Positions 1-64,000 of a stretch of 64,000 nt of DNA are shown here, one piece after another (the first letter of the stretch is position 1; each line of letters begins with the position of its first letter). The position numbers and the translations under genes are program-made. The notes beneath the pieces were generated by a model, which was given only the letters and a program-made list of their open reading frames with translations, was not told where the DNA came from and did no database searches. Source of the DNA: Candidatus Aenigmatarchaeota archaeon (lineage in GTDB: Archaea; Aenigmatarchaeota; Aenigmatarchaeia; CG10238-14; SpSt-28). Where the stretch lies: positions 61,926 through 125,925 of the forward strand of contig JAWBAK010000001.1 of the NCBI GenBank assembly GCA_038997165.1. Direction: 5' to 3'.

Positions 1-1
1 A

Positions 2-3000
2 CTAAATTTCCCATTATTTTTTGCTTGTGGTAATTTTTCAACTAAGTTACAAGTTTTTAATAAAGGTAATTTACCTGCTTATAACTTTAGAATAAATGAA
101 ACAAAAAGTGATATACTTAAAACTCATCCTGGAGATTTAATTTTCTACGGTTTTAATCCTTCTAATCCTTATTTAGAACAATCAAAACTAATTAGCTGGG
201 ATGGAGGAATAAATTTCATAGCTACAGGTAAAGATAATGCAATAAACTTTACTTATTCAATTTTTGTACCATATCAAACTAATGGTACTTTTAGTTTTCA
301 AGCCTTAGCACTTAATAATACCTTTAGCTTTTTCGACGAAGAATATATAATTTCAATTTCTTGTGGAGCTTCTTTAAGCATAGACCAAATTAGAATAAGA
401 AAAGGAGAATATCCAGAACCAACTATATATGTTAACGATATTTTTAACATTTCGGCAAACATTTATAATGATGGTCCAGGAAATGCAAGTAATGTAATAG
501 TTTGGATTAATTATACAAATGTAACTCAAATAAGAGGATTAGAAAATTTAAAAATTTATAATTCTAATGGAGAAGAAAGCAATATTATTTATTTAGGAAA
601 TATTTTACCAAAGGAAACAAAAATTGCCTTTAATGACTATTATTTTACAGTAAATACTTCAGGAGTTTCTCCAGGAATAATAAGATTTTGTATTAATGCA
701 AACGCTACTGAAAATTCTACAATAGTTTCTTCTTGCAGAGATATTACAATAAATGCTCCACCAGCATTAATTGAATTAGAAAATCCCATTGCTATTTCAA
801 AAGAAACAGGCTCATCTTTTGGCTCTTGGAGCTTTAATTTTACTTTTAACGTTTCTGTAAGAGTTTCGAATTCAGAAAATGATGTTCAAATATGTGCATG
901 GTTTAGCAAAACTGGAATGGAACCATTTAAACTAATTGGTTGTGATATTTATCCTGCTCCAGGAAATAATATCGGAAGTTGGAGAAATTATTCTTTTGAA
1001 TATTCTCCAAGCTGTGAAGATATTGGTAATCCTGTATTTATTAAGTTTAATGCAACAAACTTTGCAGGATCTTCTAATTCTACAACATTACCATTTACTA
1101 TCACTAAAAGTAAAATAGTATTCGATGAAATTTTAGGAAATAATACAGAAACTAGAAGAGGGAAAATGCCTACAATTCTTGGTGTTAGAGTAAAAGATAT
1201 AAATGGAACTTATATTTCTAACTTACCATTAAGATTTTACGTAAGTTTAAACGAAATTGTTTTTGATGCAGGTAATACAGTTTATACAAATGAAAGTGGT
1301 TATGCAAACTATAACTTTTTAGCAGTTTGTACTCCAAAATACTTAGTTGGATATCAAAAATGGAAAGCTGAATTAAAAGATAACGAATGTTATTTTGATA
1401 ATTCTACAGAAAATTATTTCGATTTAAGAGTTTTAGTAACTGGAGATATTTTACTATATATAGTTAGGCCAGATGGTAGTACAAACTATACTCAAGAAGA
1501 TACTATTACATTCTTAGGTTATGTAACAGATGATTGTGGAGATCCTTTAACGGCAAGCGTTATATTTTTTGCAAATCATAGCATAGAAAGCTTTGAATGT
1601 TCAGATGTAACTCAAGTAGGTTCTAATGCATATACTTGCGATTGGCATACAGAAATTACTACACCAATGGGTTGGTATAATGTTTCTATGTATGTAGAAA
1701 AAGAGTTTCATTATTCGAATTGGAGTATAAAAGCTAAAGATCCAGGACTATTCTATTTAGAACCTATTTATAAATTAGAAGATCCACAAGCATATCCAAT
1801 AAGAGAAGGATGGGGATATAAAAACTGGAATTTTAGTGTATTTGCATCTAGTGGAGATAGTGAAAATGAGTTTGACGTAAATATATATTTAGGAGATTTG
1901 TGGCCACCAGCAAAGCCTTGTGAAGAGTGTATAAATATTACTCCAAAAACATGCTTTAATTGTTATAAGCAATTGGTTGTATTTTTAAGAAATTTCACTG
2001 CATATGAAATAGGTACTTGGTACTATAGATTTTCCTTAGGACCAACATCAACTACTCAAGTTAAATATGTAATAGTTGAAAAAGATGACACAACAATGGA
2101 ATATGTTAGTGGAAATAATTCTATAGTAATAAGAAATTCTCAACCAGCATTACTTTCTGTTAGAGTTTTTGACTTAGATGCAAATACTTATGAATTAAAT
2201 CCGCCTGCATTAGTTACTTTTAAATTATACGATGAAAAATATCCAAATGGATATAAGGTTATTGGAAGTGTTTATACAAATTCTTCTGGATATGCAAATC
2301 TATTGCTAAACATAACAGAATGTACTGGTTGGCTTGAAGGAATTCAAAAATGGAGTGCAGAAATAGATGATAATGATAACTATTACAAAAAATCTTCCAT
2401 AGGAAACTTTACAATAGAAATTCAATTACCAGGATGCCAGCCGCAAGTATATATTTATTCGATAGAATTACCAAAAGAAGCATTTCAATATAAAAATTTC
2501 ACAATAGTAACATATGTTACTTCTTGGGTAGGAGATGCTGAAGGTGTTTATATAAATATTACTTTACCAGATGGTTGGTATACTGATGAGCAAACTAAAT
2601 ATTTGGGAAAAATATATGCTAACGAATTCAAAAAAATTTATTGGAATGTTTATGCTAGTACATTTGGAGAGGGAAAAGCAATTTTCTATATAAACTCAAG
2701 TAATGCTGGTTATAAAAGATTGGAAAGTAATAATATTGTCGTTTATAAATTTTCTCAATCAACAATAAACTCGATAATTAATATTAATAGTAATGATTTT
2801 GAAATTTTAGAATTTGATTGCGAAACTGGTAACTATAGAATTGCAAACTTAACAATAAAAATTTCAGAGAATTCAAATAATTCAACTCTAAAAATTGAAT
2901 CTTTTAACTCTTCTAACTGGATAAAAATTGAAAATAATTTAGAAGTTATTAGCAATAGCTTCTATTTTATTCCAATATTAGCTAATCAAATTTCAAGCAA

Positions 3001-6000
3001 TTCTGATGGAAAATGTTTAGTAAAAATAACAAATGTTGGAGATAAAAATGTAATTATAGAAAGTGCAACCCTTACTTCTTACTATAATGAAACTTTAAAA
3101 ATAGATGGTATAAAAGTTTTAGTTAATAATTTTGAAGTAGAAAGCATAGATAAAACAGAAAGTTCATTTAATATTTCTGTTAGAATAGGAAATTCCTTAG
3201 ATATAAATAAAGATGGTAATTTAACTTTAAAGATTTTGAAAGATGGAAAGGAAATTTATTCGAATTATAAAGAATTTACAATAAATGCAAATAGCTTTAC
3301 TTTTATTAATTTTACTGATATTCAAACAAGCAATTGGGAAGAAGGAATTTATGAAATAATTGCAATACTCAATTCTTCAAACGAAATTAAATTATTAAAA
3401 AGAGAAATAGTTTTTAGTGAAATAAAAATCGATATAACTTCTCCAAAATATCAATGTAATTCTTCAACAGAAAAAATTTATTTAGAAATTTATCAGCCAT
3501 TAGAAGATTATATTTCTTATAACATTTCTTTACAAATTCCAAATAATTGGGATTATAATCCTAAATACATATACTTAGAGCCAAAAGGTAAAGGATTTTA
3601 TTTTGCCGAATTTAATTTAACAGCATTTTCTGAAATTGAAGAAGATTATCAAATAATAATTGTAATTAATTACACTTACGCAAACAATACAAAAAGTTTA
3701 ATTAAACCTATAAACATAAAAGTTTCTCCAAACATTCCAATTTTAGAAATTATAAGAGAATTACCAAGTTTAGTTTCCACATCAATTGTTTTTAAGCCAA
3801 GAATAGTTATTCATAACAAAGGTTGTGGGATTGCTAATAATGTAACTATTAAAGAATATATTTCAGCCGGTTGGATAGGGGCAAACCCAAGCATTGCAAA
3901 GAACGAATATGCTAATGATCCAGAAGTTTCTGATAAAGATGTTGATTTAATTTATTCTGAAACGGACTTAATAAATAATATACTAACTTGGCAATTAAGC
4001 GATATTAAGCCAAATAAATATGCTGTACTAACATATCAAATAAAAGCTCCTCCAACATTATTTACAGCTGGTTACTTAAAGTATAATATAAGCTGGAATA
4101 ATGAATATTATATTGAAGAAAAAATACCATCAAAAGTTTATACATATAGATATCCAGAAGAATCTCATTTAGAATTTGATTTAATTGCTATTCAAACCTT
4201 AGAATATCCATGGCCAGAAGTAAGAAGCATTCAAGTTAATAGAGAATATAACTTTACTTTAAAAGTTACAAATATTGGAGATATAAATACTAATAATGAT
4301 TGGACTATTAAGCTTTATATTCCAAAAGAATGCGAAGTTATTAATGTAGAAAATGGAATATGGAATGAAAGTGAAAGAAAAATAGTTTGGAGTTTACCAA
4401 ATATTTCAACTTATCAAACATCATATTTTAACTTTACTTTGAAATGTAATGAAGAAAAACAATATGTTTTAATTGCTGAAGGAATAAGAGATACTAGAAG
4501 TAAAGTAAGCTTTGAAAATTCTACATCAATTTATTGCGAATCTTATTCAAAACCTGCATATTGTTATTCTAAATTAGATTATATCTTAGCAAAACCAACA
4601 AATGCTAGATATGAAAAATTATCCAATATAACTATTGAGTTTTTGAATAAATATTCTGGAAATAATTTAACAATTGGAAATTCTTACATAAAAATTTTTG
4701 ACGATTTGCTTAATGAGCATATAATATGGCAAGACTATTCTTTCGAAGAGAAAAATGAAATAAAAACAAAGCAGCTAATAATTTATGAAAATCAAGAAAA
4801 TTTTGTTAGTAATATAAAAACTTTTGAAATTAGCTCATATTCTGATGCAACAGAAAATACTTATACTAACATTTCAATACTTAAAATTTATTATACTTGG
4901 GATTTAGGAAAATTGTTTAATGAAACTCAAAACCTATTTATAAAATCTAAGGTTTATGATTATACACCTCTATTCAGAAACGCAAAGCTCTATATTAATG
5001 GTAACGATTCTATAAAAGTTGGAGGCTGGGGAGAAAAATTTGAATTTAGTGTAGAGGTTAGAGATAGATTTGGAAGAGATGTTATAGTTAGAATGTATCA
5101 TAGAAAAGTAGGTGGTGAGTGGAGTTTAGTAGATGAAAAAGTTTGCTATTCTTGCTTAGAATGGACTCAATTTAATTTTAGCTATGATTACGATTATACA
5201 GATATATCAAATTGGGAATTCAAATTTGAAGGAATAAATTCAGATGGTATTAGCGAATATTATGGATTTGTATATACTGTTGAAAAAGATGATGTTGAAT
5301 TAACACCAATTCAACCACAATGGAACGAAACTGTTTTAAGAGCTTATGGATATAACTTTACGATTTACGCTTTCGATATTGATAATAAAACTATTCCATA
5401 TGTTTTGGAAGATTATAAAGCTTTTGTTGCCTTAGGTCAATATGGAAATAACTTAACTTATAAAATATATACATTATCTCCATCAATTAATGAAAGTGGC
5501 TACATAATTTTAAAAGTTACTAATACAGAGTTTTGTAATCCAGCAAACAACTATTATTTAGGTCAAAACTACTGGTTTGGTGGAATTCAAGGATCTGCAT
5601 ATTATAAAGATGTTAATACAAGAATTCCACCATATAATGCATTACCATATGTATTAATAGGAAGCTTATATAATAACATAATTTATCCAATTAATGTTAA
5701 CTTTAGTTTCGAATTAGATACAATTACTTTAAGAGGAGTTGTTTACGACGATTGTGGAAATATAAGAGCTGATGAAGATATGTATGTATATTTCAATTTA
5801 ACTAATGGAGATTATAATTATCAATGCATAGCTACAAGAGTTGGAAATGAATTCCAATGTACATTTAATCCAAGAAGTTTAAATGCACCCTTAGGTTGGT
5901 ATAACATATCTATGTATTCTTCAAAGCCATTACATACAGATGGTATTTATAGTGTAAATAATGCATTCTTCTTAGCAAGCATACCAAAAATAATTAATAT

Positions 6001-9000
6001 ATCTATTAATCCTTTTGGCGGTCCTTGGGGTTTAAGTCCATTTAATTTTAGTGCATACATTATTGATGAAGATGGAAATTTTGTTAATATAACTCATTAT
6101 TTAAGAAAAGTTCCAGAACAATATTTTGTTGCTTATATTGATAATTGCACAAATTGTAATTATTATTTAACTTCTTTCCTTAGAAATTTTGTTTGTGATT
6201 ATGAAAATATTGAAGTTGGAGAATGGAGATATAAAATTGAAACTAAGGATGAAGCTGGTTTTTCAAATACATCTCAAGAAATTTCATTTACAATAGAAAA
6301 AGAACCAATTAATATATCGCTATTTGAAAGCGTTCCGTTAATTAACAGAAGTAATGTACCAAATTCGAAAGCATACAATTTATCGGTTACTATATTCGAT
6401 ACTATTTTAAATAGAAATGTAACAGAAATACCTTTTGTATATTTAAAATTAGAAGGTCCAGCAACTTTTACATATGAAATGGAAAAGGATGAAACTCAAG
6501 AAAAATATTATTATGAATTTCTTCCAGGTTGTAGTTATCCTGTAGGAGAATATAAATGGTATTCTTATGTTTTAAACGATTATTGCTATCAAAATGCAAG
6601 AAGTGAAAATTATACAATAAACATTTATGGAAGCCTTTCTGTTAACATAATTTCTCCAACAGATTATCAGATTATTCCAGAAGGACAAAGTGTAACTATA
6701 AGATCTAATATTATAGATGATTGTGGTGTTTCAATAACCAATGCTAATGTTTATTATATTTTAAGAAATGAAAGAACTCAAGAAGAATTTAGATGTCCAG
6801 AAAGTGGGTTTGCAAATTATGATGGAACTTCTTATGTTTGCAATTTTAATACTAGTGGCAAACCTGGAGGAAATTATACTATAATAGCTTACGCATCAAG
6901 AAATTATTATTGGGATTCCTTAGCTATAAAAGAAAATGCATTCTTTCTAGTAACTCCAGTAAGAATTATAAATGTTACTATGAATTATGAGCATGATGGT
7001 AGCTGGGGTGAAATTCATAATTTTACAGCTCTAATAGATCATTATAATGATGTTATTGTATGTTTATTAGAAAAACCAATAGATGCACAAGAATACCAAG
7101 TTACTGAATGTAAATATGTAGAAAATCCATCTGGAGGAAAAAAAGTAACATTTAATAGAAGATATACATGTTCAAATTTTGTTAGAAGTCAATTCTGGAA
7201 TTATAAAATTAATGCTACAGAGCCAGGAGTACCTTCTTCTTATAGCGAAAGTCAAGAATATCAACATATGCTACAAAAAAATGATTTATCGCTAATAATT
7301 TATTATAACGATTCTGAAGCAAAAAGATATGGAGATCAAAGGGCAAGATTAATAGTATATGCATATGATTTAGATCAAAAACAAGCTGCATATGTTAGTG
7401 CATATAATTCACCAAATATTAAATTTAATGTATATAATGGAAGTTCTTTTGTTTTTGTTGGTGCAAACTCAACAAATTCTTCTGGATATTCGACTCTATT
7501 TTTCAAACCTGATTGTAGCTTTGATGTAGGAATTAAGGAATGGTATGCTTATACAGAGGCTGATGCATGTTATAAAAATGTAATTTCTGATAGATCAAAT
7601 ATTACAATAGTTGGTCTGTTAAATCCATATTTAGTTTCTCCGATTAATGAAGAATATACAAGATATGCTGAACTATACATAAATCTTTCTGCAATTGTTA
7701 AAGATGAATGTAATTTAATTACATTTGAAAATGCCACTGTTACATTTATTGCAAAAAGTGTTGCTTTTGGAAGCGAATACTTATGTTCAGACGTTACTTA
7801 TTCTAATGGTTATTATAATTGTAGCTTAAATGCAACTTTAATAGAGGAAGGTTGGTATAATGTAAACGTTACAGCATCGAACGTTTTATATTATGATGAT
7901 TACTATTATCTTCAAACAAATTCCTTCAAAATAATTCATAGCTTAGTTCCTCCAGTATTAAGCAATGAGTATGCTTATCCTGAGCAAGATGGAGGTTGGG
8001 GAGAAAGATGGTATTTTAGAGTTAATGTTAGTGATTTGAATGGAGACGATGTAAATATTTATCTTTGGATTTCAAGAGATAGAAGCAATTGGGAACTAGT
8101 AAATCAAACTATTTGCTATAATTGTGGATATGAAAGAACCATAGAACTATCTTATAAAGGATTTACATGCGAAGATTATTTAAATCGGCCAATATACTTC
8201 AAATTCAATGCAACAGATGCTTATAATTCAACAGATAGAAATCCCATAGCTTTATATCTTGATAAAAATGATTTAAGAATTGAGTATTATAGTGGAAATG
8301 AAAGCAAAATAATAAGAAATGTTGGTGGAATATTACAAGCTAGAATTTATGATTTAGATTTTGGAGATTATGCAGATTCTCAAGTTGCTCTATACGTAAC
8401 TACTGATAGAAATAATTATAAGCTTGTAGCAATAAATAATTCATTAAATTCTATAGCTACATTATTCTTTAATCCAACATGCGAATTTGATGTTGGTTTG
8501 CAATATTGGAAAATAGGAAGTTATAATGATGCATGCTATAAAAATGTAAACTCAAGCGATTTCAATTTATATGTAATAGGAAATATCGATGCAAACATAA
8601 CTTATCCAAAAGGAGATAAATTCTTAAGAGGCTCTAATGTAACTTTAAATATTTCAATTTTTGATGAATGTTCAGAAAACATTCCACTAGAAAATACAAA
8701 AATAAATATAACGATGATAAGTAATAGAGATAAAAGCATAAGATATTGTACTGAAATAATTGAATTAGGAAATGGATTATACTCCTGTACATTTAATTCT
8801 TCTAACTTCACTCCAAATTATTATAACGTAACTCTAAATATTTCTAAAGAATTATATACGAATAAAACAAAAACATTTTCTAATGTATTTTGGATTGAAA
8901 CAAATCCAATACTATTTAATTTAAGAGCAATTCCAAATGTTTTAGGCTGGGGAGAAACTTTAACAATAAAAGTTAACTTTACTGATGAAGATTTAGATAC

Positions 9001-12000
9001 TCATACTATAAATGTTTATTTAATTAAAAGTGATTATTCAAGAGTAAGAACTAGAAATATTTTAAATGTTCAAGGAATAAATGTTGAAGCCTCTACACAA
9101 TTTACTTTCACATCTGCAGATATTGGAGATTGGTTTGTAATTGTTAATGTAACCGATGATTTTGGCATTGCTGAAATAAATACTTCAATTACAATTGAAA
9201 AAGACGATACTATTATTGAATATATTAGTGGAAATAATAGTATAGTTCATAGGATTCATAATACAACAACTTTTGAATTAAGAGCTATAGATATAGATAA
9301 TCCATCAAACAATATTTATTATCAGCCAGCTGGTTTTTGGGTTACTTCAGATTATGTTAATTATATTTATATTGGAACTGTATATACTGGAAATAATGGA
9401 TATTTTAATATAACTTTTGATCCTGATTGTAGATTTGAAACAGGAATTCAAAAATGGAAAGGAGGATTATTAGAAAATCCGAATTGGAAGACGTCGAATT
9501 CTTCAGAATATTTTGTTATAATAGTTTCTGATTTAAGTGGAAATATTATTCAGCCAGATGGAAACATTCTTTTAAGAGGCGTAGATTCTTTAAATATTAG
9601 AGCTACTGTTAGCGATGAATGTAAATATGTAAATGGTGCTGATGTTTACTTTGTTGTAGGAAATGAAAACATAAATATTACATGCGATAATGTTATAAAT
9701 GATAATCTAGGAAATTATACTTGTAGTTTATCTTCTAGTACACTTGAAATATTGCCATATGGTTGGAATAATATAACTATGTTTGCAAGGAAAGATTTTT
9801 ATGAAAATGAGTTAGTAATTACTAAACAAAACGCTTTCTACTTAGCAGATAAGCCAAAAATTGAAGATGTTTATGTAACTTCAGCAACTTGGAGATGGGG
9901 GACTGTTTTTGAATTCGTAGGTAAACTATATGATTTGGATCCAGATAATAAAACTGTTTATTTATGGATTAGTAGAGATGGTAGTAATTGGAGATTAATA
10001 AATCAAACAACATATTATGGCCCAACACCACCAGGAGGAGTAGATATTAAATTGAGTTTTATTCCTACTTGCAATGATGTAGGAAATTGGTACTTTAAAT
10101 TTAATGTTACCGATACTAGTGGATATTCGAGCGAAACATTTGGATATCAATTTGAAATACTCAAAAGACCAGCAGTTATAAGCGCTATAAGTGGATTAAA
10201 CAAAATAATTCAAAGAGAGGGTTCTGTTTCCACAACACTAAGAATAAAAGCTATAGATGCAATAGATGGAGCAAATATAAATAATGCAAAAATAAAATTT
10301 ATAACTATTAATAAAACTGGTCACGAAGTAACTTATGAAACTTGGACAAACCAATCTGGTATTGCATCTTACATTTTTGATCCAGATTGTTCTTACGGTG
10401 CTAATAAAACATATTGGAAAGCAATTCTATATAATAATTCATGTTATGAAGATACAGTTTCTCCAAATTTTGATATATACATTTATGGAAAATTGTATAA
10501 TAACCTTGTAGCTCCTTCACAAGGATCAACATTTCCATCTAGAACAACATTTAATATTTCTTATTATATAACTTCAGATTGTAGTGATGAAGGATTAATT
10601 GAGAACGCAAACGCAGAGATTAAAGTGTATGATCCGTTAAATCAAGAAATTATATGTACTCCAATAATTGAGGAAAACGGATATTATAATTGTACTTTTG
10701 ATACTACAGGCAAAAGAGCTGGTGTATATTCGATAACTCTAAACTCAACAAAACAATATTACTTCGGAAGTTATACTAATTATCCAAACTGGTTTAGCAT
10801 ATATAATTCTCCACCAACATATTCAAACATATCTGTCTCTCCATCTATTGCTCCATGGACATCAATACTAAACTTTAGTGTTTATGTTTCAGATGCTGAT
10901 AATGATGTAGTAAGATGTTCTCTAGAAATTAAAAAAGGTTACTCGTATATAGAAGTTGCAACTATGGAAATAAATGGAAATGGTCTTTGTAGTTTTTTGA
11001 TTAGCGATTTTAGCTGTGATGATATAGGAACTAATTACTTTAGATTCTCTTTAAGCGATGGATATAACGATATAGTCTATACAGAAGAGCAATCTTTTGA
11101 ATTAACTAAAAGTCCAGTAGTTCTTAATTTGATTAGTGGAAATGGAACAAGTGTAAGAAGAAATATAGCCTCGACAAACTTAAGAATTAGCGTTTTTGAT
11201 TTAGTTAAAAATTCATTAGTCGGAACTTCAATATTGCCAGAAGCATATGTGAAATTTAATATTACATTTGACAGCTTAAATTATATAAACTTAGATGAAG
11301 TTTCTACAACATCAGGATATGCAGAAGTTATGTTTTCTCCAGATTGTTCTTTCTCAGCCGGAACTCAATATTGGTATGCCTACATTAGTGAAAACGATGT
11401 TTGCTACGAATTCAATCAAACAAATAATTTTGAAGTATATGTAATAGGTAGTTTAAACCCATCTATCATTGAACCTACCAATTTATTTAAAGTATATAAA
11501 GGGAATAACGTAAGCATTAGAGCGAATATTCAAGATGATTGCAATGAAAATGTTAGCGTAGATTTTATACAAATTAATCCAATAAGCAGAATTACAGGTC
11601 AAATGTTTAATTGTATTGTTTCAGAAGAAAATATAGGAATCTATAACTGTAGTTTTGAAACTGTAGATAAACCAGCTGGAGCATACGATATTAGAGTAAA
11701 TGTTTCTAAACAATATCATGTCTCAGCAATATATACAGAAAGTAATGCGTTTTTCATAGAAACCTATCCTTCATTAACAAACCCATCTGTTACACCAATA
11801 GTTGAGGGTTGGGGTAAAACAAGAACATTTAGTATTACAGCAAGTGATGAAGATAGAGATGCTTTATATGTCTGCTTATATTATAGACCGAAAGGAAGTG
11901 AAGATTGGAGCTTAGCGTCTTGTAGAACGAAACCTTCTGGCATTGCTTCACAAACATTAACATTTTCTAGAACATTTAGCTGCGATAATTTATTAGGACA

Positions 12001-15000
12001 AGAAAGTATAGAATATGAATTTTTCTTTAATGTTACGGATGATGACAATAATATAGCGGAAAGTGAAATAAAAAACTTTACTCTTGAAAGAGATGATATT
12101 TCAGTCAGTTTAGCAGAGAGTTATGTAGAGTATAATAGAAGTAGTACAGAAAAGGCTTCTCTAATAATTTCAATAAGAGATTTAGATGCAAATTCCTATG
12201 CAACGAGAGCTGTTAATGCAACATTATATGTAACTAGAATTCCAGGAACAACAAACTACTTTATAGATAACGTTTACATAAATAGAAATCCTGTTCTAGG
12301 AAACATAACATTTTACTTTCCACAACAAAACAAATGTTTATATAAAGTAGGGCCACAAAAATGGTATGTAAGTATAAATTCAAGTTGCTATAAACCAGCG
12401 AATTCTCCAATAGGAACTCTTAATATCACGAGCTTGCCTCTAAATTCGACATTAATATATCCTATAGGAGAATATTTCCCACAAGGATATAATATACCAA
12501 TAACTGTAGAAGTTTATGATGATTGCGAAAAAGTTGATGGTGCATCTCTTTCAATAGAAGTTATAAATCCAAACAACGAAACTATTGAATGTTATCCTGT
12601 TTCGAATCTTGGAAATGGAGGCTATAGGTGCTCGTTTAGCGATACTTATTTATTGGGAAGCTACACAATTAAAACACAAGCAAATAAGCAATACTATCCT
12701 GAAGGGTATATTAATGAATTTCCAAACGCCTTTTTCATTACTTCAGCACCTTTCATAGATTCCACAGAAGTCTATGCAAGTAGAACATCAAGCGAAGAGG
12801 GTGGATGGGGAGACACATGGTTCTTTAAAATAAGAGTTTATGACGAAGATCAAAGTTTTATAGAGTTTGAAAAACTAAATATTAGTTTATACATAGATTT
12901 TGGTAATGGATACGAATACATATCTTCGCAAATATGTGAAGCTCCAGAATGTGCAAGTCTAAAAGAATTTGTTTTTACGCATACATTTGATTGTTCAAAG
13001 ATTGGTGATAATAAGAAATTTAAGTTTATAGTTAGAGATTTCTTCAATAATACTGTTGAATCTGCCGAAGGGTATTTTAACATATTACCAGATGAACCGC
13101 AAATAACAATTCTAAGAAAGCCAACAAGAATTAATAGAGAAGGGAATTTTGCTGATATGTTTAACATTTCTGTTATAGATGTAGATAGAGGAGTTCCAGC
13201 AAATGCTACTCTTACATTATTTATTACAACGGATTCTTCGAACTTTAATTTCTATGTTAATCTAAATTCCGTAAATGGAATTGCTACATATAGCTTTGAT
13301 CCTGATTGTAGATTTAGCGCTGGAATTCAATATTTCAAAGTAAGCACAAACGATTCTTGCTATAAGCTCAAAACTAGCGATATTGACGAATTCGAAATTA
13401 TAGGAAGTTTACAAAACTATATTATTTATCCATATAGAAATTCGGATATTTTAATAGAATTTGGAAAAATCGAAAATATAACTTTAAATGTTAAAGATGA
13501 GTGTGAAAATGATATTGAAAATGCTAATGTTAATCTAAATGCTATTTGGCCAAATAATTATATAGAAAATATTCCTGTTTATGAAGAAAATAGTGGAATT
13601 TATAATGCAACTTGGAATTTAAGTAGAAAAATTGGTGGATATTATTCTTTTGTTTTTAATTCTTCCAAGGAATATTATAATTCTAATTCAACATTATTCT
13701 TAAATTGGATTTATCTAAATAATACTCCACCAATAATTGAAAATATAAGTGTTAATCCATTAGTTGGTGGATGGGGAGAAACGTTTACATTTAGCGCAGA
13801 TGTTTTTGATATTCAAAGAGATGATGTTGTTTGTAAGCTATATGTTTATACAGGGAAAAATACTTGGTTATATAAAGGAAGTGTAACTATTAAAGATGGG
13901 GTTGGAAAGTGTATAATAAATGTTAGTGATTTTGATTGCTCAGATATTAATGTTACTTCTTTGAATATGTTTAAGTTTGAAATTTCTGATGTAAACAATG
14001 TTTTTAATACTACAGAAATTTTTGCACCAGCAATAGGTAAAAATGATGTTGAAATTTATTATGTATTTGGAAATAATAGTTTCGTTAATAGAGCGTATTA
14101 CAACACAACCTTATTATCTTTAAGGATATTTGATAAAATTAAGAATACATTTGTAGGTTCTAATGTTAGAGGTTTTGTAAAAGTTACTAAAGATGGAAGT
14201 AATTATGGAGAAGAAATTATAAACTATACCAATTCTTCTGGATATCTAAATGTTTATTTCGATCCAAGCGGAGATTATGAAGTAGGTATTCAAAAATGGC
14301 TTGGAGGAGTTTTGAACGATAATTGTTATTTAGATAAAAATAGTGAAGAGTATTATTTAACTATCTTAGGAGAAATAGCTCTTAGTTATTTTGGAATAGA
14401 TAGAGAAGATGCTCGATACCTTAAGCCAAAAGATGATATTACAATTACTATAGCGCTTCAAGATGATAGGGGCTCGTATATAAATGATGCAAACGTTAAT
14501 ATAACTTTAATAGATGAGTTTAATAATAAATATATTTGCCCTATAAGTAATCTTGGCGGTGGAACTTATCAATGTTCTATTAGCACATCTGTCTTAGCTG
14601 CTAGATGGTATAACGTTTCTATATTAGCTAAAAAAGAATATCATTTAGATCTAAATGTTACATTTTCCAACGTATTTTTCATAGAAACAGAGCCAAAAGT
14701 ATATAATATAAGTGCTATTAGCGAGGAAAACTCAAATATTGGTGGATGGGGAGAAACGTGGAAATTCGTTGCAATTTTTGAAGATGAAGATTTAGATAGA
14801 AATGAAATTTGGATTCAAATCAAGCCAGAAAACTCTGAAAATTGGTATACTGTCAATAGTACTATAATTTCTGGAATTAATAAGACAACTATTGAACTTA
14901 TAGTGAAAGATCCAGGATTACTACAACAATATTTAGGCATATGGAATGCTCAATTCTATTCAATCGATAATAGAGGATATATAAGTTATAGTGAAATTAT

Positions 15001-18000
15001 TAATTTCACTGTAGAGAAAAATGATGTAAGAATAGAATTAGTTGAAGGAAATAATTCAACTGTATGGCGAAATAATACAGAATCTGTAACTTTAAAAGTT
15101 AGAATTTACGATTTAGATCAAAAGATATATGTATCTTCTCCTTCAGCAAAAACATATTTCTTTATAACTTATGATGGAAATGTTTTTGATGAAGGAAGAG
15201 AAACTTATACAGATAATGAAGGTTATTCATACATTGATTTCGATCCAGATTGTAGATATAAGACAGGTGTTCAAAAATGGGTTGTGAAGATTATTAACGA
15301 TACTTATTATAAAGATTCTTCATCTCAAAACTTCACATTAAACATTTACTCTACTTTAATTCCGAATGTAACATTTCCAGATGGACATGCATTTTTAGTT
15401 GGGGAATTAGTACCTATAAATGTTAGCCTAAGAGATGAATGTGAATATGTAAATAAAGCAAGTGTAACAATAAGAGTTAGATATTTAGCAACTACATATA
15501 CTTGCACTCCAGTAAATAATATTGATAATGGAATTTATAACTGTGTTTGGGACTCTAGTGGAAAAGCATATGGAGGTTATGATGTAATAGCTATTGCTTC
15601 GAAATCTTTCTACGCATCTAATTCAACGACAAAACCTCTAGCATTTTATTTAGCATCAATACCACAGCTTTCTAACGCATCTGTTAATCCATTAGTTGGT
15701 GGATGGGGAGAAACGTTTACATTTAGCGTAAGATTAACTGATTTAGATAGAAATCAAAATAATGTTACCTTATGGAAAAGTTATGATAATCAAAGTTGGA
15801 TTTATGTAACAAGTAAATTAGTTACACCAACATATGCAGGATATTTAGTAAGTTTTGTTGTAACGTTTGATTGCGAAGATTTATTAAATGGTCCTCTAGT
15901 ATATTTCAAGTTTTCATCAAAAGATCAATTCGGTTATTATAATGAAAGTGGAATAATTAATGTTACATTTGAGCAAAACGATGCTTCATTAAGTATTATA
16001 GAATATAATTCAAGCGTTAGAAGGCTAGAAAACAATATATCGTATTTCTTACTTAGAGTTTACGATAGCGATAGAAAAGTTTATCCAAATAATACAGAAG
16101 TCACTTTATATATAACTGAAAATGGAAATGACTATACAATAGAAATTATTAATCAAACATATTTAGGAAATGTATCTTTCTATTACGATCCTACATGCTC
16201 TTCAAACGTAGGAATTCAAAAATGGTATGCGAAAATCACAGATGTTTGTTATAAAAATGTTAATACAACAGAAAGAGCTTTAACTGTTATTGGACAATTA
16301 TATATAGACATCTTGAATCCAAAAAACAATCAAATCTTAAACAGAAATACTACTTATTACTTTAATTCTAGCGTATATGATGAATGTAATTTAATAATCG
16401 ATAATGCAAATGTTAGCTGGTTCTTTGGAAATACAAGAATTGGTACTACGTATAACGTTACATATACCATTCCATTTAACTATAAGTTAGGATTAGAAAA
16501 TGTAAAAGCAAACACTTCTAGGATTTATTACGATCCAAATGAAAAGGTTATAAATGTTTATGTTTATGGATTTGCAGATTTAACAGAAATTTATCCACAA
16601 ACAAATTCAAAATTCTTAGCTGGAGAAATAGTAAATTTAGTTTGCAGAGTTATGGATAAAAATCTAAATGTACCAATCGAAGGATATACAGTATATTTCT
16701 ATAGAAACGATACATTAATAGGAAGCTCGCTAACAAATTCTAGTGGATATGCAACATTCAGCTGGTCAACAGTTAACGAATTAGCTGGATTTGTAGAGAT
16801 GAAATGTAGGATAACTAACGACGATATTAAATATTATAATGCATCTATTTCAGAAATTTCTTCTTTAATAAGAATTAGAAGACCTATAACAATAAGAGAG
16901 ATTTCTGTTACACCAAATGAAATTTATAGAAATGATACTTTTTCACCAAACATAGCTACTATAAAAGTGAGAACATATGATTCAATAATAGCGGCAACAA
17001 GTAATGCAATAGTTTATTTCTATAACGAAACAGATTTAATTGGAAACTGCACACCAGATTCTTTTGGCTATTGTTCGATAACATATAATCCACCCAACGA
17101 AACTAATGTTGGAATTAAATACATTTACATAAACGCAACACCAACGATAGAAGGTAGAGAAAACTCAGATACATATATCACATCTTTTATAGCAAAAGGT
17201 AAATTATATATTCAAATATTAGAACCTTCGAACTCTAGCATATTTGCAAAATCTTCAACAGTTAATATAAGAACTTATGTAACTAGTGAAAATGGCGAAA
17301 ATATTCCTGCATTATATCCAAATTCAAGAGTAAATATTACAAACTCTTCGAGCATAATTGGTTTCGCTTATCCAACAGGGGAGGCAAATATTTATGCTGG
17401 AAGCTTTAACTTATTAGATCAAAAAACTGGATGGTTAAATATATCTACTATAATAAACATTCCATATTATGATTCTGCAGTAGATTCTATATGGATATTA
17501 GTAACTGGTTTAGCTGGAGTAGAATTTACATTTCCAAGCAATAACCAAGAAATAACTTATCCTTCAACAATATATCCAACTTGCTTAGTTAAAGATTTAG
17601 ATAGTGAAATCGGAATAGAGAATTATCCTGTAGAATTCTATTATAAAACGTCAAGTAGCGATTGGATATATGTATCTACAGAAATAACGAATTCTAGTGG
17701 ATTAGCAAACATATCTTTTACAACCCCATCAAAGGGAGAGTTTTACTTTAAATGTGTTATTAGCGATAATGCAACTTTGGTATATTCTGCTATATATAAT
17801 GAAAGCATTGTTAGAATTTTAGTTAAAGATCTTACCCCACCAGAAATTTTAGAAACTTCAATAAGTCCGACATATGATATAGAGGCAAATAGAGATTTTG
17901 TAAATATTTCTGCAGTAGTATCTGATAACATAGGAATTAGTGAAGTCTGGGCAATGATTGGCTTGCCAAATGGTAGTTCAGTAAGAGTAAATATGAATAA

Positions 18001-21000
18001 AATATCTGGAAATTTAACATATGGATTTTATTCAGCCATTTATATTCCTCCAATAGGCGGAGAATATAATGTAACAGTATTTGCAAAAGATTTGCCACCA
18101 GAAGCAAATGTTAACTCATCTTTTGCAGGAATTTTCTACGTATTTGGAAAAACTAATCTTGAGCTTAACGTATTTCCAGAAAACATTATTGCAGATGGTA
18201 TTACAATATATAATGGCTATCCTTTTGAAATAATAATAAATGTTAGTAATTTAGGTCCCGCGACAGCATACGATTTAAACATAACACTATTTGATGACAG
18301 TGGAAGAATTGAATATTCAACTAATATTATTACTATTTCTAACATAAGCAGGTATATAAACATCTCGCAAATGATTATGGCAAGAGTAAAAGAAGCTACA
18401 CCAGCACAAACCATTAATATATTCGTTAACCTAAGCTGGAGAAATCCAGATTTAACATATAACTATACTGTTAAAAGAATATTCGTAATAGTTGCAGAAA
18501 ATCCAAAATTAGAAATTAAGCCAGAATATATCAATGAAGTTGTTGAACACGACACAATAAAGATTATAGGTAGTGTAAACATTACAAATATTGGAAACGT
18601 GCCAATTACCGAAATTTTACTCTCTACAGATTTAAACACTCCGTTTTATATGTATTGTTTGAATTGTTCCATATCACTATTTCCAACATATCAAGGATTC
18701 TTAGCAATGGGTCAAAGCTTTATTAGTGAAATTACTGTTAGTATTCCTGCGGGCCAAGATCCTGGAAGTTATTGGAGTAGGATATTAGTTTCTTCAAAAG
18801 AGGCAGCCACTGTTTATTCAATAATAAATATAACTGTACCTATAAATAATTCTTGGATTATTGATAAAGAGATTAGTGGAATAATTCTAGCTCCATTAGG
18901 AACTAAAAAAGAAATTGACAAAATTAACTTTTCGAATATTGGAAATGTTAATGTAACTATCTCTATATACTTAAGTGGAAGAGGTGCCGAATTAGTAAGA
19001 GTAGAAAATAGAAGTTCATTTTCTTTTGTATTACCAAAACAAAAAGAAAGATTAGTTTCATTTAGTTACGATATACCAAAAACTAAAAATGAAGGACTTT
19101 ATGATGTAAGAGTAGTAATGGTAAGTACAGATGGTTATCCGAATCTAAGAGAATTTATATTTACGTTAAATGTAACAGATATTCCACCAATAATAGAGAA
19201 TGTAACATTTTCAAAAACAGATTTTGAAATAAACGAAACTATAAATGTAACTGCAAAAATATATGATAACATTGAATTAGATAAAGCTTGGATAAACATA
19301 TCTTATCCAAACAATACTTATGAAATTAAATTGCTGAAGAAATTGCAAGACGATATATTCTACGAAAATATTTCATCTAGAATTGCTGGAGAAATTAAGA
19401 TATCAATCTGTGCAAACGATACTAAAGGTTTAACCAGTTGTACAGAAGAGTTTATAATTAGAGCTCATTCAAAAACTATTTTAGATGTTCTATCAGAAAA
19501 AATAGTTTTTGAAAACGTTACATTAAGAAATTCTCAAACAAAAACAGTTATACTAAACTTAACTAACTTAGGTTTTGCAAGAGCATTTAACGTTAGTATA
19601 AAAGGTGAAGATGAAATTTTTGATATTACTTTAACTAATGTATCATTAATTTTGGCTAGAGAAATAATTCCAGTAATTGTTAATATAACAGCATTAAATG
19701 GAACCTATAGTGGAAATTATTCTGCAAAAATAAATATAACTTGGATTAATTTAGATGGAAGCATTGAAAGTAAAATATCTTTAATTCCAATAGAAGTTTT
19801 GCCAGTTCATTTGATAGAAATAGAAAATAAAACAGAATATATTAAAAACAATGAAGAAAGAATTGTTAATATATCTTTATCTGCTGTAGGAAATGTTAAC
19901 GAAACTAATATAACATTAATTTGTTCTGCAAACTGCGAATTGTTTAAAATAGATCTAAACGAAACTATTGATAATATAGCACTTGGAGAAACCATAGAAA
20001 TTCCAATAAGAGTTTTTGTTCCTTCTGATTTAGAAAGTGGGGAATATATGGTTGAGTTAAAGGCTTATAATGAATTTACTTCAGCAACCGGATATCTAAA
20101 AATAATCGTTCCTATAAACATTTCTTGGGAAATTTATCCAATTTATGAAGAAATAGAAAGCGTACAGGGAGAAGAATTATTTAGAAATATAACAATAAGA
20201 AATACAGGAAATTTAAGATTGTTATTGAATTTGTCTTCAATAGCAATAAACGGATCTAACTTTATATATTTTGAAAATGATAAAAACTTTACTACAATAA
20301 GTTTAAGAGTTGGTGAAACAAAAATTATTCCAATAAAAATAGTTGTTCCTATAGTTTACGATTATTCCATTTTTGAAAACAGAATAGTTTCGCTTAACTT
20401 TACAACTCAATCTGGCTTAATAACTAAGAATTCTACATTTATACTTAAAATACATCCATTATTTGTAAAAATAATCGAACCTACAGAATCGAATCCACTA
20501 AAAAGAGTTGTTGCTGGTGATACTATTTATGCTAAGGTAAATGTAAGTTATGGAAATGAAACTTTAACATCTAATGTTAGTTTTCAAATATTTTTATCGA
20601 ATGAAACATATAGGCATGAAATAGAAAATTTCACAGCTCAATTCTTAGTAATTGAAAAATTATGGTTATTAACATTCATAGCTCCTAATTTAACAGAAGG
20701 AATAGGATATGATTTAATCGTTAATGCTACATATTTATTAAAAAATGTTTCAAAAATAGATGTAGAACCAAAATCAATAATTTATCTTGACACTATTCCG
20801 CCAGAAATTGAAATAATTATTCCGGCTAGAATTAGAGTTAATACATCAGCTATATTCTGGTTTAATATAACAGATTTAGGTGGAGTAGAAAGTGCTAATG
20901 CTATAATAATTAAACCAGATAGCAATATTAGTGAATATAATTTAACGTTTGTAAAAAGAATAGGAAGTACATATATATACAAATTAGAGTTTAATGAAAC

Positions 21001-23683
21001 AGATCAAATTGGAAGATATGTAATAAATGTAATTGCTTATGATAAAAGTGGTAACAAAGCTGAAAAATCTGCAATTTTTGATGTTAGGCCGCTAATTTTC
21101 TTTAGTGGTATTGCAAAAGATGAAGAAAGCATAGATTATGTTCCATTAAACGTTACTTTCGAATTATATCCAGCAGGAAGGTATGAAATGTTATACAGAA
21201 TAGTTCCTGACGAAGAAGGATATTATAATGAAACAATAGAAGCGATGTATTACGATATTGTATATAAATTCTTTAATGAAAGCTTAGTAATCTCTAATAT
21301 TGGATTGTTTGATGATGTATTTAATCCGATAGTATTAGGAATACCGAGAGAAGTTATTTTACCAAGAGAAGCAATTAAAGGTTATGTTTTAGATAGTATT
21401 CTTAAATCATCCTCTACCTTAATATTCGATATAAGCAATTTAGATGCTAGAAAGCATGATTTAAGATTATTAGGAATTTATCATTGCGCAAACTGGACAA
21501 GATATATTGGCTGCAATTCAACTTGGATTAGACTAAACTCTATAGTTTCTTTACAAAGCTTAAAAGTTTATGCAACAAACATAAGCGAAATTAAGGGTGC
21601 GTATATTTTAGCTCAATATGTTTGTGGAAATGGAATATGTGAAGATAGATTTGGTGAAAGTAATGCAATTTGTCCATTAGATTGTCCAGCTGCTGGAGCT
21701 CCAGGAATTCCAGCTCCAGGAATTGGAGCACCTGGAATAGGGGCTGGAGTAGGAATTCCTGCAGTTCCAGCTGCTCCTGGAGTAGGAATAGGAGTTGGTG
21801 CTGGTGCACCAACAATAACCATTCCACCCTATGAAATATTTACTAAGGAAATTAGTGTAACATTAAAGCCAAAAGAACATATAATTGTAAGTGTTGATAT
21901 AGGAAACAATAGAAATAAAGATATTAAAGTAAAGTTTAAGCCAGAAGGATTAATTTGGGAATTTGTTCAATTAGAAGCAAACGAAATTGAAATTAAAGCA
22001 AGTCAAAGAGGCACGATAAAAATGAAAATATTTGCTCCAGAAGAAAAAATGCCAGGAATCTATACAGGAGATTTGGTTGTTTATATTGAAAATGAAACAT
22101 ATAGAATTCCAGTAACAATTAAAATAGAGTTACCACCAGAACCTTTGCTTGACGTAATAATAAATGTATTAAGAAAAACAATAGAACCCAACGAAACTTT
22201 AAAGGTATTTGTTAGAGTAGTCAATATGGGTCAAACAGAAAAAGTAGAAGATATTGTTTTAACTTACATAATAAAAGATTTATTAACTGGAGAATTATAC
22301 AATGTTTATAAAGAAACTATAGCTGTAGAGACAGCAACTTCATTTACAAGAGAAATTACCTTACCAGAAGGAATTAAATTAGATAGAAAATATCTAATAG
22401 AGGTTAATGCAAGTTATTGGTATGGAAGAAAATATGCATATGCAGCAGATACTTTTGAAGTAGTTTCATTACCCATACCTTTAAAAATACTTAGAAGCCT
22501 ATTACTAAATCCAGTAACTTATATTGTTACTTTTGGAATTGCACCAACCGCTTATTTAGCTCAAAAAGCACTACAAGCCTATAAATTAAGAAAATTAAAA
22601 GAAAAGAGATATGCATTACCAATAGATTTTGATAAATTACCAAAAGCAGGTCCTAATAGTATTGAAGTTGGAAAAATTGCAGAAACGGATGTAAAGGCAT
22701 ATTTTGATATGAAGCAATTAATAATGCATACTATTGCAGCTGGTGGTACTGGAAGTGGTAAAACTATAAGTGCTATGGTTGTTGCAGAAGAATTATTAAA
22801 AAGAAATATTCCAGTAATAGTTTTTGATCCTACAGCACAATGGACTGGCTTCATAAAACCAAATAAAGATCCTACTATGCAAGCCTTTTATAAACAATTT
22901 GGATTAAAACCAGAAGATGCTAGAGGATTCAAAACAAATATAATTGTTGTAGAAGATGTGGATATGCCACTAGATATTAAAAAGTATATGAATCCAGGAG
23001 AAATAACTGTTTTTGTATTAAATAGATTAAAAGCAGATGAATTAGATAAATTTATTAGAAGAAGTATTGAAGCTGTTTTTGAAATGAAACCACCAGAATC
23101 GAAAGAACTCAAACTATTATTAATATACGATGAAATTCATAGAACTTTACCAAAATATGGAGGTAAAGGTGGTTATATAGCTATTGAAAGGGGAGCAAGA
23201 GAATTTAGAAAATGGGGAATTGGATTATTCTTAATATCTCAAGTATTGTTAGACTTTAAAGGAGCAATTAGAGCAAATGTTGCTACAGAAATTCAATTAA
23301 GAACAAAATATGAAGGAGATATAAATAGAGTAAAGCAAAAATATGGAACAGATTATGCAAGCAAAGTTACTAAATTGACAATTGGTACTGGAATTGTTCA
23401 AAATCCTGAATATAACAATGGTAAGCCTTGGATAATTCAATTTAGACCTATTTTACATTCAACTTTCGCATTATCAAAAGAAGAGCTAGATACTTATATG
23501 AATTTAAGAAAGAAGTTGGAAGCATTTGAAAAAGAAGTTGAAAATCTTAAGGCAAGAGGAATTGATACTTTCGATATAGAAAATGAAATAAAACTTGCTT
23601 GGGATAGATTGAAGCAAGGAATGTTTAGAATGGTTGAAACATATATTGAAAGTATTGAAACAAATCTCAAACGTTATAAATAA
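2..23683 (+). CDS. Giant surface (adhesin/S-layer-like) protein, 5'-partial because the ORF continues upstream of the window; single C-terminal TM helix and cytoplasmic HerA/FtsK-superfamily P-loop ATPase domain
   Basis: The frame containing the ATG at 917 has no stop codon from nt 2 to 917. Codons 2-916 were translated by hand and give a protein-like sequence with the CARDB-like motif NIYNDGPGNASNVIV, so the true start lies upstream of the window; the ORF track's 917 is only the first in-frame ATG. The ORF is uninterrupted for 23.7 kb in an AT-rich genome and ends at TAA 23681-23683. N-x-S/T sequons are extremely dense. Domain order is described in the sub-features. Confidence 0.85.
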   Translation, partial: LNFPLFFACGNFSTKLQVFNKGNLPAYNFRINETKSDILKTHPGDLIFYGFNPSNPYLEQSKLISWDGGINFIATGKDNAINFTYSIFVPYQTNGTFSFQALALNNTFSFFDEEYIISISCGASLSIDQIRIRKGEYPEPTIYVNDIFNISANIYNDGPGNASNVIVWINYTNVTQIRGLENLKIYNSNGEESNIIYLGNILPKETKIAFNDYYFTVNTSGVSPGIIRFCINANATENSTIVSSCRDITINAPPALIELENPIAISKETGSSFGSWSFNFTFNVSVRVSNSENDVQICAWFSKTGMEPFKLIGCDIYPAPGNNIGSWRNYSFEYSPSCEDIGNPVFIKFNATNFAGSSNSTTLPFTITKSKIVFDEILGNNTETRRGKMPTILGVRVKDINGTYISNLPLRFYVSLNEIVFDAGNTVYTNESGYANYNFLAVCTPKYLVGYQKWKAELKDNECYFDNSTENYFDLRVLVTGDILLYIVRPDGSTNYTQEDTITFLGYVTDDCGDPLTASVIFFANHSIESFECSDVTQVGSNAYTCDWHTEITTPMGWYNVSMYVEKEFHYSNWSIKAKDPGLFYLEPIYKLEDPQAYPIREGWGYKNWNFSVFASSGDSENEFDVNIYLGDLWPPAKPCEECINITPKTCFNCYKQLVVFLRNFTAYEIGTWYYRFSLGPTSTTQVKYVIVEKDDTTMEYVSGNNSIVIRNSQPALLSVRVFDLDANTYELNPPALVTFKLYDEKYPNGYKVIGSVYTNSSGYANLLLNITECTGWLEGIQKWSAEIDDNDNYYKKSSIGNFTIEIQLPGCQPQVYIYSIELPKEAFQYKNFTIVTYVTSWVGDAEGVYINITLPDGWYTDEQTKYLGKIYANEFKKIYWNVYASTFGEGKAIFYINSSNAGYKRLESNNIVVYKFSQSTINSIININSNDFEILEFDCETGNYRIANLTIKISENSNNSTLKIESFNSSNWIKIENNLEVISNSFYFIPILANQISSNSDGKCLVKITNVGDKNVIIESATLTSYYNETLKIDGIKVLVNNFEVESIDKTESSFNISVRIGNSLDINKDGNLTLKILKDGKEIYSNYKEFTINANSFTFINFTDIQTSNWEEGIYEIIAILNSSNEIKLLKREIVFSEIKIDITSPKYQCNSSTEKIYLEIYQPLEDYISYNISLQIPNNWDYNPKYIYLEPKGKGFYFAEFNLTAFSEIEEDYQIIIVINYTYANNTKSLIKPINIKVSPNIPILEIIRELPSLVSTSIVFKPRIVIHNKGCGIANNVTIKEYISAGWIGANPSIAKNEYANDPEVSDKDVDLIYSETDLINNILTWQLSDIKPNKYAVLTYQIKAPPTLFTAGYLKYNISWNNEYYIEEKIPSKVYTYRYPEESHLEFDLIAIQTLEYPWPEVRSIQVNREYNFTLKVTNIGDINTNNDWTIKLYIPKECEVINVENGIWNESERKIVWSLPNISTYQTSYFNFTLKCNEEKQYVLIAEGIRDTRSKVSFENSTSIYCESYSKPAYCYSKLDYILAKPTNARYEKLSNITIEFLNKYSGNNLTIGNSYIKIFDDLLNEHIIWQDYSFEEKNEIKTKQLIIYENQENFVSNIKTFEISSYSDATENTYTNISILKIYYTWDLGKLFNETQNLFIKSKVYDYTPLFRNAKLYINGNDSIKVGGWGEKFEFSVEVRDRFGRDVIVRMYHRKVGGEWSLVDEKVCYSCLEWTQFNFSYDYDYTDISNWEFKFEGINSDGISEYYGFVYTVEKDDVELTPIQPQWNETVLRAYGYNFTIYAFDIDNKTIPYVLEDYKAFVALGQYGNNLTYKIYTLSPSINESGYIILKVTNTEFCNPANNYYLGQNYWFGGIQGSAYYKDVNTRIPPYNALPYVLIGSLYNNIIYPINVNFSFELDTITLRGVVYDDCGNIRADEDMYVYFNLTNGDYNYQCIATRVGNEFQCTFNPRSLNAPLGWYNISMYSSKPLHTDGIYSVNNAFFLASIPKIINISINPFGGPWGLSPFNFSAYIIDEDGNFVNITHYLRKVPEQYFVAYIDNCTNCNYYLTSFLRNFVCDYENIEVGEWRYKIETKDEAGFSNTSQEISFTIEKEPINISLFESVPLINRSNVPNSKAYNLSVTIFDTILNRNVTEIPFVYLKLEGPATFTYEMEKDETQEKYYYEFLPGCSYPVGEYKWYSYVLNDYCYQNARSENYTINIYGSLSVNIISPTDYQIIPEGQSVTIRSNIIDDCGVSITNANVYYILRNERTQEEFRCPESGFANYDGTSYVCNFNTSGKPGGNYTIIAYASRNYYWDSLAIKENAFFLVTPVRIINVTMNYEHDGSWGEIHNFTALIDHYNDVIVCLLEKPIDAQEYQVTECKYVENPSGGKKVTFNRRYTCSNFVRSQFWNYKINATEPGVPSSYSESQEYQHMLQKNDLSLIIYYNDSEAKRYGDQRARLIVYAYDLDQKQAAYVSAYNSPNIKFNVYNGSSFVFVGANSTNSSGYSTLFFKPDCSFDVGIKEWYAYTEADACYKNVISDRSNITIVGLLNPYLVSPINEEYTRYAELYINLSAIVKDECNLITFENATVTFIAKSVAFGSEYLCSDVTYSNGYYNCSLNATLIEEGWYNVNVTASNVLYYDDYYYLQTNSFKIIHSLVPPVLSNEYAYPEQDGGWGERWYFRVNVSDLNGDDVNIYLWISRDRSNWELVNQTICYNCGYERTIELSYKGFTCEDYLNRPIYFKFNATDAYNSTDRNPIALYLDKNDLRIEYYSGNESKIIRNVGGILQARIYDLDFGDYADSQVALYVTTDRNNYKLVAINNSLNSIATLFFNPTCEFDVGLQYWKIGSYNDACYKNVNSSDFNLYVIGNIDANITYPKGDKFLRGSNVTLNISIFDECSENIPLENTKINITMISNRDKSIRYCTEIIELGNGLYSCTFNSSNFTPNYYNVTLNISKELYTNKTKTFSNVFWIETNPILFNLRAIPNVLGWGETLTIKVNFTDEDLDTHTINVYLIKSDYSRVRTRNILNVQGINVEASTQFTFTSADIGDWFVIVNVTDDFGIAEINTSITIEKDDTIIEYISGNNSIVHRIHNTTTFELRAIDIDNPSNNIYYQPAGFWVTSDYVNYIYIGTVYTGNNGYFNITFDPDCRFETGIQKWKGGLLENPNWKTSNSSEYFVIIVSDLSGNIIQPDGNILLRGVDSLNIRATVSDECKYVNGADVYFVVGNENINITCDNVINDNLGNYTCSLSSSTLEILPYGWNNITMFARKDFYENELVITKQNAFYLADKPKIEDVYVTSATWRWGTVFEFVGKLYDLDPDNKTVYLWISRDGSNWRLINQTTYYGPTPPGGVDIKLSFIPTCNDVGNWYFKFNVTDTSGYSSETFGYQFEILKRPAVISAISGLNKIIQREGSVSTTLRIKAIDAIDGANINNAKIKFITINKTGHEVTYETWTNQSGIASYIFDPDCSYGANKTYWKAILYNNSCYEDTVSPNFDIYIYGKLYNNLVAPSQGSTFPSRTTFNISYYITSDCSDEGLIENANAEIKVYDPLNQEIICTPIIEENGYYNCTFDTTGKRAGVYSITLNSTKQYYFGSYTNYPNWFSIYNSPPTYSNISVSPSIAPWTSILNFSVYVSDADNDVVRCSLEIKKGYSYIEVATMEINGNGLCSFLISDFSCDDIGTNYFRFSLSDGYNDIVYTEEQSFELTKSPVVLNLISGNGTSVRRNIASTNLRISVFDLVKNSLVGTSILPEAYVKFNITFDSLNYINLDEVSTTSGYAEVMFSPDCSFSAGTQYWYAYISENDVCYEFNQTNNFEVYVIGSLNPSIIEPTNLFKVYKGNNVSIRANIQDDCNENVSVDFIQINPISRITGQMFNCIVSEENIGIYNCSFETVDKPAGAYDIRVNVSKQYHVSAIYTESNAFFIETYPSLTNPSVTPIVEGWGKTRTFSITASDEDRDALYVCLYYRPKGSEDWSLASCRTKPSGIASQTLTFSRTFSCDNLLGQESIEYEFFFNVTDDDNNIAESEIKNFTLERDDISVSLAESYVEYNRSSTEKASLIISIRDLDANSYATRAVNATLYVTRIPGTTNYFIDNVYINRNPVLGNITFYFPQQNKCLYKVGPQKWYVSINSSCYKPANSPIGTLNITSLPLNSTLIYPIGEYFPQGYNIPITVEVYDDCEKVDGASLSIEVINPNNETIECYPVSNLGNGGYRCSFSDTYLLGSYTIKTQANKQYYPEGYINEFPNAFFITSAPFIDSTEVYASRTSSEEGGWGDTWFFKIRVYDEDQSFIEFEKLNISLYIDFGNGYEYISSQICEAPECASLKEFVFTHTFDCSKIGDNKKFKFIVRDFFNNTVESAEGYFNILPDEPQITILRKPTRINREGNFADMFNISVIDVDRGVPANATLTLFITTDSSNFNFYVNLNSVNGIATYSFDPDCRFSAGIQYFKVSTNDSCYKLKTSDIDEFEIIGSLQNYIIYPYRNSDILIEFGKIENITLNVKDECENDIENANVNLNAIWPNNYIENIPVYEENSGIYNATWNLSRKIGGYYSFVFNSSKEYYNSNSTLFLNWIYLNNTPPIIENISVNPLVGGWGETFTFSADVFDIQRDDVVCKLYVYTGKNTWLYKGSVTIKDGVGKCIINVSDFDCSDINVTSLNMFKFEISDVNNVFNTTEIFAPAIGKNDVEIYYVFGNNSFVNRAYYNTTLLSLRIFDKIKNTFVGSNVRGFVKVTKDGSNYGEEIINYTNSSGYLNVYFDPSGDYEVGIQKWLGGVLNDNCYLDKNSEEYYLTILGEIALSYFGIDREDARYLKPKDDITITIALQDDRGSYINDANVNITLIDEFNNKYICPISNLGGGTYQCSISTSVLAARWYNVSILAKKEYHLDLNVTFSNVFFIETEPKVYNISAISEENSNIGGWGETWKFVAIFEDEDLDRNEIWIQIKPENSENWYTVNSTIISGINKTTIELIVKDPGLLQQYLGIWNAQFYSIDNRGYISYSEIINFTVEKNDVRIELVEGNNSTVWRNNTESVTLKVRIYDLDQKIYVSSPSAKTYFFITYDGNVFDEGRETYTDNEGYSYIDFDPDCRYKTGVQKWVVKIINDTYYKDSSSQNFTLNIYSTLIPNVTFPDGHAFLVGELVPINVSLRDECEYVNKASVTIRVRYLATTYTCTPVNNIDNGIYNCVWDSSGKAYGGYDVIAIASKSFYASNSTTKPLAFYLASIPQLSNASVNPLVGGWGETFTFSVRLTDLDRNQNNVTLWKSYDNQSWIYVTSKLVTPTYAGYLVSFVVTFDCEDLLNGPLVYFKFSSKDQFGYYNESGIINVTFEQNDASLSIIEYNSSVRRLENNISYFLLRVYDSDRKVYPNNTEVTLYITENGNDYTIEIINQTYLGNVSFYYDPTCSSNVGIQKWYAKITDVCYKNVNTTERALTVIGQLYIDILNPKNNQILNRNTTYYFNSSVYDECNLIIDNANVSWFFGNTRIGTTYNVTYTIPFNYKLGLENVKANTSRIYYDPNEKVINVYVYGFADLTEIYPQTNSKFLAGEIVNLVCRVMDKNLNVPIEGYTVYFYRNDTLIGSSLTNSSGYATFSWSTVNELAGFVEMKCRITNDDIKYYNASISEISSLIRIRRPITIREISVTPNEIYRNDTFSPNIATIKVRTYDSIIAATSNAIVYFYNETDLIGNCTPDSFGYCSITYNPPNETNVGIKYIYINATPTIEGRENSDTYITSFIAKGKLYIQILEPSNSSIFAKSSTVNIRTYVTSENGENIPALYPNSRVNITNSSSIIGFAYPTGEANIYAGSFNLLDQKTGWLNISTIINIPYYDSAVDSIWILVTGLAGVEFTFPSNNQEITYPSTIYPTCLVKDLDSEIGIENYPVEFYYKTSSSDWIYVSTEITNSSGLANISFTTPSKGEFYFKCVISDNATLVYSAIYNESIVRILVKDLTPPEILETSISPTYDIEANRDFVNISAVVSDNIGISEVWAMIGLPNGSSVRVNMNKISGNLTYGFYSAIYIPPIGGEYNVTVFAKDLPPEANVNSSFAGIFYVFGKTNLELNVFPENIIADGITIYNGYPFEIIINVSNLGPATAYDLNITLFDDSGRIEYSTNIITISNISRYINISQMIMARVKEATPAQTINIFVNLSWRNPDLTYNYTVKRIFVIVAENPKLEIKPEYINEVVEHDTIKIIGSVNITNIGNVPITEILLSTDLNTPFYMYCLNCSISLFPTYQGFLAMGQSFISEITVSIPAGQDPGSYWSRILVSSKEAATVYSIINITVPINNSWIIDKEISGIILAPLGTKKEIDKINFSNIGNVNVTISIYLSGRGAELVRVENRSSFSFVLPKQKERLVSFSYDIPKTKNEGLYDVRVVMVSTDGYPNLREFIFTLNVTDIPPIIENVTFSKTDFEINETINVTAKIYDNIELDKAWINISYPNNTYEIKLLKKLQDDIFYENISSRIAGEIKISICANDTKGLTSCTEEFIIRAHSKTILDVLSEKIVFENVTLRNSQTKTVILNLTNLGFARAFNVSIKGEDEIFDITLTNVSLILAREIIPVIVNITALNGTYSGNYSAKINITWINLDGSIESKISLIPIEVLPVHLIEIENKTEYIKNNEERIVNISLSAVGNVNETNITLICSANCELFKIDLNETIDNIALGETIEIPIRVFVPSDLESGEYMVELKAYNEFTSATGYLKIIVPINISWEIYPIYEEIESVQGEELFRNITIRNTGNLRLLLNLSSIAINGSNFIYFENDKNFTTISLRVGETKIIPIKIVVPIVYDYSIFENRIVSLNFTTQSGLITKNSTFILKIHPLFVKIIEPTESNPLKRVVAGDTIYAKVNVSYGNETLTSNVSFQIFLSNETYRHEIENFTAQFLVIEKLWLLTFIAPNLTEGIGYDLIVNATYLLKNVSKIDVEPKSIIYLDTIPPEIEIIIPARIRVNTSAIFWFNITDLGGVESANAIIIKPDSNISEYNLTFVKRIGSTYIYKLEFNETDQIGRYVINVIAYDKSGNKAEKSAIFDVRPLIFFSGIAKDEESIDYVPLNVTFELYPAGRYEMLYRIVPDEEGYYNETIEAMYYDIVYKFFNESLVISNIGLFDDVFNPIVLGIPREVILPREAIKGYVLDSILKSSSTLIFDISNLDARKHDLRLLGIYHCANWTRYIGCNSTWIRLNSIVSLQSLKVYATNISEIKGAYILAQYVCGNGICEDRFGESNAICPLDCPAAGAPGIPAPGIGAPGIGAGVGIPAVPAAPGVGIGVGAGAPTITIPPYEIFTKEISVTLKPKEHIIVSVDIGNNRNKDIKVKFKPEGLIWEFVQLEANEIEIKASQRGTIKMKIFAPEEKMPGIYTGDLVVYIENETYRIPVTIKIELPPEPLLDVIINVLRKTIEPNETLKVFVRVVNMGQTEKVEDIVLTYIIKDLLTGELYNVYKETIAVETATSFTREITLPEGIKLDRKYLIEVNASYWYGRKYAYAADTFEVVSLPIPLKILRSLLLNPVTYIVTFGIAPTAYLAQKALQAYKLRKLKEKRYALPIDFDKLPKAGPNSIEVGKIAETDVKAYFDMKQLIMHTIAAGGTGSGKTISAMVVAEELLKRNIPVIVFDPTAQWTGFIKPNKDPTMQAFYKQFGLKPEDARGFKTNIIVVEDVDMPLDIKKYMNPGEITVFVLNRLKADELDKFIRRSIEAVFEMKPPESKELKLLLIYDEIHRTLPKYGGKGGYIAIERGAREFRKWGIGLFLISQVLLDFKGAIRANVATEIQLRTKYEGDINRVKQKYGTDYASKVTKLTIGTGIVQNPEYNNGKPWIIQFRPILHSTFALSKEELDTYMNLRKKLEAFEKEVENLKARGIDTFDIENEIKLAWDRLKQGMFRMVETYIESIETNLKRYK
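820..16300 (+). repeat. Tandem array of at least 14 copies of a ~320-aa (944-996 nt period) four-part module inside the giant CDS; a ~2.2 kb insertion of different N-rich/CARDB-like domains (about 2700-4950) splits copy 1 from copy 2
   Basis: The G-W-G-E/Y core recurs at nt ~820 (GSWSF variant), 1808, 5021, 6017, 6998, 7991, 8945, 9889, 10850, 11804, 12800, 13766, 14741 and 15698. Each module carries in order: (a) xGGWGE(T/K)(F/W)xF...D(E/L)D; (b) SGNNSIVxRN...(R/K)(I/V)(Y/F)DLD; (c) GYAxxxFDPDC(R/S)FxxG(I/T)QKWxA...CYK; (d) DDCG/DEC...NxGxYxC(S/T)F...GxY. Confidence 0.7.
16300..21600 (+). other. Stalk region of giant protein: about 3-4 bacterial-Ig-like (Big/invasin-like) domains (about 16550-17800), then about 8-10 CARDB-like beta-sandwich domains with NxGxxxA/T motifs
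   Basis: Ig-like examples: YTVYFYRNDTLIGSSLTNSSGYATFSWS and VEFYYKTSSSDWIYVSTEITNSSGLANISFT. CARDB-type motifs: VSNLGPATAYDLNITL, ITNIGNVPITEI, FSNIGNVNVTISIY, LTNLGFARAFNVSI, SAVGNVNETNIT, RNTGNLRLLLNL. Motif-level assignment only. Confidence 0.45.
21623..21685 (+). other. Small 4-Cys module CGNGICEDRFGESNAICPLDC inside giant protein
   Basis: Read directly: C-G-N-G-x-C-E ... C-P-x-D-C with four Cys in 21 residues, immediately before the Gly/Pro linker. It is the only Cys cluster in this part of the protein. Confidence 0.5.
21686..21808 (+). repeat. Elastin-like Gly/Pro/Ala/Val/Ile low-complexity linker (41 aa); local GC island inside the giant CDS
   Basis: Translates to PAAGAPGIPAPGIGAPGIGAGVGIPAVPAAPGVGIGVGAGAP. 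The nucleotides are GC-rich (cca gga / gct cca repeats) in an otherwise AT-rich gene. Both minus-strand frames stay open here by composition, which explains the spurious ORFs at 21591-21827. Confidence 0.85.
22499..22561 (+). other. Single transmembrane helix of giant protein (LLLNPVTYIVTFGIAPTAYLA) followed by a K/R-rich stretch
   Basis: A 21-residue hydrophobic segment followed by QKALQAYKLRKLKEKR (positive-inside rule), which gives an N-out/C-in type I topology. About 7,400 aa are extracellular and about 370 aa cytoplasmic. Confidence 0.7.
22650..23440 (+). other. Cytoplasmic HerA/VirB4/FtsK-superfamily P-loop ATPase domain (DUF87-like) at C-terminus of giant protein
   Basis: Walker A IAAGGTGSGKT (22736-22765). 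Walker B LLLIYDEIH (23114-23140), a DEAH-like DEIH. The downstream block EFRKWGIGLFLISQVLLDF...ANVATEIQLRT matches the HerA pattern (EGRKFGVGLxLxTQRPS...vlsqcnt.i.lRl). It ends in a short coiled coil. No NurA-like partner lies nearby. Confidence 0.75.
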
Positions 23684-23685
23684 TT

Positions 23686-24918
23686 ATGAAAGAAGAATTA
23701 TTAAAACAAAAAAAAGAGATTGAAGATTTATTAAATGAAATTGAAAATAGTTATAGAAAAGGTGAAATAAGTGAAGAATCCTACAAAGAAATTATTGAAG
23801 AAAATAAGAAAAAATTGGAAGAAATAGAAAAGAAATTAAAAGAAATAGGAGAAAAAAGAGAGGAGAAAAAAGAGAAAAAAAGTAGAATAGAAGAAATTAT
23901 TGAAAGAGTCTTTAAAGTAGAGAAAGAAGTTTCTTCAAAAGAAATTAAAAAGGTTCAAGAAGATTTATCAAAAGTTAGTGTAGAATTAGAAAAAACAAAA
24001 GCATTGATCGATACACTTAAAGAAATGAAACAAACAACAGATGAAAAAATTATAAGAATTACAGAAAATATTGGTGAGTTGAGATCTATGTTAGTTGCGA
24101 GAGAATCTAAGGTTAGAGAGTTAGAAGCTAATGTTGAAAGAATGAAAGAAGTTATAAAGGAAATTGAGCCTGAAAAGTATATGAAAGAATTGAATAAAAT
24201 AAGAAAAGAAATTGAGTTATTTAGAGCTAAGGTTGAAAAAGTTGAATATTTAAGTGGAGAAGCTGCGAAAGCTGTTAAAGAATTGCAAATGCAATTAAAG
24301 ATAATAGGAAATGTTGAAAATTTAGCAAAATTAAACAAAGAATTGCAAGATAAATTAAAAGAAATTCAACTGATCTCACAAAAAATCGAAAATATGTCGG
24401 CTAAAATCGAATCTATATTTGTTGAGCTTAACAAAAAAATGAGAGATATAGAAATTTTAAAGGATAAAGTCGACGTACTATTTCAAAATTACAATGAGCT
24501 TAGTAGAAATGTTAACGATGCAATTAATAAATTAGAGAATTTTGTTACAAAAAACGAATTTAATAGCTTTAGAGATTATGTAGGTAATTTAGAAAAGCAA
24601 ATAGTTGAAGCTGAAAAGAAAAAAGAGAAAAAAATAGAAGAGGAAGCAACAAAAAGAATTAAAGAAATTGAGGAAGAAATTGAGGGAATTAACTTATTAA
24701 TTCAAAGTTTAGAAGAAATGTTAAATGAAGGAAAAATTTCTAAAGAAGAATATGAAAGCTTAAAAAATACGCATATTCAAAAAATTAGAAAACTAGAAGA
24801 GGAAAAGGAAAAAATATTGAATGATAGAAAAATGAGCAAAATTGAAATGAAATTAAGAGAACTATATGAAAGAGGAATAATAAGTGAGGAGCTTTATAAA
24901 AAACTTACTAAAAAATGA
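23686..24918 (+). CDS. 410-aa K/E-rich coiled-coil protein with three SHOCT-like motifs
   Basis: ATG lies 2 nt after the giant gene's stop. Heptad-rich throughout, no TM. GxISxExY motifs: RKGEISEESYKEIIEENKKKL at the N-terminus, NEGKISKEEYESLKNTHIQKI in the middle, ERGIISEELYKKLTKK at the C-terminus. Its TGA stop overlaps the next start (ATGA at 24915). Confidence 0.8.
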   Translation: MKEELLKQKKEIEDLLNEIENSYRKGEISEESYKEIIEENKKKLEEIEKKLKEIGEKREEKKEKKSRIEEIIERVFKVEKEVSSKEIKKVQEDLSKVSVELEKTKALIDTLKEMKQTTDEKIIRITENIGELRSMLVARESKVRELEANVERMKEVIKEIEPEKYMKELNKIRKEIELFRAKVEKVEYLSGEAAKAVKELQMQLKIIGNVENLAKLNKELQDKLKEIQLISQKIENMSAKIESIFVELNKKMRDIEILKDKVDVLFQNYNELSRNVNDAINKLENFVTKNEFNSFRDYVGNLEKQIVEAEKKKEKKIEEEATKRIKEIEEEIEGINLLIQSLEEMLNEGKISKEEYESLKNTHIQKIRKLEEEKEKILNDRKMSKIEMKLRELYERGIISEELYKKLTKK

Positions 24919-27900
24919 AAAAAATATTAATAATAGCTATATTTTTGTTTTTTGGTTTATTAATATCCTTTTTTATTTCAAATTTCACAGGATTTTTTGT
25001 TTATAGATATGTAGAAGATAAATGGTGGAATTCTAGTTATAATTTTAGAATTAAAATAGAAATTGATAGTAGTGATTATGTTAGAACTAATTGGCCAATA
25101 GAGATTTTTATAAATTTTACCAAAAAGTTAGAAGAATTAAATATAAGCGGAAACTTAGATTTAAATTCTTTAAGATTAGTTGAATATGATAACAACGGCA
25201 ATCCAATAGGAATTATTCCATTTCAATTCGATATAGAAGAAAATTTTAACAAATCAAATAATGCAGTTGGAGAGCTAGTTTTCATTTTAAACGGAACAAA
25301 CAATGCAAAAAGAAAATTTTATTTATATTTTGACATAGAAGAAAATGGCTTAAAAGAAAGAGTAGAATTTCCAACAAATCTTTCTTATTCCATAGAAAAC
25401 AATTTAATTAAAATTAACACAACCGGATTTATTTTTACATTAGCAAATACATCTAATAAATTTGGTTTTGTAAATATTGAAAGAAAAGAAGAGTTTGGCG
25501 GCTTATATATATTTTATCCATCCGATATCCCTTTTGAATATTCAACAACATATAATCAATCCCATCAGTTTTTCTATATTCCATATGATTTAGAAATTAT
25601 TGAAGGTCCAATAAGATTGGGGATAAAAGTAAAAATGGTTGAAATAGATAATTTTGGAAATATAACTGGAATAAACTATACGAAGACATATTACTTCTAT
25701 AATTATGCTGGCCCCGGAAGTTTAGAAGATGTAGCTGCTAATTTAGTTAAGATTAAGCAAAAGTTCTTAGGTAATGCTATAAGGTTTTCAAACTATTCTT
25801 TTGGATTCGAAGTATCTAATTTATATGGAGATCCTCAAGTAAATATTGGATTTGATGTAAATCTAAACAATCCATACTCATATGCTTATGCATTTAGAGG
25901 TTCTTTTAGCGCCATGATAATTAACCTAAATTATTCTAATATAGAATTTTTTGCAAATAGCGATAGCGAAAGTTTTATAGGTTTTTACTTTAATGAAAAT
26001 GAAATAAATAATGCTGAGCATATTGGCTTAGCTTTTTTTGGTATATTATCTACACCAGAAGAACAAGAATATCCATATAAAATCTTAAATGGATTTTCAA
26101 ATCCAATAAGTATCAATATTTATAGTACTGAAAATAGAGAAGTTATATTTGGAGTTCATACTGAATTTGATATATATAATAGAGGGGAAAATGTAAAAAT
26201 TGTTGCATATAACATTTCAGATCCATACAATCTTGTATCTTATGTAATTGCAAGAATTGATAGAGGAACAGAAAATGAAAACGATGATATAATTTTAGAA
26301 TTATTCGATGATGGGCAACATAACGATAATTTACCAAATGATAAAATCTTTGGAAACAACTTTACTATTTTACCTATTGATGAAATTGGAATTTGGAAAA
26401 TAAAAATTTATGTTTTCGATTCTAATAATGTATTGCTAGCAACTAATGAAACTTATTTTAATGTTACAAATATTTTGCGCGTAGAAACCAATATAATTAA
26501 TAAACATGGAGATGTTAATAGAATTTTACAAGCTTTAGTTAATGTAAAGAATTTTAGAGAAGATGAAAACATAACAAATGCAGAAATAAAATGTTTTGAT
26601 AATGGAATTGAAAAAGAAATAGATGTATTAAATTTTAATAACGGAACTTATTTAATTTCTATTAATTCCTCTAGTAATCCAGGATATAATATTTTAAACT
26701 GTTCGGCATCATATTTAAATAATAGCGGATATGATTTCGATATATATGATTCCACAGATGTTATAACTTATCTTTCTATAGAAGCTATTCCAAATTCGTA
26801 TTTTGCTGAAAACATTACATTTTATTCTAGTGAAAGCTTCAAAGTAATTATAAATGTTACTAATTTACACATAGGTTACGCTTATGATGTTAACATAACA
26901 TTTAATACTTCAAATTCCATTGAAGTAATCCCAGAAATAGAATATTGTGATAATATTTACATCGAAGAATATTGTACAAAAGAATTTATAGTAATAATAA
27001 AAAATGCAACTTTACCTAACGTATATAATATAACTGCTATAGTAAATTGGAGAAATCATGACGAAAGCTATAGCTCTAACACAACAAATATAACTATTGA
27101 AGTAAAGAGTAATAAAATTTTAGAAATTTATCCAGATGAAATTTTTAGTGTGAATCCTCCTGGAAAGGAAACATACTTAGGCAAAATAATTCTTAATTCT
27201 ACTGGAAATGATTTTGTTTATAACATTTCTTTTTCTTCTAATATTACTGATTTAGAGTTTATATTTAATCCAAATATAAGTTATATAGAGCCTGGAAAAA
27301 TAGTTGAAATAAATGTTAATGTTAGTATTCCATTAGGATATCCTGCTGGAACTTATTATGGAATTATAAATGTTAGTAGTGAAATTGGATATAAAGAAAT
27401 TAATTTAACTTTAAAGGTTAGCGGAACAAATGCAACAATAGAAATTTATCCAAATTATTATTTTGCCGAAAATATTACAACTTTAACATCGGAAAGCTTT
27501 GAAGTTATAATAAATGTTACTAATATAGGAAATGTAGATGCCTTCTTTTCAAACATTTCTATAGAATTGCCAAATGACAATTTTTCTTCTAACATAACTT
27601 TTTTTGATTGTGGAAATCTATCTGCAAAAGAAAGTTGTATTATATTTGTAAAAATAAATATAAAGGAATTAACATTACCAAACATATATGAAATAATTTA
27701 TTTCTTCAATTGGACTGATATAGGTTTAGAAAGTAGAAGCATAAGTAATAAAACTATTGTTGAAGTAAAGAGTAATAAATTTTTAGAAATTTATCCAGAT
27801 GAATTTATAGTAAGTGCTAATCATAACGAAACTAAAAATATAGGCAAAATAATTCTTAATTCTACTGGAAATGATTTTGTTTATAACATTTCTTTTTCTT

Positions 27901-30641
27901 CTAATATTACTGATTTAGAGTTTATATTTAATCCAAATATAAGTTATATAGAGCCTGGAAAAATAGTTGAAATAAATGTTAATGTTAGTATTCCATTAGG
28001 ATATCCTGCTGGAACTTATTATGGAATTATAAATGTTAGTAGTGAAATTGGATATAAGGAAATATTGCTTAACATAACTATTTTGAGAGATGGGTTTTGG
28101 ATTATAGATAAGGATTATTGTGAAGCTACGTTTTATCCACCTATTGGAATAGTTTGTGAAATAAATATAGAAAATTTGGGAAATATACCATTAAACTTTA
28201 ATATTACACCAAAAGAAGTAAATTATACCTGGATTAATGTAACTGATTTTACTATTTATCCACAAACAAACTATAGTTTTGAAATTTATTATGATGTTAG
28301 AAATGCTCCATTAGAGTTTATTTATGCTACATATAATATAAGCGCTATAGAAGTGGATGCAATACCTAAGTTTAGATTAATAAACATAAGCTTAAGACCA
28401 TTTATTGGTGCAATAGCAAACCTAACTATTTTTCCAAATATAACTTCGCAATCCTCTAACATAACAATTAATGCTTCTGTATTCGATAGAAGTGGAATTG
28501 GTATGGATTATGTAATTGCAATAATACAAAAACCAGATGGTTTAACAGAGAATATAACATTAACTAAAATCTCGGAAATCAATAGAACTTCTGTTTGGAT
28601 AGGAAATTTTAGTAATACTACACTAAGCGGAAAATATTTTGTAATTTTGGAGATGAAGGATAATGCAAACATAACTACTTATGCCTATGGTAATTTTTCT
28701 GTATATAAAATTCTGTTTCCAAACATATACATTAATAAAGATGAATATGAAAGAGGGGAAAGCATTTCTATATATTTTAATTTAGTTGATTATGCCAATA
28801 TTGGTATTGATAATGCAAGCGTAAGATTAAGAGTATTTAATCCAAGCGGATACAAAATATTCGATGAAATATATGTAACTGAAAATGGGAAAATTCCTAT
28901 AGCAGTTATTAATATACCGACAGATGCAGAATTAGGTAGCTATTCTATTATTGCTAACATAAGCTATTACGACGAAATCAAAGAAGATTTTTCTTATTCG
29001 AGTGATTTAAAAAGTTTCTTAGTTGTTGAAAAACCAAAAATTTCTCTTTTTGCAGATTTAGAAACGAGTGTAGTATGGTATCCAGAAAATGTAATAAAAT
29101 TTGCAATGACTTTCTATGATAATAGAGGAAATCTTTTTGATCCAGATTATGCAGAGCTAAACGTTTTTGATCCCGCAGAAAACTTATATTTTTCAAAAAA
29201 TATAAGCGAATTTAAAAAAGAAAGCTTAGGTTTCTATACTTTAAAGTATGCAATGCATCCCTATACTGCTACAGGTGCATACTTAGCTATTTTGAATTTT
29301 AGTAAAATGAATATTTCTTCAATAAAAACAAAAATGTTTAGGGTAAGTGCTGGTGGACCTTTTGACTTAAAAGTTAATCTTCTAAAAAAAGAGGTAGAAA
29401 GAGGAGATTTGCTACCTTTTGAAATTACAATAATTAACATGGGTGAAGTTAGTATGGATGTTTTTATTGAATATTATGTAAGTGATAAAGATGGTGAAGT
29501 TTATTATTATTCTAGTGAATGGATTTATTCGCCAGCAGCATCAAATAAAACAATTTTAAGAAATGTTTATATATTTTCTAATCAGCCGCTAGGCTTACAT
29601 TATTTAAATGTTATTATGACTTATGATACTATAAAACCTCCACTAAAAGTTAATGAAAGTTTTATTGTAATTGAGAAAATTGAAAAACCTGCACCAATAC
29701 ATAAACCGGTTCAACCAACGATACCAATTGTTGAAATTGCTCCAATAACTCCAAATATAACTAAAAATTATAGTATCGAATTTTTATATATACCTAAAGA
29801 GGTAAGAGTTGCTGCTGGTGAAGAAAAAAGTTTTTTAGTTGTAATAAAAAATGATGGAAATCAACCATTAACTAATGTTGAAGTCAAATTATTAGGAATT
29901 GATACTAGCTGGTATAAAATAAAAAATGAATCATTAAAGTTTTTTGATGTAAATCAGACTATTATTTTTGAAATAATTTTACTAATTCCAAAAAATATAA
30001 AGCAACAAGAAATTAACGTTGTGTTTTATTTTAAATCTTTTGAATTTTTTACATCTAAAGAATTTATATTAAAAATATTTCCATCTTTAGAAGAAATGTT
30101 ACTAGATGAATTAAAAGAATTAAAATCAAAATTAATAGATTTAAAAATTAAAACTTATGAAGCAAAAATACAAAATAAAAATGTTAGTGAAGTAGAAAAA
30201 ATAATAACTAAATGCGAAGAATTAATTAAATTAATAGAAGATTTAATCAAATCTAAAGAATATACAGAAGCTAGTATAAAACTATATGAATTAAGAAGTT
30301 TAATAGATAAAGGTTATTATTTGCTAGAAATTGCTACATTTATAATAAAATTTGAATGGGAAAAATTTTTGTTCATCATTACTTTAATAACTATTATTTC
30401 TGGAATAATCTCAATAATTATACTCTATGTATTAAATACTAGAAAACTACAAAAAATAACTTATAAAGCTGTCGAAAGTACAATTCAAGAACTTAAAAAG
30501 ATAAAATTCGAAAATAAAAAAGAGGAAATAGAAAAAACTAAAAAAATTTTAGATATTCTAGAAAAAGAATATAAAGAAGGAATTATTTCAAAAGAAACTT
30601 ACGAAGAATTAAAAAAGAAATATGAAGAAAAATTGAAATAA
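24915..30641 (+). CDS. 1908-aa surface protein: N-terminal signal/anchor, CARDB-like beta-sandwich repeats, Pro-rich linker, C-terminal TM helix and a cytoplasmic coiled-coil tail ending in a SHOCT-like motif
   Basis: Starts MKKILIIAIFLFFGLLISFFISNF. Many NxS/T sequons. Motifs include VTNLHIGYAYDVNITF and VTNIGNVDAFFSNISI. Linker KPAPIHKPVQPTIPIVEIAPITP (about 29686-29755). TM FIITLITIISGIISIIILYVL (about 30366-30440). The tail ends ...KEYKEGIISKETYEELKKKYEEKLK. ATGA-coupled to the upstream gene. Confidence 0.85.
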   Translation: MKKILIIAIFLFFGLLISFFISNFTGFFVYRYVEDKWWNSSYNFRIKIEIDSSDYVRTNWPIEIFINFTKKLEELNISGNLDLNSLRLVEYDNNGNPIGIIPFQFDIEENFNKSNNAVGELVFILNGTNNAKRKFYLYFDIEENGLKERVEFPTNLSYSIENNLIKINTTGFIFTLANTSNKFGFVNIERKEEFGGLYIFYPSDIPFEYSTTYNQSHQFFYIPYDLEIIEGPIRLGIKVKMVEIDNFGNITGINYTKTYYFYNYAGPGSLEDVAANLVKIKQKFLGNAIRFSNYSFGFEVSNLYGDPQVNIGFDVNLNNPYSYAYAFRGSFSAMIINLNYSNIEFFANSDSESFIGFYFNENEINNAEHIGLAFFGILSTPEEQEYPYKILNGFSNPISINIYSTENREVIFGVHTEFDIYNRGENVKIVAYNISDPYNLVSYVIARIDRGTENENDDIILELFDDGQHNDNLPNDKIFGNNFTILPIDEIGIWKIKIYVFDSNNVLLATNETYFNVTNILRVETNIINKHGDVNRILQALVNVKNFREDENITNAEIKCFDNGIEKEIDVLNFNNGTYLISINSSSNPGYNILNCSASYLNNSGYDFDIYDSTDVITYLSIEAIPNSYFAENITFYSSESFKVIINVTNLHIGYAYDVNITFNTSNSIEVIPEIEYCDNIYIEEYCTKEFIVIIKNATLPNVYNITAIVNWRNHDESYSSNTTNITIEVKSNKILEIYPDEIFSVNPPGKETYLGKIILNSTGNDFVYNISFSSNITDLEFIFNPNISYIEPGKIVEINVNVSIPLGYPAGTYYGIINVSSEIGYKEINLTLKVSGTNATIEIYPNYYFAENITTLTSESFEVIINVTNIGNVDAFFSNISIELPNDNFSSNITFFDCGNLSAKESCIIFVKINIKELTLPNIYEIIYFFNWTDIGLESRSISNKTIVEVKSNKFLEIYPDEFIVSANHNETKNIGKIILNSTGNDFVYNISFSSNITDLEFIFNPNISYIEPGKIVEINVNVSIPLGYPAGTYYGIINVSSEIGYKEILLNITILRDGFWIIDKDYCEATFYPPIGIVCEINIENLGNIPLNFNITPKEVNYTWINVTDFTIYPQTNYSFEIYYDVRNAPLEFIYATYNISAIEVDAIPKFRLINISLRPFIGAIANLTIFPNITSQSSNITINASVFDRSGIGMDYVIAIIQKPDGLTENITLTKISEINRTSVWIGNFSNTTLSGKYFVILEMKDNANITTYAYGNFSVYKILFPNIYINKDEYERGESISIYFNLVDYANIGIDNASVRLRVFNPSGYKIFDEIYVTENGKIPIAVINIPTDAELGSYSIIANISYYDEIKEDFSYSSDLKSFLVVEKPKISLFADLETSVVWYPENVIKFAMTFYDNRGNLFDPDYAELNVFDPAENLYFSKNISEFKKESLGFYTLKYAMHPYTATGAYLAILNFSKMNISSIKTKMFRVSAGGPFDLKVNLLKKEVERGDLLPFEITIINMGEVSMDVFIEYYVSDKDGEVYYYSSEWIYSPAASNKTILRNVYIFSNQPLGLHYLNVIMTYDTIKPPLKVNESFIVIEKIEKPAPIHKPVQPTIPIVEIAPITPNITKNYSIEFLYIPKEVRVAAGEEKSFLVVIKNDGNQPLTNVEVKLLGIDTSWYKIKNESLKFFDVNQTIIFEIILLIPKNIKQQEINVVFYFKSFEFFTSKEFILKIFPSLEEMLLDELKELKSKLIDLKIKTYEAKIQNKNVSEVEKIITKCEELIKLIEDLIKSKEYTEASIKLYELRSLIDKGYYLLEIATFIIKFEWEKFLFIITLITIISGIISIIILYVLNTRKLQKITYKAVESTIQELKKIKFENKKEEIEKTKKILDILEKEYKEGIISKETYEELKKKYEEKLK
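27099..28063 (+). repeat. Internal tandem duplication (period 663 nt) in the 1908-aa gene: a two-domain unit repeated twice, with the second sub-domain nucleotide-identical between copies
   Basis: Block 27180-27395 equals 27843-28058 (216 nt identical, encoding GKIILNSTGNDFVYNISFSSNITDLEFIFNPNISYIEPGKIVEINVNVSIPLGYPAGTYYGIINVSSEIGYK). The 5' part of each unit (KSNK(I/F)LEIYPDE...) is near-identical for ~42 nt and then diverges. Confidence 0.9.
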
Positions 30642-30674
30642 ACCATATTTGTTATTTATAGTGATAAATTATTT

Positions 30675-31442
30675 ATGGCAGAAATTATAGCCTTTTTATC
30701 TGGAAAAGGTGGTGTTGGTAAGACTACTATTGCAATTAACATAGCAAACGTTTTGTCGACATATTTTAGAAGAAAAGTATTAATTGTCGATACAAATTTT
30801 ACAACCTCTCATTTGGGTTTAAGTTTAGGAATTTTTTATCCAGAAGGAAATTTAAATAAAGTATTAAGAGGAGAAATGAATGTTGAAGATGCTATACATA
30901 ATTATTCTTTAGGTCTTGACTTATTGCCGCTATCTTTATCTATTAGAGATTTAGAAGGGATTGATATATTAAAATTTCCAAGAGTTTTAGAAAGTGTTAA
31001 TTACCGATATGATTATATAATTTTAGATGCAGCTCCAGGACTCGGAAGAGAAGCTATTTTATCTATTAAAAATGCTAATAAAATAGTTTATATTGCTCTG
31101 CCTATAATGCAAAGTGTTGTAGATATAGTTAGAACTCAAGAAGTTGTAAGAGAGTTTGAAAAAAAAGAATTAGGAATTATATTAAACATGGTTAGAAACA
31201 AACCTTATGAAATGAGAGATAACGATATTGAAGGATTAACAAATTTAAAAATAATTGGAAAAATTCCATATGATGAAAGATTTTTAATTTCAAATGCACA
31301 TAAATTGCCCTATACAACCCTTTATCAAAATAACAAAACTTATGAAGAATTTCTAAAGATTTGTAGTATTTTAACAAATCAAAAAATAGAAATTAAAAAA
31401 AGTTTGTTTGGAAGAATATTAGAATTTTTATTTAAAAAATAA
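30675..31442 (+). CDS. MinD/ParA-family (SIMIBI) ATPase, 255 aa
   Basis: Deviant Walker A FLSGKGGVGKTTIAINIA. Blocks VDTNFTTSHLGLSL and IILDAAPG (Walker B-like). Size typical of MinD/ParA/Mrp. Confidence 0.85.
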   Translation: MAEIIAFLSGKGGVGKTTIAINIANVLSTYFRRKVLIVDTNFTTSHLGLSLGIFYPEGNLNKVLRGEMNVEDAIHNYSLGLDLLPLSLSIRDLEGIDILKFPRVLESVNYRYDYIILDAAPGLGREAILSIKNANKIVYIALPIMQSVVDIVRTQEVVREFEKKELGIILNMVRNKPYEMRDNDIEGLTNLKIIGKIPYDERFLISNAHKLPYTTLYQNNKTYEEFLKICSILTNQKIEIKKSLFGRILEFLFKK

Positions 31443-31454
31443 TATATATTAATT

Positions 31455-31682
31455 ATGGTTTACAATATAAGTTTAACATTAATATTAGCTATATTACTAA
31501 TTAGTATCTCTTTTTTATTTTTATTAATATATAAAAAAAGAAAGAAGAGTATAGATGAATTAATACAAGAAATTGAAAATAATCTATTAGATATTAAAAA
31601 AAATCTAGAAAATATTCGTTTAATTTTAAAAAAAGAGCAAAAAGAAATAAAGAGAAAACATGCCAGAAAGAGGAGCATTTGA
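31455..31682 (+). CDS. 75-aa single-TM protein with a basic/coiled-coil tail
   Basis: MVYNISLTLILAILLISISFLFLLIYKKRKK... The hydrophobic N-terminus is followed by KKRKK. It overlaps the next ORF start by 23 nt. Short, so the call is uncertain. Confidence 0.45.
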   Translation: MVYNISLTLILAILLISISFLFLLIYKKRKKSIDELIQEIENNLLDIKKNLENIRLILKKEQKEIKRKHARKRSI

Positions 31683-33561
31683 AGAATTATTAATAGAAGT
31701 TGCTACTAAAATAGCTGAATTAGAAAAAAAAATAAAGAGTGGAAGTTCTGAAGAAATAAAAAGAGTTGAAGAAAATCTTCAAAATCAAATAAATGAGCTA
31801 TCAAAAGTATTAAACGAAATTGCAAACGAAGTTAAGAAAAAAAGAAGAGAAAAAGATCAAACAATAGATTTAATTAGGTCAAATATTGAAGAAAAATTGA
31901 AATTATTCGAGGAAAAACTAAAAAATTTAGAAAGAATTGATTCTATAGAAAGCGAATTAAGAAAATTAAGAGAAGAAAGAGAAAAAAAAGATGATTTTTT
32001 TGGAGATTTGATTAGTGCTTATGAAAAAGAAAAACAATTAAAAATAAGTGATAAAATTGAAGAAATAGATAATAGATTAAAAAATTTAGAAGATGTAATA
32101 AAATTCGTTAAAGATGAAATCCATAAAATTAGAGAATTGGAAGAAATAAAAAAATCTAATTTAGAACATGAAAGAAGAATTTCATATTTAGAAAATTTTC
32201 TTAAACCAGATAAAATTATAAAATTTGAACAAATAGATAACTTTTTCAACAAGGAACTTCCAAAAAGATTAGATAAAGAATTTCAAATAAGAGCTGAAGT
32301 GCTAATAAAAGATATAAAAAATCTAGAAAACGAAATAAATAAATTAAAAAGTTTTTTATTGAGCAAGTCTGGAGAAATTGGATTTCTACTAAAAGAGGTT
32401 AAAAAAATTTCTGATATAGAAAATAAAATAGAAGAAATTTCAAAAAATACTTATAAACTAAATAATATATTAAAAGAATTAGAAAACGTAAATCTTATAA
32501 ATAAAAATGAAGTTGAAATATTAAAATTAAAAATTAATGAAATAGATAAATATGTAAATGAAAATTTAAAAATTTTTGAAAAAATTAAAAATAACATACA
32601 TCTATTTCAAAAGATTTTAGATGAACATGAAGATATAAAGAAAAATATTGAAAAAGTAAATGAAAAAATTATTGAATATGCAAACGAAATAAAAATATTT
32701 GAGGAAAAAATAGAAGAAATTAAAAAAAATCTAAAGAATTTAGTCAGTGAAGATTTATTAAAAGTTGAAATTGAAAAAAATGAAAACAATTTTAATGAAA
32801 TAAATAAAAATTTTGAAAAGCTCAAATTAGATTTAAGTTTGATTAAAAAAGAAATTGATAATTTAAAAACATTTTTTGAAATTAATAAAATACAAAACAT
32901 TGTAAATAATTTTAATGGAATTTTAAGAAATTTATCTTTAATAAATCAAAGAATTGCAAAACTCGAAAATATTATTAATTTAGAAAAAATAGAAGAAAAT
33001 GAAAAAAATTATAAAAAACTAGATAATAGAATTATAAATTGCGAATTAGAAATAGAAAATATTAAAGAAGCTTTTCTAAATATTGAGAAATATTATAAAG
33101 AAAATATATCTTTTTTAGAGAATGTTAATATAAATTTAAATGCTTTGAAAAAAATATTAGCTGAAACAACCGAAAAAATAAGAAACTTTGAAAATTTTGT
33201 AAATACTAATAATCAAAAATCCAACCAAATTTTAAGTGAATCAGTAAAAATTTTAAAGATTATAAAATCTATTGAAAAAGAAATAAATGAAAAATTGTTT
33301 GAAATAACGAGTATAGAAAATAAAATTAAATCGCTTGAAAATTTAAAAAGAGATGTTGAAGAAATGAAAAAAGTTTATAGCAATTTTGATGCCAAAAAAA
33401 TTGAGGAAAAAATATCTAGTATTATCGAAAAAATTAGATATATACAAGAGTTTGATAAAAACGAAATTGAAAGAATAAAATTAGATGTAATAAATTTAGA
33501 AAAAGAAATAAAAGCACTAGAAAAAAAATATTTAGAAATTATTCAATTTCTTAAAGAATGA
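31660..33561 (+). CDS. 633-aa K/E/I/N-rich coiled-coil protein, no nucleotide-binding motifs
   Basis: Continuous heptad-like sequence (ELEKKIKS..., LKNLENEINKLK...). No Walker A/B or SMC signature, no TM. ATGA-coupled to the next gene at 33558. Confidence 0.75.
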   Translation: MPERGAFEELLIEVATKIAELEKKIKSGSSEEIKRVEENLQNQINELSKVLNEIANEVKKKRREKDQTIDLIRSNIEEKLKLFEEKLKNLERIDSIESELRKLREEREKKDDFFGDLISAYEKEKQLKISDKIEEIDNRLKNLEDVIKFVKDEIHKIRELEEIKKSNLEHERRISYLENFLKPDKIIKFEQIDNFFNKELPKRLDKEFQIRAEVLIKDIKNLENEINKLKSFLLSKSGEIGFLLKEVKKISDIENKIEEISKNTYKLNNILKELENVNLINKNEVEILKLKINEIDKYVNENLKIFEKIKNNIHLFQKILDEHEDIKKNIEKVNEKIIEYANEIKIFEEKIEEIKKNLKNLVSEDLLKVEIEKNENNFNEINKNFEKLKLDLSLIKKEIDNLKTFFEINKIQNIVNNFNGILRNLSLINQRIAKLENIINLEKIEENEKNYKKLDNRIINCELEIENIKEAFLNIEKYYKENISFLENVNINLNALKKILAETTEKIRNFENFVNTNNQKSNQILSESVKILKIIKSIEKEINEKLFEITSIENKIKSLENLKRDVEEMKKVYSNFDAKKIEEKISSIIEKIRYIQEFDKNEIERIKLDVINLEKEIKALEKKYLEIIQFLKE

Positions 33562-34214
33562 GTGAAATTCTCGAAATATTGAAAAAGAAAAAAGAATATG
33601 AAAAAATTAGAGAAGAAATTAAGAATGTATCAAACAAATTAAGTCAATTAGAAAATAATTTTATTTATTTAAATAGAGAATTTAATAATCTAAAAGAGGA
33701 ATTTAATAAACTTAAAGAATTAGATCCTATACTTTCAAAATTATTAGAAACTATAAAAAAAATTGAGGAATTTGAAACAAATATAAAAGAAATTAAAGAT
33801 TTAAAAGAGAAATTGAAAATAGATTTAGAGAAAAAAACAAAAAAGAAAATAATTAAACTAATAGAAAAATTAAACTTAAAAGAAAATATTAAAAAAGATA
33901 TAGAAAAAGAAATGAATAAAATTTTAAATGAAAAAATTAATGAAATTGAGAAAAAATATTGGAAGGATTTATCTGAAATAAAGGAATTGAGAAAAAACAT
34001 TGAAAATTTAAAAATTGAAAAGAATAGATTGAATGAAAAAATTTTTGAGTTTGGAAAAATTGAAAATTATTTAAATGAAAAGATTAGAAGAATCGAAAAT
34101 GAAATTGAAAGAATTAAAGGAAAGGTAGAGGAATATGTTAATGAAGTTATAAAAGAAGTAGAGGAATATGTTAATAATTCAATTAAAAAAATTGTTAAGA
34201 ATAGGGGGGTTTAA
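33558..34214 (+). CDS. 218-aa coiled-coil protein
   Basis: K/E/I-rich heptads. Ends ...KNRGV with a G6 tract in the last codons (34204-34209). Confidence 0.7.
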   Translation: MSEILEILKKKKEYEKIREEIKNVSNKLSQLENNFIYLNREFNNLKEEFNKLKELDPILSKLLETIKKIEEFETNIKEIKDLKEKLKIDLEKKTKKKIIKLIEKLNLKENIKKDIEKEMNKILNEKINEIEKKYWKDLSEIKELRKNIENLKIEKNRLNEKIFEFGKIENYLNEKIRRIENEIERIKGKVEEYVNEVIKEVEEYVNNSIKKIVKNRGV

Positions 34215-34340
34215 TATTTTAAAGTTAAAAATATTAATATTAAACTAAGTAATATTACTATGGTACAATTATTTTACTCTTTTTTCATTTTAAAAAACAT
34301 GAAAGAAAATGATACAGCTACTCTCGATGGGAAGGGGGGG
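34204..34340. repeat. Two G homopolymer tracts (G6 at 34204-34209, G7 at 34334-34340) each immediately followed by TAA, flanking a 130-nt AT-rich spacer that holds a 14-codon uORF (34300-34344, MKENDTATLDGKGG)
   Basis: Seen directly: ...aagaataggggggtttaa... and ...gatgggaagggggggtaaaaATG. The G7 sits 5 nt upstream of the ATG at 34346, in Shine-Dalgarno position. G runs of 6 or more are otherwise almost absent from this window. Confidence 0.6.
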
Positions 34341-34345
34341 TAAAA

Positions 34346-34957
34346 ATGAAAGAATTACTAAAATCAAAAGTTTTTTGGTTCATATGGTTAAATTGTGCTT
34401 CAAAAGAGATTAGTTTATTCGAAATTCAAAAAAGATGGAAAATAACCTCTAACTTTTTATATCATAAACATAAAACACTAAAAAAAACCTTTTTGGAATT
34501 AATGTTAGAAGGAAATTATATAGAAAAAATTAATAAAAAAGTTAAGGCAAAATTTGAATGGATAGAAGAGTATATAAAGGAATATTATAAGGGTACAATA
34601 TTAGAAAGGTATAGTAATGTAATATCTAAGTTCTGTATAAAATATAACGAAATTTTCTTTGATTTTAACAATTTAAAAATTCTTTTTAGAGATGAAGAAA
34701 ATTGGAAAATTTTTGGAAATGAAATATTTAGATTTATATTTTTTACTCTTATATATAAAGATATCGAAAGATTTCTAAAGGAGCATAGAGCAGAAAATGT
34801 TAAGATGTTAATTGATATTATTAGTTATATTTCTACTCCATTAAATATTTTGGACTACTCAAAAAGAGTTTCTGAAAAAATTATTGAACACGCCAATATA
34901 ATTTCTACGAAAAAAGATGTTGAAGAATTTTTCAATTTGTTAAATCTGAATAAATAA
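34346..34957 (+). CDS. 203-aa hypothetical cytoplasmic protein, possibly a wHTH-like N-terminus
   Basis: ORF with the G-rich element just upstream. No TM, no obvious catalytic motif. The N-terminal ~60 aa (ISLFEIQKRWKITSNFLYHKHKTLKKTFLELMLEG) is weakly wHTH-like. Confidence 0.6.
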   Translation: MKELLKSKVFWFIWLNCASKEISLFEIQKRWKITSNFLYHKHKTLKKTFLELMLEGNYIEKINKKVKAKFEWIEEYIKEYYKGTILERYSNVISKFCIKYNEIFFDFNNLKILFRDEENWKIFGNEIFRFIFFTLIYKDIERFLKEHRAENVKMLIDIISYISTPLNILDYSKRVSEKIIEHANIISTKKDVEEFFNLLNLNK

Positions 34958-34962
34958 TTATT

Positions 34963-37900
34963 ATGCAAGAAAATAGAGTTGATATTGAAAGTTTAAAAAC
35001 TAAAGTTGATGTACTTACAAAATTAATAACTAGAATAAGGGAAGATATTGAGAAAGATTTTAGCTCTTTAAAAGAAGAAGCAAAAAAAGAGCTAACTTCT
35101 ATGATAGAGAATAAAGTAAAAGAATTTGATAAAGAGTTTGAAGAAGTTATTAAAAAATTTGAAGAAATTTATAAAAGTGATGTAGAAAAATTAAAATCAA
35201 AAATTCAGGATTTAGAAGCATATTCAAAGATATCATTAAATACCAAACTAGACAAAATTGATATAGAAATTAAAAAAGTAGAAGACCTATATAATTCTTT
35301 AGAAAGTGAAATAAAAAAGATAAAAAATTTTATAATTTCTTTAGAAGAGGAAAAAACAAAATTTGAAAATAAATTTAATATTATTAATTCTTTGAAAATT
35401 CAAGTTTCTAGTTTAATAGAAAAGATATCCTCACTAGATAATTTATTATCAAAAATTTCTGTTCTTACTTCTGAAATAAAAACTTTAGAAAGTGAAGTAA
35501 AAATATTGAAAGATTTTCAAAACTTAGAAGTTGCAAAATCTAAAGAAAACATTATTAGAATTCTTAAAGAATTAGAAAAATTTGAAGAATTTATTAGGAA
35601 TTTAAAAAATGAAAATGCGTCTTTAAAACTTTTTGCTGATCAATTAAATAGTATTATTGAAAATAATATTGAAAATTTTGAAAAATATAAAATAGAAATT
35701 AATGAAAAATTTGAAAATATAAAAAACTTTTTTGATTCTCAAATAAAAAGTATAAAAGAAGAAAATTTTTTAACTATAAATAATTTAGTAAAAAAAATCG
35801 AGGAAATCGAAAATAAAATAATAGAATTTGAAAAGGAAAAAACTAATGAAATTAATACAAAAGTAAATGAAGCCTTTGAAAAATTAAATTCAATAAATAA
35901 TTATTTTGAAAATTCAATTAAGGAAATCTATAAAAATATAGATTCTCTTAAAAATGAAGCCCAAAATAAACTAAATGTTTTAGAAAATAAACTAAAAGAA
36001 ATTAATGAAAAATTAGAAGAATTTAAGACAAAAGAAGTTGAAGAAAAAATAAAAACTATTAGAAACGAGTTAGAAGAAGTTAAAATAAATATAGAAAATC
36101 AAAAAAAATTTATAAATGAATTATTAAAAGAAAATTTACAGTTATTCGAAAATAAATTAAAAGAGTTTGAAGAAAAGAAAATAAATGAGAAAATTAACTT
36201 AATAAACATTAGTTTAGAAAATAAAATTAGAAATTTTGAAGAGAAATTACAAAAAATTGATAATAATTTAATACAAATTAAAAGTAATTTAGAAAATAGA
36301 TTGATAGAATTAGAAGAAAAAGAAAAAATCAATAACATAGAAAAAGGAAAAGAAATAAGTAAATTAAAAAAATTAATCGAAAATATTATTTTGAAAATGA
36401 ATAGTTTTGAAGAAGAAACCAAAAATAGTATAAATATATTAAAAAATGAATTAGAAGAAACAAAATTAAAAAATAAAGAAATTAGAGATAATTTTTTACA
36501 AAACGTTGAAAATGTAAATAAAATGTTTAGAAATATTTCTGAAAAGGTAGAAAAAATTCAGAAATTTTTTACTGAATACGATAAAATAATAAAAGATTTT
36601 TATTCGAAAATAGAAATTCTTAATAAAAAAATAGAAGAAAACAAAATTTTTGCTAAAAATATAGAGGAATTTAAAAATGAAATGAATCTTATAAAAGAAA
36701 ATTTATCTAATGTCTATGAAAATTTAAATAATAAATTTTTAGAAGTTGAAAATAAAATAAACGAAAATGAAAATAAACTCAAAACTTTTAATAAAAATAT
36801 TGAAAGAATATGGTTGGAAATTGAAAATATTAAAAAAAATTTAAACAAATTTTCTATTTTTGAAAACGAAATAAAAAGAAAAATTAACGATAATTTACAA
36901 AATATTATTAATCAATTAAAAAATGAAGTAAAAGAACTTGAAGAGAAAAAAACCTTAGAAATTGATGAAAAAATTAAAAGAATTGAAAACAACCTTTCTT
37001 TAATAATTAATAATACGCAAAACATGATTGAAAAACTTAGTGAAACATACGAAAATAAAATAAAAAAATTAGAAGAAAATCTAAAAATAATTGAAATAAA
37101 TATTGAAAATAAACTATCAAATATTAATAATCTTTCTGATAACATAAAGAACGAATTTAATGAAAAGATAAAAAATTTAAAATCTGAATTAGATCTTATT
37201 AATAACGCTATTAATAATATAAAAGCGGAAATTAATAAAACTATCTCTGAAAACTTAAATTTCCTTAGAGAAGAAGTAAATAATAAGCTGAAAGAAGTTG
37301 AAGAAAAAGAAATCATGGAAACTAAAATTAAACTTGAAGAACTCTCTAAACTCTTTTCTTTAACTCAAGAAAATCTTAATAAAACTAAGGAGAATTTAAA
37401 TAATATAAAAAATGAAATTGATCAAAAAATAAATGAGCATTTTGAAAAATTAAATTCAATAAATAATTATTTTGAAAATTCAATTAAGGAAATCTATAAA
37501 AATATAGATTCTCTTAAAAATGAAGCCCAAAATAAACTAAATGTTTTAGAAAATAAACTAAAAGAAATTAATGAAAAATTAGAAGAATTTAAGACAAAAG
37601 AAGTTGAAGAAAAAGTAATTACTATAGAAAATGAAATAAAAAATATTATTAAAAATTTTGAACTTTTAAAAAATATAAGTGATGAAAATACAAAAAAAAT
37701 AGAAGATTTAAAAAATAAATTTGAGGATAATATAAAAAAGGAAGCAAACATGATTAAAAGTGATATAGAAGAGAAAATTAACAAAATATCGAATAATTTA
37801 GAAAAAAAGATAGAAAATATTGAATCTCTTATTTCATTTTTATCCGAAAAAACTAATAATATAGATAACGAACTCAAAACATTTAATAAAAAAGAATTTG

Positions 37901-38100
37901 TAGAAAAATACGAATTAGAAAATCTTAAAAATGAAATAAAAATTATAAAAGAAAAAATTGAAAATCAAGAAAAATTAATTAAGAATTTGGAAGAAAAAAT
38001 TACATTAATAAAAGAGGGACTACCAAAAGAGATAAAGGATATAGAGGATATAATAATTTCTTTTAAAAATCTTGAAAATGAGTTTAGAATTATAGAATAA
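34963..38100 (+). CDS. 1045-aa K/E/N/I-rich coiled-coil protein with an internal nucleotide-identical repeat
   Basis: Heptad periodicity across the whole length. No P-loop, no TM. Repeats at 35875-36048 and 37441-37614. TAA at 38098-38100 directly abuts the stop of the convergent gene. Confidence 0.8.
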   Translation: MQENRVDIESLKTKVDVLTKLITRIREDIEKDFSSLKEEAKKELTSMIENKVKEFDKEFEEVIKKFEEIYKSDVEKLKSKIQDLEAYSKISLNTKLDKIDIEIKKVEDLYNSLESEIKKIKNFIISLEEEKTKFENKFNIINSLKIQVSSLIEKISSLDNLLSKISVLTSEIKTLESEVKILKDFQNLEVAKSKENIIRILKELEKFEEFIRNLKNENASLKLFADQLNSIIENNIENFEKYKIEINEKFENIKNFFDSQIKSIKEENFLTINNLVKKIEEIENKIIEFEKEKTNEINTKVNEAFEKLNSINNYFENSIKEIYKNIDSLKNEAQNKLNVLENKLKEINEKLEEFKTKEVEEKIKTIRNELEEVKINIENQKKFINELLKENLQLFENKLKEFEEKKINEKINLINISLENKIRNFEEKLQKIDNNLIQIKSNLENRLIELEEKEKINNIEKGKEISKLKKLIENIILKMNSFEEETKNSINILKNELEETKLKNKEIRDNFLQNVENVNKMFRNISEKVEKIQKFFTEYDKIIKDFYSKIEILNKKIEENKIFAKNIEEFKNEMNLIKENLSNVYENLNNKFLEVENKINENENKLKTFNKNIERIWLEIENIKKNLNKFSIFENEIKRKINDNLQNIINQLKNEVKELEEKKTLEIDEKIKRIENNLSLIINNTQNMIEKLSETYENKIKKLEENLKIIEINIENKLSNINNLSDNIKNEFNEKIKNLKSELDLINNAINNIKAEINKTISENLNFLREEVNNKLKEVEEKEIMETKIKLEELSKLFSLTQENLNKTKENLNNIKNEIDQKINEHFEKLNSINNYFENSIKEIYKNIDSLKNEAQNKLNVLENKLKEINEKLEEFKTKEVEEKVITIENEIKNIIKNFELLKNISDENTKKIEDLKNKFEDNIKKEANMIKSDIEEKINKISNNLEKKIENIESLISFLSEKTNNIDNELKTFNKKEFVEKYELENLKNEIKIIKEKIENQEKLIKNLEEKITLIKEGLPKEIKDIEDIIISFKNLENEFRIIE
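35875..36048 (+). repeat. Copy 1 of a 174-nt exact repeat inside the 1045-aa gene (partner 37441-37614)
   Basis: Encodes FEKLNSINNYFENSIKEIYKNIDSLKNEAQNKLNVLENKLKEINEKLEEFKTKEVEEK. Nucleotide-identical to the partner, offset 1566 nt. Confidence 0.9.
37441..37614 (+). repeat. Copy 2 of the 174-nt exact repeat inside the 1045-aa gene
   Basis: Identical to 35875-36048. Confidence 0.9.
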
Positions 38101-38484
38101 TTAACCTGGTATAAAATAATATTTCTTTTTACCTTCTCTTACACTTCTTACTTCACCACTTTCTTCCATTTCAACCAAATATTCAGAGCATCTCGTTCTT
38201 GATAAGTTTAATAAATTTGCCAAATCTTGAGCAGTTAGTTTTCCATGTTTTTTTAGTAAAATTTTTATTAGTTCTTTTGTTTTTCTTGTTAAAGGAGTTC
38301 CAACGTCTTCAATTTTCATATTTCTTTTTATTATTGATATTTCTGCTTCTAAGCTCTTTATTTTTTCTTCTAATTCCAAAATTTTGTCATAAACTTTAGT
38401 TAAAAAATTATATAAATTATCAAGTTTCTGATTAATTATTCCAACAATCAATTGATTTTCATCTTTTTTTTGCTTAAAAATCAT
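38101..38484 (-). CDS. 127-aa transcription regulator: N-terminal coiled coil plus C-terminal winged helix-turn-helix (TrmB/MarR/ArsR-like)
   Basis: C-terminus ELIKILLKKHGKLTAQDLANLLNLSRTRCSEYLVEMEESGEVRSVREGKKKYYF has a wHTH pattern (helix, turn, recognition helix, wing). Confidence 0.7.
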   Translation of the reverse strand: MIFKQKKDENQLIVGIINQKLDNLYNFLTKVYDKILELEEKIKSLEAEISIIKRNMKIEDVGTPLTRKTKELIKILLKKHGKLTAQDLANLLNLSRTRCSEYLVEMEESGEVRSVREGKKKYYFIPG

Positions 38485-38501
38485 AAATAAATTATCGAAG
38501 T

Positions 38502-38684
38502 TTATTTTAATTTCTTTAACATTGGTACACCATTTTTTGCCTCTATAACTATATATCCTGGAGGTATTGCTTCTAAAGCATCTATAGGATCTTTACTAAA
38601 ATAAAAAATTAGATTTTTTCCTCTACCTATTTTCATATGTAAATACCAAATTTCCCCTTTTTTGTTTTTATATTTATATGGCAT
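38502..38684 (-). CDS. 60-aa basic hypothetical protein
   Basis: MPYKYKNKKGEIWYLHMKIGRGKNLIFYFSKDPIDALEAIPPGYIVIEAKNGVPMLKKLK. Not low-complexity. Packed tightly between operon neighbours with 3 nt and 17 nt gaps. Confidence 0.5.
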   Translation of the reverse strand: MPYKYKNKKGEIWYLHMKIGRGKNLIFYFSKDPIDALEAIPPGYIVIEAKNGVPMLKKLK

Positions 38685-38686
38685 AA

Positions 38687-40807
38687 TTAGCTAAACTTTC
38701 TTTTTATAAAAGTTTTACCTATAACTTTTTCGTTATTTTTTCTTTTTCTTGAAATGAATATAGATAATGTTATTATAATGATAGATACTAAAATGGATAT
38801 ATAAGTATTGTTATCTAATATTAATACAAATTTTCCTGTTAGATAGTTATTTGATTTTAACTCTTTTTGATTAGTTATATAAAAAACAGGTATATCAAAA
38901 TAAAATTCACTAATATTGTTTTTTAGCTTTAACTTTATAATTTCTGGATTAGATTTTCTAGTAAAATTAAAAAGTTTTATTTTTATAGATTCTCCAACCA
39001 TAATTCTATCGATTTTTATTGTATCTACTTCGCAACCTTCAGAAAATAAATATATGTTTTCTAAATCTTTTTGACCAGAATTTTTTATTTCTATAATTTT
39101 TTCATTTTCAAAATCAGAAAGTTCTATTGATGTATTTAATAAAGTTAATTCTATTTTTGCTTCTGTAACTATATTAATAGCTTCTCTAAAATTTACAAAA
39201 AAATCGCTTTCTGAAAAAAGTAATAAAGTATAGTTTCCTTCGATAGATGGTGAAGATAAAATTAATTCAAATCTACCATTTTGAGTTTGTATAGTATAAA
39301 CTCTTCCATTAAATGAAGCTTTAAAATTTATATCTTGAGGTTTACCTGTGCTATCTATAACTATTCCTCTTAATAGTATTTGCTCGTTTAAATAATATTT
39401 TGGTTTATTAAGTGAATATTGAATTTTTAAGCTTAATTTTTCAAAAATTCCAAAGTAACTTTTATCAAATATTTCAAATTCTATATAATTTGCTATTGTA
39501 TTTTTAGTAAACAATCTAACTTCAAATTTTTTACAAGATTTATCTTTTAAAGAAATTTCTTTACAAAAAATTGGATAAACCATTTCTTCGGAATCAATTT
39601 TTCTTTCATCGTAATATATCCTTGTAATTATTTTTTCAAATTCTAAATCTGTTTCGAAAACAAAAAAATCTAAAATTTTTAAATTTTTTTCGTTAAGAGT
39701 TATAGGATAAAATCTTATTGAGTTATCAAAATATTTTAAATTAACGTTAATCATTCTTATTTCTGCGTTTTTATATTTTATAGTTATATTTCTTTTTCCG
39801 GGTAAAAATAAAAATGTTTGATTTCCAGATAAAGAATATTGAAGATCATCTATTTTTAATGTTATAGTTATTGGATTATTATCATAATCAAAAAAATTAC
39901 AAACTCCAAGCTTTCCTATATTTACTGTTTTTTTAACATCTATCCAATGCATATTATATCTTACTCTAAATTTTATTGTTGAAGCCTCTGCAGGCAAAGT
40001 TATATTAATACATATTCTATTATTACAATCAAAAAAGTTGTTTAACTTAGCATTTTCAACTTCAATACTTATGTTATTTGAACTTAATTTATTTCCCTTA
40101 AATGAAACATCCATAGCAGCAACTACAGAACTTTCTGGATAATAAATTTTATCTTCTAAATCTACATTAGCTTGAAGAGGATTATTAATAACTAAATTTA
40201 AATTCTTAGAAAAAGTTCTAGAAAAATTTCTTAAAAAAATTGAAATCGTTTCTATTTTGTTTATCTCTTTCGATGGAACAAACTTCAAATAATAATAGTA
40301 TCCAATTCTATCCAATTTAAAATTATCTGTAAAAGAGAATTTTATATCAAATTCTGAAGGATCCATAACTCTCGGCTTATTACTCCAACTCTCTTTTAAA
40401 TTAAGAATAAACTTTATTGAAGTCTCTTCGTTTAAATAATTATTTGAAATTTCCAGTATATCAAAATTTAGTACATGCAAGCTTATTCTTATGGTTTTTG
40501 ATATATTAATATTTTGAATTTCATTAAAACAAATAGCTGTTACATTAAAATCTTGAGATAAATAATCTTCATATTTTAATGTTAATTGATTCTTAGGATT
40601 TATAAAAATTCTTTGCAAACCATTATCTATAGATATTACTATTTTATCTAAAATATAATCAGTAGGACAACTAACACTTATGTTAATATTATCACCTAAA
40701 AAAGCATCGGTAGGAAAAAAATCTATGTTTATAGATTCTTGAGAAAAAGTAAGCAATAAAAATAAAATTGAGATTAAAAAACTTTTTGTTATATAAAACT
40801 TAGCCAT
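38687..40807 (-). CDS. 706-aa secreted surface protein with C-terminal TM anchor and K/R tail
   Basis: N-terminal signal MAKFYITKSFLISILFLLLTFSQ. NxS/T-rich beta-sandwich-like body. C-terminus ISILVSIIIITLSIFISRKRKNNEK. The start overlaps the upstream MinD stop by 19 nt. Confidence 0.8.
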   Translation of the reverse strand: MAKFYITKSFLISILFLLLTFSQESINIDFFPTDAFLGDNINISVSCPTDYILDKIVISIDNGLQRIFINPKNQLTLKYEDYLSQDFNVTAICFNEIQNINISKTIRISLHVLNFDILEISNNYLNEETSIKFILNLKESWSNKPRVMDPSEFDIKFSFTDNFKLDRIGYYYYLKFVPSKEINKIETISIFLRNFSRTFSKNLNLVINNPLQANVDLEDKIYYPESSVVAAMDVSFKGNKLSSNNISIEVENAKLNNFFDCNNRICINITLPAEASTIKFRVRYNMHWIDVKKTVNIGKLGVCNFFDYDNNPITITLKIDDLQYSLSGNQTFLFLPGKRNITIKYKNAEIRMINVNLKYFDNSIRFYPITLNEKNLKILDFFVFETDLEFEKIITRIYYDERKIDSEEMVYPIFCKEISLKDKSCKKFEVRLFTKNTIANYIEFEIFDKSYFGIFEKLSLKIQYSLNKPKYYLNEQILLRGIVIDSTGKPQDINFKASFNGRVYTIQTQNGRFELILSSPSIEGNYTLLLFSESDFFVNFREAINIVTEAKIELTLLNTSIELSDFENEKIIEIKNSGQKDLENIYLFSEGCEVDTIKIDRIMVGESIKIKLFNFTRKSNPEIIKLKLKNNISEFYFDIPVFYITNQKELKSNNYLTGKFVLILDNNTYISILVSIIIITLSIFISRKRKNNEKVIGKTFIKRKFS

Positions 40808-41514
40808 TTTTTTAGAAATAAGAAGCTTGGTTTTTTATAAGGAATACCTAAAAAATTGCTAGCAAAACTTTTAATTTCTATTGTAAATGAAGAATAAGGA
40901 TTATAAAACACATAGGGTATTCCTTTGTTTAAACTCTCCTTTATTTTTGTATCTTCTGGTAAAACAGCTAAAATAGGTATTCCTGAAATATCAAAAATTT
41001 CGTTTGGACTAATTGATTTTTTTGTATATCTATTAACTATTATTCCAGTAATTTTTATATTTTCCTTTTCAAACTCTTTTATTATTCTCATTAAGGCATA
41101 TATCGAAGTTGTTTCTGGTAAAGTTAGTAAAAATATTTCGTCACATATTTTCGCTATTTCCAAATTTTTTTCAGATATTCCTGGTTCTGTATCTATAACT
41201 AAAAAATCAAAACTCCCTTCTAAATCATTTAATATGTTTATGTTCTTATAGTTTAGATTAGAATCTCCGGTTGGTAAAACTCTTAACCCAAAAGGGGTTA
41301 AATATATTGCATTATTTATCGGTATTTCAAAATTTAAAGCTCGCGAAAGATTTAAATTATAGTTTATTAGACCTAAGGAAATAGATAAAGAATTGTTAAG
41401 ATCTGTATCTATTAATAATGGATTTTTTTCAAAACATAATAAAGAGCTTGCAAAATTTATTGCAAATGTTGTTTTTCCTACACCACCCTTAGCTGAAAAA
41501 ATCCCTATTTTCAT
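40789..41514 (-). CDS. MinD/ParA-family ATPase paralog, 241 aa
   Basis: MKIGIFSAKGGVGKTTFAINFASSL (deviant Walker A). LIDTDLNNSLSISLGL. LVIDTEPGIS (Walker B-like). Confidence 0.8.
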   Translation of the reverse strand: MKIGIFSAKGGVGKTTFAINFASSLLCFEKNPLLIDTDLNNSLSISLGLINYNLNLSRALNFEIPINNAIYLTPFGLRVLPTGDSNLNYKNINILNDLEGSFDFLVIDTEPGISEKNLEIAKICDEIFLLTLPETTSIYALMRIIKEFEKENIKITGIIVNRYTKKSISPNEIFDISGIPILAVLPEDTKIKESLNKGIPYVFYNPYSSFTIEIKSFASNFLGIPYKKPSFLFLKKWLSFI

Positions 41515-41543
41515 AAAAAAATAAAATAAAGGAAAAAATATTA

Positions 41544-42461
41544 TTATACTGAAGCCACTATGAAGAGCTTTCCGCTTACTGTGCCCATTGGAACTCCATA
41601 TGGAATTCTTACTTGAACTCTAAAATTCACAAACTCTGCTGGATTTAACTGAGTTGATCTTAAATAATTTGTTGGAAGATTTACTTTATCAGTAATATTA
41701 TAATCCCAATATCCAAAATATGCTTCTGTTCCATCGGAATTTATGACAAAATATCCTTCTAACATATTATTATTTCCTATTGTATGAGCTACATAACCAT
41801 ATTCGTTAACTGCTGTTAAAGATTTTTCGTCATATTGGCTTGCGTCAGAAAAGCTTAAAATACCTGAAGAAGTTGCTGTTTTTGGAGATTTGGCAAATCT
41901 TACTTTAACATCTGATGTATTGAATTTTTTATTACTATCAGAAATTGCTAGAATAAACCAATCCTCTCCTTCATTTGTCACAACTTTTGCTGTTCTAAAT
42001 AAGAAAAGTTTACATTTTGTGGAATCAAAATTATCGTTATTCATACATTCTGCTGGAAATGTCATGTATTTTGGTGGGTTATCTATTGAGAATAATCTCT
42101 GAGCTACATATTTAATATTTGATGATTCATCCTCTACCAAAACGAATTCTCCGCTTTTATGTAAGTTTGGATTGTTACTTCCCCATGGGTTTTGTGATGG
42201 CAACTCAACACTGATTTTTATGTTACTTATTGGTACGCTACCTAAGTTATAAATTGTTATGTAAGCAGAATTTGGATTTGCTATATCTCCTGGCATACCC
42301 GAGAAACTTATTGCATCTGGAGTTACATCTATTATTACGGCTTGCTGTACTGTAACATCTACAATTACCTCGCTAGGATAGTCTTCAGAAAAAGAAACAT
42401 AAAAACCTATTACTATAAAAGCTACTAGTATTGCTAGTATTACATTGCTTTTTTCTTTCAT
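41544..42461 (-). CDS. 305-aa secreted/anchored protein, less Asn-biased than its neighbours
   Basis: N-terminal hydrophobic anchor MKEKSNVILAILVAFIVIGFYV. Contains NLGSVPISNI (CARDB-like). First gene of the minus-strand operon. Confidence 0.7.
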   Translation of the reverse strand: MKEKSNVILAILVAFIVIGFYVSFSEDYPSEVIVDVTVQQAVIIDVTPDAISFSGMPGDIANPNSAYITIYNLGSVPISNIKISVELPSQNPWGSNNPNLHKSGEFVLVEDESSNIKYVAQRLFSIDNPPKYMTFPAECMNNDNFDSTKCKLFLFRTAKVVTNEGEDWFILAISDSNKKFNTSDVKVRFAKSPKTATSSGILSFSDASQYDEKSLTAVNEYGYVAHTIGNNNMLEGYFVINSDGTEAYFGYWDYNITDKVNLPTNYLRSTQLNPAEFVNFRVQVRIPYGVPMGTVSGKLFIVASV

Positions 42462-42520
42462 AATAAATATTAATGTTAAAAATTGATATATATACTTTTC
42501 GCTTGCCCTTCCTATAAATT
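42462..42520. promoter_or_regulatory. 59-nt divergent intergenic region (probable bidirectional promoter)
   Basis: Divergent start codons at 42461 (minus) and 42521 (plus). AT-rich with several TATA-like runs. No specific element can be pinned down in this composition. Confidence 0.3.
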
Positions 42521-43393
42521 TTGATAGTTTTGAAATTTATTATGAAGTCTTATATAGCTATGCTATTGACTCTATTTTTTGCCATTTTTTATATTTCTTT
42601 CTCTCAAGTTGGTATAATGTTGTCGAGTGGAAACATAACATTAACAAATTATGAAACTTTTAGTAGCTTGAGAATCTATGGAAGTAATAAAAGTTATATT
42701 GAAATAACACATAGAGAGGCCAATATACTTGATGTCTTATCAAACTTTAAAGGAATTATACAAAATTTCTCTGAACAAAAAGATTGCATTAAAATAGAGT
42801 TATATAATAATTTTGTTAAAATAGAAAGTTCAAATGATAAAATTTCGTTTATAGATATTCCATTTGTTATAAAAAGATGTAAAGAAGCAGAGCCTGGATA
42901 TAGAATTTTTTATATAAGTGCTAGAGAAATAAAAGATATAAAAGGAGAAAAAGATTATTCTGTAGCGATAATACCATCTGTAGAAATACCTATATTAATG
43001 TTAGTTGAAGGTAATGCAATAAGAAAGATTAGTATATTAGATTTGAATGTGATATATGAAGAAAAACCTAAAATAAGCGTGTTGGTTAGAAATGACGGAA
43101 CTGTAACTACTTCATTTAAAACTACTCTTAATATCTCTAATTATTCCTTTAGCTCGTTTGGTATATTAAAACCAAAAGAGGTTTCTATTATAAAATTTCC
43201 AATAAGTCTTGTTGGAAAATATAATGTTACTGCTAAAGTCGATTATTATAGCGATTTTTCCTTAGAAGAAAAGGAATTAGAAATTAAAGAGTTTTATATT
43301 AGTTTTGAAGAGATTTTTGTTAACGTCTTGCCATATGTAATAGTTATTGCATCTGTTATAATTGCTATTATTTTAGTTTTAAAAAGGGTATGA
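42521..43393 (+). CDS. 290-aa membrane-anchored surface protein (N-terminal and C-terminal hydrophobic segments)
   Basis: N-terminus SYIAMLLTLFFAIFYISF. CARDB-like VRNDGTVTTSF. C-terminal TM VLPYVIVIASVIIAIILVLKRV. Confidence 0.7.
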   Translation: MIVLKFIMKSYIAMLLTLFFAIFYISFSQVGIMLSSGNITLTNYETFSSLRIYGSNKSYIEITHREANILDVLSNFKGIIQNFSEQKDCIKIELYNNFVKIESSNDKISFIDIPFVIKRCKEAEPGYRIFYISAREIKDIKGEKDYSVAIIPSVEIPILMLVEGNAIRKISILDLNVIYEEKPKISVLVRNDGTVTTSFKTTLNISNYSFSSFGILKPKEVSIIKFPISLVGKYNVTAKVDYYSDFSLEEKELEIKEFYISFEEIFVNVLPYVIVIASVIIAIILVLKRV

Positions 43394-43908
43394 AAAAAAT
43401 TGTTTTAGCAATAATACTCTTTTTTATTGTTTTGTTTTTTTCTATTTATTTAACAAATCTTAAAATTAGTAGATTCACTTCAGAAAAAGAGTATGAAATA
43501 ATAGATTCCTTAATGTATATTTTGGAAATAAAAAAAATAAAAACAAATGTGACATATATTGAAAAAACAAATGAGAGCTATTTTTTAGGGATTGAAGTAC
43601 ATAAAGATAATTTACTTACCTTTGGAATTATTCCTATAAACTCTCCTATAGAAAGGGTTAGAAGAATTATTACTTTAAATAATTTAGAGAATTCCGTAGT
43701 TGGAGTAAAAATTTTCTGCGATGGAAATATTTGCGACTTTATAAATATTTCAAAACCTTATTTTATTTTAAAACCAAAAGAAAATAGAGAAATAGAAATA
43801 GCTGTCGAAAACAAAAATATTACTGGATATTATGAGGGATACATATATATTAACGTTTTAAAGCCAAAAAACAAAATATGGGAAGTTATTTTATACTTTT
43901 TGTATTAA
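43390..43908 (+). CDS. 172-aa secreted/anchored hypothetical protein
   Basis: ATGA-coupled start. N-terminus MKKIVLAIILFFIVLFFSIYL. Confidence 0.6.
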   Translation: MKKIVLAIILFFIVLFFSIYLTNLKISRFTSEKEYEIIDSLMYILEIKKIKTNVTYIEKTNESYFLGIEVHKDNLLTFGIIPINSPIERVRRIITLNNLENSVVGVKIFCDGNICDFINISKPYFILKPKENREIEIAVENKNITGYYEGYIYINVLKPKNKIWEVILYFLY

Positions 43909-44546
43909 TAAGTCTATTTTTTCTAAATTTAGCTTTATCTCAAAAAATAGTGGTTAATGTTTTAGAAAGCTTAAATTTTTCGATAGTTAACTATACTAAG
44001 TTAGAAAATAAAAATTTTTTTAGTTACAATGCATATGTTTATAATACTGGTTCCAAAAGTTTTAAAGCTAAATTATTTTTAGAAAGTGACTGCTGCAAAA
44101 TATATTCCGAAGAAAATATATTAAATCCATCTGAAGAAAAGTTTTTTTCAATATATTATTTGTCGTTAAGGAATGAAAGTATTAACATCTCTTTAATTGT
44201 TGATGATTTAAATATTCCTATAGGAAGGTTTTTGTTTAATTTTTCAGAGATTCTAAATGTTACTGAAAAAAATTTAGATTATATATTTGAAAACGGTAAA
44301 TTAAAAATCTTAGGAAACTTAGACAATTATCATTTTTTTATACTAAATCATTCTACAACGCAAAAAAAATTAAATAAAAACTATAATGAAATTGAAATAA
44401 AAAATTTTCAATTAGAGAAAATAGATGTTTTGTTTTTTAATGAAACTGAATTCTTTATCAAAAGTTTTGAATTAAAAAATCCAAATATATTTAAAAAAGT
44501 TTTATTTGAAATTAAGAAGATCTTAACTTTAGCCTTTTCAATTTAA
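43878..44546 (+). CDS. 222-aa secreted hypothetical protein
   Basis: Signal-like N-terminus FILFVLISLFFLNLALS. Overlaps the previous ORF by 31 nt. Confidence 0.6.
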   Translation: MGSYFILFVLISLFFLNLALSQKIVVNVLESLNFSIVNYTKLENKNFFSYNAYVYNTGSKSFKAKLFLESDCCKIYSEENILNPSEEKFFSIYYLSLRNESINISLIVDDLNIPIGRFLFNFSEILNVTEKNLDYIFENGKLKILGNLDNYHFFILNHSTTQKKLNKNYNEIEIKNFQLEKIDVLFFNETEFFIKSFELKNPNIFKKVLFEIKKILTLAFSI

Positions 44547-45738
44547 AGGAGTATAAGCTTCTGTATTTGATATAATCTCTGATTTTTTTGACTAGTATAA
44601 ATATTAAAAATACTGTAAATGCTATTAATAAGATGTAAATAATTAAGTTTATTGGTATTGCATAATAAACTTTTCTTTCTGTTATCGGTATTGTTTCTAA
44701 GTAAAGTTTTGAAATTTCTATTATAGTTAAATTAATATACCTTCTTACATTCTCTAATTCTTTTAAACTTTCTTCAAAAAGTTTGAATCTAAAGAAATTT
44801 TTTGAAAATAATAAATGAGAAGACGCATTTTCTAAATAATTTTTTGCTAAATGAATATTTTTTCCTTGAAGTTCTAAATTAGTTATTTCCATGTTTAAAT
44901 CCCTTATGAGTTTTTCGTAAAAATCTATTAACTTTTCTAATTTTTCTATAATTTCTGCTTTACTTACGTTTATTTCTATATCGAAACATTTTTCAATTTC
45001 CTTTGAAATTAAACAAAACGATGCTAAATAATTTTTTGGTGTAATTTCATAACTAACGTTAAGCTCTACTAAAAAAACTGCTGTTTCGTTAAAAAATAGC
45101 TTAGTTATTAATAATGGGTATTTTATTTTAAGGTTTAGCTCTGAAGAAATATTAAGTTTTAAATCATTCAATGTATCTCCCTTGTTTATAACTTTAATAA
45201 AAAAGTTTATTACATCTCCTTGAGAAATGTTAATAACTTTTGGATAAAAAATTTCAAGCTCATATTTCTTTTGGAGTTCTGGAGGTAATGTTGGTATTGA
45301 AGGTATTGTTATTGAAGGTACTATTTGTAATGGTTTAGGATTAACTTCGATATAACCTTGGCTTTCTTTATATTTTGTTTGAGAAAAACATTTTATAGAA
45401 ACGTTATAAATCCCTTTTGGTAAAGAAACCTTTGTTGAGAATTCTAAATACTGAGATGGTTCTAGAAAATATATGTTTGAAATAATTCTTCTCAAAAAAT
45501 TATTGTTGTATATAAGTATTTCGGCATAGTACTCTGAACTAATACTTCCGCAATTCTCACATCTGACAAGCATATCAAAAATTTCGTTTTCATAAACTAC
45601 CGTTGGATAAAAAGCATTAATACAAATTATTTCTTTCTGATTTATTTGAAGTGATAATTGAAAAAATGCTGTATAGGAGAAAAAAAATAAAAGCAGTATT
45701 AGAAAAATCAAAAGTGTAATGTAAAATTTTATTCCCAT
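44512..45738 (-). CDS. 408-aa surface protein: signal, CARDB-like domain, coiled coil, C-terminal TM and basic tail
   Basis: MGIKFYITLLIFLILLLFFFS. CARDB-like VINKGDTLNDLKLNISS. TM YILLIAFTVFLIFILVKKIRDY. Confidence 0.7.
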   Translation of the reverse strand: MGIKFYITLLIFLILLLFFFSYTAFFQLSLQINQKEIICINAFYPTVVYENEIFDMLVRCENCGSISSEYYAEILIYNNNFLRRIISNIYFLEPSQYLEFSTKVSLPKGIYNVSIKCFSQTKYKESQGYIEVNPKPLQIVPSITIPSIPTLPPELQKKYELEIFYPKVINISQGDVINFFIKVINKGDTLNDLKLNISSELNLKIKYPLLITKLFFNETAVFLVELNVSYEITPKNYLASFCLISKEIEKCFDIEINVSKAEIIEKLEKLIDFYEKLIRDLNMEITNLELQGKNIHLAKNYLENASSHLLFSKNFFRFKLFEESLKELENVRRYINLTIIEISKLYLETIPITERKVYYAIPINLIIYILLIAFTVFLIFILVKKIRDYIKYRSLYSFKLKRLKLRSS

Positions 45739-45800
45739 TATAAAATATCTCGTTTAAAAAAGAAATAATTAAATATAATATTAAACAATAATATTTAATA
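45739..45800. promoter_or_regulatory. 62-nt divergent intergenic region (probable bidirectional promoter)
   Basis: Lies between the minus-strand start at 45738 and the plus-strand start at 45801. Confidence 0.3.
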
Positions 45801-48800
45801 ATGGAGTTAAAAGAAATTGTTTTGGTTTTTTTGGTATTTCTAACATTTTTTAGCTTTTTTTCTTTTTCCCAAATTGAAACTCAAAGATTTAATCAATCGG
45901 AAAGTTCTGTAATAATAGGAAGTGCATCTACATTAAATCAAGCTGTTATAGATTCTCTTCTTAATATAGATTCTGATGGATTGACTTGGAATATAGCAAA
46001 ATCTCAAGTACCGCATAGGAAAATTAAAACTGTTGAATACTTCATTTATCAAGATATGACACAAATGGCAGCAAATACTGAAAAATCTGGAAGCTTTACT
46101 GTTTACATTCCAGAAAAAAATCCAATAATAAGAAGCGCTATAATAGAAATAAGAAACTTAATATACAATGCTCAAATAACAGCGGGTCAAACTGTTATTT
46201 TATCCAATGGAACTACAAACATAACACTATTAATCACTCAAGCAGGTCCAGCAGCTACTGGAGAAAATATGTATTATACATTTTTAATTAATGCAACAGA
46301 TGCCTTAAGAAATTTTATTTCTGGAAGTGGTACTTATACTTTTACTTTATACGTTAAATTAAATGCTATTAGACAAGGAGAAAATGCAAAATTAATTTTG
46401 ACGTATGAATATGATAGCGATTCTCCTAGAGAAATTAAAACAATTAGATTTTTTGTTGGTCAAATAAATTCAACCTTAGCTGTAGGTTCATCTACTAATT
46501 TTACAATTCCACCATTAAATCTACCAGAAAAAAATGTAATTATAAGGGATGCTTTTTTTGAAACATATATTCACTTACAGCCAGGAGGTACTGTAGATCA
46601 AGGTATATCAATAGATTTAGATGGTGTAAACGCAATTTCTGGAACACCTATAGATAATGCTGGTGTAACCACAATAGATTATGTTTTTTTATATAGAAAC
46701 ATTTTTGATACATCAACATCGCATACTTTCAATTTTAAACCAACTGCTGGTTATGCTTTACATGCAGTTGGTACTGAATTAGTATTAACTTACGAATATG
46801 ATAGCGATTCTGAATTGCAATTAAAAACTGTAAGGTATTTAATTGGTCAAGATGGTGGATTATACACTACACCACACACAGCAACATTTTCAAGAACTAT
46901 TATTATTCCAGAAGATGTTAAAAGTATTATAAGCGCTTATAATAGAGTAACTTTTTCCATAGCTTATGGTACAGGAGCCGGAACAACAACATATACAACA
47001 ACAATTGGTGTAAATTCATCTGTTTCTGGAGAATCTCAACCTAGAGTTGATTATATATTGGGTTTAAGAGATGAGCAAGTAAGTCATTCAATGATTTTAT
47101 ATAATGCAACTGGTTTATACAGTATAACAAATGGTACAACTATAGTCTGCTCTGTTTATAGCTCAGCAGCTTCCACAAGCTATTATACTGGAAGTAAAGG
47201 TTGCGAATTAATATTAACTTATGTTTATAATGCCTCTAATTCAACTTCATTTGTAAATAGCGTAGAATATTTTGTAGGTAGTAGTTATCATTTAGCTTTA
47301 GCATCTTCAATTAACTTTCCTTTTAGTTTTGTAATATCTGAACCAAATTATTTAATTAGAGATGCCTATTTAAATGTATATGGATTTACTGGATCTTCTA
47401 CAGCAGCTACAAATACCTTAGTTTCTTATGTTGACGTTCCAGGATATGTTTCTCAAACATGTAATTTCAGAAATACTGGAGAAGCGAGGTCTGATTTCTG
47501 TTGGGATTACGTTGGAGATAATATAACTGTTGCAAACAGTTATACTGTAGTTTTATCTTCTAGTGTAACAAGATGGTTTGCATCAAAACTAATAGTAACT
47601 TATTCTTATATGCCATTTTATAAAGTTGAAGTTGAACATAATGCATCGATATTTTTTGAAGGTCTTCTAAGAAATATTAGCATAATGATTAACTTCACTT
47701 CTTCTACTCAAAGCACTTTTTCTATGCATATATATGATTTCAAAAACAATCAATGGAATAGTACTATTTGTCAGAATTTATTAGCAAACCCAAACCAATT
47801 CTATGTTTATTGGTGTAATATAAGCAATTCAGAAGTTAATAATTTTGTTTCTAATGATAATAAAGTTAGGGTTAGATTTTTTTCTAACGAAGATTTTAAT
47901 CAAGGAGTTTTAATGGAAGAATATGTACAGTTTTTCGTTACTTATGAATTCATTAACTATGCACCAATTTTGTTTGATAACATCGAAATTCCTAACTCAC
48001 CAACTACATATTTAAAAAATAGAGCATATATTTTTAAAGTTAAAGTAACTGATCTTAATGGAGAAAATGATATAGATAGTGTTATATTTGAGTTTAATGG
48101 AATTAATCAAACTGTAAATAATTACGTTACAATAAATTCTACTACTAGAGAATATTCTATAGAAATTTATGATTTGGCTGCAAATCCATATGGATATATT
48201 TTTAGATGGTACGCTAAGGATAAAAGAAATTCTTGGTCAAATGTTGTTGAAGGAATGTATGTAATTAACAAAGCTATTCCAGAAATAAACTTAGAATTAT
48301 CTAATAGTATAGTAGATTATCCTAACGAAACAAATGCTACTTGCTATTTAATTTTAGGCGACGAAGAAAATAACCTAAAACTCTATAGAAATAATACTCT
48401 TGTTAATAGCAATAAAGATAGAGTTTCAGAAATTGCTATATTAGGCGCTGGAGTTTATGAATATTCATGTTATTATGAAGAAACTCAGAACTTTACTTCA
48501 TATTTAGTTGAAAATTTTATATTAACTATAAATAAGGGCATTCCAAAAGTATTCTTAGAAATTAATGGAATGCAAGATGATTACATAACTTATTATCCAG
48601 AAGAGATAAACATTACAGCTTGGATGGAAAACTTATATGAAGAGGGAGAAATAAAATTATATAAAAATGGGAACTTAATCTTTTCTGGAAAAAGATTTTC
48701 TGAAGTTTCTGTTTTAGCAGCTGGAGAATATTATTTTGATTTAATTTTTGAAGAAACACAAAACTATACTTATTATGAAATTAGAAACAAATATCTAAGA

Positions 48801-51800
48801 ATAAATAAAGGAATTTCTTCAGCTCAGCTAATTATATATCCAGAGTCTCCAATAACATATGGAACAGAAACTACTGCAATATGTATAGCTACAAATCCAG
48901 AAGCTGAAGCAAAATTATGGAGAAATGGAACAGATGTTACTAGTGAAAACGGAACAGCTATAATATTGCCGGCAGGAATTTGGTATTATGAATGTAATGT
49001 TACAGAAACACAAAATTACACAAGTGCCTCTGATTCTAAAATATATATAGTTAATAAAGCGTTTGTTGAAGTGAAACTGTTTTTAAATGGAACAGAAGAA
49101 GATAGAGTTTATACTTATGGAGATTTTGCAAACATAACTGCAACTATTAATGTTTCTGATAAAGTTATTTATATAGAGGCTAATTTTAGCGGATATCCGG
49201 AAATTATAGCATATGGAAAAGATGTTGTTACTATAATAACTAATAATTTTGGTGCTGGTATCTATAATATAACTGCTTATTTTTCTGGGGATCAAAATTA
49301 TACAAGTAGTTTTAAGAGTTTATTGATGATAGTGAATAAAAAACCAACAAACATATATCTGTGGATAAATGGAACAAGAGAAAATAAGGTTTATTATGAT
49401 AATGCAACAATTAATTTTACTGTTGAATTGCTAGAAAATAACGATATAGTTCGGTTATTAAGTAACTATAGCGATGGTAATTATAAAATTATTTCAAGTG
49501 GAGTTTCTCCGTTAATAACTATTCTTAACTTAGATGTTGGGGGTATATTTAATTTTACAGGTTATTATCCTGGAAACCTTAACTATACTGAAAGTTCTGA
49601 AAGTTGGATAGTAACCATAGGAAAAATGAATGTAAATGTAGAGATTTTACCAGCACAAAAAATAGGAATAAACGATGTTTTTAATATAAAGGGAGTTTGT
49701 AGTTGTATGTATGTGAATTGTAGTAATGTTAATGTTGAGTTGTTAGTAGACAATGAAAGAATTTCAAACGAATCATTATCTTTACAATTAGTAGATGGGG
49801 ATAATCCATATTATTTGGAAGGAAGTTTTGATTACATAGAAGTTTTTTGGAATGTTTCAGCAAATATAATAGGGAATTATTCTATAAAGGTTAAGTGTAA
49901 CTCCTCTGAATTTTATGATAAGTTTTCTGAAGAAAAAACTATAGAAATTATAGATAATAAAGCACCTAAGTGGTTTTTAAACAGAAGCTTTCCTGAGATA
50001 GCTTATTATTCTCCGAATGCTAATTATAGATTTAGCATTGTTTGGATAGATGAAAGCGAAATAGAAGAAGTTTTAATAGAGCATAACTTTACTTCCATAG
50101 TTAAAAACGATAGTATGATAAAAAATGGTAATGAATTCTATTTTGAAATATATGATTTGCCAGCGGGAACTTATTATTGGAAAAGCTATGCTAAGGATAT
50201 ATATGGAAATTGGAATGTTAGCCACGATTTTATTTACGTTGTAAATAAAGCGCCTGTTGAAATAAAAATATATTTTAATGGAAGTGAAGAGCAAAATGTT
50301 TTTGATGTTTATGATATAATAAACGTTACAGCTATAATAAATGTAAGCAATAAAATAATTTATTTGAATTCGAATCTTCCAAATTGGGATATAGTTGAAA
50401 ATAATACAATAATAGATATTTTAGTTAACCTTAATAAAAAAGGTAAGTTTATATTTAGCTCATATTTCTTGGGAGATCAAAATTATTCCTCGTATTATAT
50501 CGAAAAAGAAATTGAAGTAGTTGATAGAATTCCGCCAAAAATTGTTTTTATTGGACAAAATAGAAGTTGGATTGGAGTAGGAGAAAGTTTGCTTATTTTT
50601 GGTAAATGGGATGACAACTATGATTTAGATTACGCTTGGTTGGAAACTAATGAAAATGGTTCTTGGGAAAATGTCTCTTATGTTAAATTGAATTTAGAAG
50701 ATAATTTAATTTGGTCCAATTTTACTTGGAGAAATCCAGAAGTAATCGCTGGTAGTTGGATTAGTTGGAGAATATGTGCTAATGATACATCTAATAATAT
50801 AAAGTGTTCTCAAATATATAGTTTTTTTGTTAATGCGAGTAAGCTATGGAACATTACTTTGAATGAAAGAATTTTTTCTTCTCCTTCAATAGGAGATGTT
50901 AATGGAGATGGAGAAATTAATGTTGTTATTGCAAGTTTTAATGGAACATTATACGCTATAAGAGCTGTTAATGGAGAAATTCTTTGGATAATCAACTTAC
51001 CTGGAAGAATTGTTGGAAGTCCCTCTCTTTCGCAGCTAGAAAATGAAAATTATTTGAGAATTTTCATTGGTAGTTATGATTATAATTTATATGCTATAAA
51101 TGGTAGTGATGGAAGTAAAATATGGAATTTTTCTGCTAGTGGAAGAATTGTCTCTTCAGCAGCTATAGGAGATGTTAATGGAGATAATGTTATAGATATA
51201 GTTTTTGGTTCGGAAGATGGAAAGGTCTATTGCATAGATATTCTTAATGGAAATTTAATATGGAGTTTTCAAACTAATGGAAGAATAGTTTCTTCGCCAT
51301 CAATAAAGAAAATTGGAGATGAAACATATGTTTTCATTGGCAGTTATGATTATAATTTATATGCTATAAATGGTAGTGATGGAAGTAAAATATGGAATTT
51401 TTCTGCTAAGGATAAAATTGAAAGTACTCCATTAATAGATGATTTCGATAATGACGGAAAATATGAAGTTGTTTTTGGATCTTATGATAGAAATGTTTAT
51501 GTTTTAGATGCTCAAACAGGAAATTTGCTATGGAACTATACAACCAATAATTGGATAACTTCTTCTCCAATAACTTTAAGAGTTGGAAATGATAAAAAAA
51601 TTATAATTACGTCACATGATTCGAAGGTTTACTCTTTTAATCCAGATGGCACAATTAACTGGACTTTTACAATTCCTACAGGTGGAAGGGTTCCATATTT
51701 ACCTTCTGCTTTCGATGCAAATAAAGACGGTATTCAAGATGTTATAGTTGGTGCTACAGACGGAAGAATTTATGTAATTAATGGATTAAATGGAACTCTA

Positions 51801-53429
51801 ATTTGGTTTTATAATATTGGAAACTACATTTATACTTCTCCCGCAATTGCAGATCTAAATAGAGATGGAAAATTAGATGTTTCTTTTGGAGGCTTAGATA
51901 GAAATGTATATGCACTAGATCCTCCATCTTGGAATATGTTTGGTGGAAACGAAAGAAGTACAAGAATTTATGATATCGTTCCGCCAAAGCTTATTCATTA
52001 TGAAAAAGAAATAGATGGTTGTAATATTAATATTGTTTCTAAATGGAAAGATTTATCTAATCTTGAATTTGCAGAAGTATTTATAGAGAGTGAAAATTTA
52101 AAAGAAAAGTACAAAATTAAATTATTTGGCCCAGAAGATTGGGTTAATATTACATTTAAATCTTGCAATAATTCTATTGTAAATATAAAAGTCTTGGATG
52201 AATATGGAAATGTAGAAAAGCTAGAAGATTATATAGAGATTAAAGTTTACGATAATAAACCAAAAATAATAGAAGTTAAAACTATTCCAAACACAAGTTT
52301 TTATAACAAAAATCAAGTTTATGAGATATTGGCAAAAATAGAAGATGATTATGAAATTTCGAATGTTTTGATTGAAAATGATTTTAAAGGTTATTTATCT
52401 AACGAAAGTATGTATTTAGAAAACAATTATTTTGTTTATCACATTTCTAGCTTGGAAGCCAATACTTATAAATTTAGGATACATGCATGTGATTTATCAA
52501 ATAATTGCGAAAGTTCTGAATGGAATGAAATAATAATTCTTAAAGCTCCTCAAAATGTTACGCTTAAATTAGATAAAGAAACTTACAAATATGGAGAGTT
52601 TATTAAAATTAATTGCACAGCCGCTAAAGACGAAATTTCAAAAATAAAAATACTTATAAACGACAGTTTAATAAAAGAAGAAATAAGTAATGAAATAAAC
52701 ATCTCATTAAAGTTGCAGAGTGGTTATTGGAAAATTAAATGCATTGCAGAAGAATCTAAAAATTATTTAGAAGGTTTTGATGAAAAAACAATTGTAGTTG
52801 AAAAAAGAATTCCAAAAACTAAGCTAAAAATTAATTATAATGAAAGTGATGTAGTATTAGAATGTCCGGCTAAAATAAGAATTGATGCATATTCTTTAGA
52901 AGAAGATGAGGATGTCGAATATTATTTATTCCTATCTTCAGAAGAATACAATGAATTTTTAGGTTATGGAAAAAATATAAGCTTAGAATTAATTTTTGAA
53001 AATGCGAGAAACTTTAAAGTTATATATAACAATAGCGGGGGAAAAAATATTTTTTCACATCAAATAGTTAGAAATGTTTTTATTATCGATAATAAAAGTC
53101 CTAAAAATATATTTTATAAAAAAAGCCTTAATAGAGATGATTTAATTATTACTTCTAAATGGATGGATAATTGTAGTGAGATAGTAAGAGCTATAATTAC
53201 TGAAAATAGCAATGGAAATAAAGAAATTGTAGTAAAACCTGTTAATGGTTGGGTTAACTATACAATATCTAGAACAGATTTATTCTCTACATATGGATGT
53301 AAATGGATATTAGGAAGAATATGCATAAAGGAAGTAAGTTTTGAAATAAAGGTTTTTGATTCTTTCAATAATTTCGCTATTAAAAAAGATAAAGTTAAAC
53401 TAATTTTTTTAAGTTCTAGAAAAATATAG
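45801..53429 (+). CDS. 2542-aa secreted giant surface protein: four ~135-aa N-terminal repeats, Ig-like repeats, internal beta-propeller, further beta-sandwich domains
   Basis: Signal VLVFLVFLTFFSFFSFSQ. Four repeats end in (L/I)(I/V)LTYEYDSDS, LVLTYEYDSDS, LILTYVYNASNS and LIVTYSYMP (about 46000-47620). Three or more Ig-like repeats of the form KLYRNNTLVNS...ETQNFTSY...INKG lie at about 48250-49350. No TM at the C-terminus. Confidence 0.85.
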   Translation: MELKEIVLVFLVFLTFFSFFSFSQIETQRFNQSESSVIIGSASTLNQAVIDSLLNIDSDGLTWNIAKSQVPHRKIKTVEYFIYQDMTQMAANTEKSGSFTVYIPEKNPIIRSAIIEIRNLIYNAQITAGQTVILSNGTTNITLLITQAGPAATGENMYYTFLINATDALRNFISGSGTYTFTLYVKLNAIRQGENAKLILTYEYDSDSPREIKTIRFFVGQINSTLAVGSSTNFTIPPLNLPEKNVIIRDAFFETYIHLQPGGTVDQGISIDLDGVNAISGTPIDNAGVTTIDYVFLYRNIFDTSTSHTFNFKPTAGYALHAVGTELVLTYEYDSDSELQLKTVRYLIGQDGGLYTTPHTATFSRTIIIPEDVKSIISAYNRVTFSIAYGTGAGTTTYTTTIGVNSSVSGESQPRVDYILGLRDEQVSHSMILYNATGLYSITNGTTIVCSVYSSAASTSYYTGSKGCELILTYVYNASNSTSFVNSVEYFVGSSYHLALASSINFPFSFVISEPNYLIRDAYLNVYGFTGSSTAATNTLVSYVDVPGYVSQTCNFRNTGEARSDFCWDYVGDNITVANSYTVVLSSSVTRWFASKLIVTYSYMPFYKVEVEHNASIFFEGLLRNISIMINFTSSTQSTFSMHIYDFKNNQWNSTICQNLLANPNQFYVYWCNISNSEVNNFVSNDNKVRVRFFSNEDFNQGVLMEEYVQFFVTYEFINYAPILFDNIEIPNSPTTYLKNRAYIFKVKVTDLNGENDIDSVIFEFNGINQTVNNYVTINSTTREYSIEIYDLAANPYGYIFRWYAKDKRNSWSNVVEGMYVINKAIPEINLELSNSIVDYPNETNATCYLILGDEENNLKLYRNNTLVNSNKDRVSEIAILGAGVYEYSCYYEETQNFTSYLVENFILTINKGIPKVFLEINGMQDDYITYYPEEINITAWMENLYEEGEIKLYKNGNLIFSGKRFSEVSVLAAGEYYFDLIFEETQNYTYYEIRNKYLRINKGISSAQLIIYPESPITYGTETTAICIATNPEAEAKLWRNGTDVTSENGTAIILPAGIWYYECNVTETQNYTSASDSKIYIVNKAFVEVKLFLNGTEEDRVYTYGDFANITATINVSDKVIYIEANFSGYPEIIAYGKDVVTIITNNFGAGIYNITAYFSGDQNYTSSFKSLLMIVNKKPTNIYLWINGTRENKVYYDNATINFTVELLENNDIVRLLSNYSDGNYKIISSGVSPLITILNLDVGGIFNFTGYYPGNLNYTESSESWIVTIGKMNVNVEILPAQKIGINDVFNIKGVCSCMYVNCSNVNVELLVDNERISNESLSLQLVDGDNPYYLEGSFDYIEVFWNVSANIIGNYSIKVKCNSSEFYDKFSEEKTIEIIDNKAPKWFLNRSFPEIAYYSPNANYRFSIVWIDESEIEEVLIEHNFTSIVKNDSMIKNGNEFYFEIYDLPAGTYYWKSYAKDIYGNWNVSHDFIYVVNKAPVEIKIYFNGSEEQNVFDVYDIINVTAIINVSNKIIYLNSNLPNWDIVENNTIIDILVNLNKKGKFIFSSYFLGDQNYSSYYIEKEIEVVDRIPPKIVFIGQNRSWIGVGESLLIFGKWDDNYDLDYAWLETNENGSWENVSYVKLNLEDNLIWSNFTWRNPEVIAGSWISWRICANDTSNNIKCSQIYSFFVNASKLWNITLNERIFSSPSIGDVNGDGEINVVIASFNGTLYAIRAVNGEILWIINLPGRIVGSPSLSQLENENYLRIFIGSYDYNLYAINGSDGSKIWNFSASGRIVSSAAIGDVNGDNVIDIVFGSEDGKVYCIDILNGNLIWSFQTNGRIVSSPSIKKIGDETYVFIGSYDYNLYAINGSDGSKIWNFSAKDKIESTPLIDDFDNDGKYEVVFGSYDRNVYVLDAQTGNLLWNYTTNNWITSSPITLRVGNDKKIIITSHDSKVYSFNPDGTINWTFTIPTGGRVPYLPSAFDANKDGIQDVIVGATDGRIYVINGLNGTLIWFYNIGNYIYTSPAIADLNRDGKLDVSFGGLDRNVYALDPPSWNMFGGNERSTRIYDIVPPKLIHYEKEIDGCNINIVSKWKDLSNLEFAEVFIESENLKEKYKIKLFGPEDWVNITFKSCNNSIVNIKVLDEYGNVEKLEDYIEIKVYDNKPKIIEVKTIPNTSFYNKNQVYEILAKIEDDYEISNVLIENDFKGYLSNESMYLENNYFVYHISSLEANTYKFRIHACDLSNNCESSEWNEIIILKAPQNVTLKLDKETYKYGEFIKINCTAAKDEISKIKILINDSLIKEEISNEINISLKLQSGYWKIKCIAEESKNYLEGFDEKTIVVEKRIPKTKLKINYNESDVVLECPAKIRIDAYSLEEDEDVEYYLFLSSEEYNEFLGYGKNISLELIFENARNFKVIYNNSGGKNIFSHQIVRNVFIIDNKSPKNIFYKKSLNRDDLIITSKWMDNCSEIVRAIITENSNGNKEIVVKPVNGWVNYTISRTDLFSTYGCKWILGRICIKEVSFEIKVFDSFNNFAIKKDKVKLIFLSSRKI
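51061..51138 (+). repeat. 78-nt near-exact repeat, copy 1 (partner 51331-51408), two propeller blades apart
   Basis: Both copies read ttttcattgg[t/c]agttatgattataatttatatgctataaatggtagtgatggaagtaaaatatggaatttttctgcta, with 1 mismatch. Encodes FIGSYDYNLYAINGSDGSKIWNFSA. Confidence 0.9.
51331..51408 (+). repeat. 78-nt near-exact repeat, copy 2
   Basis: Matches 51061-51138 with 1 mismatch. Confidence 0.9.
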
Positions 53430-53432
53430 GTT

Positions 53433-53954
53433 ATGAAAAAGAGTTATTTAGTAGCACTAATTATTTTAATTTTCTTTATCTTTTTATTTTTTAACTTTTT
53501 TATTATAGAAGAAGAAATAATATTATTTCCAAAATTTGGTAAAGATAGTGATGGTAGTTTAAGCGATGAAATAGTTGAAAATATTAAAAAAGGTTATGAA
53601 AGAGTAATTCTAAAATTTTATCCATATGGTTTTTTAGAGGTTTGGGGTTGGGAAAATCAGTTTTTTGTTAAAAAAATTTTTGCAGTAGTAGAATGGAGAG
53701 CCGATGAAGATTTAGGAGCTGGAAATATATTTATTGGTTATTCGTTAGATGGAAAAAATTACTATGAAATTGGCCCATTCAATGCATCTAATAATTATAC
53801 GAAAACAATAATAGAAATTCCTATTAAAACATTCTCTAACATAGAAAATATAAAGATTAGGTTTAGAGGAGAGGATTTGGATTATGCAATAGATGCATAT
53901 GCAGAAGTTAAAATTTATCTAAAAGTTATAAGGTATAAATTTAGATTATATTAA
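53433..53954 (+). CDS. 173-aa secreted protein that is a single copy of a new ~140-aa domain
   Basis: N-terminal TM/signal LVALIILIFFIFLFFNFFI. Domain landmarks FYPYGFLEVWGW...EDLGAGNIFIGYSLDGKNYYEIGPF...IRFRGEDLDYAIDAYAEVKIY are shared with both domains of the next gene. Confidence 0.7.
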   Translation: MKKSYLVALIILIFFIFLFFNFFIIEEEIILFPKFGKDSDGSLSDEIVENIKKGYERVILKFYPYGFLEVWGWENQFFVKKIFAVVEWRADEDLGAGNIFIGYSLDGKNYYEIGPFNASNNYTKTIIEIPIKTFSNIENIKIRFRGEDLDYAIDAYAEVKIYLKVIRYKFRLY

Positions 53955-56023
53955 TGAGAAAGTTATATAATTCGCTTTTTTTCTTTTTTATCGTAGTTAT
54001 TATAGCAAATATTATACACTCTCCATTATCTGAATTCTTTCCTATGAATTGTATTGATAGTGATGGAGATTGTAATGCAGAAAGAATAAAGTATTTAGAT
54101 AATGAATATGAAACGATTGATTTATTGTATTATCCTTTTGGATATTTAATTGCTAGGGATTTTGAAATAGAAATACCAGACGAAAACGAAATAGATTATG
54201 TAAATATTAGTGTTTTCTGGTATACTGATGTAGGTGAAGGTGCTGGAAATATCTATATAGAATATTCTTTTGATGGAACAAATTGGTATTATTGTTCTGG
54301 ACCATATAGTGAAAGTTCTGAAATAGTTCATTCTTATTGTAGCTTAAGCTCAATATCTAAGGAACAATTGCAAAATCTAATGGTTAGGTTTAGAGGAGAG
54401 GATTTAGATGGATTTCCAATGGCATTTGCTTATATAGATCAAATAAGCCTATATGTACATCATTCTTCTGCTCCAAAATTAAGAAATCAAACTACAAATA
54501 CTACAAATGATTTTATTTACTTTGATCAAGCAATTGAGCTATCTATAGAAGTATTTAGCGATAATGGAATTTCTTGTGTATGGTTATCTACGAACGAGAG
54601 CGGTAATTGGATTAATTATACCGACGGAACATATAATTCTCCAATATGTTTAGATGGTATTTCAAATACTTGGGTAAAGGTTAACTTTACTTGGAAAAAT
54701 TCCTCTGCGATAGGATATGTTGGATGGAAAATTTATGTAAATGACACACTTGGAAAAATAAACGTAAGTGATGAAAAAACTTTTTTTGTTCAATATAGAG
54801 TTTTTCCTATGAATTGTATTGATAGTGATGGAGATTGTAATGTAGAAAGAATAAAGTATTTAGATAATGAATATGAAATGATTGATTTATTGTATTATCC
54901 TTTTGGATATTTAATTGCTAGGGATTTTGAAATAAATTTAAAGGGAAACATTCTTATAAGAGATGCTAGTATTCATGTTTTCTGGTATACTGATGTAGGT
55001 GAAGGTGCTGGAAATATTTATATAGAATATTCTTTTGATGGAACAAATTGGTATTATTGTTCTGGACCATATAGTGAAAGTTCTGAAATAGTTCATTCTT
55101 ATTGTAGCTTAAGCTCAATATCTAAGGAACAATTGCAAAATCTAATGGTTAGGTTTAGAGGAGAGGATTTAGATGGATTTCCGATGGCATTTGCTTATAT
55201 AGATCAAATTTTTGTATCATTTAATTTTTCATACGTTTATTCTTATCTAGAAGTTATTTTAACTTCTCCAAAAACAAACGTAATAAATAATATATTCCAA
55301 AACTCTACATTTTTTGTTAATGTTTCGATTTTTTGTAGAAATGGAAATTGTACTGATGTAAAAGCTGTTATAAGATATAATGAATCGTCTCCATATCCAA
55401 ATACTCCAATTAATGAAACGTATGGAGCAAAGCCGTTTTTCATAGATGAAGAAAATCCTAATTCAATTAAATATTGTGGCAATATGAGTATGGATGAAAA
55501 ATGCGATTTATATTGGATAATAAATGCTAGCGGAAACGTAAAAAGCATTTGGAAAATAGGTGTTTTAGTTTTTTCTTCCGATGGAATTTATAATCATACT
55601 GAAAACGCGACAATAAAAATTATAGGTTGCGTAATAGATGTTACTCTAACTTTTGATAAAATAAGTTTTGGTGATGTTTTACCTAACGTTATTGGAAATC
55701 CTGCCGAAGGGAATAATAATGAAGAGTATAAAATAATAGTAAATCCAGGAAGTTGCTCAATAGATGCATATATTAAAGGTTATGATTTGTACAATGATAC
55801 ATACAATTCTAAAATTCCTGTACAAAATATAAAAGTTAGTAATCAAAGCAATGATTACAGCAGTTCATTTAGTTTGGATTATGAGTTTAAATTATTAATA
55901 AAAAGTTTAGCTCAAAATTCGATTAAGCCAATATTTTTTTGGTTAGATGTACCACCAGTTTTTGCTGGAATTTACTATGGAACCATTACAATAAAAATAG
56001 TTGAAGAAGATGAATTGCCTTAA
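53954..56023 (+). CDS. 689-aa secreted protein: two tandem copies of the same new domain plus a C-terminal Cys-containing beta-rich region
   Basis: Start overlaps the previous stop (taATGa). Domain copies at aa ~30-165 and ~285-420 share (Y/F)YPFGYLIARDFEI...WYTDVGEGAGNIYIEYSFDGTNWYYCSGPY...MVRFRGEDLDGFPMAFAYIDQI. Confidence 0.8.
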   Translation: MRKLYNSLFFFFIVVIIANIIHSPLSEFFPMNCIDSDGDCNAERIKYLDNEYETIDLLYYPFGYLIARDFEIEIPDENEIDYVNISVFWYTDVGEGAGNIYIEYSFDGTNWYYCSGPYSESSEIVHSYCSLSSISKEQLQNLMVRFRGEDLDGFPMAFAYIDQISLYVHHSSAPKLRNQTTNTTNDFIYFDQAIELSIEVFSDNGISCVWLSTNESGNWINYTDGTYNSPICLDGISNTWVKVNFTWKNSSAIGYVGWKIYVNDTLGKINVSDEKTFFVQYRVFPMNCIDSDGDCNVERIKYLDNEYEMIDLLYYPFGYLIARDFEINLKGNILIRDASIHVFWYTDVGEGAGNIYIEYSFDGTNWYYCSGPYSESSEIVHSYCSLSSISKEQLQNLMVRFRGEDLDGFPMAFAYIDQIFVSFNFSYVYSYLEVILTSPKTNVINNIFQNSTFFVNVSIFCRNGNCTDVKAVIRYNESSPYPNTPINETYGAKPFFIDEENPNSIKYCGNMSMDEKCDLYWIINASGNVKSIWKIGVLVFSSDGIYNHTENATIKIIGCVIDVTLTFDKISFGDVLPNVIGNPAEGNNNEEYKIIVNPGSCSIDAYIKGYDLYNDTYNSKIPVQNIKVSNQSNDYSSSFSLDYEFKLLIKSLAQNSIKPIFFWLDVPPVFAGIYYGTITIKIVEEDELP
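54038..54444 (+). repeat. About 407-nt repeat, copy 1 (partner 54803-55209): two near-identical blocks around a ~45-nt divergent core
   Basis: The two copies align nucleotide-for-nucleotide with about 4 mismatches, except for a replaced ~45-nt segment (about 54168-54213 versus 54933-54978). Confidence 0.9.
54803..55209 (+). repeat. About 407-nt repeat, copy 2
   Basis: See copy 1. The offset is 765 nt. Confidence 0.9.
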
Positions 56024-56624
56024 TAAAAAATTGTTTTTTATAATATTTTCTATAATACTGGAGTTTAATATTATATTTTCTCAAATTAATTTCGGAAGTT
56101 ATCAATATGAAAAAATATTAGAAGTTAAAAACGAAACTCTATTAACTTCAAAAATTTTGATTTGGAATTCTGGTAAAAATGATATTGAAGTTGTTTTTGA
56201 AATAATTGAAAAACCGAAAAATGTTGAAGTGTATTTAGATAAAAAAGAGATTATATTAAGCTCTGAGCTAAAAAACGATTACGAAATTTTAATAATAAAT
56301 AATAGAGAGATAAAAGTGCTTCCAGTAAATGTATATTTTTACATTTTAAGTAAAGATGCTAGTGGATATGTTAAAATAAGAGCTTACGCAAAAAGTTTAG
56401 AAAATGCAGAAATACCTATAAGACAAGAAAGAGAATTCCTATTTATAATAAATAAGGTTGAAGATAGTAAAAAAGAAAAAGTAGAAACCAAACTTACTGA
56501 AAAAATAATAGAAAGTGTATCGAATTCTATAAGGGAAAATCCTACAAATATTTTGCCAGTAATAATAATAGTAATTTCTGTTTTAGCTTCGTTAATAATA
56601 CTTAAAAGAAAAAATTCTGAATGA
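56001..56624 (+). CDS. 207-aa secreted protein with C-terminal TM anchor
   Basis: Signal LFFIIFSIILEFNIIFSQ. C-terminus ILPVIIIVISVLASLIILKRKNSE. The start overlaps the upstream gene; an alternative ATG at 56010 is possible. Confidence 0.65.
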   Translation: MKKMNCLNKKLFFIIFSIILEFNIIFSQINFGSYQYEKILEVKNETLLTSKILIWNSGKNDIEVVFEIIEKPKNVEVYLDKKEIILSSELKNDYEILIINNREIKVLPVNVYFYILSKDASGYVKIRAYAKSLENAEIPIRQEREFLFIINKVEDSKKEKVETKLTEKIIESVSNSIRENPTNILPVIIIVISVLASLIILKRKNSE

Positions 56625-56645
56625 TTTACTTAAGTAAATAAATTT

Positions 56646-59315
56646 ATGATAGAAATAATTAAAGCAAAAGATATAAAGAATGATAAAGAAATTCTAAATT
56701 TACTTACTCCTTATTTTAAAAAATGGTTCGAAAAAAAGTTTAAAGGAAAATTAACGTTGCCACAAAAATATTCAATACCATTAATAAAAGAAGGAAAAAA
56801 TGTTCTAATTACTTCTCCAACAGGAAGTGGAAAAACATTAGCATGTTTTGCATCTATATTAGATTATTTATTTAGATTGGCCGAAAAAAATGAATTAGAA
56901 GATAAAGTTTATTGTATTTATGTTTCTCCTTTAAGAGCTTTAGATAATGATATAAAAAAAAATTTAGAAATTCCTTTAAAAGAAGTAAGAGAAATTGCGG
57001 AAAAAGAATTTGGAATAAATTTACAAGAAATAAGAATTTCGATTAGAACTGGAGATACAAAAGCTAGCGAAAAACAAAAGCAATTAAAATATCCGCCACA
57101 TATTCTAATAACTACTCCAGAAACACTAGCAATAATTTTAAACTCTTTAAAATTTAAAGAAAAGCTTAAAGATGTAAAATTTGTAATAGTTGATGAAATT
57201 CACGAATTAGCAAATAATAAGAGAGGTGTTCATTTATCAATAAGCTTAGAAAGATTAGAAAATTTTGTAGGAAAGAAAATTCAGAGAATTGGAATTGGAG
57301 CTACGTTAGAGCCATTAGAAGAGGCAGCGAAATTCTTAGTTGGAAATAATAGAGAATGTATTGTAATAGATGCAAGATTCGTTAAAAATAGCGACATTAA
57401 AGTTTTAATTCCTTCTAAAAATTTAATTTTCGAAAATGCGGAAGAAATAAATAAAAAAATGTATAAATTAATAGATGAATTAGTTGAAAAGCATAGAACT
57501 ACTTTAATATTTACAAATACAAGAAGTGGAGCAGAAAGAGTTCACTTTCATTTAAAACAATTATTTCCATCTAAATATTTAGATGAAATTACTGGAGTAC
57601 ATCATTCTAGTATAAGCAGAGATATAAGATTTGAAGTTGAAGAAAAATTAAAAAATGGAAAATTAAAAGTAGTGGTTTCTAGTACTAGCTTAGAATTGGG
57701 AATTGATATTGGATATATCGATTTAGTAATTCAAATAGGAAGTGCTAAAAGTGTTTCAAGATTAATGCAAAGAATAGGAAGAGCTGGTCATAGCTTGCAT
57801 GCAATTTCAAAAGGAAGAGTTATATGTTTAGATAGAGATGATTTAGTCGAAAATGTTGTAATGGTTGCAATGAGTAAAAAATATTGGTTAGATAAGTTTC
57901 ATATGCCAAAAAATTGTTTAGATGTTTTAGCTCAGCATTTAGTTGGAATGGCTTGCGAAAAAAAGTGGAATATAAACGAAGCATATGAATTAATAAAGAA
58001 AGCATATCCTTTTAAAGATTTAAGTTTTGAAGACTTTATAAATACTTTGAAATATTTAGCTGGTTATTATCATACTTTAGAAGATTATAAAGTTTATGGA
58101 AAAATTTGGCTAGATTTAAATGAAAATAAATTTGGAAGAAAAAAAGCTGCAAGAGTTATATATACATTAAATATAGGAACTATTCCAGAGGAAGTAAAAA
58201 TAAAAGTTAAAACTTTAGATGGAAAATTTTGTGGATATATTGAAGAAGGATTTTTAGAAAGATTAAATGTTGGAGATATATTTGTTTTAGGTGGAAAAAC
58301 TTACGAATTTATTAAAGCTATTAGAGATGTTGCATATGTAAAAGAAGTAAAAGAAAAGAAACCAACAATTCCTAGTTGGTTTAGCGAACAATTACCACTA
58401 AATTTTGATTTAGCAATAGAAATTGGAAAGTTCAGAGAAAAAATGTTTAAAATGTTAGATAAAAAAATTAGTAAGAAAAAAATAATTGAATTCTTAAAAA
58501 AAGAATATTTTTGTGAAGAAGATGTTGCAAATGAAATTTATGATTATTTTGAGTTAGAATATAAATTTCTTAAAAAACATGGAGTAAAAAACTTTCCTTC
58601 ACACAAAGTTATTCTTGTAGAAAGTTTTTTTGATGAAAAAGGTCAAAATATAGTATTTCATACATTGTATGGAAGAAGAGTAAACGATGCACTAAGTAGA
58701 GCATATGCGTATGCACTCTCAAAATATTTAAATAAAAGTATTAAAGTATCTATAAGCGATAATGGATTTATATTAACTATACCTTTTGAAAAATTAGAAA
58801 ATAAATGGTATAAATTATTTGAAATTAAAAAAATTAGAAATGAAAAAGTTAGTTTTGAAGAAATTATTAATTTGGTAAATTCTAAAAATTTAGAAAAATT
58901 AGTAAAAGATTCTTTAAAAAATACTGAATTAATAAAAAGAAAATTTAGGCATGTAGCTTCTAGAAGTTTTATGATTTTAAGAAATTATAAAGGATATGAA
59001 ATTAGCTTAGAAAAACAACAAATGAGTGCAGAAAGATTAATTAAGATTGTACACGAATTAGGTAATGAATTTCCAGTATTAAAAGAAACTTATAGAGAAA
59101 TATTAGAGGATTATATGGATTTACCAAAAGCAAAAGAAATTTTAGAAAAAATAGAAAGTGGAGAAATAGAATTTGAATTTATAGAAAGCGAAGTTCCATC
59201 ACCTTTTGCTCATAATTTAATTGCAATAAGTGAAAGCGATGTAGTTTTGATGGAAGATAGAAGAAAATTAATATTAAAATTATATAAAAAAGTTTTAGAG
59301 AGAATTGGAAGTTAA
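56646..59315 (+). CDS. lhr: Lhr-type (Lhr-core) superfamily-2 DEAH-box helicase, 889 aa
   Basis: Motif I TSPTGSGKTLACF. Motif II VIVDEIHEL (DEIH). FTNTRSGAERV. Motif VI QRIGRAGHS. About 400-aa C-terminal extension with winged-helix-like segments, as in Lhr-core proteins. Non-biased composition compared with its neighbours. Confidence 0.85.
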   Translation: MIEIIKAKDIKNDKEILNLLTPYFKKWFEKKFKGKLTLPQKYSIPLIKEGKNVLITSPTGSGKTLACFASILDYLFRLAEKNELEDKVYCIYVSPLRALDNDIKKNLEIPLKEVREIAEKEFGINLQEIRISIRTGDTKASEKQKQLKYPPHILITTPETLAIILNSLKFKEKLKDVKFVIVDEIHELANNKRGVHLSISLERLENFVGKKIQRIGIGATLEPLEEAAKFLVGNNRECIVIDARFVKNSDIKVLIPSKNLIFENAEEINKKMYKLIDELVEKHRTTLIFTNTRSGAERVHFHLKQLFPSKYLDEITGVHHSSISRDIRFEVEEKLKNGKLKVVVSSTSLELGIDIGYIDLVIQIGSAKSVSRLMQRIGRAGHSLHAISKGRVICLDRDDLVENVVMVAMSKKYWLDKFHMPKNCLDVLAQHLVGMACEKKWNINEAYELIKKAYPFKDLSFEDFINTLKYLAGYYHTLEDYKVYGKIWLDLNENKFGRKKAARVIYTLNIGTIPEEVKIKVKTLDGKFCGYIEEGFLERLNVGDIFVLGGKTYEFIKAIRDVAYVKEVKEKKPTIPSWFSEQLPLNFDLAIEIGKFREKMFKMLDKKISKKKIIEFLKKEYFCEEDVANEIYDYFELEYKFLKKHGVKNFPSHKVILVESFFDEKGQNIVFHTLYGRRVNDALSRAYAYALSKYLNKSIKVSISDNGFILTIPFEKLENKWYKLFEIKKIRNEKVSFEEIINLVNSKNLEKLVKDSLKNTELIKRKFRHVASRSFMILRNYKGYEISLEKQQMSAERLIKIVHELGNEFPVLKETYREILEDYMDLPKAKEILEKIESGEIEFEFIESEVPSPFAHNLIAISESDVVLMEDRRKLILKLYKKVLERIGS

Positions 59316-59344
59316 AAATAAATAAATTTTTTTGAATTTAGTTT

Positions 59345-60502
59345 ATGAAAGGAAAAAAATTGAGTATAATAGTAACTATTCTACTAATTTTTTTAGTATT
59401 TTCAGTAGTTTTAATAACTAATGCTGAAGAGAGAGAAAGAATAAGAAAAATAATAGAAATAAAGGAAATTAAAGAAATTGCTAAAGAAATAAGAAAGGAA
59501 TGTAAAATAGATGCTGATTGTATTGATATATTTTGTCCACAAGCAATAGGAATAGATACACCAAGATGTATAGAAAATAGATGTATTTGTGGTCCAAATC
59601 CAGCTTTGAACTTAACAAAAATAAATGAAACAACAATAAGTTTATGCATTAAATTAAGATTAGAACTAAGAGAAAAAATAAAGGAAATAATTGAAAAAAT
59701 AAAATCTAATAATCTTACTAAAGAGGAAATTGAAAATTTAAATGAAGAAGTAAATAAAATAAGAGAAAGATATAAAGAATGCTTACCTCAACCAATGCCA
59801 ATAAAAGAAGAAGTAATTGGAGCTAAAGTTAGACAAATTGTTCAAAAATATTCTCAAGAAAAAAGAAATTTAACAGAAAGTTTTGTTGAGTCAATTAAAA
59901 ATTTAAATGAAATAAAAATTGATTTAATTTTAAGTGGAAATCTTAGTGGAAAAGAATTAGCAGAAAAAATTAAAGAAATCAATGAAGAAAGAAAAAAAAT
60001 AGTAAAAGATTATGTTGAAAAATTACACGAATTAAATTTAGCTAGAAAAGAAGAATTAAAAGAAGTTATTAAACAAGTTAAAGTTGAAAAAAATGTTAAA
60101 GTTGAAAACGAAATAATAAATGTTAGTAGAGTTATTGTTAAAGTAAACAATAAAGAAATTGAAATTAGACCTGGAGATAACGTTACTATAATTGTAGAAG
60201 GAGTAATAGTAAAATCTAAAGTTCCAATAAGATATGAAAATGAAAGCATTAAAGATGATGAAACAAACAAAACAATAAATGTTACTCCAGAAAAAATTAG
60301 AGAAAAAGTAAGAGAGAGAATAAGAGAAATGCTATTAGAAAGAAAAGGAAATTTAATAATATATAATGTTAATGCAGAAAAAAGTGGAAGAATTTTAGGA
60401 ATATTTCCAGTAAATTTCGAAGTTAGATATGAAATATCAGCAGAAGATGGAAGAGAGATTTCTATAAAAAAGCCTTGGTGGAGCTTTCTAGTAATTGGAT
60501 AA
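59345..60502 (+). CDS. 385-aa membrane-anchored protein: N-terminal TM, small Cys-rich knot, long coiled coil, C-terminal beta-rich domain
   Basis: LSIIVTILLIFLVFSVVLI. The Cys module CKIDADCIDIFCPQAIGIDTPRCIENRCICGP has 7 Cys in 31 aa. K/E-rich heptads at aa ~90-260. Confidence 0.7.
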   Translation: MKGKKLSIIVTILLIFLVFSVVLITNAEERERIRKIIEIKEIKEIAKEIRKECKIDADCIDIFCPQAIGIDTPRCIENRCICGPNPALNLTKINETTISLCIKLRLELREKIKEIIEKIKSNNLTKEEIENLNEEVNKIRERYKECLPQPMPIKEEVIGAKVRQIVQKYSQEKRNLTESFVESIKNLNEIKIDLILSGNLSGKELAEKIKEINEERKKIVKDYVEKLHELNLARKEELKEVIKQVKVEKNVKVENEIINVSRVIVKVNNKEIEIRPGDNVTIIVEGVIVKSKVPIRYENESIKDDETNKTINVTPEKIREKVRERIREMLLERKGNLIIYNVNAEKSGRILGIFPVNFEVRYEISAEDGREISIKKPWWSFLVIG

Positions 60503-60527
60503 ATTTCTTTCAATTTTTTATTTTTTT
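60503..60527 (+). terminator. Oligo-T tracts (T6 and T7) after the stop of the 385-aa gene, archaeal-type intrinsic terminator candidate
   Basis: The sequence aaatttctttcaattttttatttttttATG has two T runs within 25 nt. In this AT-rich genome such runs also occur by chance. Confidence 0.2.
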
Positions 60528-60584
60528 ATGAAAAGTTCATTGCAAAAAATTTTTTTTATCAATTCTACTTTTTGGACTAATTAG
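60528..60584 (+). other. Short frame-0 ORF MKSSLQKIFFINSTFWTN that looks like the true N-terminus of the downstream MFS transporter, cut off by a frameshift in the A6T8 tract at 60544-60557
   Basis: Removing one T from the T8 run (60550-60557) joins MKSSLQKIFF to LSILLFGLISLFGDLIYESARSINGQYLLLLGATASIIGFFIGLGEFLSNF..., which is a proper TM1-TM2 MFS start. The main frame has no ATG, GTG or TTG between the stop at 60529 and the TTG at 60685. Confidence 0.45.
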
Positions 60585-60684
60585 CTTATTTGGAGATTTA
60601 ATATATGAAAGTGCAAGAAGTATTAATGGCCAATATCTTTTACTCTTAGGTGCAACAGCCTCTATAATAGGTTTTTTTATTGGT

Positions 60685-61722
60685 TTGGGAGAATTTTTAA
60701 GCAACTTTCTTAGATTTGTTTTTGGGTTTTTAGCAGATAGAATTAAAAATTATTGGCTCTTTATTTTTATAGGTTATTTTTTCTTAATTTTTGTTCCACT
60801 AATGTTTTTTGCTAATAGTTGGCAAATAGCAATTTTATTTATAATATTTGAAAGAATAGGAAAAGCTATTAGAAATCCTGCAAGAGATACTATTGTATCT
60901 ATAATTTCGGAAAGAACAAAAAGTATTGGCTTTAATTTCGGAATTATTGAATTTCTCGATCAAATAGGAGCATTAATAGGTCCTATAATTATTGCTATAT
61001 TTTTTCTTTTATATGTAGAAAATGTTATTGATAAATATAAAATAGTATATTTATTTTTGTTTATTCCATTTTTAGTTTTAATTTTTTTACTTTTAGTTAC
61101 ATATTCAAAAACAAAAAATTTAAAAATTAATATTAAAAAATTGAAAGACAAAAATATTCCAAAAATTTTTTGGTATTATAATTTATTTATATTTTTAACT
61201 TCATTGGGATTTATACATTTTGCAATTTTAGGATATCATTTTAAATCAAAAAATATAGCTGAAGATCATCTTATTGTTTTTCTTTATTCTATAGCAATGA
61301 TATTTGATGCAATAATTTCTCCAATTATTGGAAAAATTTATGATAAAATGAAGGAAAAGAAAAAATCTTTTTTTGACTTATTTTTTATTATTCCAATACT
61401 TAGCATTTCTATACCTTTTTTAGTTTTTATTAATAAAATTGAAACAATAGTTCTTAGCATGATATTTTATGGTTTTGTTTTAGGAATGCAAGAAACTATA
61501 ATGAGAGCTGCAATTGCAGATATTACTTCGATTTCAAAAAGAGGCTCTGCATATGGAATTTTTTCATTTGTTCTTGGTATTTCAGCATTTTTTGGTTCGA
61601 CAATAATAGGAATTCTTTATGAAATATCTCTTTTATATCTGTTTATTTTTATTATAACTTCTCAAGTTTTAGCCTTAATGATGCTAATAGCAATTAGAAA
61701 TAGGTTTAAGAATTATTTTTAA
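60685..61722 (+). CDS. MFS-type transporter (intact C-terminal part; annotated start is TTG, N-terminus probably frameshifted)
   Basis: MFS motif A GFLADRIKNYW lies after TM2. About 10 further hydrophobic helices follow. As annotated, the protein would begin inside TM2. Confidence 0.7.
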   Translation: MGEFLSNFLRFVFGFLADRIKNYWLFIFIGYFFLIFVPLMFFANSWQIAILFIIFERIGKAIRNPARDTIVSIISERTKSIGFNFGIIEFLDQIGALIGPIIIAIFFLLYVENVIDKYKIVYLFLFIPFLVLIFLLLVTYSKTKNLKINIKKLKDKNIPKIFWYYNLFIFLTSLGFIHFAILGYHFKSKNIAEDHLIVFLYSIAMIFDAIISPIIGKIYDKMKEKKKSFFDLFFIIPILSISIPFLVFINKIETIVLSMIFYGFVLGMQETIMRAAIADITSISKRGSAYGIFSFVLGISAFFGSTIIGILYEISLLYLFIFIITSQVLALMMLIAIRNRFKNYF

Positions 61723-64000
61723 TATTTTCAAGAAAATTTTTTAAATCATTTTTAACTTTATATAATTTTTCTTTAAGTTTTTCACAATTTCCTTCAAAGA
61801 ATTCATAATAATTTCCATCTTTTATTTTTATCTCTAAATATCCATAAGGTGTTTTCAATTTTTCTATTTCTTCTGAAAAACTATTTATTTTTTGATATTC
61901 AAAATCTATCCCTCTAAAATAAATATTTGAATTTTCAATTTTTAATTCAAATATTGGTGTTTCTAAGGAATAAATTTTAATAGAAGAATTTATAAATTCT
62001 TTTTCTTTTTTGAAATAATTTTCAAATATTTTTAAAATAAAGTTTGAAGAAGAAATTATTCTTTGAATAATAGGAATTTCAAAAATAAATTTTGGTTTAG
62101 TAATATTTATTTCTTTTTCATATTCAATTTCAAAATATTTAATTTTAACTAAATAATTACCTTCTTCTAATTTATAAGAAATTCTTGAAAAACCAAAAAC
62201 CTCTTTTACATCTTTTAATACAGTAAAATTATTTTTTAAGATTTCTATAGAAACATTTCTTGGAAAATCCGAAAAAATTTCTATGTATAAATTAGTATTT
62301 TGAGAATATAAATTTCTTATTTCAAAAGAATTGTCATATTTAATTTCAATTTCAAAATCCTTTAGTAAAATTGTTTTATTATTAATAAATCTTGCCGGAT
62401 ATAAGTTTATATAAATATCTTGAATATCATTAGAATTATTAACTAAAACAATATCATAAAATTTGGAAATGTTTGTTAAAGGAAAATATTCATTAATTTC
62501 TATAATTGAATAATTTATAGAATAATTTTTTAAAGATTTGAATTGAGGTAAGTTAATTTTTTCTTGTAATATATAAAGTAAAGAAATATTATTGTACATA
62601 TTTAAAGTATAAACATCTGTATAGTTACAAACAAAAGTTGTATAATTTGTATTATTAATTTTTAAATTTACTATTGAACATATATCTTTGAAAACTAATT
62701 TAATTTTTGGATTTGAATGAATTAAGTAATTATAATATTCTTTCTTTGACTTATTAATTATTTGAAATGTTTCTCCAATAAAAATTATTGAATTTAACCA
62801 GTCTTCACTATATTTTTTATACTCTTCAGAAAAAATATAAATTAAATGTGCTGGAGTTATTCCAAAAAATTCCGAAATTTTTGAATTCCTTGCTTCTTTT
62901 AGAGATTTTGAAAGAGTAAAATTATAATCTAAAATTTTAGAAAAAATATCTAATGCGTGAGCTGAAGAAATTAAATTTGTATGATTTTTATATCCTAATT
63001 TAGTAAAAGCTTTTAAATATGGTAAAGAGTTTTCAAAATTGTTTAGACTTGCATCAAAAACTATTTCTATAAATTGCAAGTTTGAAATATTAACCTCTTC
63101 TCTATAAGTTTTATTAGTAGGTAATATGTATTTTTCTTTTTCTGTTAAAGTAATAATAAAAAGAATAGAAGTATTATCTAAATATTTTAAAAAATTTGAT
63201 AAATTTAATATTTCTAATACTCTTATTGGATTTGTCTCTATTTCAAAAAGAAGTCTTGATATTAAATTTGAAAATTGAAATAAATTTTTTAAAAATTTTA
63301 TAGCTTCAGAAAAACTTATTTCTTCGTTGGTAGAAATAATTTCCTTAAATATTTCTATTAATTCTTGAATATTTTCATTAGTAAGTCTTTTTTCAGTTAG
63401 TCTTTCTACATTGTATTTATTATACTTTAATTTATCTCTTATTTCTGCTATAAATGGCATAAAGCCTCCCTTAAAGAAAAATTCCTTTATATCACTTTCG
63501 TTTATTATATCTAAATATGTTTGAACAATTAATGCGTTTTTTGTCAAGTTAGCAAGTTTTTTTGCTTCTATTTGTAAACTTATTTCTTCTAATGAGCAGC
63601 AAAGTCTTCTTATAGGAAGATCTTGAAATTTATCATCGTTTAAATCTGCATAAGGATAATCGCTATAAATAATAAGATCTTCTGTAATTTTTATTGGATA
63701 AGAAGGAACTTTAGAAAAATCTCCAACAATTACAATTTCCGGTTCTAATGTTGATAAAAGATTGAGAGATCTTAATTTATCATAAGTTTGTTTAATAATT
63801 GTTTTAATTTCAAATGGGTTCGATGTATTAAGAAATATTGGAAAACAATTATATCTAGAAGAATATGTAATTATCTTTTTCTCTATGTTTGTTTTATCAT
63901 TAAAATTCTTTTCTGATATCAACATACAATCATAGAAATTACGAACATTTGTCTTTACAGTTGTATTTAATATTACTAGATTTCCACCTCTTCCGACATA
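61706..64000 (-). CDS. 739+-aa protein, 5'-partial (minus-strand frame open to the window edge); N-terminal region has a gingipain (peptidase C25)-like motif; no signal peptide seen
   Basis: The ORF track's Met is at 63925, but codons 63926-64000 on the minus strand have no stop (YVGRGGNLVILNTTVKTNVRNFYDC-MLISEK...). Motif PEIVIVGDFSKVPSYPIKITEDLIIYSDYPYADLNDDKFQDLPIRRL resembles the C25 strand-loop, GD...P...SD..Y..D.D...P.GR(l). Catalytic His/Cys could not be placed with confidence. Confidence 0.6.
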   Translation of the reverse strand, partial: YVGRGGNLVILNTTVKTNVRNFYDCMLISEKNFNDKTNIEKKIITYSSRYNCFPIFLNTSNPFEIKTIIKQTYDKLRSLNLLSTLEPEIVIVGDFSKVPSYPIKITEDLIIYSDYPYADLNDDKFQDLPIRRLCCSLEEISLQIEAKKLANLTKNALIVQTYLDIINESDIKEFFFKGGFMPFIAEIRDKLKYNKYNVERLTEKRLTNENIQELIEIFKEIISTNEEISFSEAIKFLKNLFQFSNLISRLLFEIETNPIRVLEILNLSNFLKYLDNTSILFIITLTEKEKYILPTNKTYREEVNISNLQFIEIVFDASLNNFENSLPYLKAFTKLGYKNHTNLISSAHALDIFSKILDYNFTLSKSLKEARNSKISEFFGITPAHLIYIFSEEYKKYSEDWLNSIIFIGETFQIINKSKKEYYNYLIHSNPKIKLVFKDICSIVNLKINNTNYTTFVCNYTDVYTLNMYNNISLLYILQEKINLPQFKSLKNYSINYSIIEINEYFPLTNISKFYDIVLVNNSNDIQDIYINLYPARFINNKTILLKDFEIEIKYDNSFEIRNLYSQNTNLYIEIFSDFPRNVSIEILKNNFTVLKDVKEVFGFSRISYKLEEGNYLVKIKYFEIEYEKEINITKPKFIFEIPIIQRIISSSNFILKIFENYFKKEKEFINSSIKIYSLETPIFELKIENSNIYFRGIDFEYQKINSFSEEIEKLKTPYGYLEIKIKDGNYYEFFEGNCEKLKEKLYKVKNDLKNFLENIKNNS

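Follow-up and report, generated by a model that had tools for sequence, protein, structure and literature searches.

Makarova et al. 2016 (PMC4858521) earlier described MinD/FleN ATPases from pilus and surface loci of archaea, with FleN/MinD arCOG00589 recurring in clade-1 pilus loci together with two TadC genes; pilus clade 1, or "system 1" (Epd-like), is reported from methanogens and DPANN (PMC4858521; 10.64898/2026.04.22.720090). In Haloferax volcanii, MinD4 and MinD2 place surface machinery (the archaellum and chemosensory arrays), not the division ring (10.1101/2020.04.03.021790; PMC11588486). Here we analyzed a stretch of 64,000 nucleotides from an Aenigmatarchaeota archaeon, referred to as the window, which encodes two small ATPases designated MinD-A and MinD-B; loci in related contigs are given L numbers.

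As in the arCOG00589 pilus loci, a small MinD-like ATPase lies amid large adhesin-like or S-layer-like secreted and membrane proteins, and in two relatives (L008 and L004) MinD adjoins two TadC-like platform genes, with a secretion ATPase in L008. Unlike those loci, the window lacks genes for a pilus ATPase, a platform protein, and a clear class III pilin; its two MinDs are divergent, MinD-A has Asn at the catalytic Asp, and the ATPases are accompanied by a 60-aa beta protein and by a set of TM and coiled-coil genes. In the literature searched, the two-MinD layout, the DxN Asn, the TM/coiled-coil set, and the 60-aa beta protein were not found described. The archaeal MinD clade is common to the window ATPases and Haloferax MinD4/MinD2, but the Haloferax minD genes lie outside their cargo operons, whereas the window MinDs are embedded among surface genes; MinD4 is an oscillating protein with a long C-terminal extension, whereas the window proteins are minimal (241–255 aa) and from DPANN. 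The DxN switch I is a feature of MinD-A.

Family placement, switch I, and C-terminal tails

In a six-frame translation of the whole window, the deviant Walker A motif KGGxGK[ST] was found solely in MinD-A (255 aa, SGKGGVGKTT) and MinD-B (241 aa, SAKGGVGKTT), and in 0 of 200 shuffles of the window, confirming the two MinD/ParA-family ORFs of the original prediction at exactly the positions it gave. Both match Pfam CbiA, ParA, and AAA_31 (E 1e-13 to 1e-18). The top model for both is NCBIfam TIGR01969 (archaeal MinD), with 151.8 bits for MinD-A (1.8e-44) and 132.4 bits for MinD-B (1.5e-38), both under its curated cutoff of 201.75 bits; the bacterial MinD model reaches ~79 bits, the ParA partition model 45–53 bits, and the CpaE homologue model a low 31–35 bits. 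The nearest solved structures are the archaeal MinDs 1hyq, 1g3q, and 1ion, and FleN/FlhG structures rank below MinD for both. By these profile and structure matches the two proteins are archaeal-MinD-like, and not ParA, TadZ, or FlhG. The neighborhood agrees with a MinD-like rather than ParA identity: profile matches gave no ParB domain in any neighbor of either ATPase, and the window holds no intergenic, centromere-like repeat array, every repeat lying inside AT-rich coiled-coil genes.

The proposed duplication at this locus was not borne out. MinD-A and MinD-B are only 31% identical and so do not stem from a recent duplication; they differ in switch I (DxN vs. DxD) and, as judged by sequence, are old paralogues out of different clades. 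The DxN clade appeared in 31 of 50 bootstraps of a rough neighbor-joining tree; the MinD-B clade is narrow, with 27 homologues at E <= 1e-10 and identity falling from 58% to 35%.

When MinD-A is aligned to 1hyq, 1g3q, 4v03, and 4v02, N41 falls in the D40/D40A column, opposite D40 of Aquifex MinD (4v03), which is Ala in 4v02; the signature Lys is K11, and Asn41 replaces the catalytic switch-I Asp. Asn occupies this position in all 120 MinD-A homologues and in 119 of the ~130 parsed cluster representatives, with Thr43 and His46 invariant alongside it. By alignment MinD-A is one member of a large clade of DPANN proteins with Asn for the catalytic Asp. MinD-B retains the Asp (DxD in 21 of 23 parsed homologues). 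In the MinD mutant D40A, ATPase activity is negligible, membrane binding is ~10-fold tighter, and static clusters form (PMC13246001). The same Asp that is naturally absent from the MinD-A clade was altered in the engineered MinD D40A (4v02), B. subtilis MinD D40A, H. pylori Soj D41A (8jml), and McdA D38A (6nop), and these MinD, Soj, and McdA mutants are locked ATP dimers with tight matrix binding and static clusters. Very slow ATP hydrolysis is predicted because the clade carries Asn for this Asp, and MinD-A probably forms a fixed membrane scaffold rather than a moving one. However, the engineered mutants carry Ala, whereas the MinD-A clade has a natural Asn with invariant Thr43 and His46, and residual or partner-assisted hydrolysis may therefore be possible: Asn41 or His46 might still support it, or a partner might supply the group missing from the active site.

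In both MinD clades the very C-terminus is conserved, with a basic and amphipathic character (muH 0.69 for the MinD-A helix; muH 0.44, H 0.52 for the MinD-B tail; sequences in table 1). In the AF2 model of MinD-A (pLDDT 89.9; best folds 1ion and 1g3q with TM 0.86, next 1hyq with 0.81) the tail is a separate helix, 244–253, beyond a low-confidence linker. The amphipathic tail whose presence had been left to be checked is thus found in both ATPases by tail conservation, muH, and the MinD-A model, and it looks like a membrane-targeting helix.

Gene neighborhood in the window and in related contigs

ORFs and TM prediction reproduce the anticipated setting, MinD-A following a 1908-aa surface protein and preceding a single-TM protein, and MinD-B lying between a 305-aa secreted protein upstream and a 706-aa protein downstream, past which its operon runs on to g60 and g127 (table 1). 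The three coiled-coil proteins expected downstream of MinD-A (633, 218, and 1045 aa) are present, with a 3.5-residue hydrophobic periodicity (z = 9 to 21), but the 203-aa g203, which is not coiled-coil, intervenes between the second and the third.

Table 1. Features of the Window around MinD-A and MinD-B
Feature	Coordinates	Strand	Description
g7588	917..23683	+	Giant surface protein, 7588 aa in window ORF; first gene of MinD-A string
g410	23686..24918	+	Cytoplasmic coiled-coil protein with SHOCT-like motifs; periodicity z = 9.0
g1908	24915..30641	+	Large surface protein; N-terminal signal/TM, C-terminal TM aa 1819–1837 (TM prediction)
MinD-A	30675..31442	+	Archaeal-MinD-like, "DxN" clade; K11, Walker A, Asn41, His46; tail SLFGRILEFLFKK
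g75	31455..31682	+	75-aa bitopic protein; N-terminal TM aa 7–25, short cytoplasmic helix
g633	31660..33561	+	Coiled-coil protein; periodicity z = 13.9
g218	33558..34214	+	Coiled-coil protein; periodicity z = 9.5; weak crescentin-rod-type matches
g203	34346..34957	+	Conserved cytoplasmic protein, not coiled-coil; 73% identical in L001
g1045	34963..38100	+	Long coiled-coil protein; periodicity z = 21.3
g127	38101..38484	-	Coiled-coil + winged-helix (TrmB/HTH_24-like); last gene of MinD-B operon
g60	38502..38684	-	Conserved 60-aa five-stranded beta protein; accompanies DxN-type MinDs
g706	38687..40807	-	Surface protein, secreted and anchored at its C-terminus; cytoplasmic tail short and basic (GKTFIKRKFS)
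MinD-B	40789..41514	-	Divergent archaeal-MinD-like; canonical "DTD" switch I; tail YKKPSFLFLKKWLSFI
g305	41544..42461	-	Secreted protein, N-terminal TM/signal; first gene of MinD-B operon
g290, g172, g222 (+), g408 (-)	42521..45738	mixed	Small secreted/membrane-anchored proteins, same putative supercluster
g2542, g173, g689, g207	45801..56624	+	Further surface genes; homologues between two MinDs in other lineages

The giant protein g7588 combines Ig-like repeats, a weak TM, and a cytoplasmic FtsK/HerA-type P-loop domain (matches to Big_7, Big_1, DUF11, MG2, and DUF87/HerA; Walker A AAGGTGSGKT at 22742–22765). Its last 427 aa match CedD (1.8e-11), HerA, and TraD, all under cutoffs, and over its C-terminal ~1000–1180 aa it shares 82% identity with its L001 counterpart and 63% with that of L009, where the gene order is the same and g410 homologues hold the equivalent position; the SHOCT match of g410 is sub-threshold (E = 1.9e-4, 21.5 bits; cutoff 27). 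In g1908 a cytoplasmic tail of ~70 aa ends in a conserved GxISxExYxxLKxxY motif and matches SHOCT at a sub-threshold E = 0.02–0.04 only; NPCBM_assoc scores 30.2 bits over the whole protein with no single stretch above cutoff, and MG2 a sub-threshold 24.8 bits (cutoff 32.8). Homologues of g1908 (34–67% identity) adjoin MinD in L001, L007, L008, L009, and L012.

The C-terminus of g75 is conserved and basic (KRKHARKRSI). Similar ORFs of 68–89 aa follow MinD in L001, L007, L008, and L010, where BLAST homology covers the L001 group and L009/L010 only and L007 and L008 are matched by position and design; tails in relatives end in KKHARKRSV, KKHGKRRRTR, or KKHGRKR, and a 59-aa TM protein resembling g75 overlaps the MinD start in L100. 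This makes g75 a candidate for tethering MinD-A to the membrane or for acting as its partner. In g633 the N-terminal ~270 aa are conserved (40–77% identical in L001, L003, L007, L008, and L010) and the remainder is variable, with weak SMC/Rad50 coiled-coil matches only. At the g218 position L001 and L008 encode coiled-coil proteins (306 and 380 aa); g203 gave no family match in profile searches and no heptad periodicity; and g1045, whose L001 homologue has 912 aa, contains an internal 300-nt duplication, D1 (35812–36111 and 37378–37677, 84% identical).

On the other strand, the g706 start overlaps the MinD-B end by 19 nt. An overlap between MinD and a large surface-protein gene is kept in L004 (19 nt), L014 (10 nt), and the P0129 contig (4 nt; counterpart of 835 aa with a faint CarboxypepD_reg match), and the g706 tail is conserved among homologues. 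Homologues of g305, a protein with no family match in profile searches, occur upstream of MinD-B orthologues (L004, L014) and, in L011/L012, close to the only MinD. The 60-aa g60, a candidate MinD partner, has no match among solved structures. Its neighbor g127 (Pfam TrmB 6e-7, HTH_24 1.8e-6; 86% identical in L001) is probably a regulator, and the clusters of L012, L013, and L100 likewise include small wHTH genes. Of the further surface genes, g290 and g172 have homologues adjoining MinD in L011/L012, g408 in L004 (codirectional with two T2SSF genes), L013, L098, and L099, and g689 and g207 in L004, L013, L099, and L100; g2542 is a beta-propeller surface protein (Beta-propeller/PQQ/FG-GAP matches).

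The MinD-A block is kept in L001–L003, L007–L010, and L016 (53–85% identity) and the MinD-B block in L004–L006 and L014/L015. Accessory-gene homologues surround DxN-type MinDs in L011/L012, L013, L098, L099, and L100, with two MinDs on three of these contigs, and the g60, g408, and g689 modules occur at 0 of 80 unrelated MinD/ParA loci. The link of surface genes to MinDs persists down to ~40% identity, in support of the original prediction. The prediction of two surface assemblies fares less well: L011/L012 has a single MinD, and the genes around it are homologous to members of both operons of the window, and L013 and L099 have both MinDs inside one codirectional cluster, which adjoins ribosomal and translation genes. 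These arrangements are better explained by a single supercluster that carries two ATPases, and the genes around MinD-A and MinD-B seem to form one conserved supercluster of surface genes rather than a pair of independent operons. Its content (surface proteins of giant and medium size, beta-rich proteins that are small and secreted, a small winged-helix protein that is probably a regulator, and the 60-aa beta protein) recurs in related Aenigmatarchaeota and other DPANN (tiny archaea) contigs. Synteny denotes linkage of genes, not function.

Possible roles of the two ATPases

From the observed family membership, motifs, tails, synteny, and Asn substitution, we suggest with moderate confidence that MinD-A and MinD-B are MinD-type ATPases of one conserved DPANN surface supercluster, organizing or licensing the cytoplasmic side of envelope complexes. 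Each would bind ATP, dimerize via the signature lysine, and attach to the inner face of the membrane through its amphipathic tail, and the membrane-bound ATPases would act on complexes encoded by their neighbors. MinD-A would be a long-lived membrane-bound dimer or cluster and no oscillator, and its likely partners are g75, the coiled-coil proteins, and, through their cytoplasmic tails, the giant surface proteins; for MinD-B, contact with the g706 tail is plausible.

We consider it rather unlikely that the two serve the whole cell (shape, membrane organization) as general-purpose archaeal MinD paralogues, like Haloferax MinD2/MinD4, in which case their location would say nothing specific of their cargo. 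The database name of the MinD-A clade is indeed "cell division ATPase MinD", several MinD paralogues encoded away from cargo are common in archaea (PMC4858521; Nussbaum 2020, 10.1101/2020.04.03.021790), and the L013 and L099 clusters border ribosomal and translation genes; yet homologues of g60, g408, g689, g706, g1908, g305, g290, and g172 persist beside MinDs across lineages with only 40–47% MinD identity, and the start/stop overlaps MinD-B/g706 and g75/g633 point to cotranslation. Somewhat less probable still is a BcsQ- or Get3-like function of MinD-B, possibly also of MinD-A, in which the ATPase helps insert, export, or place the neighboring surface protein with no spatial patterning. In favor of it, MinD-B matches the BcsQ model TIGR03371 (63.5 bits) and ArsA_ATPase (46 bits); against it, the archaeal MinD model gives 132 bits, roughly double the BcsQ score, the closest solved structures are MinDs, and the ArsA_ATPase match is limited to the P-loop region. 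Many cluster genes encode tail-anchored-like surface proteins, and in all lineages observed the end of the MinD-B gene is shared with a gene whose product is anchored at its C-terminus, but the surface proteins bear N-terminal Sec-type signals and therefore are not classic tail-anchored clients. That the ATPases serve DNA partition of the chromosome or an integrated element, with winged-helix proteins as centromere-binding adaptors, we regard as very improbable: both belong to the ParA/MinD superfamily, the operon of MinD-B closes with the wHTH gene g127, and small wHTH genes are found in related clusters too, but the ParA scores stay far below the archaeal MinD scores (132–152 bits), neither ParB domains nor intergenic repeat arrays accompany the genes, the C-terminus is an amphipathic membrane-type tail and not a DNA-binding surface, and the cluster is chromosomal in relatives.

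Comparison with dedicated and scaffolded MinD systems

TadZ/CpaE and FlhG/FleN are MinD-like ATPases of related folds dedicated to a pilus or flagellum, and FlhG has a C-terminal amphipathic helix as well. Two relatives fit the analogy to them. In L008, MinD-A and the coiled-coil genes lead into a type IV pilus ATPase gene (T2SSE) and two platform genes (T2SSF) on the same strand, and in L004 two T2SSF genes stand ahead of the g408 homologue. The defining features are absent, however: MinD-A and MinD-B have neither the N-terminal receiver-like domain of TadZ/CpaE nor the N-terminal extension/activator helix of FlhG, their Walker A lying at about residue 9–10. The pilus link comes from these two relatives, since the window has no T2SSE or T2SSF gene and its sole class III signal-peptide candidate, g305, fits only a relaxed pattern; a g305 homologue has an ordinary Sec signal.

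For the suggested surface-organizing role of MinD-A, other parallels lie in B. subtilis MinD–MinJ–DivIVA and Myxococcus PomXYZ, in which the ATPase is held by a membrane adaptor and/or a coiled-coil scaffold and does not oscillate. MinJ recruitment is mentioned in PMC13246001. Neither g75, g633, g218, nor g1045 shows a sequence relationship to MinJ, DivIVA, PomX, or PomY, and the resemblance is one of gene-set design only: small TM and coiled-coil proteins are encoded right after MinD-A.

Two archaeal MinD-like ATPases

Both ATPase genes lie exactly where the original prediction had placed them, and both products carry the deviant Walker A motif xKGGxGK[ST] with its signature lysine, a pattern found at no other place in the six-frame translation of the window and in 0 of 200 shuffles. 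Their neighbors, as judged by open reading frame, transmembrane (TM) and periodicity analysis, also match the earlier description. MinD-A is preceded by a 1908-aa protein (g1908; gene products are named by their length) with a signal or TM segment at its N-terminus and a TM segment at its C-terminus; downstream follow a 75-aa single-TM protein (g75) and coiled-coil proteins of 633, 218, and 1045 aa (heptad periodicity z = 9–21; Pro and Gly each below 1.5%), with a 203-aa protein that is not a coiled coil between the second and the third. MinD-B is flanked by a 305-aa secreted protein (g305) on one side and a 706-aa C-terminally anchored protein (g706) on the other, the first 19 nt of the g706 gene lying within that of MinD-B, and g706 is followed by a 60-aa (g60) and then a 127-aa winged-helix protein (g127). 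Gene spacing (overlaps of 4–23 nt, gaps of 2–33 nt) is compatible with two long convergent gene strings, which abut with the stop codons of g1045 and g127 adjoining and zero spacer between them; no intrinsic-terminator-like hairpin was found in the 30–46 kb interval, a bacterial promoter and terminator scan being uninformative for an AT-rich archaeon.

The window is very AT-rich (G+C 17–30%), and the coiled-coil gene region reaches only 17–20% G+C as against 25–30% elsewhere; its strong positive GC and AT skew is due to Lys/Glu/Asn/Ile-rich coding. The g1045 gene contains a direct duplication of 300 nt (84% identical), and the lengths of the coiled-coil proteins differ among relatives (633 vs. 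720, 773, or 826 aa; 218 vs. 288, 306, or 380 aa; 1045 vs. 912 aa).

Positions of the features discussed, in window coordinates
Feature	Positions	Strand	Description
g7588	917..23683	+	giant Ig-repeat surface protein, 7588 aa
g7588 P-loop domain	22400..23683	+	~330-aa cytoplasmic domain
g410	23686..24918	+	coiled-coil protein upstream of g1908
g1908	24915..30641	+	surface protein
g1908 tail	~30372..30641	+	cytoplasmic tail
MinD-A	30675..31442	+	255 aa, 'SGKGGVGKTT'
Coiled-coil gene region	32000..38000		low G+C, skewed
g1045 duplication	35812..36111 and 37378..37677		two copies
g1045/g127 junction	38100/38101	+/-	adjoining stop codons
MinD-B	40789..41514	-	241 aa, 'SAKGGVGKTT'
g2542	45801..53429	+	secreted protein
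g689	53954..56023
Lhr-type helicase	56646..59315	+	DEAD, Helicase_C, WH_Lhr, DEAD_assoc

Both proteins belong to the ParA/MinD (deviant Walker A, SIMIBI) superfamily; they matched CbiA, ParA, and AAA_31 (E between 1e-13 and 1e-18), and the top NCBIfam model for both was that of the archaeal MinD (TIGR01969, minD_arch), with 151.8 bits for MinD-A and 132.4 bits for MinD-B, neither reaching its curated cutoff of 201.75 bits. This is about twice the score obtained with the bacterial MinD model TIGR01968 (~79 bits, cutoff 212.9), and lower scores were found for the CpaE homologue (31–35 bits) and BcsQ (32 and 63.5 bits) models. The nearest solved structures by sequence were for both proteins the archaeal MinDs 1hyq, 1g3q, and 1ion; the fold of MinD-B was assigned by sequence only (1ion at 2.4e-26). 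The AlphaFold (AF2) model of MinD-A (pLDDT 89.9) superposed best with 1ion and 1g3q (TM 0.86), then 1hyq (0.81), followed by bacterial MinD and then Soj, FleN, McdA, and FlhG.

The original prediction had regarded the two proteins as MinD-like rather than as partitioning ParA proteins, and this holds, because both score best as archaeal MinD, no ParB domain was found in any neighbor gene, ParB being the centromere-binding family that the search models covered, and the 30–46 kb interval is free of centromere-like intergenic repeat arrays, all repeats lying inside the AT-rich coiled-coil genes. A ParABS or SegAB system is also disfavored by the ParA_partition model, which gave both proteins 45–53 bits against a cutoff of 180. 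A bacterial Min system would be expected to bring MinC and MinE, or else DivIVA/MinJ; MinC and MinE domains occur in no neighbor gene, and the TIGR01968 score lies under its cutoff. TadZ/CpaE proteins have an N-terminal receiver-like domain, for which proteins of 241–255 aa with Walker A at residues 9–18 leave no room, the CpaE homologue score is low, and the pilus genes of a tad locus are absent from the window. FlhG/FleN structures rank well below MinD as matches; both proteins lack the N-terminal extension, and hence an activator helix binding FliM/FliY, and domain searches of the window detected neither flagellar nor archaellum genes. An Mrp/NBP35 Fe-S carrier is disfavored by its score, far under the family cutoff (MrpORP, 50–54 vs. 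450 bits).

A basic amphipathic C-terminal tail, looked for as a possible membrane anchor, is predicted in both proteins and is conserved in kind across both clades. MinD-A ends in 'KKSLFGRILEFLFKK' and MinD-B in 'YKKPSFLFLKKWLSFI', both short, basic, and amphipathic, and relatives end, for example, in '...PPKLMKLRRLFGG' or '...FFERIKRIFKK'. The final 11 residues of MinD-A have a helical hydrophobic moment of 0.69, the highest in the whole protein, and in its model residues 244–253 form a separate helix beyond a low-confidence linker; the MinD-B tail has a moment of 0.44 and high hydrophobicity. Both tails look like the MinD-type membrane-targeting sequence characterized in Haloferax MinD4 and would accordingly be expected to bind membranes. 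The original prediction is partly supported, in that both proteins are MinD-like, have a predicted membrane-targeting tail, and are tied to surface genes.

The two proteins share only 31% identity. In a rough neighbor-joining tree both fell with the archaeal MinD structures and apart from CpaE-labelled sequences, in agreement with the original prediction, but in separate clades (the wider MinD-A clade had a bootstrap support of 31/50, its core 37/50, and the core of the MinD-B clade 43/50), which contradicts the local duplication that had been proposed: By identity and branching, MinD-A and MinD-B are old paralogues. The clades also differ in size, with 536 homologues at E <= 1e-10 for MinD-A, many of them Aenigmatarchaeota entries named 'cell division ATPase MinD', and only 27 for MinD-B, for which identity falls sharply from 58% to 35%.

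Asparagine at the switch-I position of MinD-A

Switch I reads 'VDTNFTTSHL' in MinD-A, whereas archaeal and bacterial MinDs have 'VDxDxxxxNL'; the catalytic aspartate (DxD; D40 of MinD, D44 of Soj) is absent from MinD-A and kept in MinD-B ('IDTDLN'). HMMER alignments place N41 of MinD-A in the column of D40 in the Aquifex MinD structure 4v03, a column occupied by alanine in the trapped-dimer structure 4v02, and the equivalent position is also mutated in Soj D41A (8jml) and McdA D38A (6nop). The asparagine is present in all 120 listed MinD-A homologues. A search of 1.84 billion proteins gave hits down to ~30% identity; of its best 150 cluster representatives, ~130 could be parsed, and 119 of these have the asparagine as well. 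Across a 17-sequence alignment (38–81% identity), residues D39, N41, T43, and H46 do not vary. Named members of this DxN clade belong to the Aenigmatarchaeota and Nanopusillaceae. DxD is retained by MinD-B and by 21 of its 23 parsed homologues.

In Bacillus subtilis, the D40A mutant of MinD shows negligible ATP hydrolysis; its membrane binding is ~10-fold tighter, and it gathers in confined clusters (PMC13246001). Given these properties, the DxN clade may, by inference, comprise ATPases that are slow or depend on a partner and that suit a stable, membrane-bound state; asparagine differs from alanine, and MinD-A may retain some hydrolysis. That a large clade has naturally lost the catalytic aspartate makes for a direct, testable prediction and suggests a MinD that acts as a stable switch or scaffold and not as an oscillator.

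A conserved surface-gene supercluster

Linkage of the MinD genes to surface-protein genes, for which conservation of the neighborhood was examined, is kept in the contigs of relatives. In the MinD-A block the gene for a giant protein comes first, then those for a coiled-coil/SHOCT-like protein, a ~1700–1900-aa surface protein, MinD, a ~70-aa TM protein with a basic C-terminus, and coiled-coil proteins; the block is preserved in related loci with MinD identities of 85% (L016), 81% (L001–L003), 60% (L007), 55% (L008), and 53% (L009 and L010), L016 and L017 being the sole close relatives found in a scan of a genome collection. The MinD-B block, that is the 305-aa protein, MinD-B and the overlapping ~700-aa surface protein, is kept in L004–L006 (75%) and L014/L015 (58%); the 60-aa and winged-helix proteins follow it only in L004–L006, with other genes in their place in L014. 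An overlapping pair of MinD and large surface protein genes also occurs on the P0129 contig (MinD 31% identical).

More distant DxN-type MinDs likewise sit amid homologues of the accessory genes of the window (L011/L012, L013, L098, L099, and L100). A single MinD in L011/L012 adjoins homologues of g60, g172, g290, g305, and g1908, which in the window are divided between two operons. In L013 and L099 one co-directional cluster comprises a g706-like gene, a second MinD, g689-, g207-, g408-, and g60-like genes, and last the MinD most similar to MinD-A; the place of the second MinD differs between the two contigs. L098 combines a g7588-like giant gene, a MinD, and g60- and g408-like genes. The distant contig L100 also has two MinDs (1047..1820 and 4514..5269), one of DxN and one of DxD type. 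Upstream of the DxN gene lie those for a coiled-coil protein and for a 59-aa TM protein ending in basic residues, and the DxD protein has a MinD-B-like tail, 'YKPPFFAPIRRLFNWI'; because of this second instance, the DxN/DxD pairing may be older than the lineage of the window. The g60, g408, and g689 modules were found in 0 of 80 control loci, which were metagenome scan matches to a generic Walker A pattern and mostly unrelated MinD/ParA genes (<= 35% identity).

The original prediction spoke of two surface assemblies. With both MinDs in one cluster in L013 and L099, and genes of both operons around one MinD in L011/L012, gene content points to probably one conserved surface-gene supercluster, often with two MinDs, rather than two independent assemblies.

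Further along the window, g2542 has PQQ/FG-GAP-type beta-propeller repeats at residues 1680–2040, and parts of g2542 and of g689 are homologous to genes between the two MinDs in L013 and L099. The Lhr-type helicase gene directly after the cluster appears unrelated.

Candidate partners and relation to pilus loci

Partners of ParA/MinD ATPases typically act via short basic peptides (review PMC11407121). Features of g75, g633, g1908, g706, and g60 make these candidate MinD partners. The g75 gene starts 12 nt past MinD-A and overlaps that of g633, and its product has an N-terminal TM segment and a short helix and terminates in conserved basic residues ('KKHxRKR'). A short basic tail ('GKTF[IL]KRKF') is conserved in g706, and g633 has a conserved N-terminal region of ~270 aa and a variable rod. 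In g1908, as in every homologue, the cytoplasmic tail closes with the conserved motif 'GxISxExYxxLKxxY', to which three motifs in g410 are similar; matches to Pfam SHOCT are sub-threshold (E = 0.02–0.04 for the g1908 tail, 1.9e-4 for g410), and we therefore speak only of a SHOCT-like motif. For g60 a confident five-stranded beta model was obtained (pLDDT 93.1), which matched no solved structure; its search gave only five close matches, the word index limiting short queries, and the homologues in L012 and L013 have additional C-terminal 'FGIFGIFGKK'-type segments.

The giant protein g7588 ends in a weak TM segment and a P-loop domain with Walker A 'AAGGTGSGKT' and a Walker B-like 'LLLIYDEIH', matching DUF87/HerA (1.8e-9), CedD (1.8e-11), HerA, TraD, and CedB, all below cutoffs; its C-terminal region is conserved (82% in L001, 63% in L009). 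Fusion of an FtsK/HerA-type ATPase with a giant adhesin is unusual.

Pilus-type genes appear in two of the orthologous clusters. In L008, MinD-A and the coiled-coil genes run on, on the same strand and with overlaps, into genes for a CBS protein, a T2SSE ATPase, and two T2SSF platform proteins, and L004, which among NCBI entries is the closest relative, has two T2SSF genes ahead of the g408 homologue. In the window itself, tblastn found no T2SSE or T2SSF genes, and there are no convincing class III (pilin) signal peptides; g305 fits the class III pattern only when this is relaxed, and its homologues have ordinary Sec signals. A DUF2341 (PilY-like) domain in the g1908 N-terminus, suggested by 'WWNSSYxFRIKIEI', had no Pfam match at E <= 1.

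What the locus does, and how, is a prediction from sequences and models. In a detailed reading that we consider unlikely as a whole, a DPANN lineage-specific, naturally hydrolysis-impaired DxN MinD (invariant D39-x-N41-x-T43-x-x-H46) would form, together with g60, the membrane-tethered basic-tail protein, and the long coiled coils, a static cytoplasmic scaffold that clusters giant adhesins (one bearing a cytoplasmic FtsK/HerA-type ATPase of its own) as well as pilus-type machinery at a defined, possibly host-contact, site, with MinD-B (DxD) providing a dynamic or licensing step. DPANN archaea are tiny and mostly host-dependent, their cell biology is almost unknown, and giant surface proteins are thought to mediate their attachment to hosts; if the cluster does organize such proteins, it would offer a handle on how DPANN cells build a contact site. 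To our knowledge, division-ring positioning is not a role of archaeal MinD proteins, cargos are known only for MinD4 and MinD2 of Haloferax, and we know of no archaeal partner equivalent to MinE or ParB; for two MinD clades in DPANN, the locus supplies a group of potential partners and cargos that is both compact and conserved.

That MinD-like ATPases accompany archaeal surface and pilus loci is already known from comparative genomics. Makarova et al. 2016 (PMC4858521) reported complex archaeal loci with two TadC, large adhesins, S-layer-like and membrane proteins, and a FleN/MinD ATPase of arCOG00589, and noted that such ATPases are often also encoded with unrelated intracellular or membrane proteins; a preprint (10.64898/2026.04.22.720090) describes, for methanogens and DPANN, a 'system 1' that has two platform genes. 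A paper on Thermococcales Ig modules and a Dip-system preprint are both unrelated to this locus. By description, the window locus fits the arCOG00589 FleN/MinD of pilus loci; these have secretion ATPase and TadC-like genes, which the window lacks, whereas the orthologous clusters L008 and L004 (T2SSF only) have them. The kind of locus is already known, and what is new, as far as found in the literature searched, is the natural Asp-to-Asn change across a DPANN-wide clade, the pairing of DxN and DxD MinDs, and the conserved set of candidate partners.

Follow-up and report, generated by a model that had tools for sequence, protein, structure and literature searches.

The question raised by this locus is why two adjacent archaeal genes should carry three copies of one secreted domain, two of them nearly identical in their DNA, and what such a domain would do at the cell surface. 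The source is a tiny hot-spring archaeon of the Aenigmatarchaeota. DPANN archaea such as these, with their tiny genomes, presumably live attached to other cells; we know of almost no attachment molecules in the group. In the window (the whole 64-kb stretch of DNA that was analysed), the domain lies within four consecutive genes, all on the forward strand. The first (45801..53429) encodes a giant 2542-aa secreted glycoprotein in which Pfam matches identify Ig-like modules and a PQQ/FG-GAP beta-propeller. It ends 4 nt from the second gene (53433..53954), whose 173-aa product begins with a hydrophobic stretch (aa 1-32), either an anchor or a signal, and continues with a single copy of the domain that contains no cysteine (encoded at 53526-53939; HMM iE 2.6e-44). 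The stop of this gene is overlapped by the start codon of the third (53954..56023), encoding a 689-aa protein made of a signal peptide, domain copy 1 (D1), an Ig-like domain, domain copy 2 (D2) and two Ig/CARDB-like domains. The fourth (56001..56624; start TTG at 56001 or ATG at 56010) overlaps the 3' end of the third and encodes a small type-I membrane protein (~204-207 aa) that has a signal peptide and, at its C-terminus, a transmembrane helix.

A six-frame HMM scan of the window returned exactly three domain copies, and this agrees with the open reading frames and the repeats, as the sequence-only reading had proposed; all the landmark motifs that it quoted were found. D1 (54038..54466, iE 1.2e-62) and D2 (54803..55231, iE 5.2e-63) contain direct repeats of 407 nt each (54038-54444 and 54803-55209), spaced by 765 nt according to repeat search and alignment. 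The 173-aa protein, considered in that reading to be a diverged third copy, is one: it shares 34-35% identity with both D1 and D2 (BLASTP E 1e-19), far above chance. Secretion is likewise borne out by the N-terminal hydrophobic segments and by an enrichment in N-glycosylation sequons (21 N-X-S/T in the 689-aa protein, which also contains 16 Cys, against 8.5 +/- 2.6 expected). Between D1 and D2, the count of about four differences was right (54078 C/T, 54114 C/T, 54253 C/T and 54418 A/G), but the supposed 45-nt cassette is a block of ~42 nt, or 14 codons, with 24 of 42 nt mismatched (54170..54210 in copy 1, encoding EIPDENEIDYVNIS; 54935..54975 in copy 2, encoding NLKGNILIRDASIH; both on the forward strand). 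No segment of the domain varies more across the family than this block, and in the structural model the copy-1 block corresponds to the loop 44-51 and the beginning of strand 52-64. The Ig-like spacer separating the two copies (54467..54802) resembles a module of the giant protein (34% identity to its aa 1612-1677, BLASTP E 9e-8), and its motif WLSTNESGxW...W(K/R)IY.ND is also present in orthologues. The C-terminal ~260 aa of the 689-aa protein (55232..56020) are modelled as two Ig/CARDB/FnIII-like beta-sandwich domains, and P0021-P0024 have the same pair after N-terminal heads that are unrelated.

The unit of ~140 residues represents a genuine family of extracellular domains; most of its members, the 689-aa protein among them, carry it immediately behind the signal peptide. 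A Pfam scan gave zero families at E<=1, an NCBIfam search (including DNRLRE/CBM96) gave no relevant match, a PDB profile search gave chance-level matches alone (E>=0.02), and literature searches returned no earlier description of locus or domain. The description of the domain as previously unseen is thus correct for the sequence family but not for the fold, which is very common. The AlphaFold model of copy 1, built with 31 sequences (pLDDT 96, pTM 0.90), predicts a two-sheet beta-sandwich jelly roll, the fold (~120-160 residues) of carbohydrate-binding modules (CBMs) and galactose-binding-like lectins. Its best Foldseek matches are CBM22, CBM61, CBM4 and CBM32, a likeness at superfamily level (TM 0.4-0.6, identity <=15%). 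By beta-jelly-roll class, the closest known domains are CBM22, CBM4, CBM15, CBM32, CBM61 and the sugar-binding domain of Fbs1; unlike the CBMs, the domain has its own signature, no sequence-level relationship to them (7-14% identity) and no attached glycoside hydrolase. The earlier term "binding or lectin-like module" is therefore reasonable for the predicted fold, while no curated CBM or lectin sequence family was matched. The jelly-roll fold also serves protein-protein recognition.

The family signature reads CxDSDGDC ... YPFGW ... W.TD..GA.NI.I.Y ... R.RG(E/Q)D.DG. Four cysteines are near-invariant and probably form two disulfides, C6-C13 and C87-C102. D8, S9, D10, G11, D65 and D123 are invariant and D12 and D125 near-invariant, a pattern that suggests that the DSDG(D) loop and the R-x-R-G-(E/Q)-D-x-D motif may hold Ca2+. 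A census with a threshold of E<=1e-3 yielded only 61 of 1.84 billion representatives, and several of them are false motif matches: P0045, P0052, P0070 and P0073, each with 4-16 apparent stretches, were discarded as unrelated arrays of ~95-aa repeats that match solely at IEYYNGSxW. In species-representative genomes, 18/18 loci belong to Aenigmatarchaeota or to unclassified archaea, and so far the family is confined to these.

The near-identity of D1 and D2 can be read in several ways. The sequence-only reading had invoked duplication and cassette replacement, and the window genome alone, with its near-identity and single diverged block, does look like the product of a recent duplication in this lineage after which a 45-nt cassette was replaced in one copy. 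However, the two-copy gene is present in ~13 more distant Aenigmatarchaeota loci with a spacing of 732-765 nt, including lineages in which the copies are 61% identical in nucleotide sequence (L012, L017 and L018), and, depending on the lineage, the D1 and D2 of one protein share an amino-acid identity of 0.51 to 0.94. Moreover, the nearest neighbour of the tail was the same-position orthologue in 30/30 cases and that of the block in 24/30, as illustrated by the copy-1 block, which resembles the copy-1 blocks of orthologues; for the scaffold, the nearest neighbour was the protein's own paralogue in 12/30. Since the block and the C-terminal tail are closest to the same-position copy in other species, the block is retained ancestral divergence. 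Position-specific tails also disfavour independent duplications in the lineages with diverged copies. The D1/D2 duplication is ancient, older than the divergence of the family, and a recent origin is very improbable; it is the flanks that have been homogenised, and cassette replacement has to be abandoned as an explanation.

This homogenisation is the work of ongoing, recurrent and lineage-specific gene conversion within the 689-aa gene. Codon maps reveal long runs without any D1/D2 difference, synonymous sites included, whose borders vary from lineage to lineage: codons 1-44 and 59-136 in the window, 2-39, 58-90 and 116-136 in L001, 1-49 and 105-143 in L014, and all 142 codons in L013, where the block was converted as well. 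Purifying selection was rejected as the source of this identity because synonymous sites are identical within the tracts, while the copies of L015 carry 53 synonymous-only codon differences in the same domain. A comparison of the window with two other strains, ~98% identical, led to the same conclusion. Outside the block, 0/14 variable sites were position-specific and 6/14 were strain-specific yet common to both copies; at a seventh (54114), D1 and D2 are split in the window and the alternate alleles are fixed in the other two strains. All three strains have 24 position-specific sites within the block. Identity at synonymous sites, shared strain-specific changes and mosaic borders are thus all present, with one fine-scale caveat: all sequences are short-read metagenome assemblies, and bubble-popping in the repeat could inflate identity and mimic some of the shared strain-specific sites.

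That short-read MAGs are error-prone in repeats of ~400 nt also makes an assembly duplication worth considering, but three independent assemblies of the ~98%-identical strains have the same structure with private differences, and orthologues from many samples keep the frame and both copies, some of them too diverged to confuse an assembler. With L002, L003 and many diverged orthologues sharing the two-copy structure, we reject the artefact, the outcome by which the sequence-only reading would have fallen, as extremely unlikely. We give equally little credence to programmed hypervariation of the 42-nt block by a diversity-generating retroelement (DGR) or by dedicated cassette switching. DGRs do occur in DPANN genomes and the block's variability would suit such a system; however, the block is identical across the three strains except for two singletons, the opposite of the expectation, the copies differ by three C/T and one A/G, so that the changes are not adenine-specific, and there is no reverse transcriptase or recombinase among the ORFs of the window. 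As for why conversion halts at the 14-codon block, its divergence may block heteroduplex extension or, alternatively, it may be that the two copies must differ there.

The four-gene module is conserved and translationally coupled. L001, L002 and the majority of the other loci share the order of giant beta-propeller glycoprotein, membrane-anchored 173-aa protein, secreted 689-aa protein and small membrane protein, and in almost every related locus the large gene is directly preceded by an orthologue of the 173-aa protein (164-185 aa). At the fourth-gene position, identity is 24-32% in 10 further loci, apart from the two ~98%-identical strains; two close matches, neither of them annotated, were all that a search with the 207-aa protein returned. 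The five N-terminal repeats of the giant protein (~115-150 aa), which have IPEKN.IIR.A in common with the domain, were considered as homologues of it, but this found no support (hhalign probability 1.3%, local hmmsearch E 0.02-0.05). The 689-aa protein has no hydrophobic segment past the signal peptide and no recognisable membrane or cell-wall anchor, and its surface retention is therefore an assumption; the LPXTG model matched the neighbouring 207-aa protein alone, below the model's cutoff.

Taken together, we favour, as somewhat more probable than even, the explanation in which an extracellular domain family with a CBM fold serves ligand recognition in an attachment complex and is homogenised by intragenic gene conversion. 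The domain occupies the distal, N-terminal tip of surface proteins that are built on Ig-like stalks. There it would recognise a ligand, probably a glycan carried by the partner glycoprotein or by the surface of a host or neighbouring cell, as part of a surface complex through which an episymbiotic archaeon attaches. The most probable role would be that of a lectin-like attachment module. A distinctly weaker, although serious, possibility is that the domain is a protein-protein docking device, by which the 173-aa copy would tether the anchor-less giant and the 689-aa protein would bridge further partners. The 173-aa protein carries a transmembrane segment at its N-terminus, whereas the giant protein of the window has none at its C-terminus. 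In the window as well as in L001 and L002, the gene for the small protein lies strictly next to that for the giant. P0065/P0066 supply a Rosetta-stone link: there a homologous giant propeller protein continues at its C-terminus, through a transmembrane hairpin, into a fused domain of the 173-aa type. Furthermore, the same fold is found in domains that bind proteins, among them MAM, the ligand-binding domains of ephrin receptors, IFT25 and a phage baseplate protein. Nevertheless, carbohydrate binders dominate the best structural neighbours, and a fusion denotes functional linkage and not direct binding. The giant protein is so rich in sequons (84 against 37.6 expected) that docking might run through glycans, in which case this possibility and ligand recognition would coincide.

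Within the lectin-like attachment reading that we favour, a more elaborate proposal, which we consider doubtful, is that of a recombination-based variation system in a host-attachment lectin: conversion would keep the scaffold, selection would maintain two specificity segments, and recombination between the repeats would switch populations between bivalent (two-domain) and monovalent (one-domain) forms. The segments in question are columns 41-60 and, in some lineages, 91-115. Such a system, if real, would be the archaeal counterpart of antigenic or Periscope-protein variation and would be tuned to the range of hosts.

Parallels exist in known systems. As in fibrillar adhesins and Periscope proteins (PMC8286594, PMC9210967, PMC8201768), a terminal, here N-terminal, putative binding domain is carried on an Ig-like stalk, and recombination keeps DNA identity high between internal repeats. 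Copy-number variants may occur here too, for the assemblies include one-copy forms (L004, L009, L010 and P0019): the one-copy gene of L010 differs from the two-copy genes of L005/L007 by a clean 765-nt deletion with flanks 99.2-99.6% identical, where assembly collapse is possible. Unlike the bacterial adhesins, the 689-aa gene is archaeal (DPANN), and its protein carries no LPXTG-type or other envelope anchor. Homogenisation here affects the putative binding domain and not the stalk, in two copies only, with an Ig-like domain between them and an internal block that is exempt. Mosaic tracts identical at synonymous sites, lineage-specific borders and chimeric alleles are shared with surface-protein gene duplicates that evolve in concert through ectopic or intragenic gene conversion, such as the yeast FLO adhesins (PMC3512402); here, however, the process acts within one gene of an archaeon, in which a segment specific to each position has been conserved between species.

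In conclusion, this locus does not overturn current ideas, but it makes them testable. Gene conversion is a known process that is unusually clear here, an unusually clean case of archaeal intragenic concerted evolution with tract borders mapped across lineages. The domain family, with its clear signature and a lectin fold predicted at high confidence, could enter domain databases, and its two segments that escape homogenisation stand out as candidate specificity determinants. For the biology of these archaea, the four-gene module with its giant beta-propeller protein represents a concrete candidate for an attachment apparatus.

Two adjacent ORFs on the forward strand, one of 173 aa (53433..53954) and one of 689 aa (53954..56023) whose start overlaps the stop of the first, carry one and two copies, respectively, of a domain of about 140 residues, and a six-frame HMM scan gave exactly these 3 copies in the 64-kb window. 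The repeat search of the window recovered two direct-repeat pairs with a common spacing of 765 nt, 54038-54169/54803-54934 (98% identical) and 54198-54444/54963-55209 (97% identical). Aligned as a single unit, the 407-nt copies of the 689-aa ORF (D1 and D2) show 4 single-position differences (54078 C/T, 54114 C/T, 54253 C/T, 54418 A/G) and one diverged block, 54170-54210 in copy 1 and 54935-54975 in copy 2, where 24 of 42 bases differ. The sequence-only reading had the three copies, the landmark motifs (every one is present) and the four positions right, but its 45-nt cassette is in fact 42 nt, 14 codons and not 15. The 173-aa protein is, as it had claimed, a diverged third copy, with 34-35% identity to both D1 and D2 (E 1e-19).

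The domain had also been called previously unseen. This holds for the sequence, since Pfam, NCBIfam and a profile search against every PDB sequence gave no match, but not for the fold. AlphaFold2 with the family alignment modelled the domain, at very high confidence (pLDDT 96, pTM 0.90), as an all-beta structure of nine strands and two short helices, and this model and Foldseek, in weak agreement (E ~1e-3, TM 0.4-0.6), point to a CBM-type or lectin-type fold. Based on this, the domain is a new sequence family within a well-known fold class. A profile of 31 domain sequences, searched against 1.84 billion representative proteins, returned 61 matches at E<=1e-3, of which 37 reach E<=1e-10; several multi-stretch matches are unrelated, so that the true family amounts to a few dozen clusters. 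Among those rejected, P0045, P0052, P0070 and P0073 are unrelated ~95-aa repeat arrays with only an 'IEYYNGSxW' motif in common with the family; these large proteins from outside the window hold 4-16 tandem repeats of very high similarity, with the consensus 'ITWTA.D.N....PITIEYYNGS.W..IA..E.NDG.Y.W.VP......A.IRV.A.D.AGN'. A scan of species-representative genomes found 18 loci, all in Aenigmatarchaeota or unclassified archaeal MAGs, using strict patterns that leave P0048, P0066 and other more distant members without a taxonomic placement. Invariant or nearly invariant residues are P3, C6, D8-S9-D10-G11-D12-C13, E26, P34, G36, W62, D65, G69-A70, Y77, W84, C87, P90, C102, R118, R120, G121, D123 and D125. 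We infer two disulfides, C6-C13 and C87-C102, and the acidic loop may also hold Ca2+; all four cysteines are absent together from the 173-aa paralogue and from the related proteins P0065 and P0066.

In database searches the 689-aa protein came closest, at 99% identity, to a hypothetical protein from a Candidatus Aenigmatarchaeota MAG; some 24 other relatives, mostly from Aenigmatarchaeota as well, either lack annotation or are labelled hypothetical. Two independent assemblies of related strains span the locus with the same two copies, L002 (GCA_038741235.1; 98.3% identical across 11.8 kb) and L003 (JAVYPJ01; 98.1%). Across different samples, the two-copy gene recurs, with 732-765-nt spacing, in at least 13 loci; in some of these the copies have as little as 61% DNA identity, and an assembly duplication artefact, raised at the outset, is thereby excluded. 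One MAG, JAWBTN01, holds ~80% identical versions of the whole small-gene and two-copy-gene locus on scaffolds 22 and 75 (L005 and L006); either the second locus is a genuine paralogue, or the bin mixes two populations. A single-domain version of ~435-440 aa is encoded at four loci (L004, L009, L010/P0020 and P0019), always with a copy-1-type block and a copy-2-type tail. In L010, which has 99.2-99.6% identity to the two-copy loci L005/L007 over ~8.9 kb of flanks, a clean 765-nt deletion is seen, and the informative sites pass, with a single exception, from copy-1 to copy-2 type within an identical tract. Such a form is the product expected from direct-repeat recombination, and equally from an assembler collapsing the repeat.

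The near-identity of D1 and D2 had been ascribed to duplication with cassette replacement, which our comparison of 15 two-copy proteins (30 copies) contradicts. For the C-terminal tail, the nearest neighbour was the same-position copy from a different species in 30/30 copies, and for the 20-column block it was a same-position copy in 24/30; for the remainder of the domain it was the paralogue within the same protein in 12/30. Judged from these sequences, the duplication is old. Protein identity between D1 and D2 of the same gene is as low as 0.51 and as high as 0.94, and codon maps show long runs free of differences, synonymous sites included, with borders that vary by lineage: codons 1-44 and 59-136 in the window, L002 and L003; 2-39, 58-90 and 116-136 in L001; 1-39, 54-91 and 115-134 in L005/L007; 1-49 and 105-143 in L014; and all 142 codons, block included, in L013 (99.5% identical). 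Purifying selection cannot be the source of these runs, given that the copies are ~61% identical along their whole length in L012, L017 and L018 and that in L015 53 codons differ at synonymous sites only. Gene conversion fits, and it is recurrent and still ongoing. Outside the block, the window, L002 and L003 have 14 variable sites, none position-specific; six are strain-specific yet common to both copies, and at a seventh, 54114, one copy in the window has C and the other T, L002 and L003 each being fixed for a different allele. Inside it, the three strains agree on 24 position-specific sites and show two singletons. Bubble-popping within repeats in short-read assemblies may inflate the likeness of copies and create part of the apparent strain-specific sites common to both, but is unable to produce the large-scale conversion pattern. 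The block (columns 41-60; in the model, loop 44-51 and the beginning of strand 52-64) and a second segment (columns 91-110) are the most variable parts among orthologues (~1.7-1.9 bits versus ~0.9-1.1 elsewhere), and both also remain unconverted in several lineages. They may escape conversion because divergence there halts heteroduplex extension, or because selection holds the two copies different. A DGR is excluded.

In the 689-aa protein, a hydrophobic signal peptide (aa 3-29) is followed by D1 (aa 29-171). Next come an Ig-like module with a relative in the giant protein encoded next door (E 9e-8), D2 (aa 284-426) and ~260 C-terminal residues modelled as two Ig/CARDB/FnIII-like sandwiches (pLDDT 93). 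As this C-terminal part also stands behind unrelated N-terminal heads in P0021-P0024, it behaves as a common stalk and the domain as an exchangeable head. NCBI annotates the large protein of the sister strain (L002 6245-8224) with the start 'MNCIDS', at 659 aa and minus the signal peptide; the upstream ATG overlapping the 173-aa stop (window 53954) gives an N-terminus in agreement with the orthologues P0002 and P0003, so the deposited start is probably 30 codons too short. The 689-aa protein has 21 N-X-S/T sequons (8.5 +/- 2.6 expected) and the giant 84 (37.6 expected), against 1 (3.8 expected) in a neighbouring cytoplasmic helicase, consistent with N-glycosylated extracellular proteins. Most of the window is taken up by other ORFs, two of them very large, 917-23683 (7588 aa) and 24915-30641 (1908 aa), and one at 61706-63925 (739 aa); they are strongly sequon-enriched, with 269, 83 and 24 sequons (103, 25 and 9 expected), and are presumably more surface glycoproteins.

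The giant, a 2542-aa PQQ/FG-GAP beta-propeller glycoprotein (45801..53429, +), precedes the ~170-aa single-domain protein, the ~690-aa protein and a protein of ~205 aa that has both a signal peptide and a C-terminal transmembrane helix. This order is kept in L001, L002 and most other loci, and because the genes abut or overlap in the window, one operon is suggested. P0065 and P0066, giant propeller proteins homologous to that of the window (E 1e-55 and 1e-99), end in a two-helix transmembrane hairpin and a 173-type domain (34-38% identity), a gene fusion by which the small and the giant protein are functionally linked. Two blades of the giant, at 51061-51138 and 51331-51408, have 78 nt in common with a single mismatch (the reported repeat is 90 nt, 93% identical), the motif 'IGSYDYNLYAINGSDGSKIWNFSA' occurring twice in the protein and a third aligned blade being ~62% identical; this looks like a second gene-conversion patch within the operon. 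The giant opens with five consecutive ~115-150-aa repeats (aa 61-720; 45981-47960), each closing with a '(L/F)(I/V/F)(L/V)TY(E/V/S)(Y/F)' strand, and the orthologue in L001 is without this head. Repeats 1-4 carry an 'IPEKN.IIR.A' motif resembling the copy-2 block, but homology to the domain is unsupported (hhalign probability 1.3%). ParA/MinD-type P-loop ATPase genes repeatedly adjoin giant surface-protein clusters (window 30675-31442, +, and 40789-41514, -; L001 14235-15029; L021 12015-12773), with a DUF87/HerA-type ATPase also close by in L001 and L021. In the stretch 32000-38000, G+C is extremely low, at 17-20%, and GC and AT skew are both strongly positive; the stretch encodes a 1045-aa protein with only coiled-coil-type (apolipoprotein-like) Pfam matches, all below cutoff.

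The closest known systems are of three kinds. The domain, as modelled, shares the fold of beta-jelly-roll CBMs and lectins, but is without membership of their sequence families, and its carbohydrate-binding function is putative. Bacterial fibrillar adhesins and Periscope proteins (PMC8286594, PMC9210967, PMC8201768) share the head-on-stalk layout and repeats maintained by recombination; unlike them, the 689-aa chain has no anchor and its homogenised unit is the head, not the stalk. The third kind is the concerted evolution of surface-protein duplicates (e.g. PMC3512402). The domain is extracellular, in head position on Ig-like stalks, and one component of the conserved four-gene module that includes the giant glycoprotein of the cell surface. 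The main rival to a ligand-binding role is that it docks proteins, the membrane-anchored 173-aa copy tethering the anchor-less giant. In the ligand-binding reading, which we prefer, the domain would be the recognition element of a surface attachment complex in an episymbiotic DPANN archaeon, the 689-aa protein would display two heads identical save one or two surface segments, and the ligand would probably be a glycan, on the envelope of a host or neighbour or on the partner glycoprotein.
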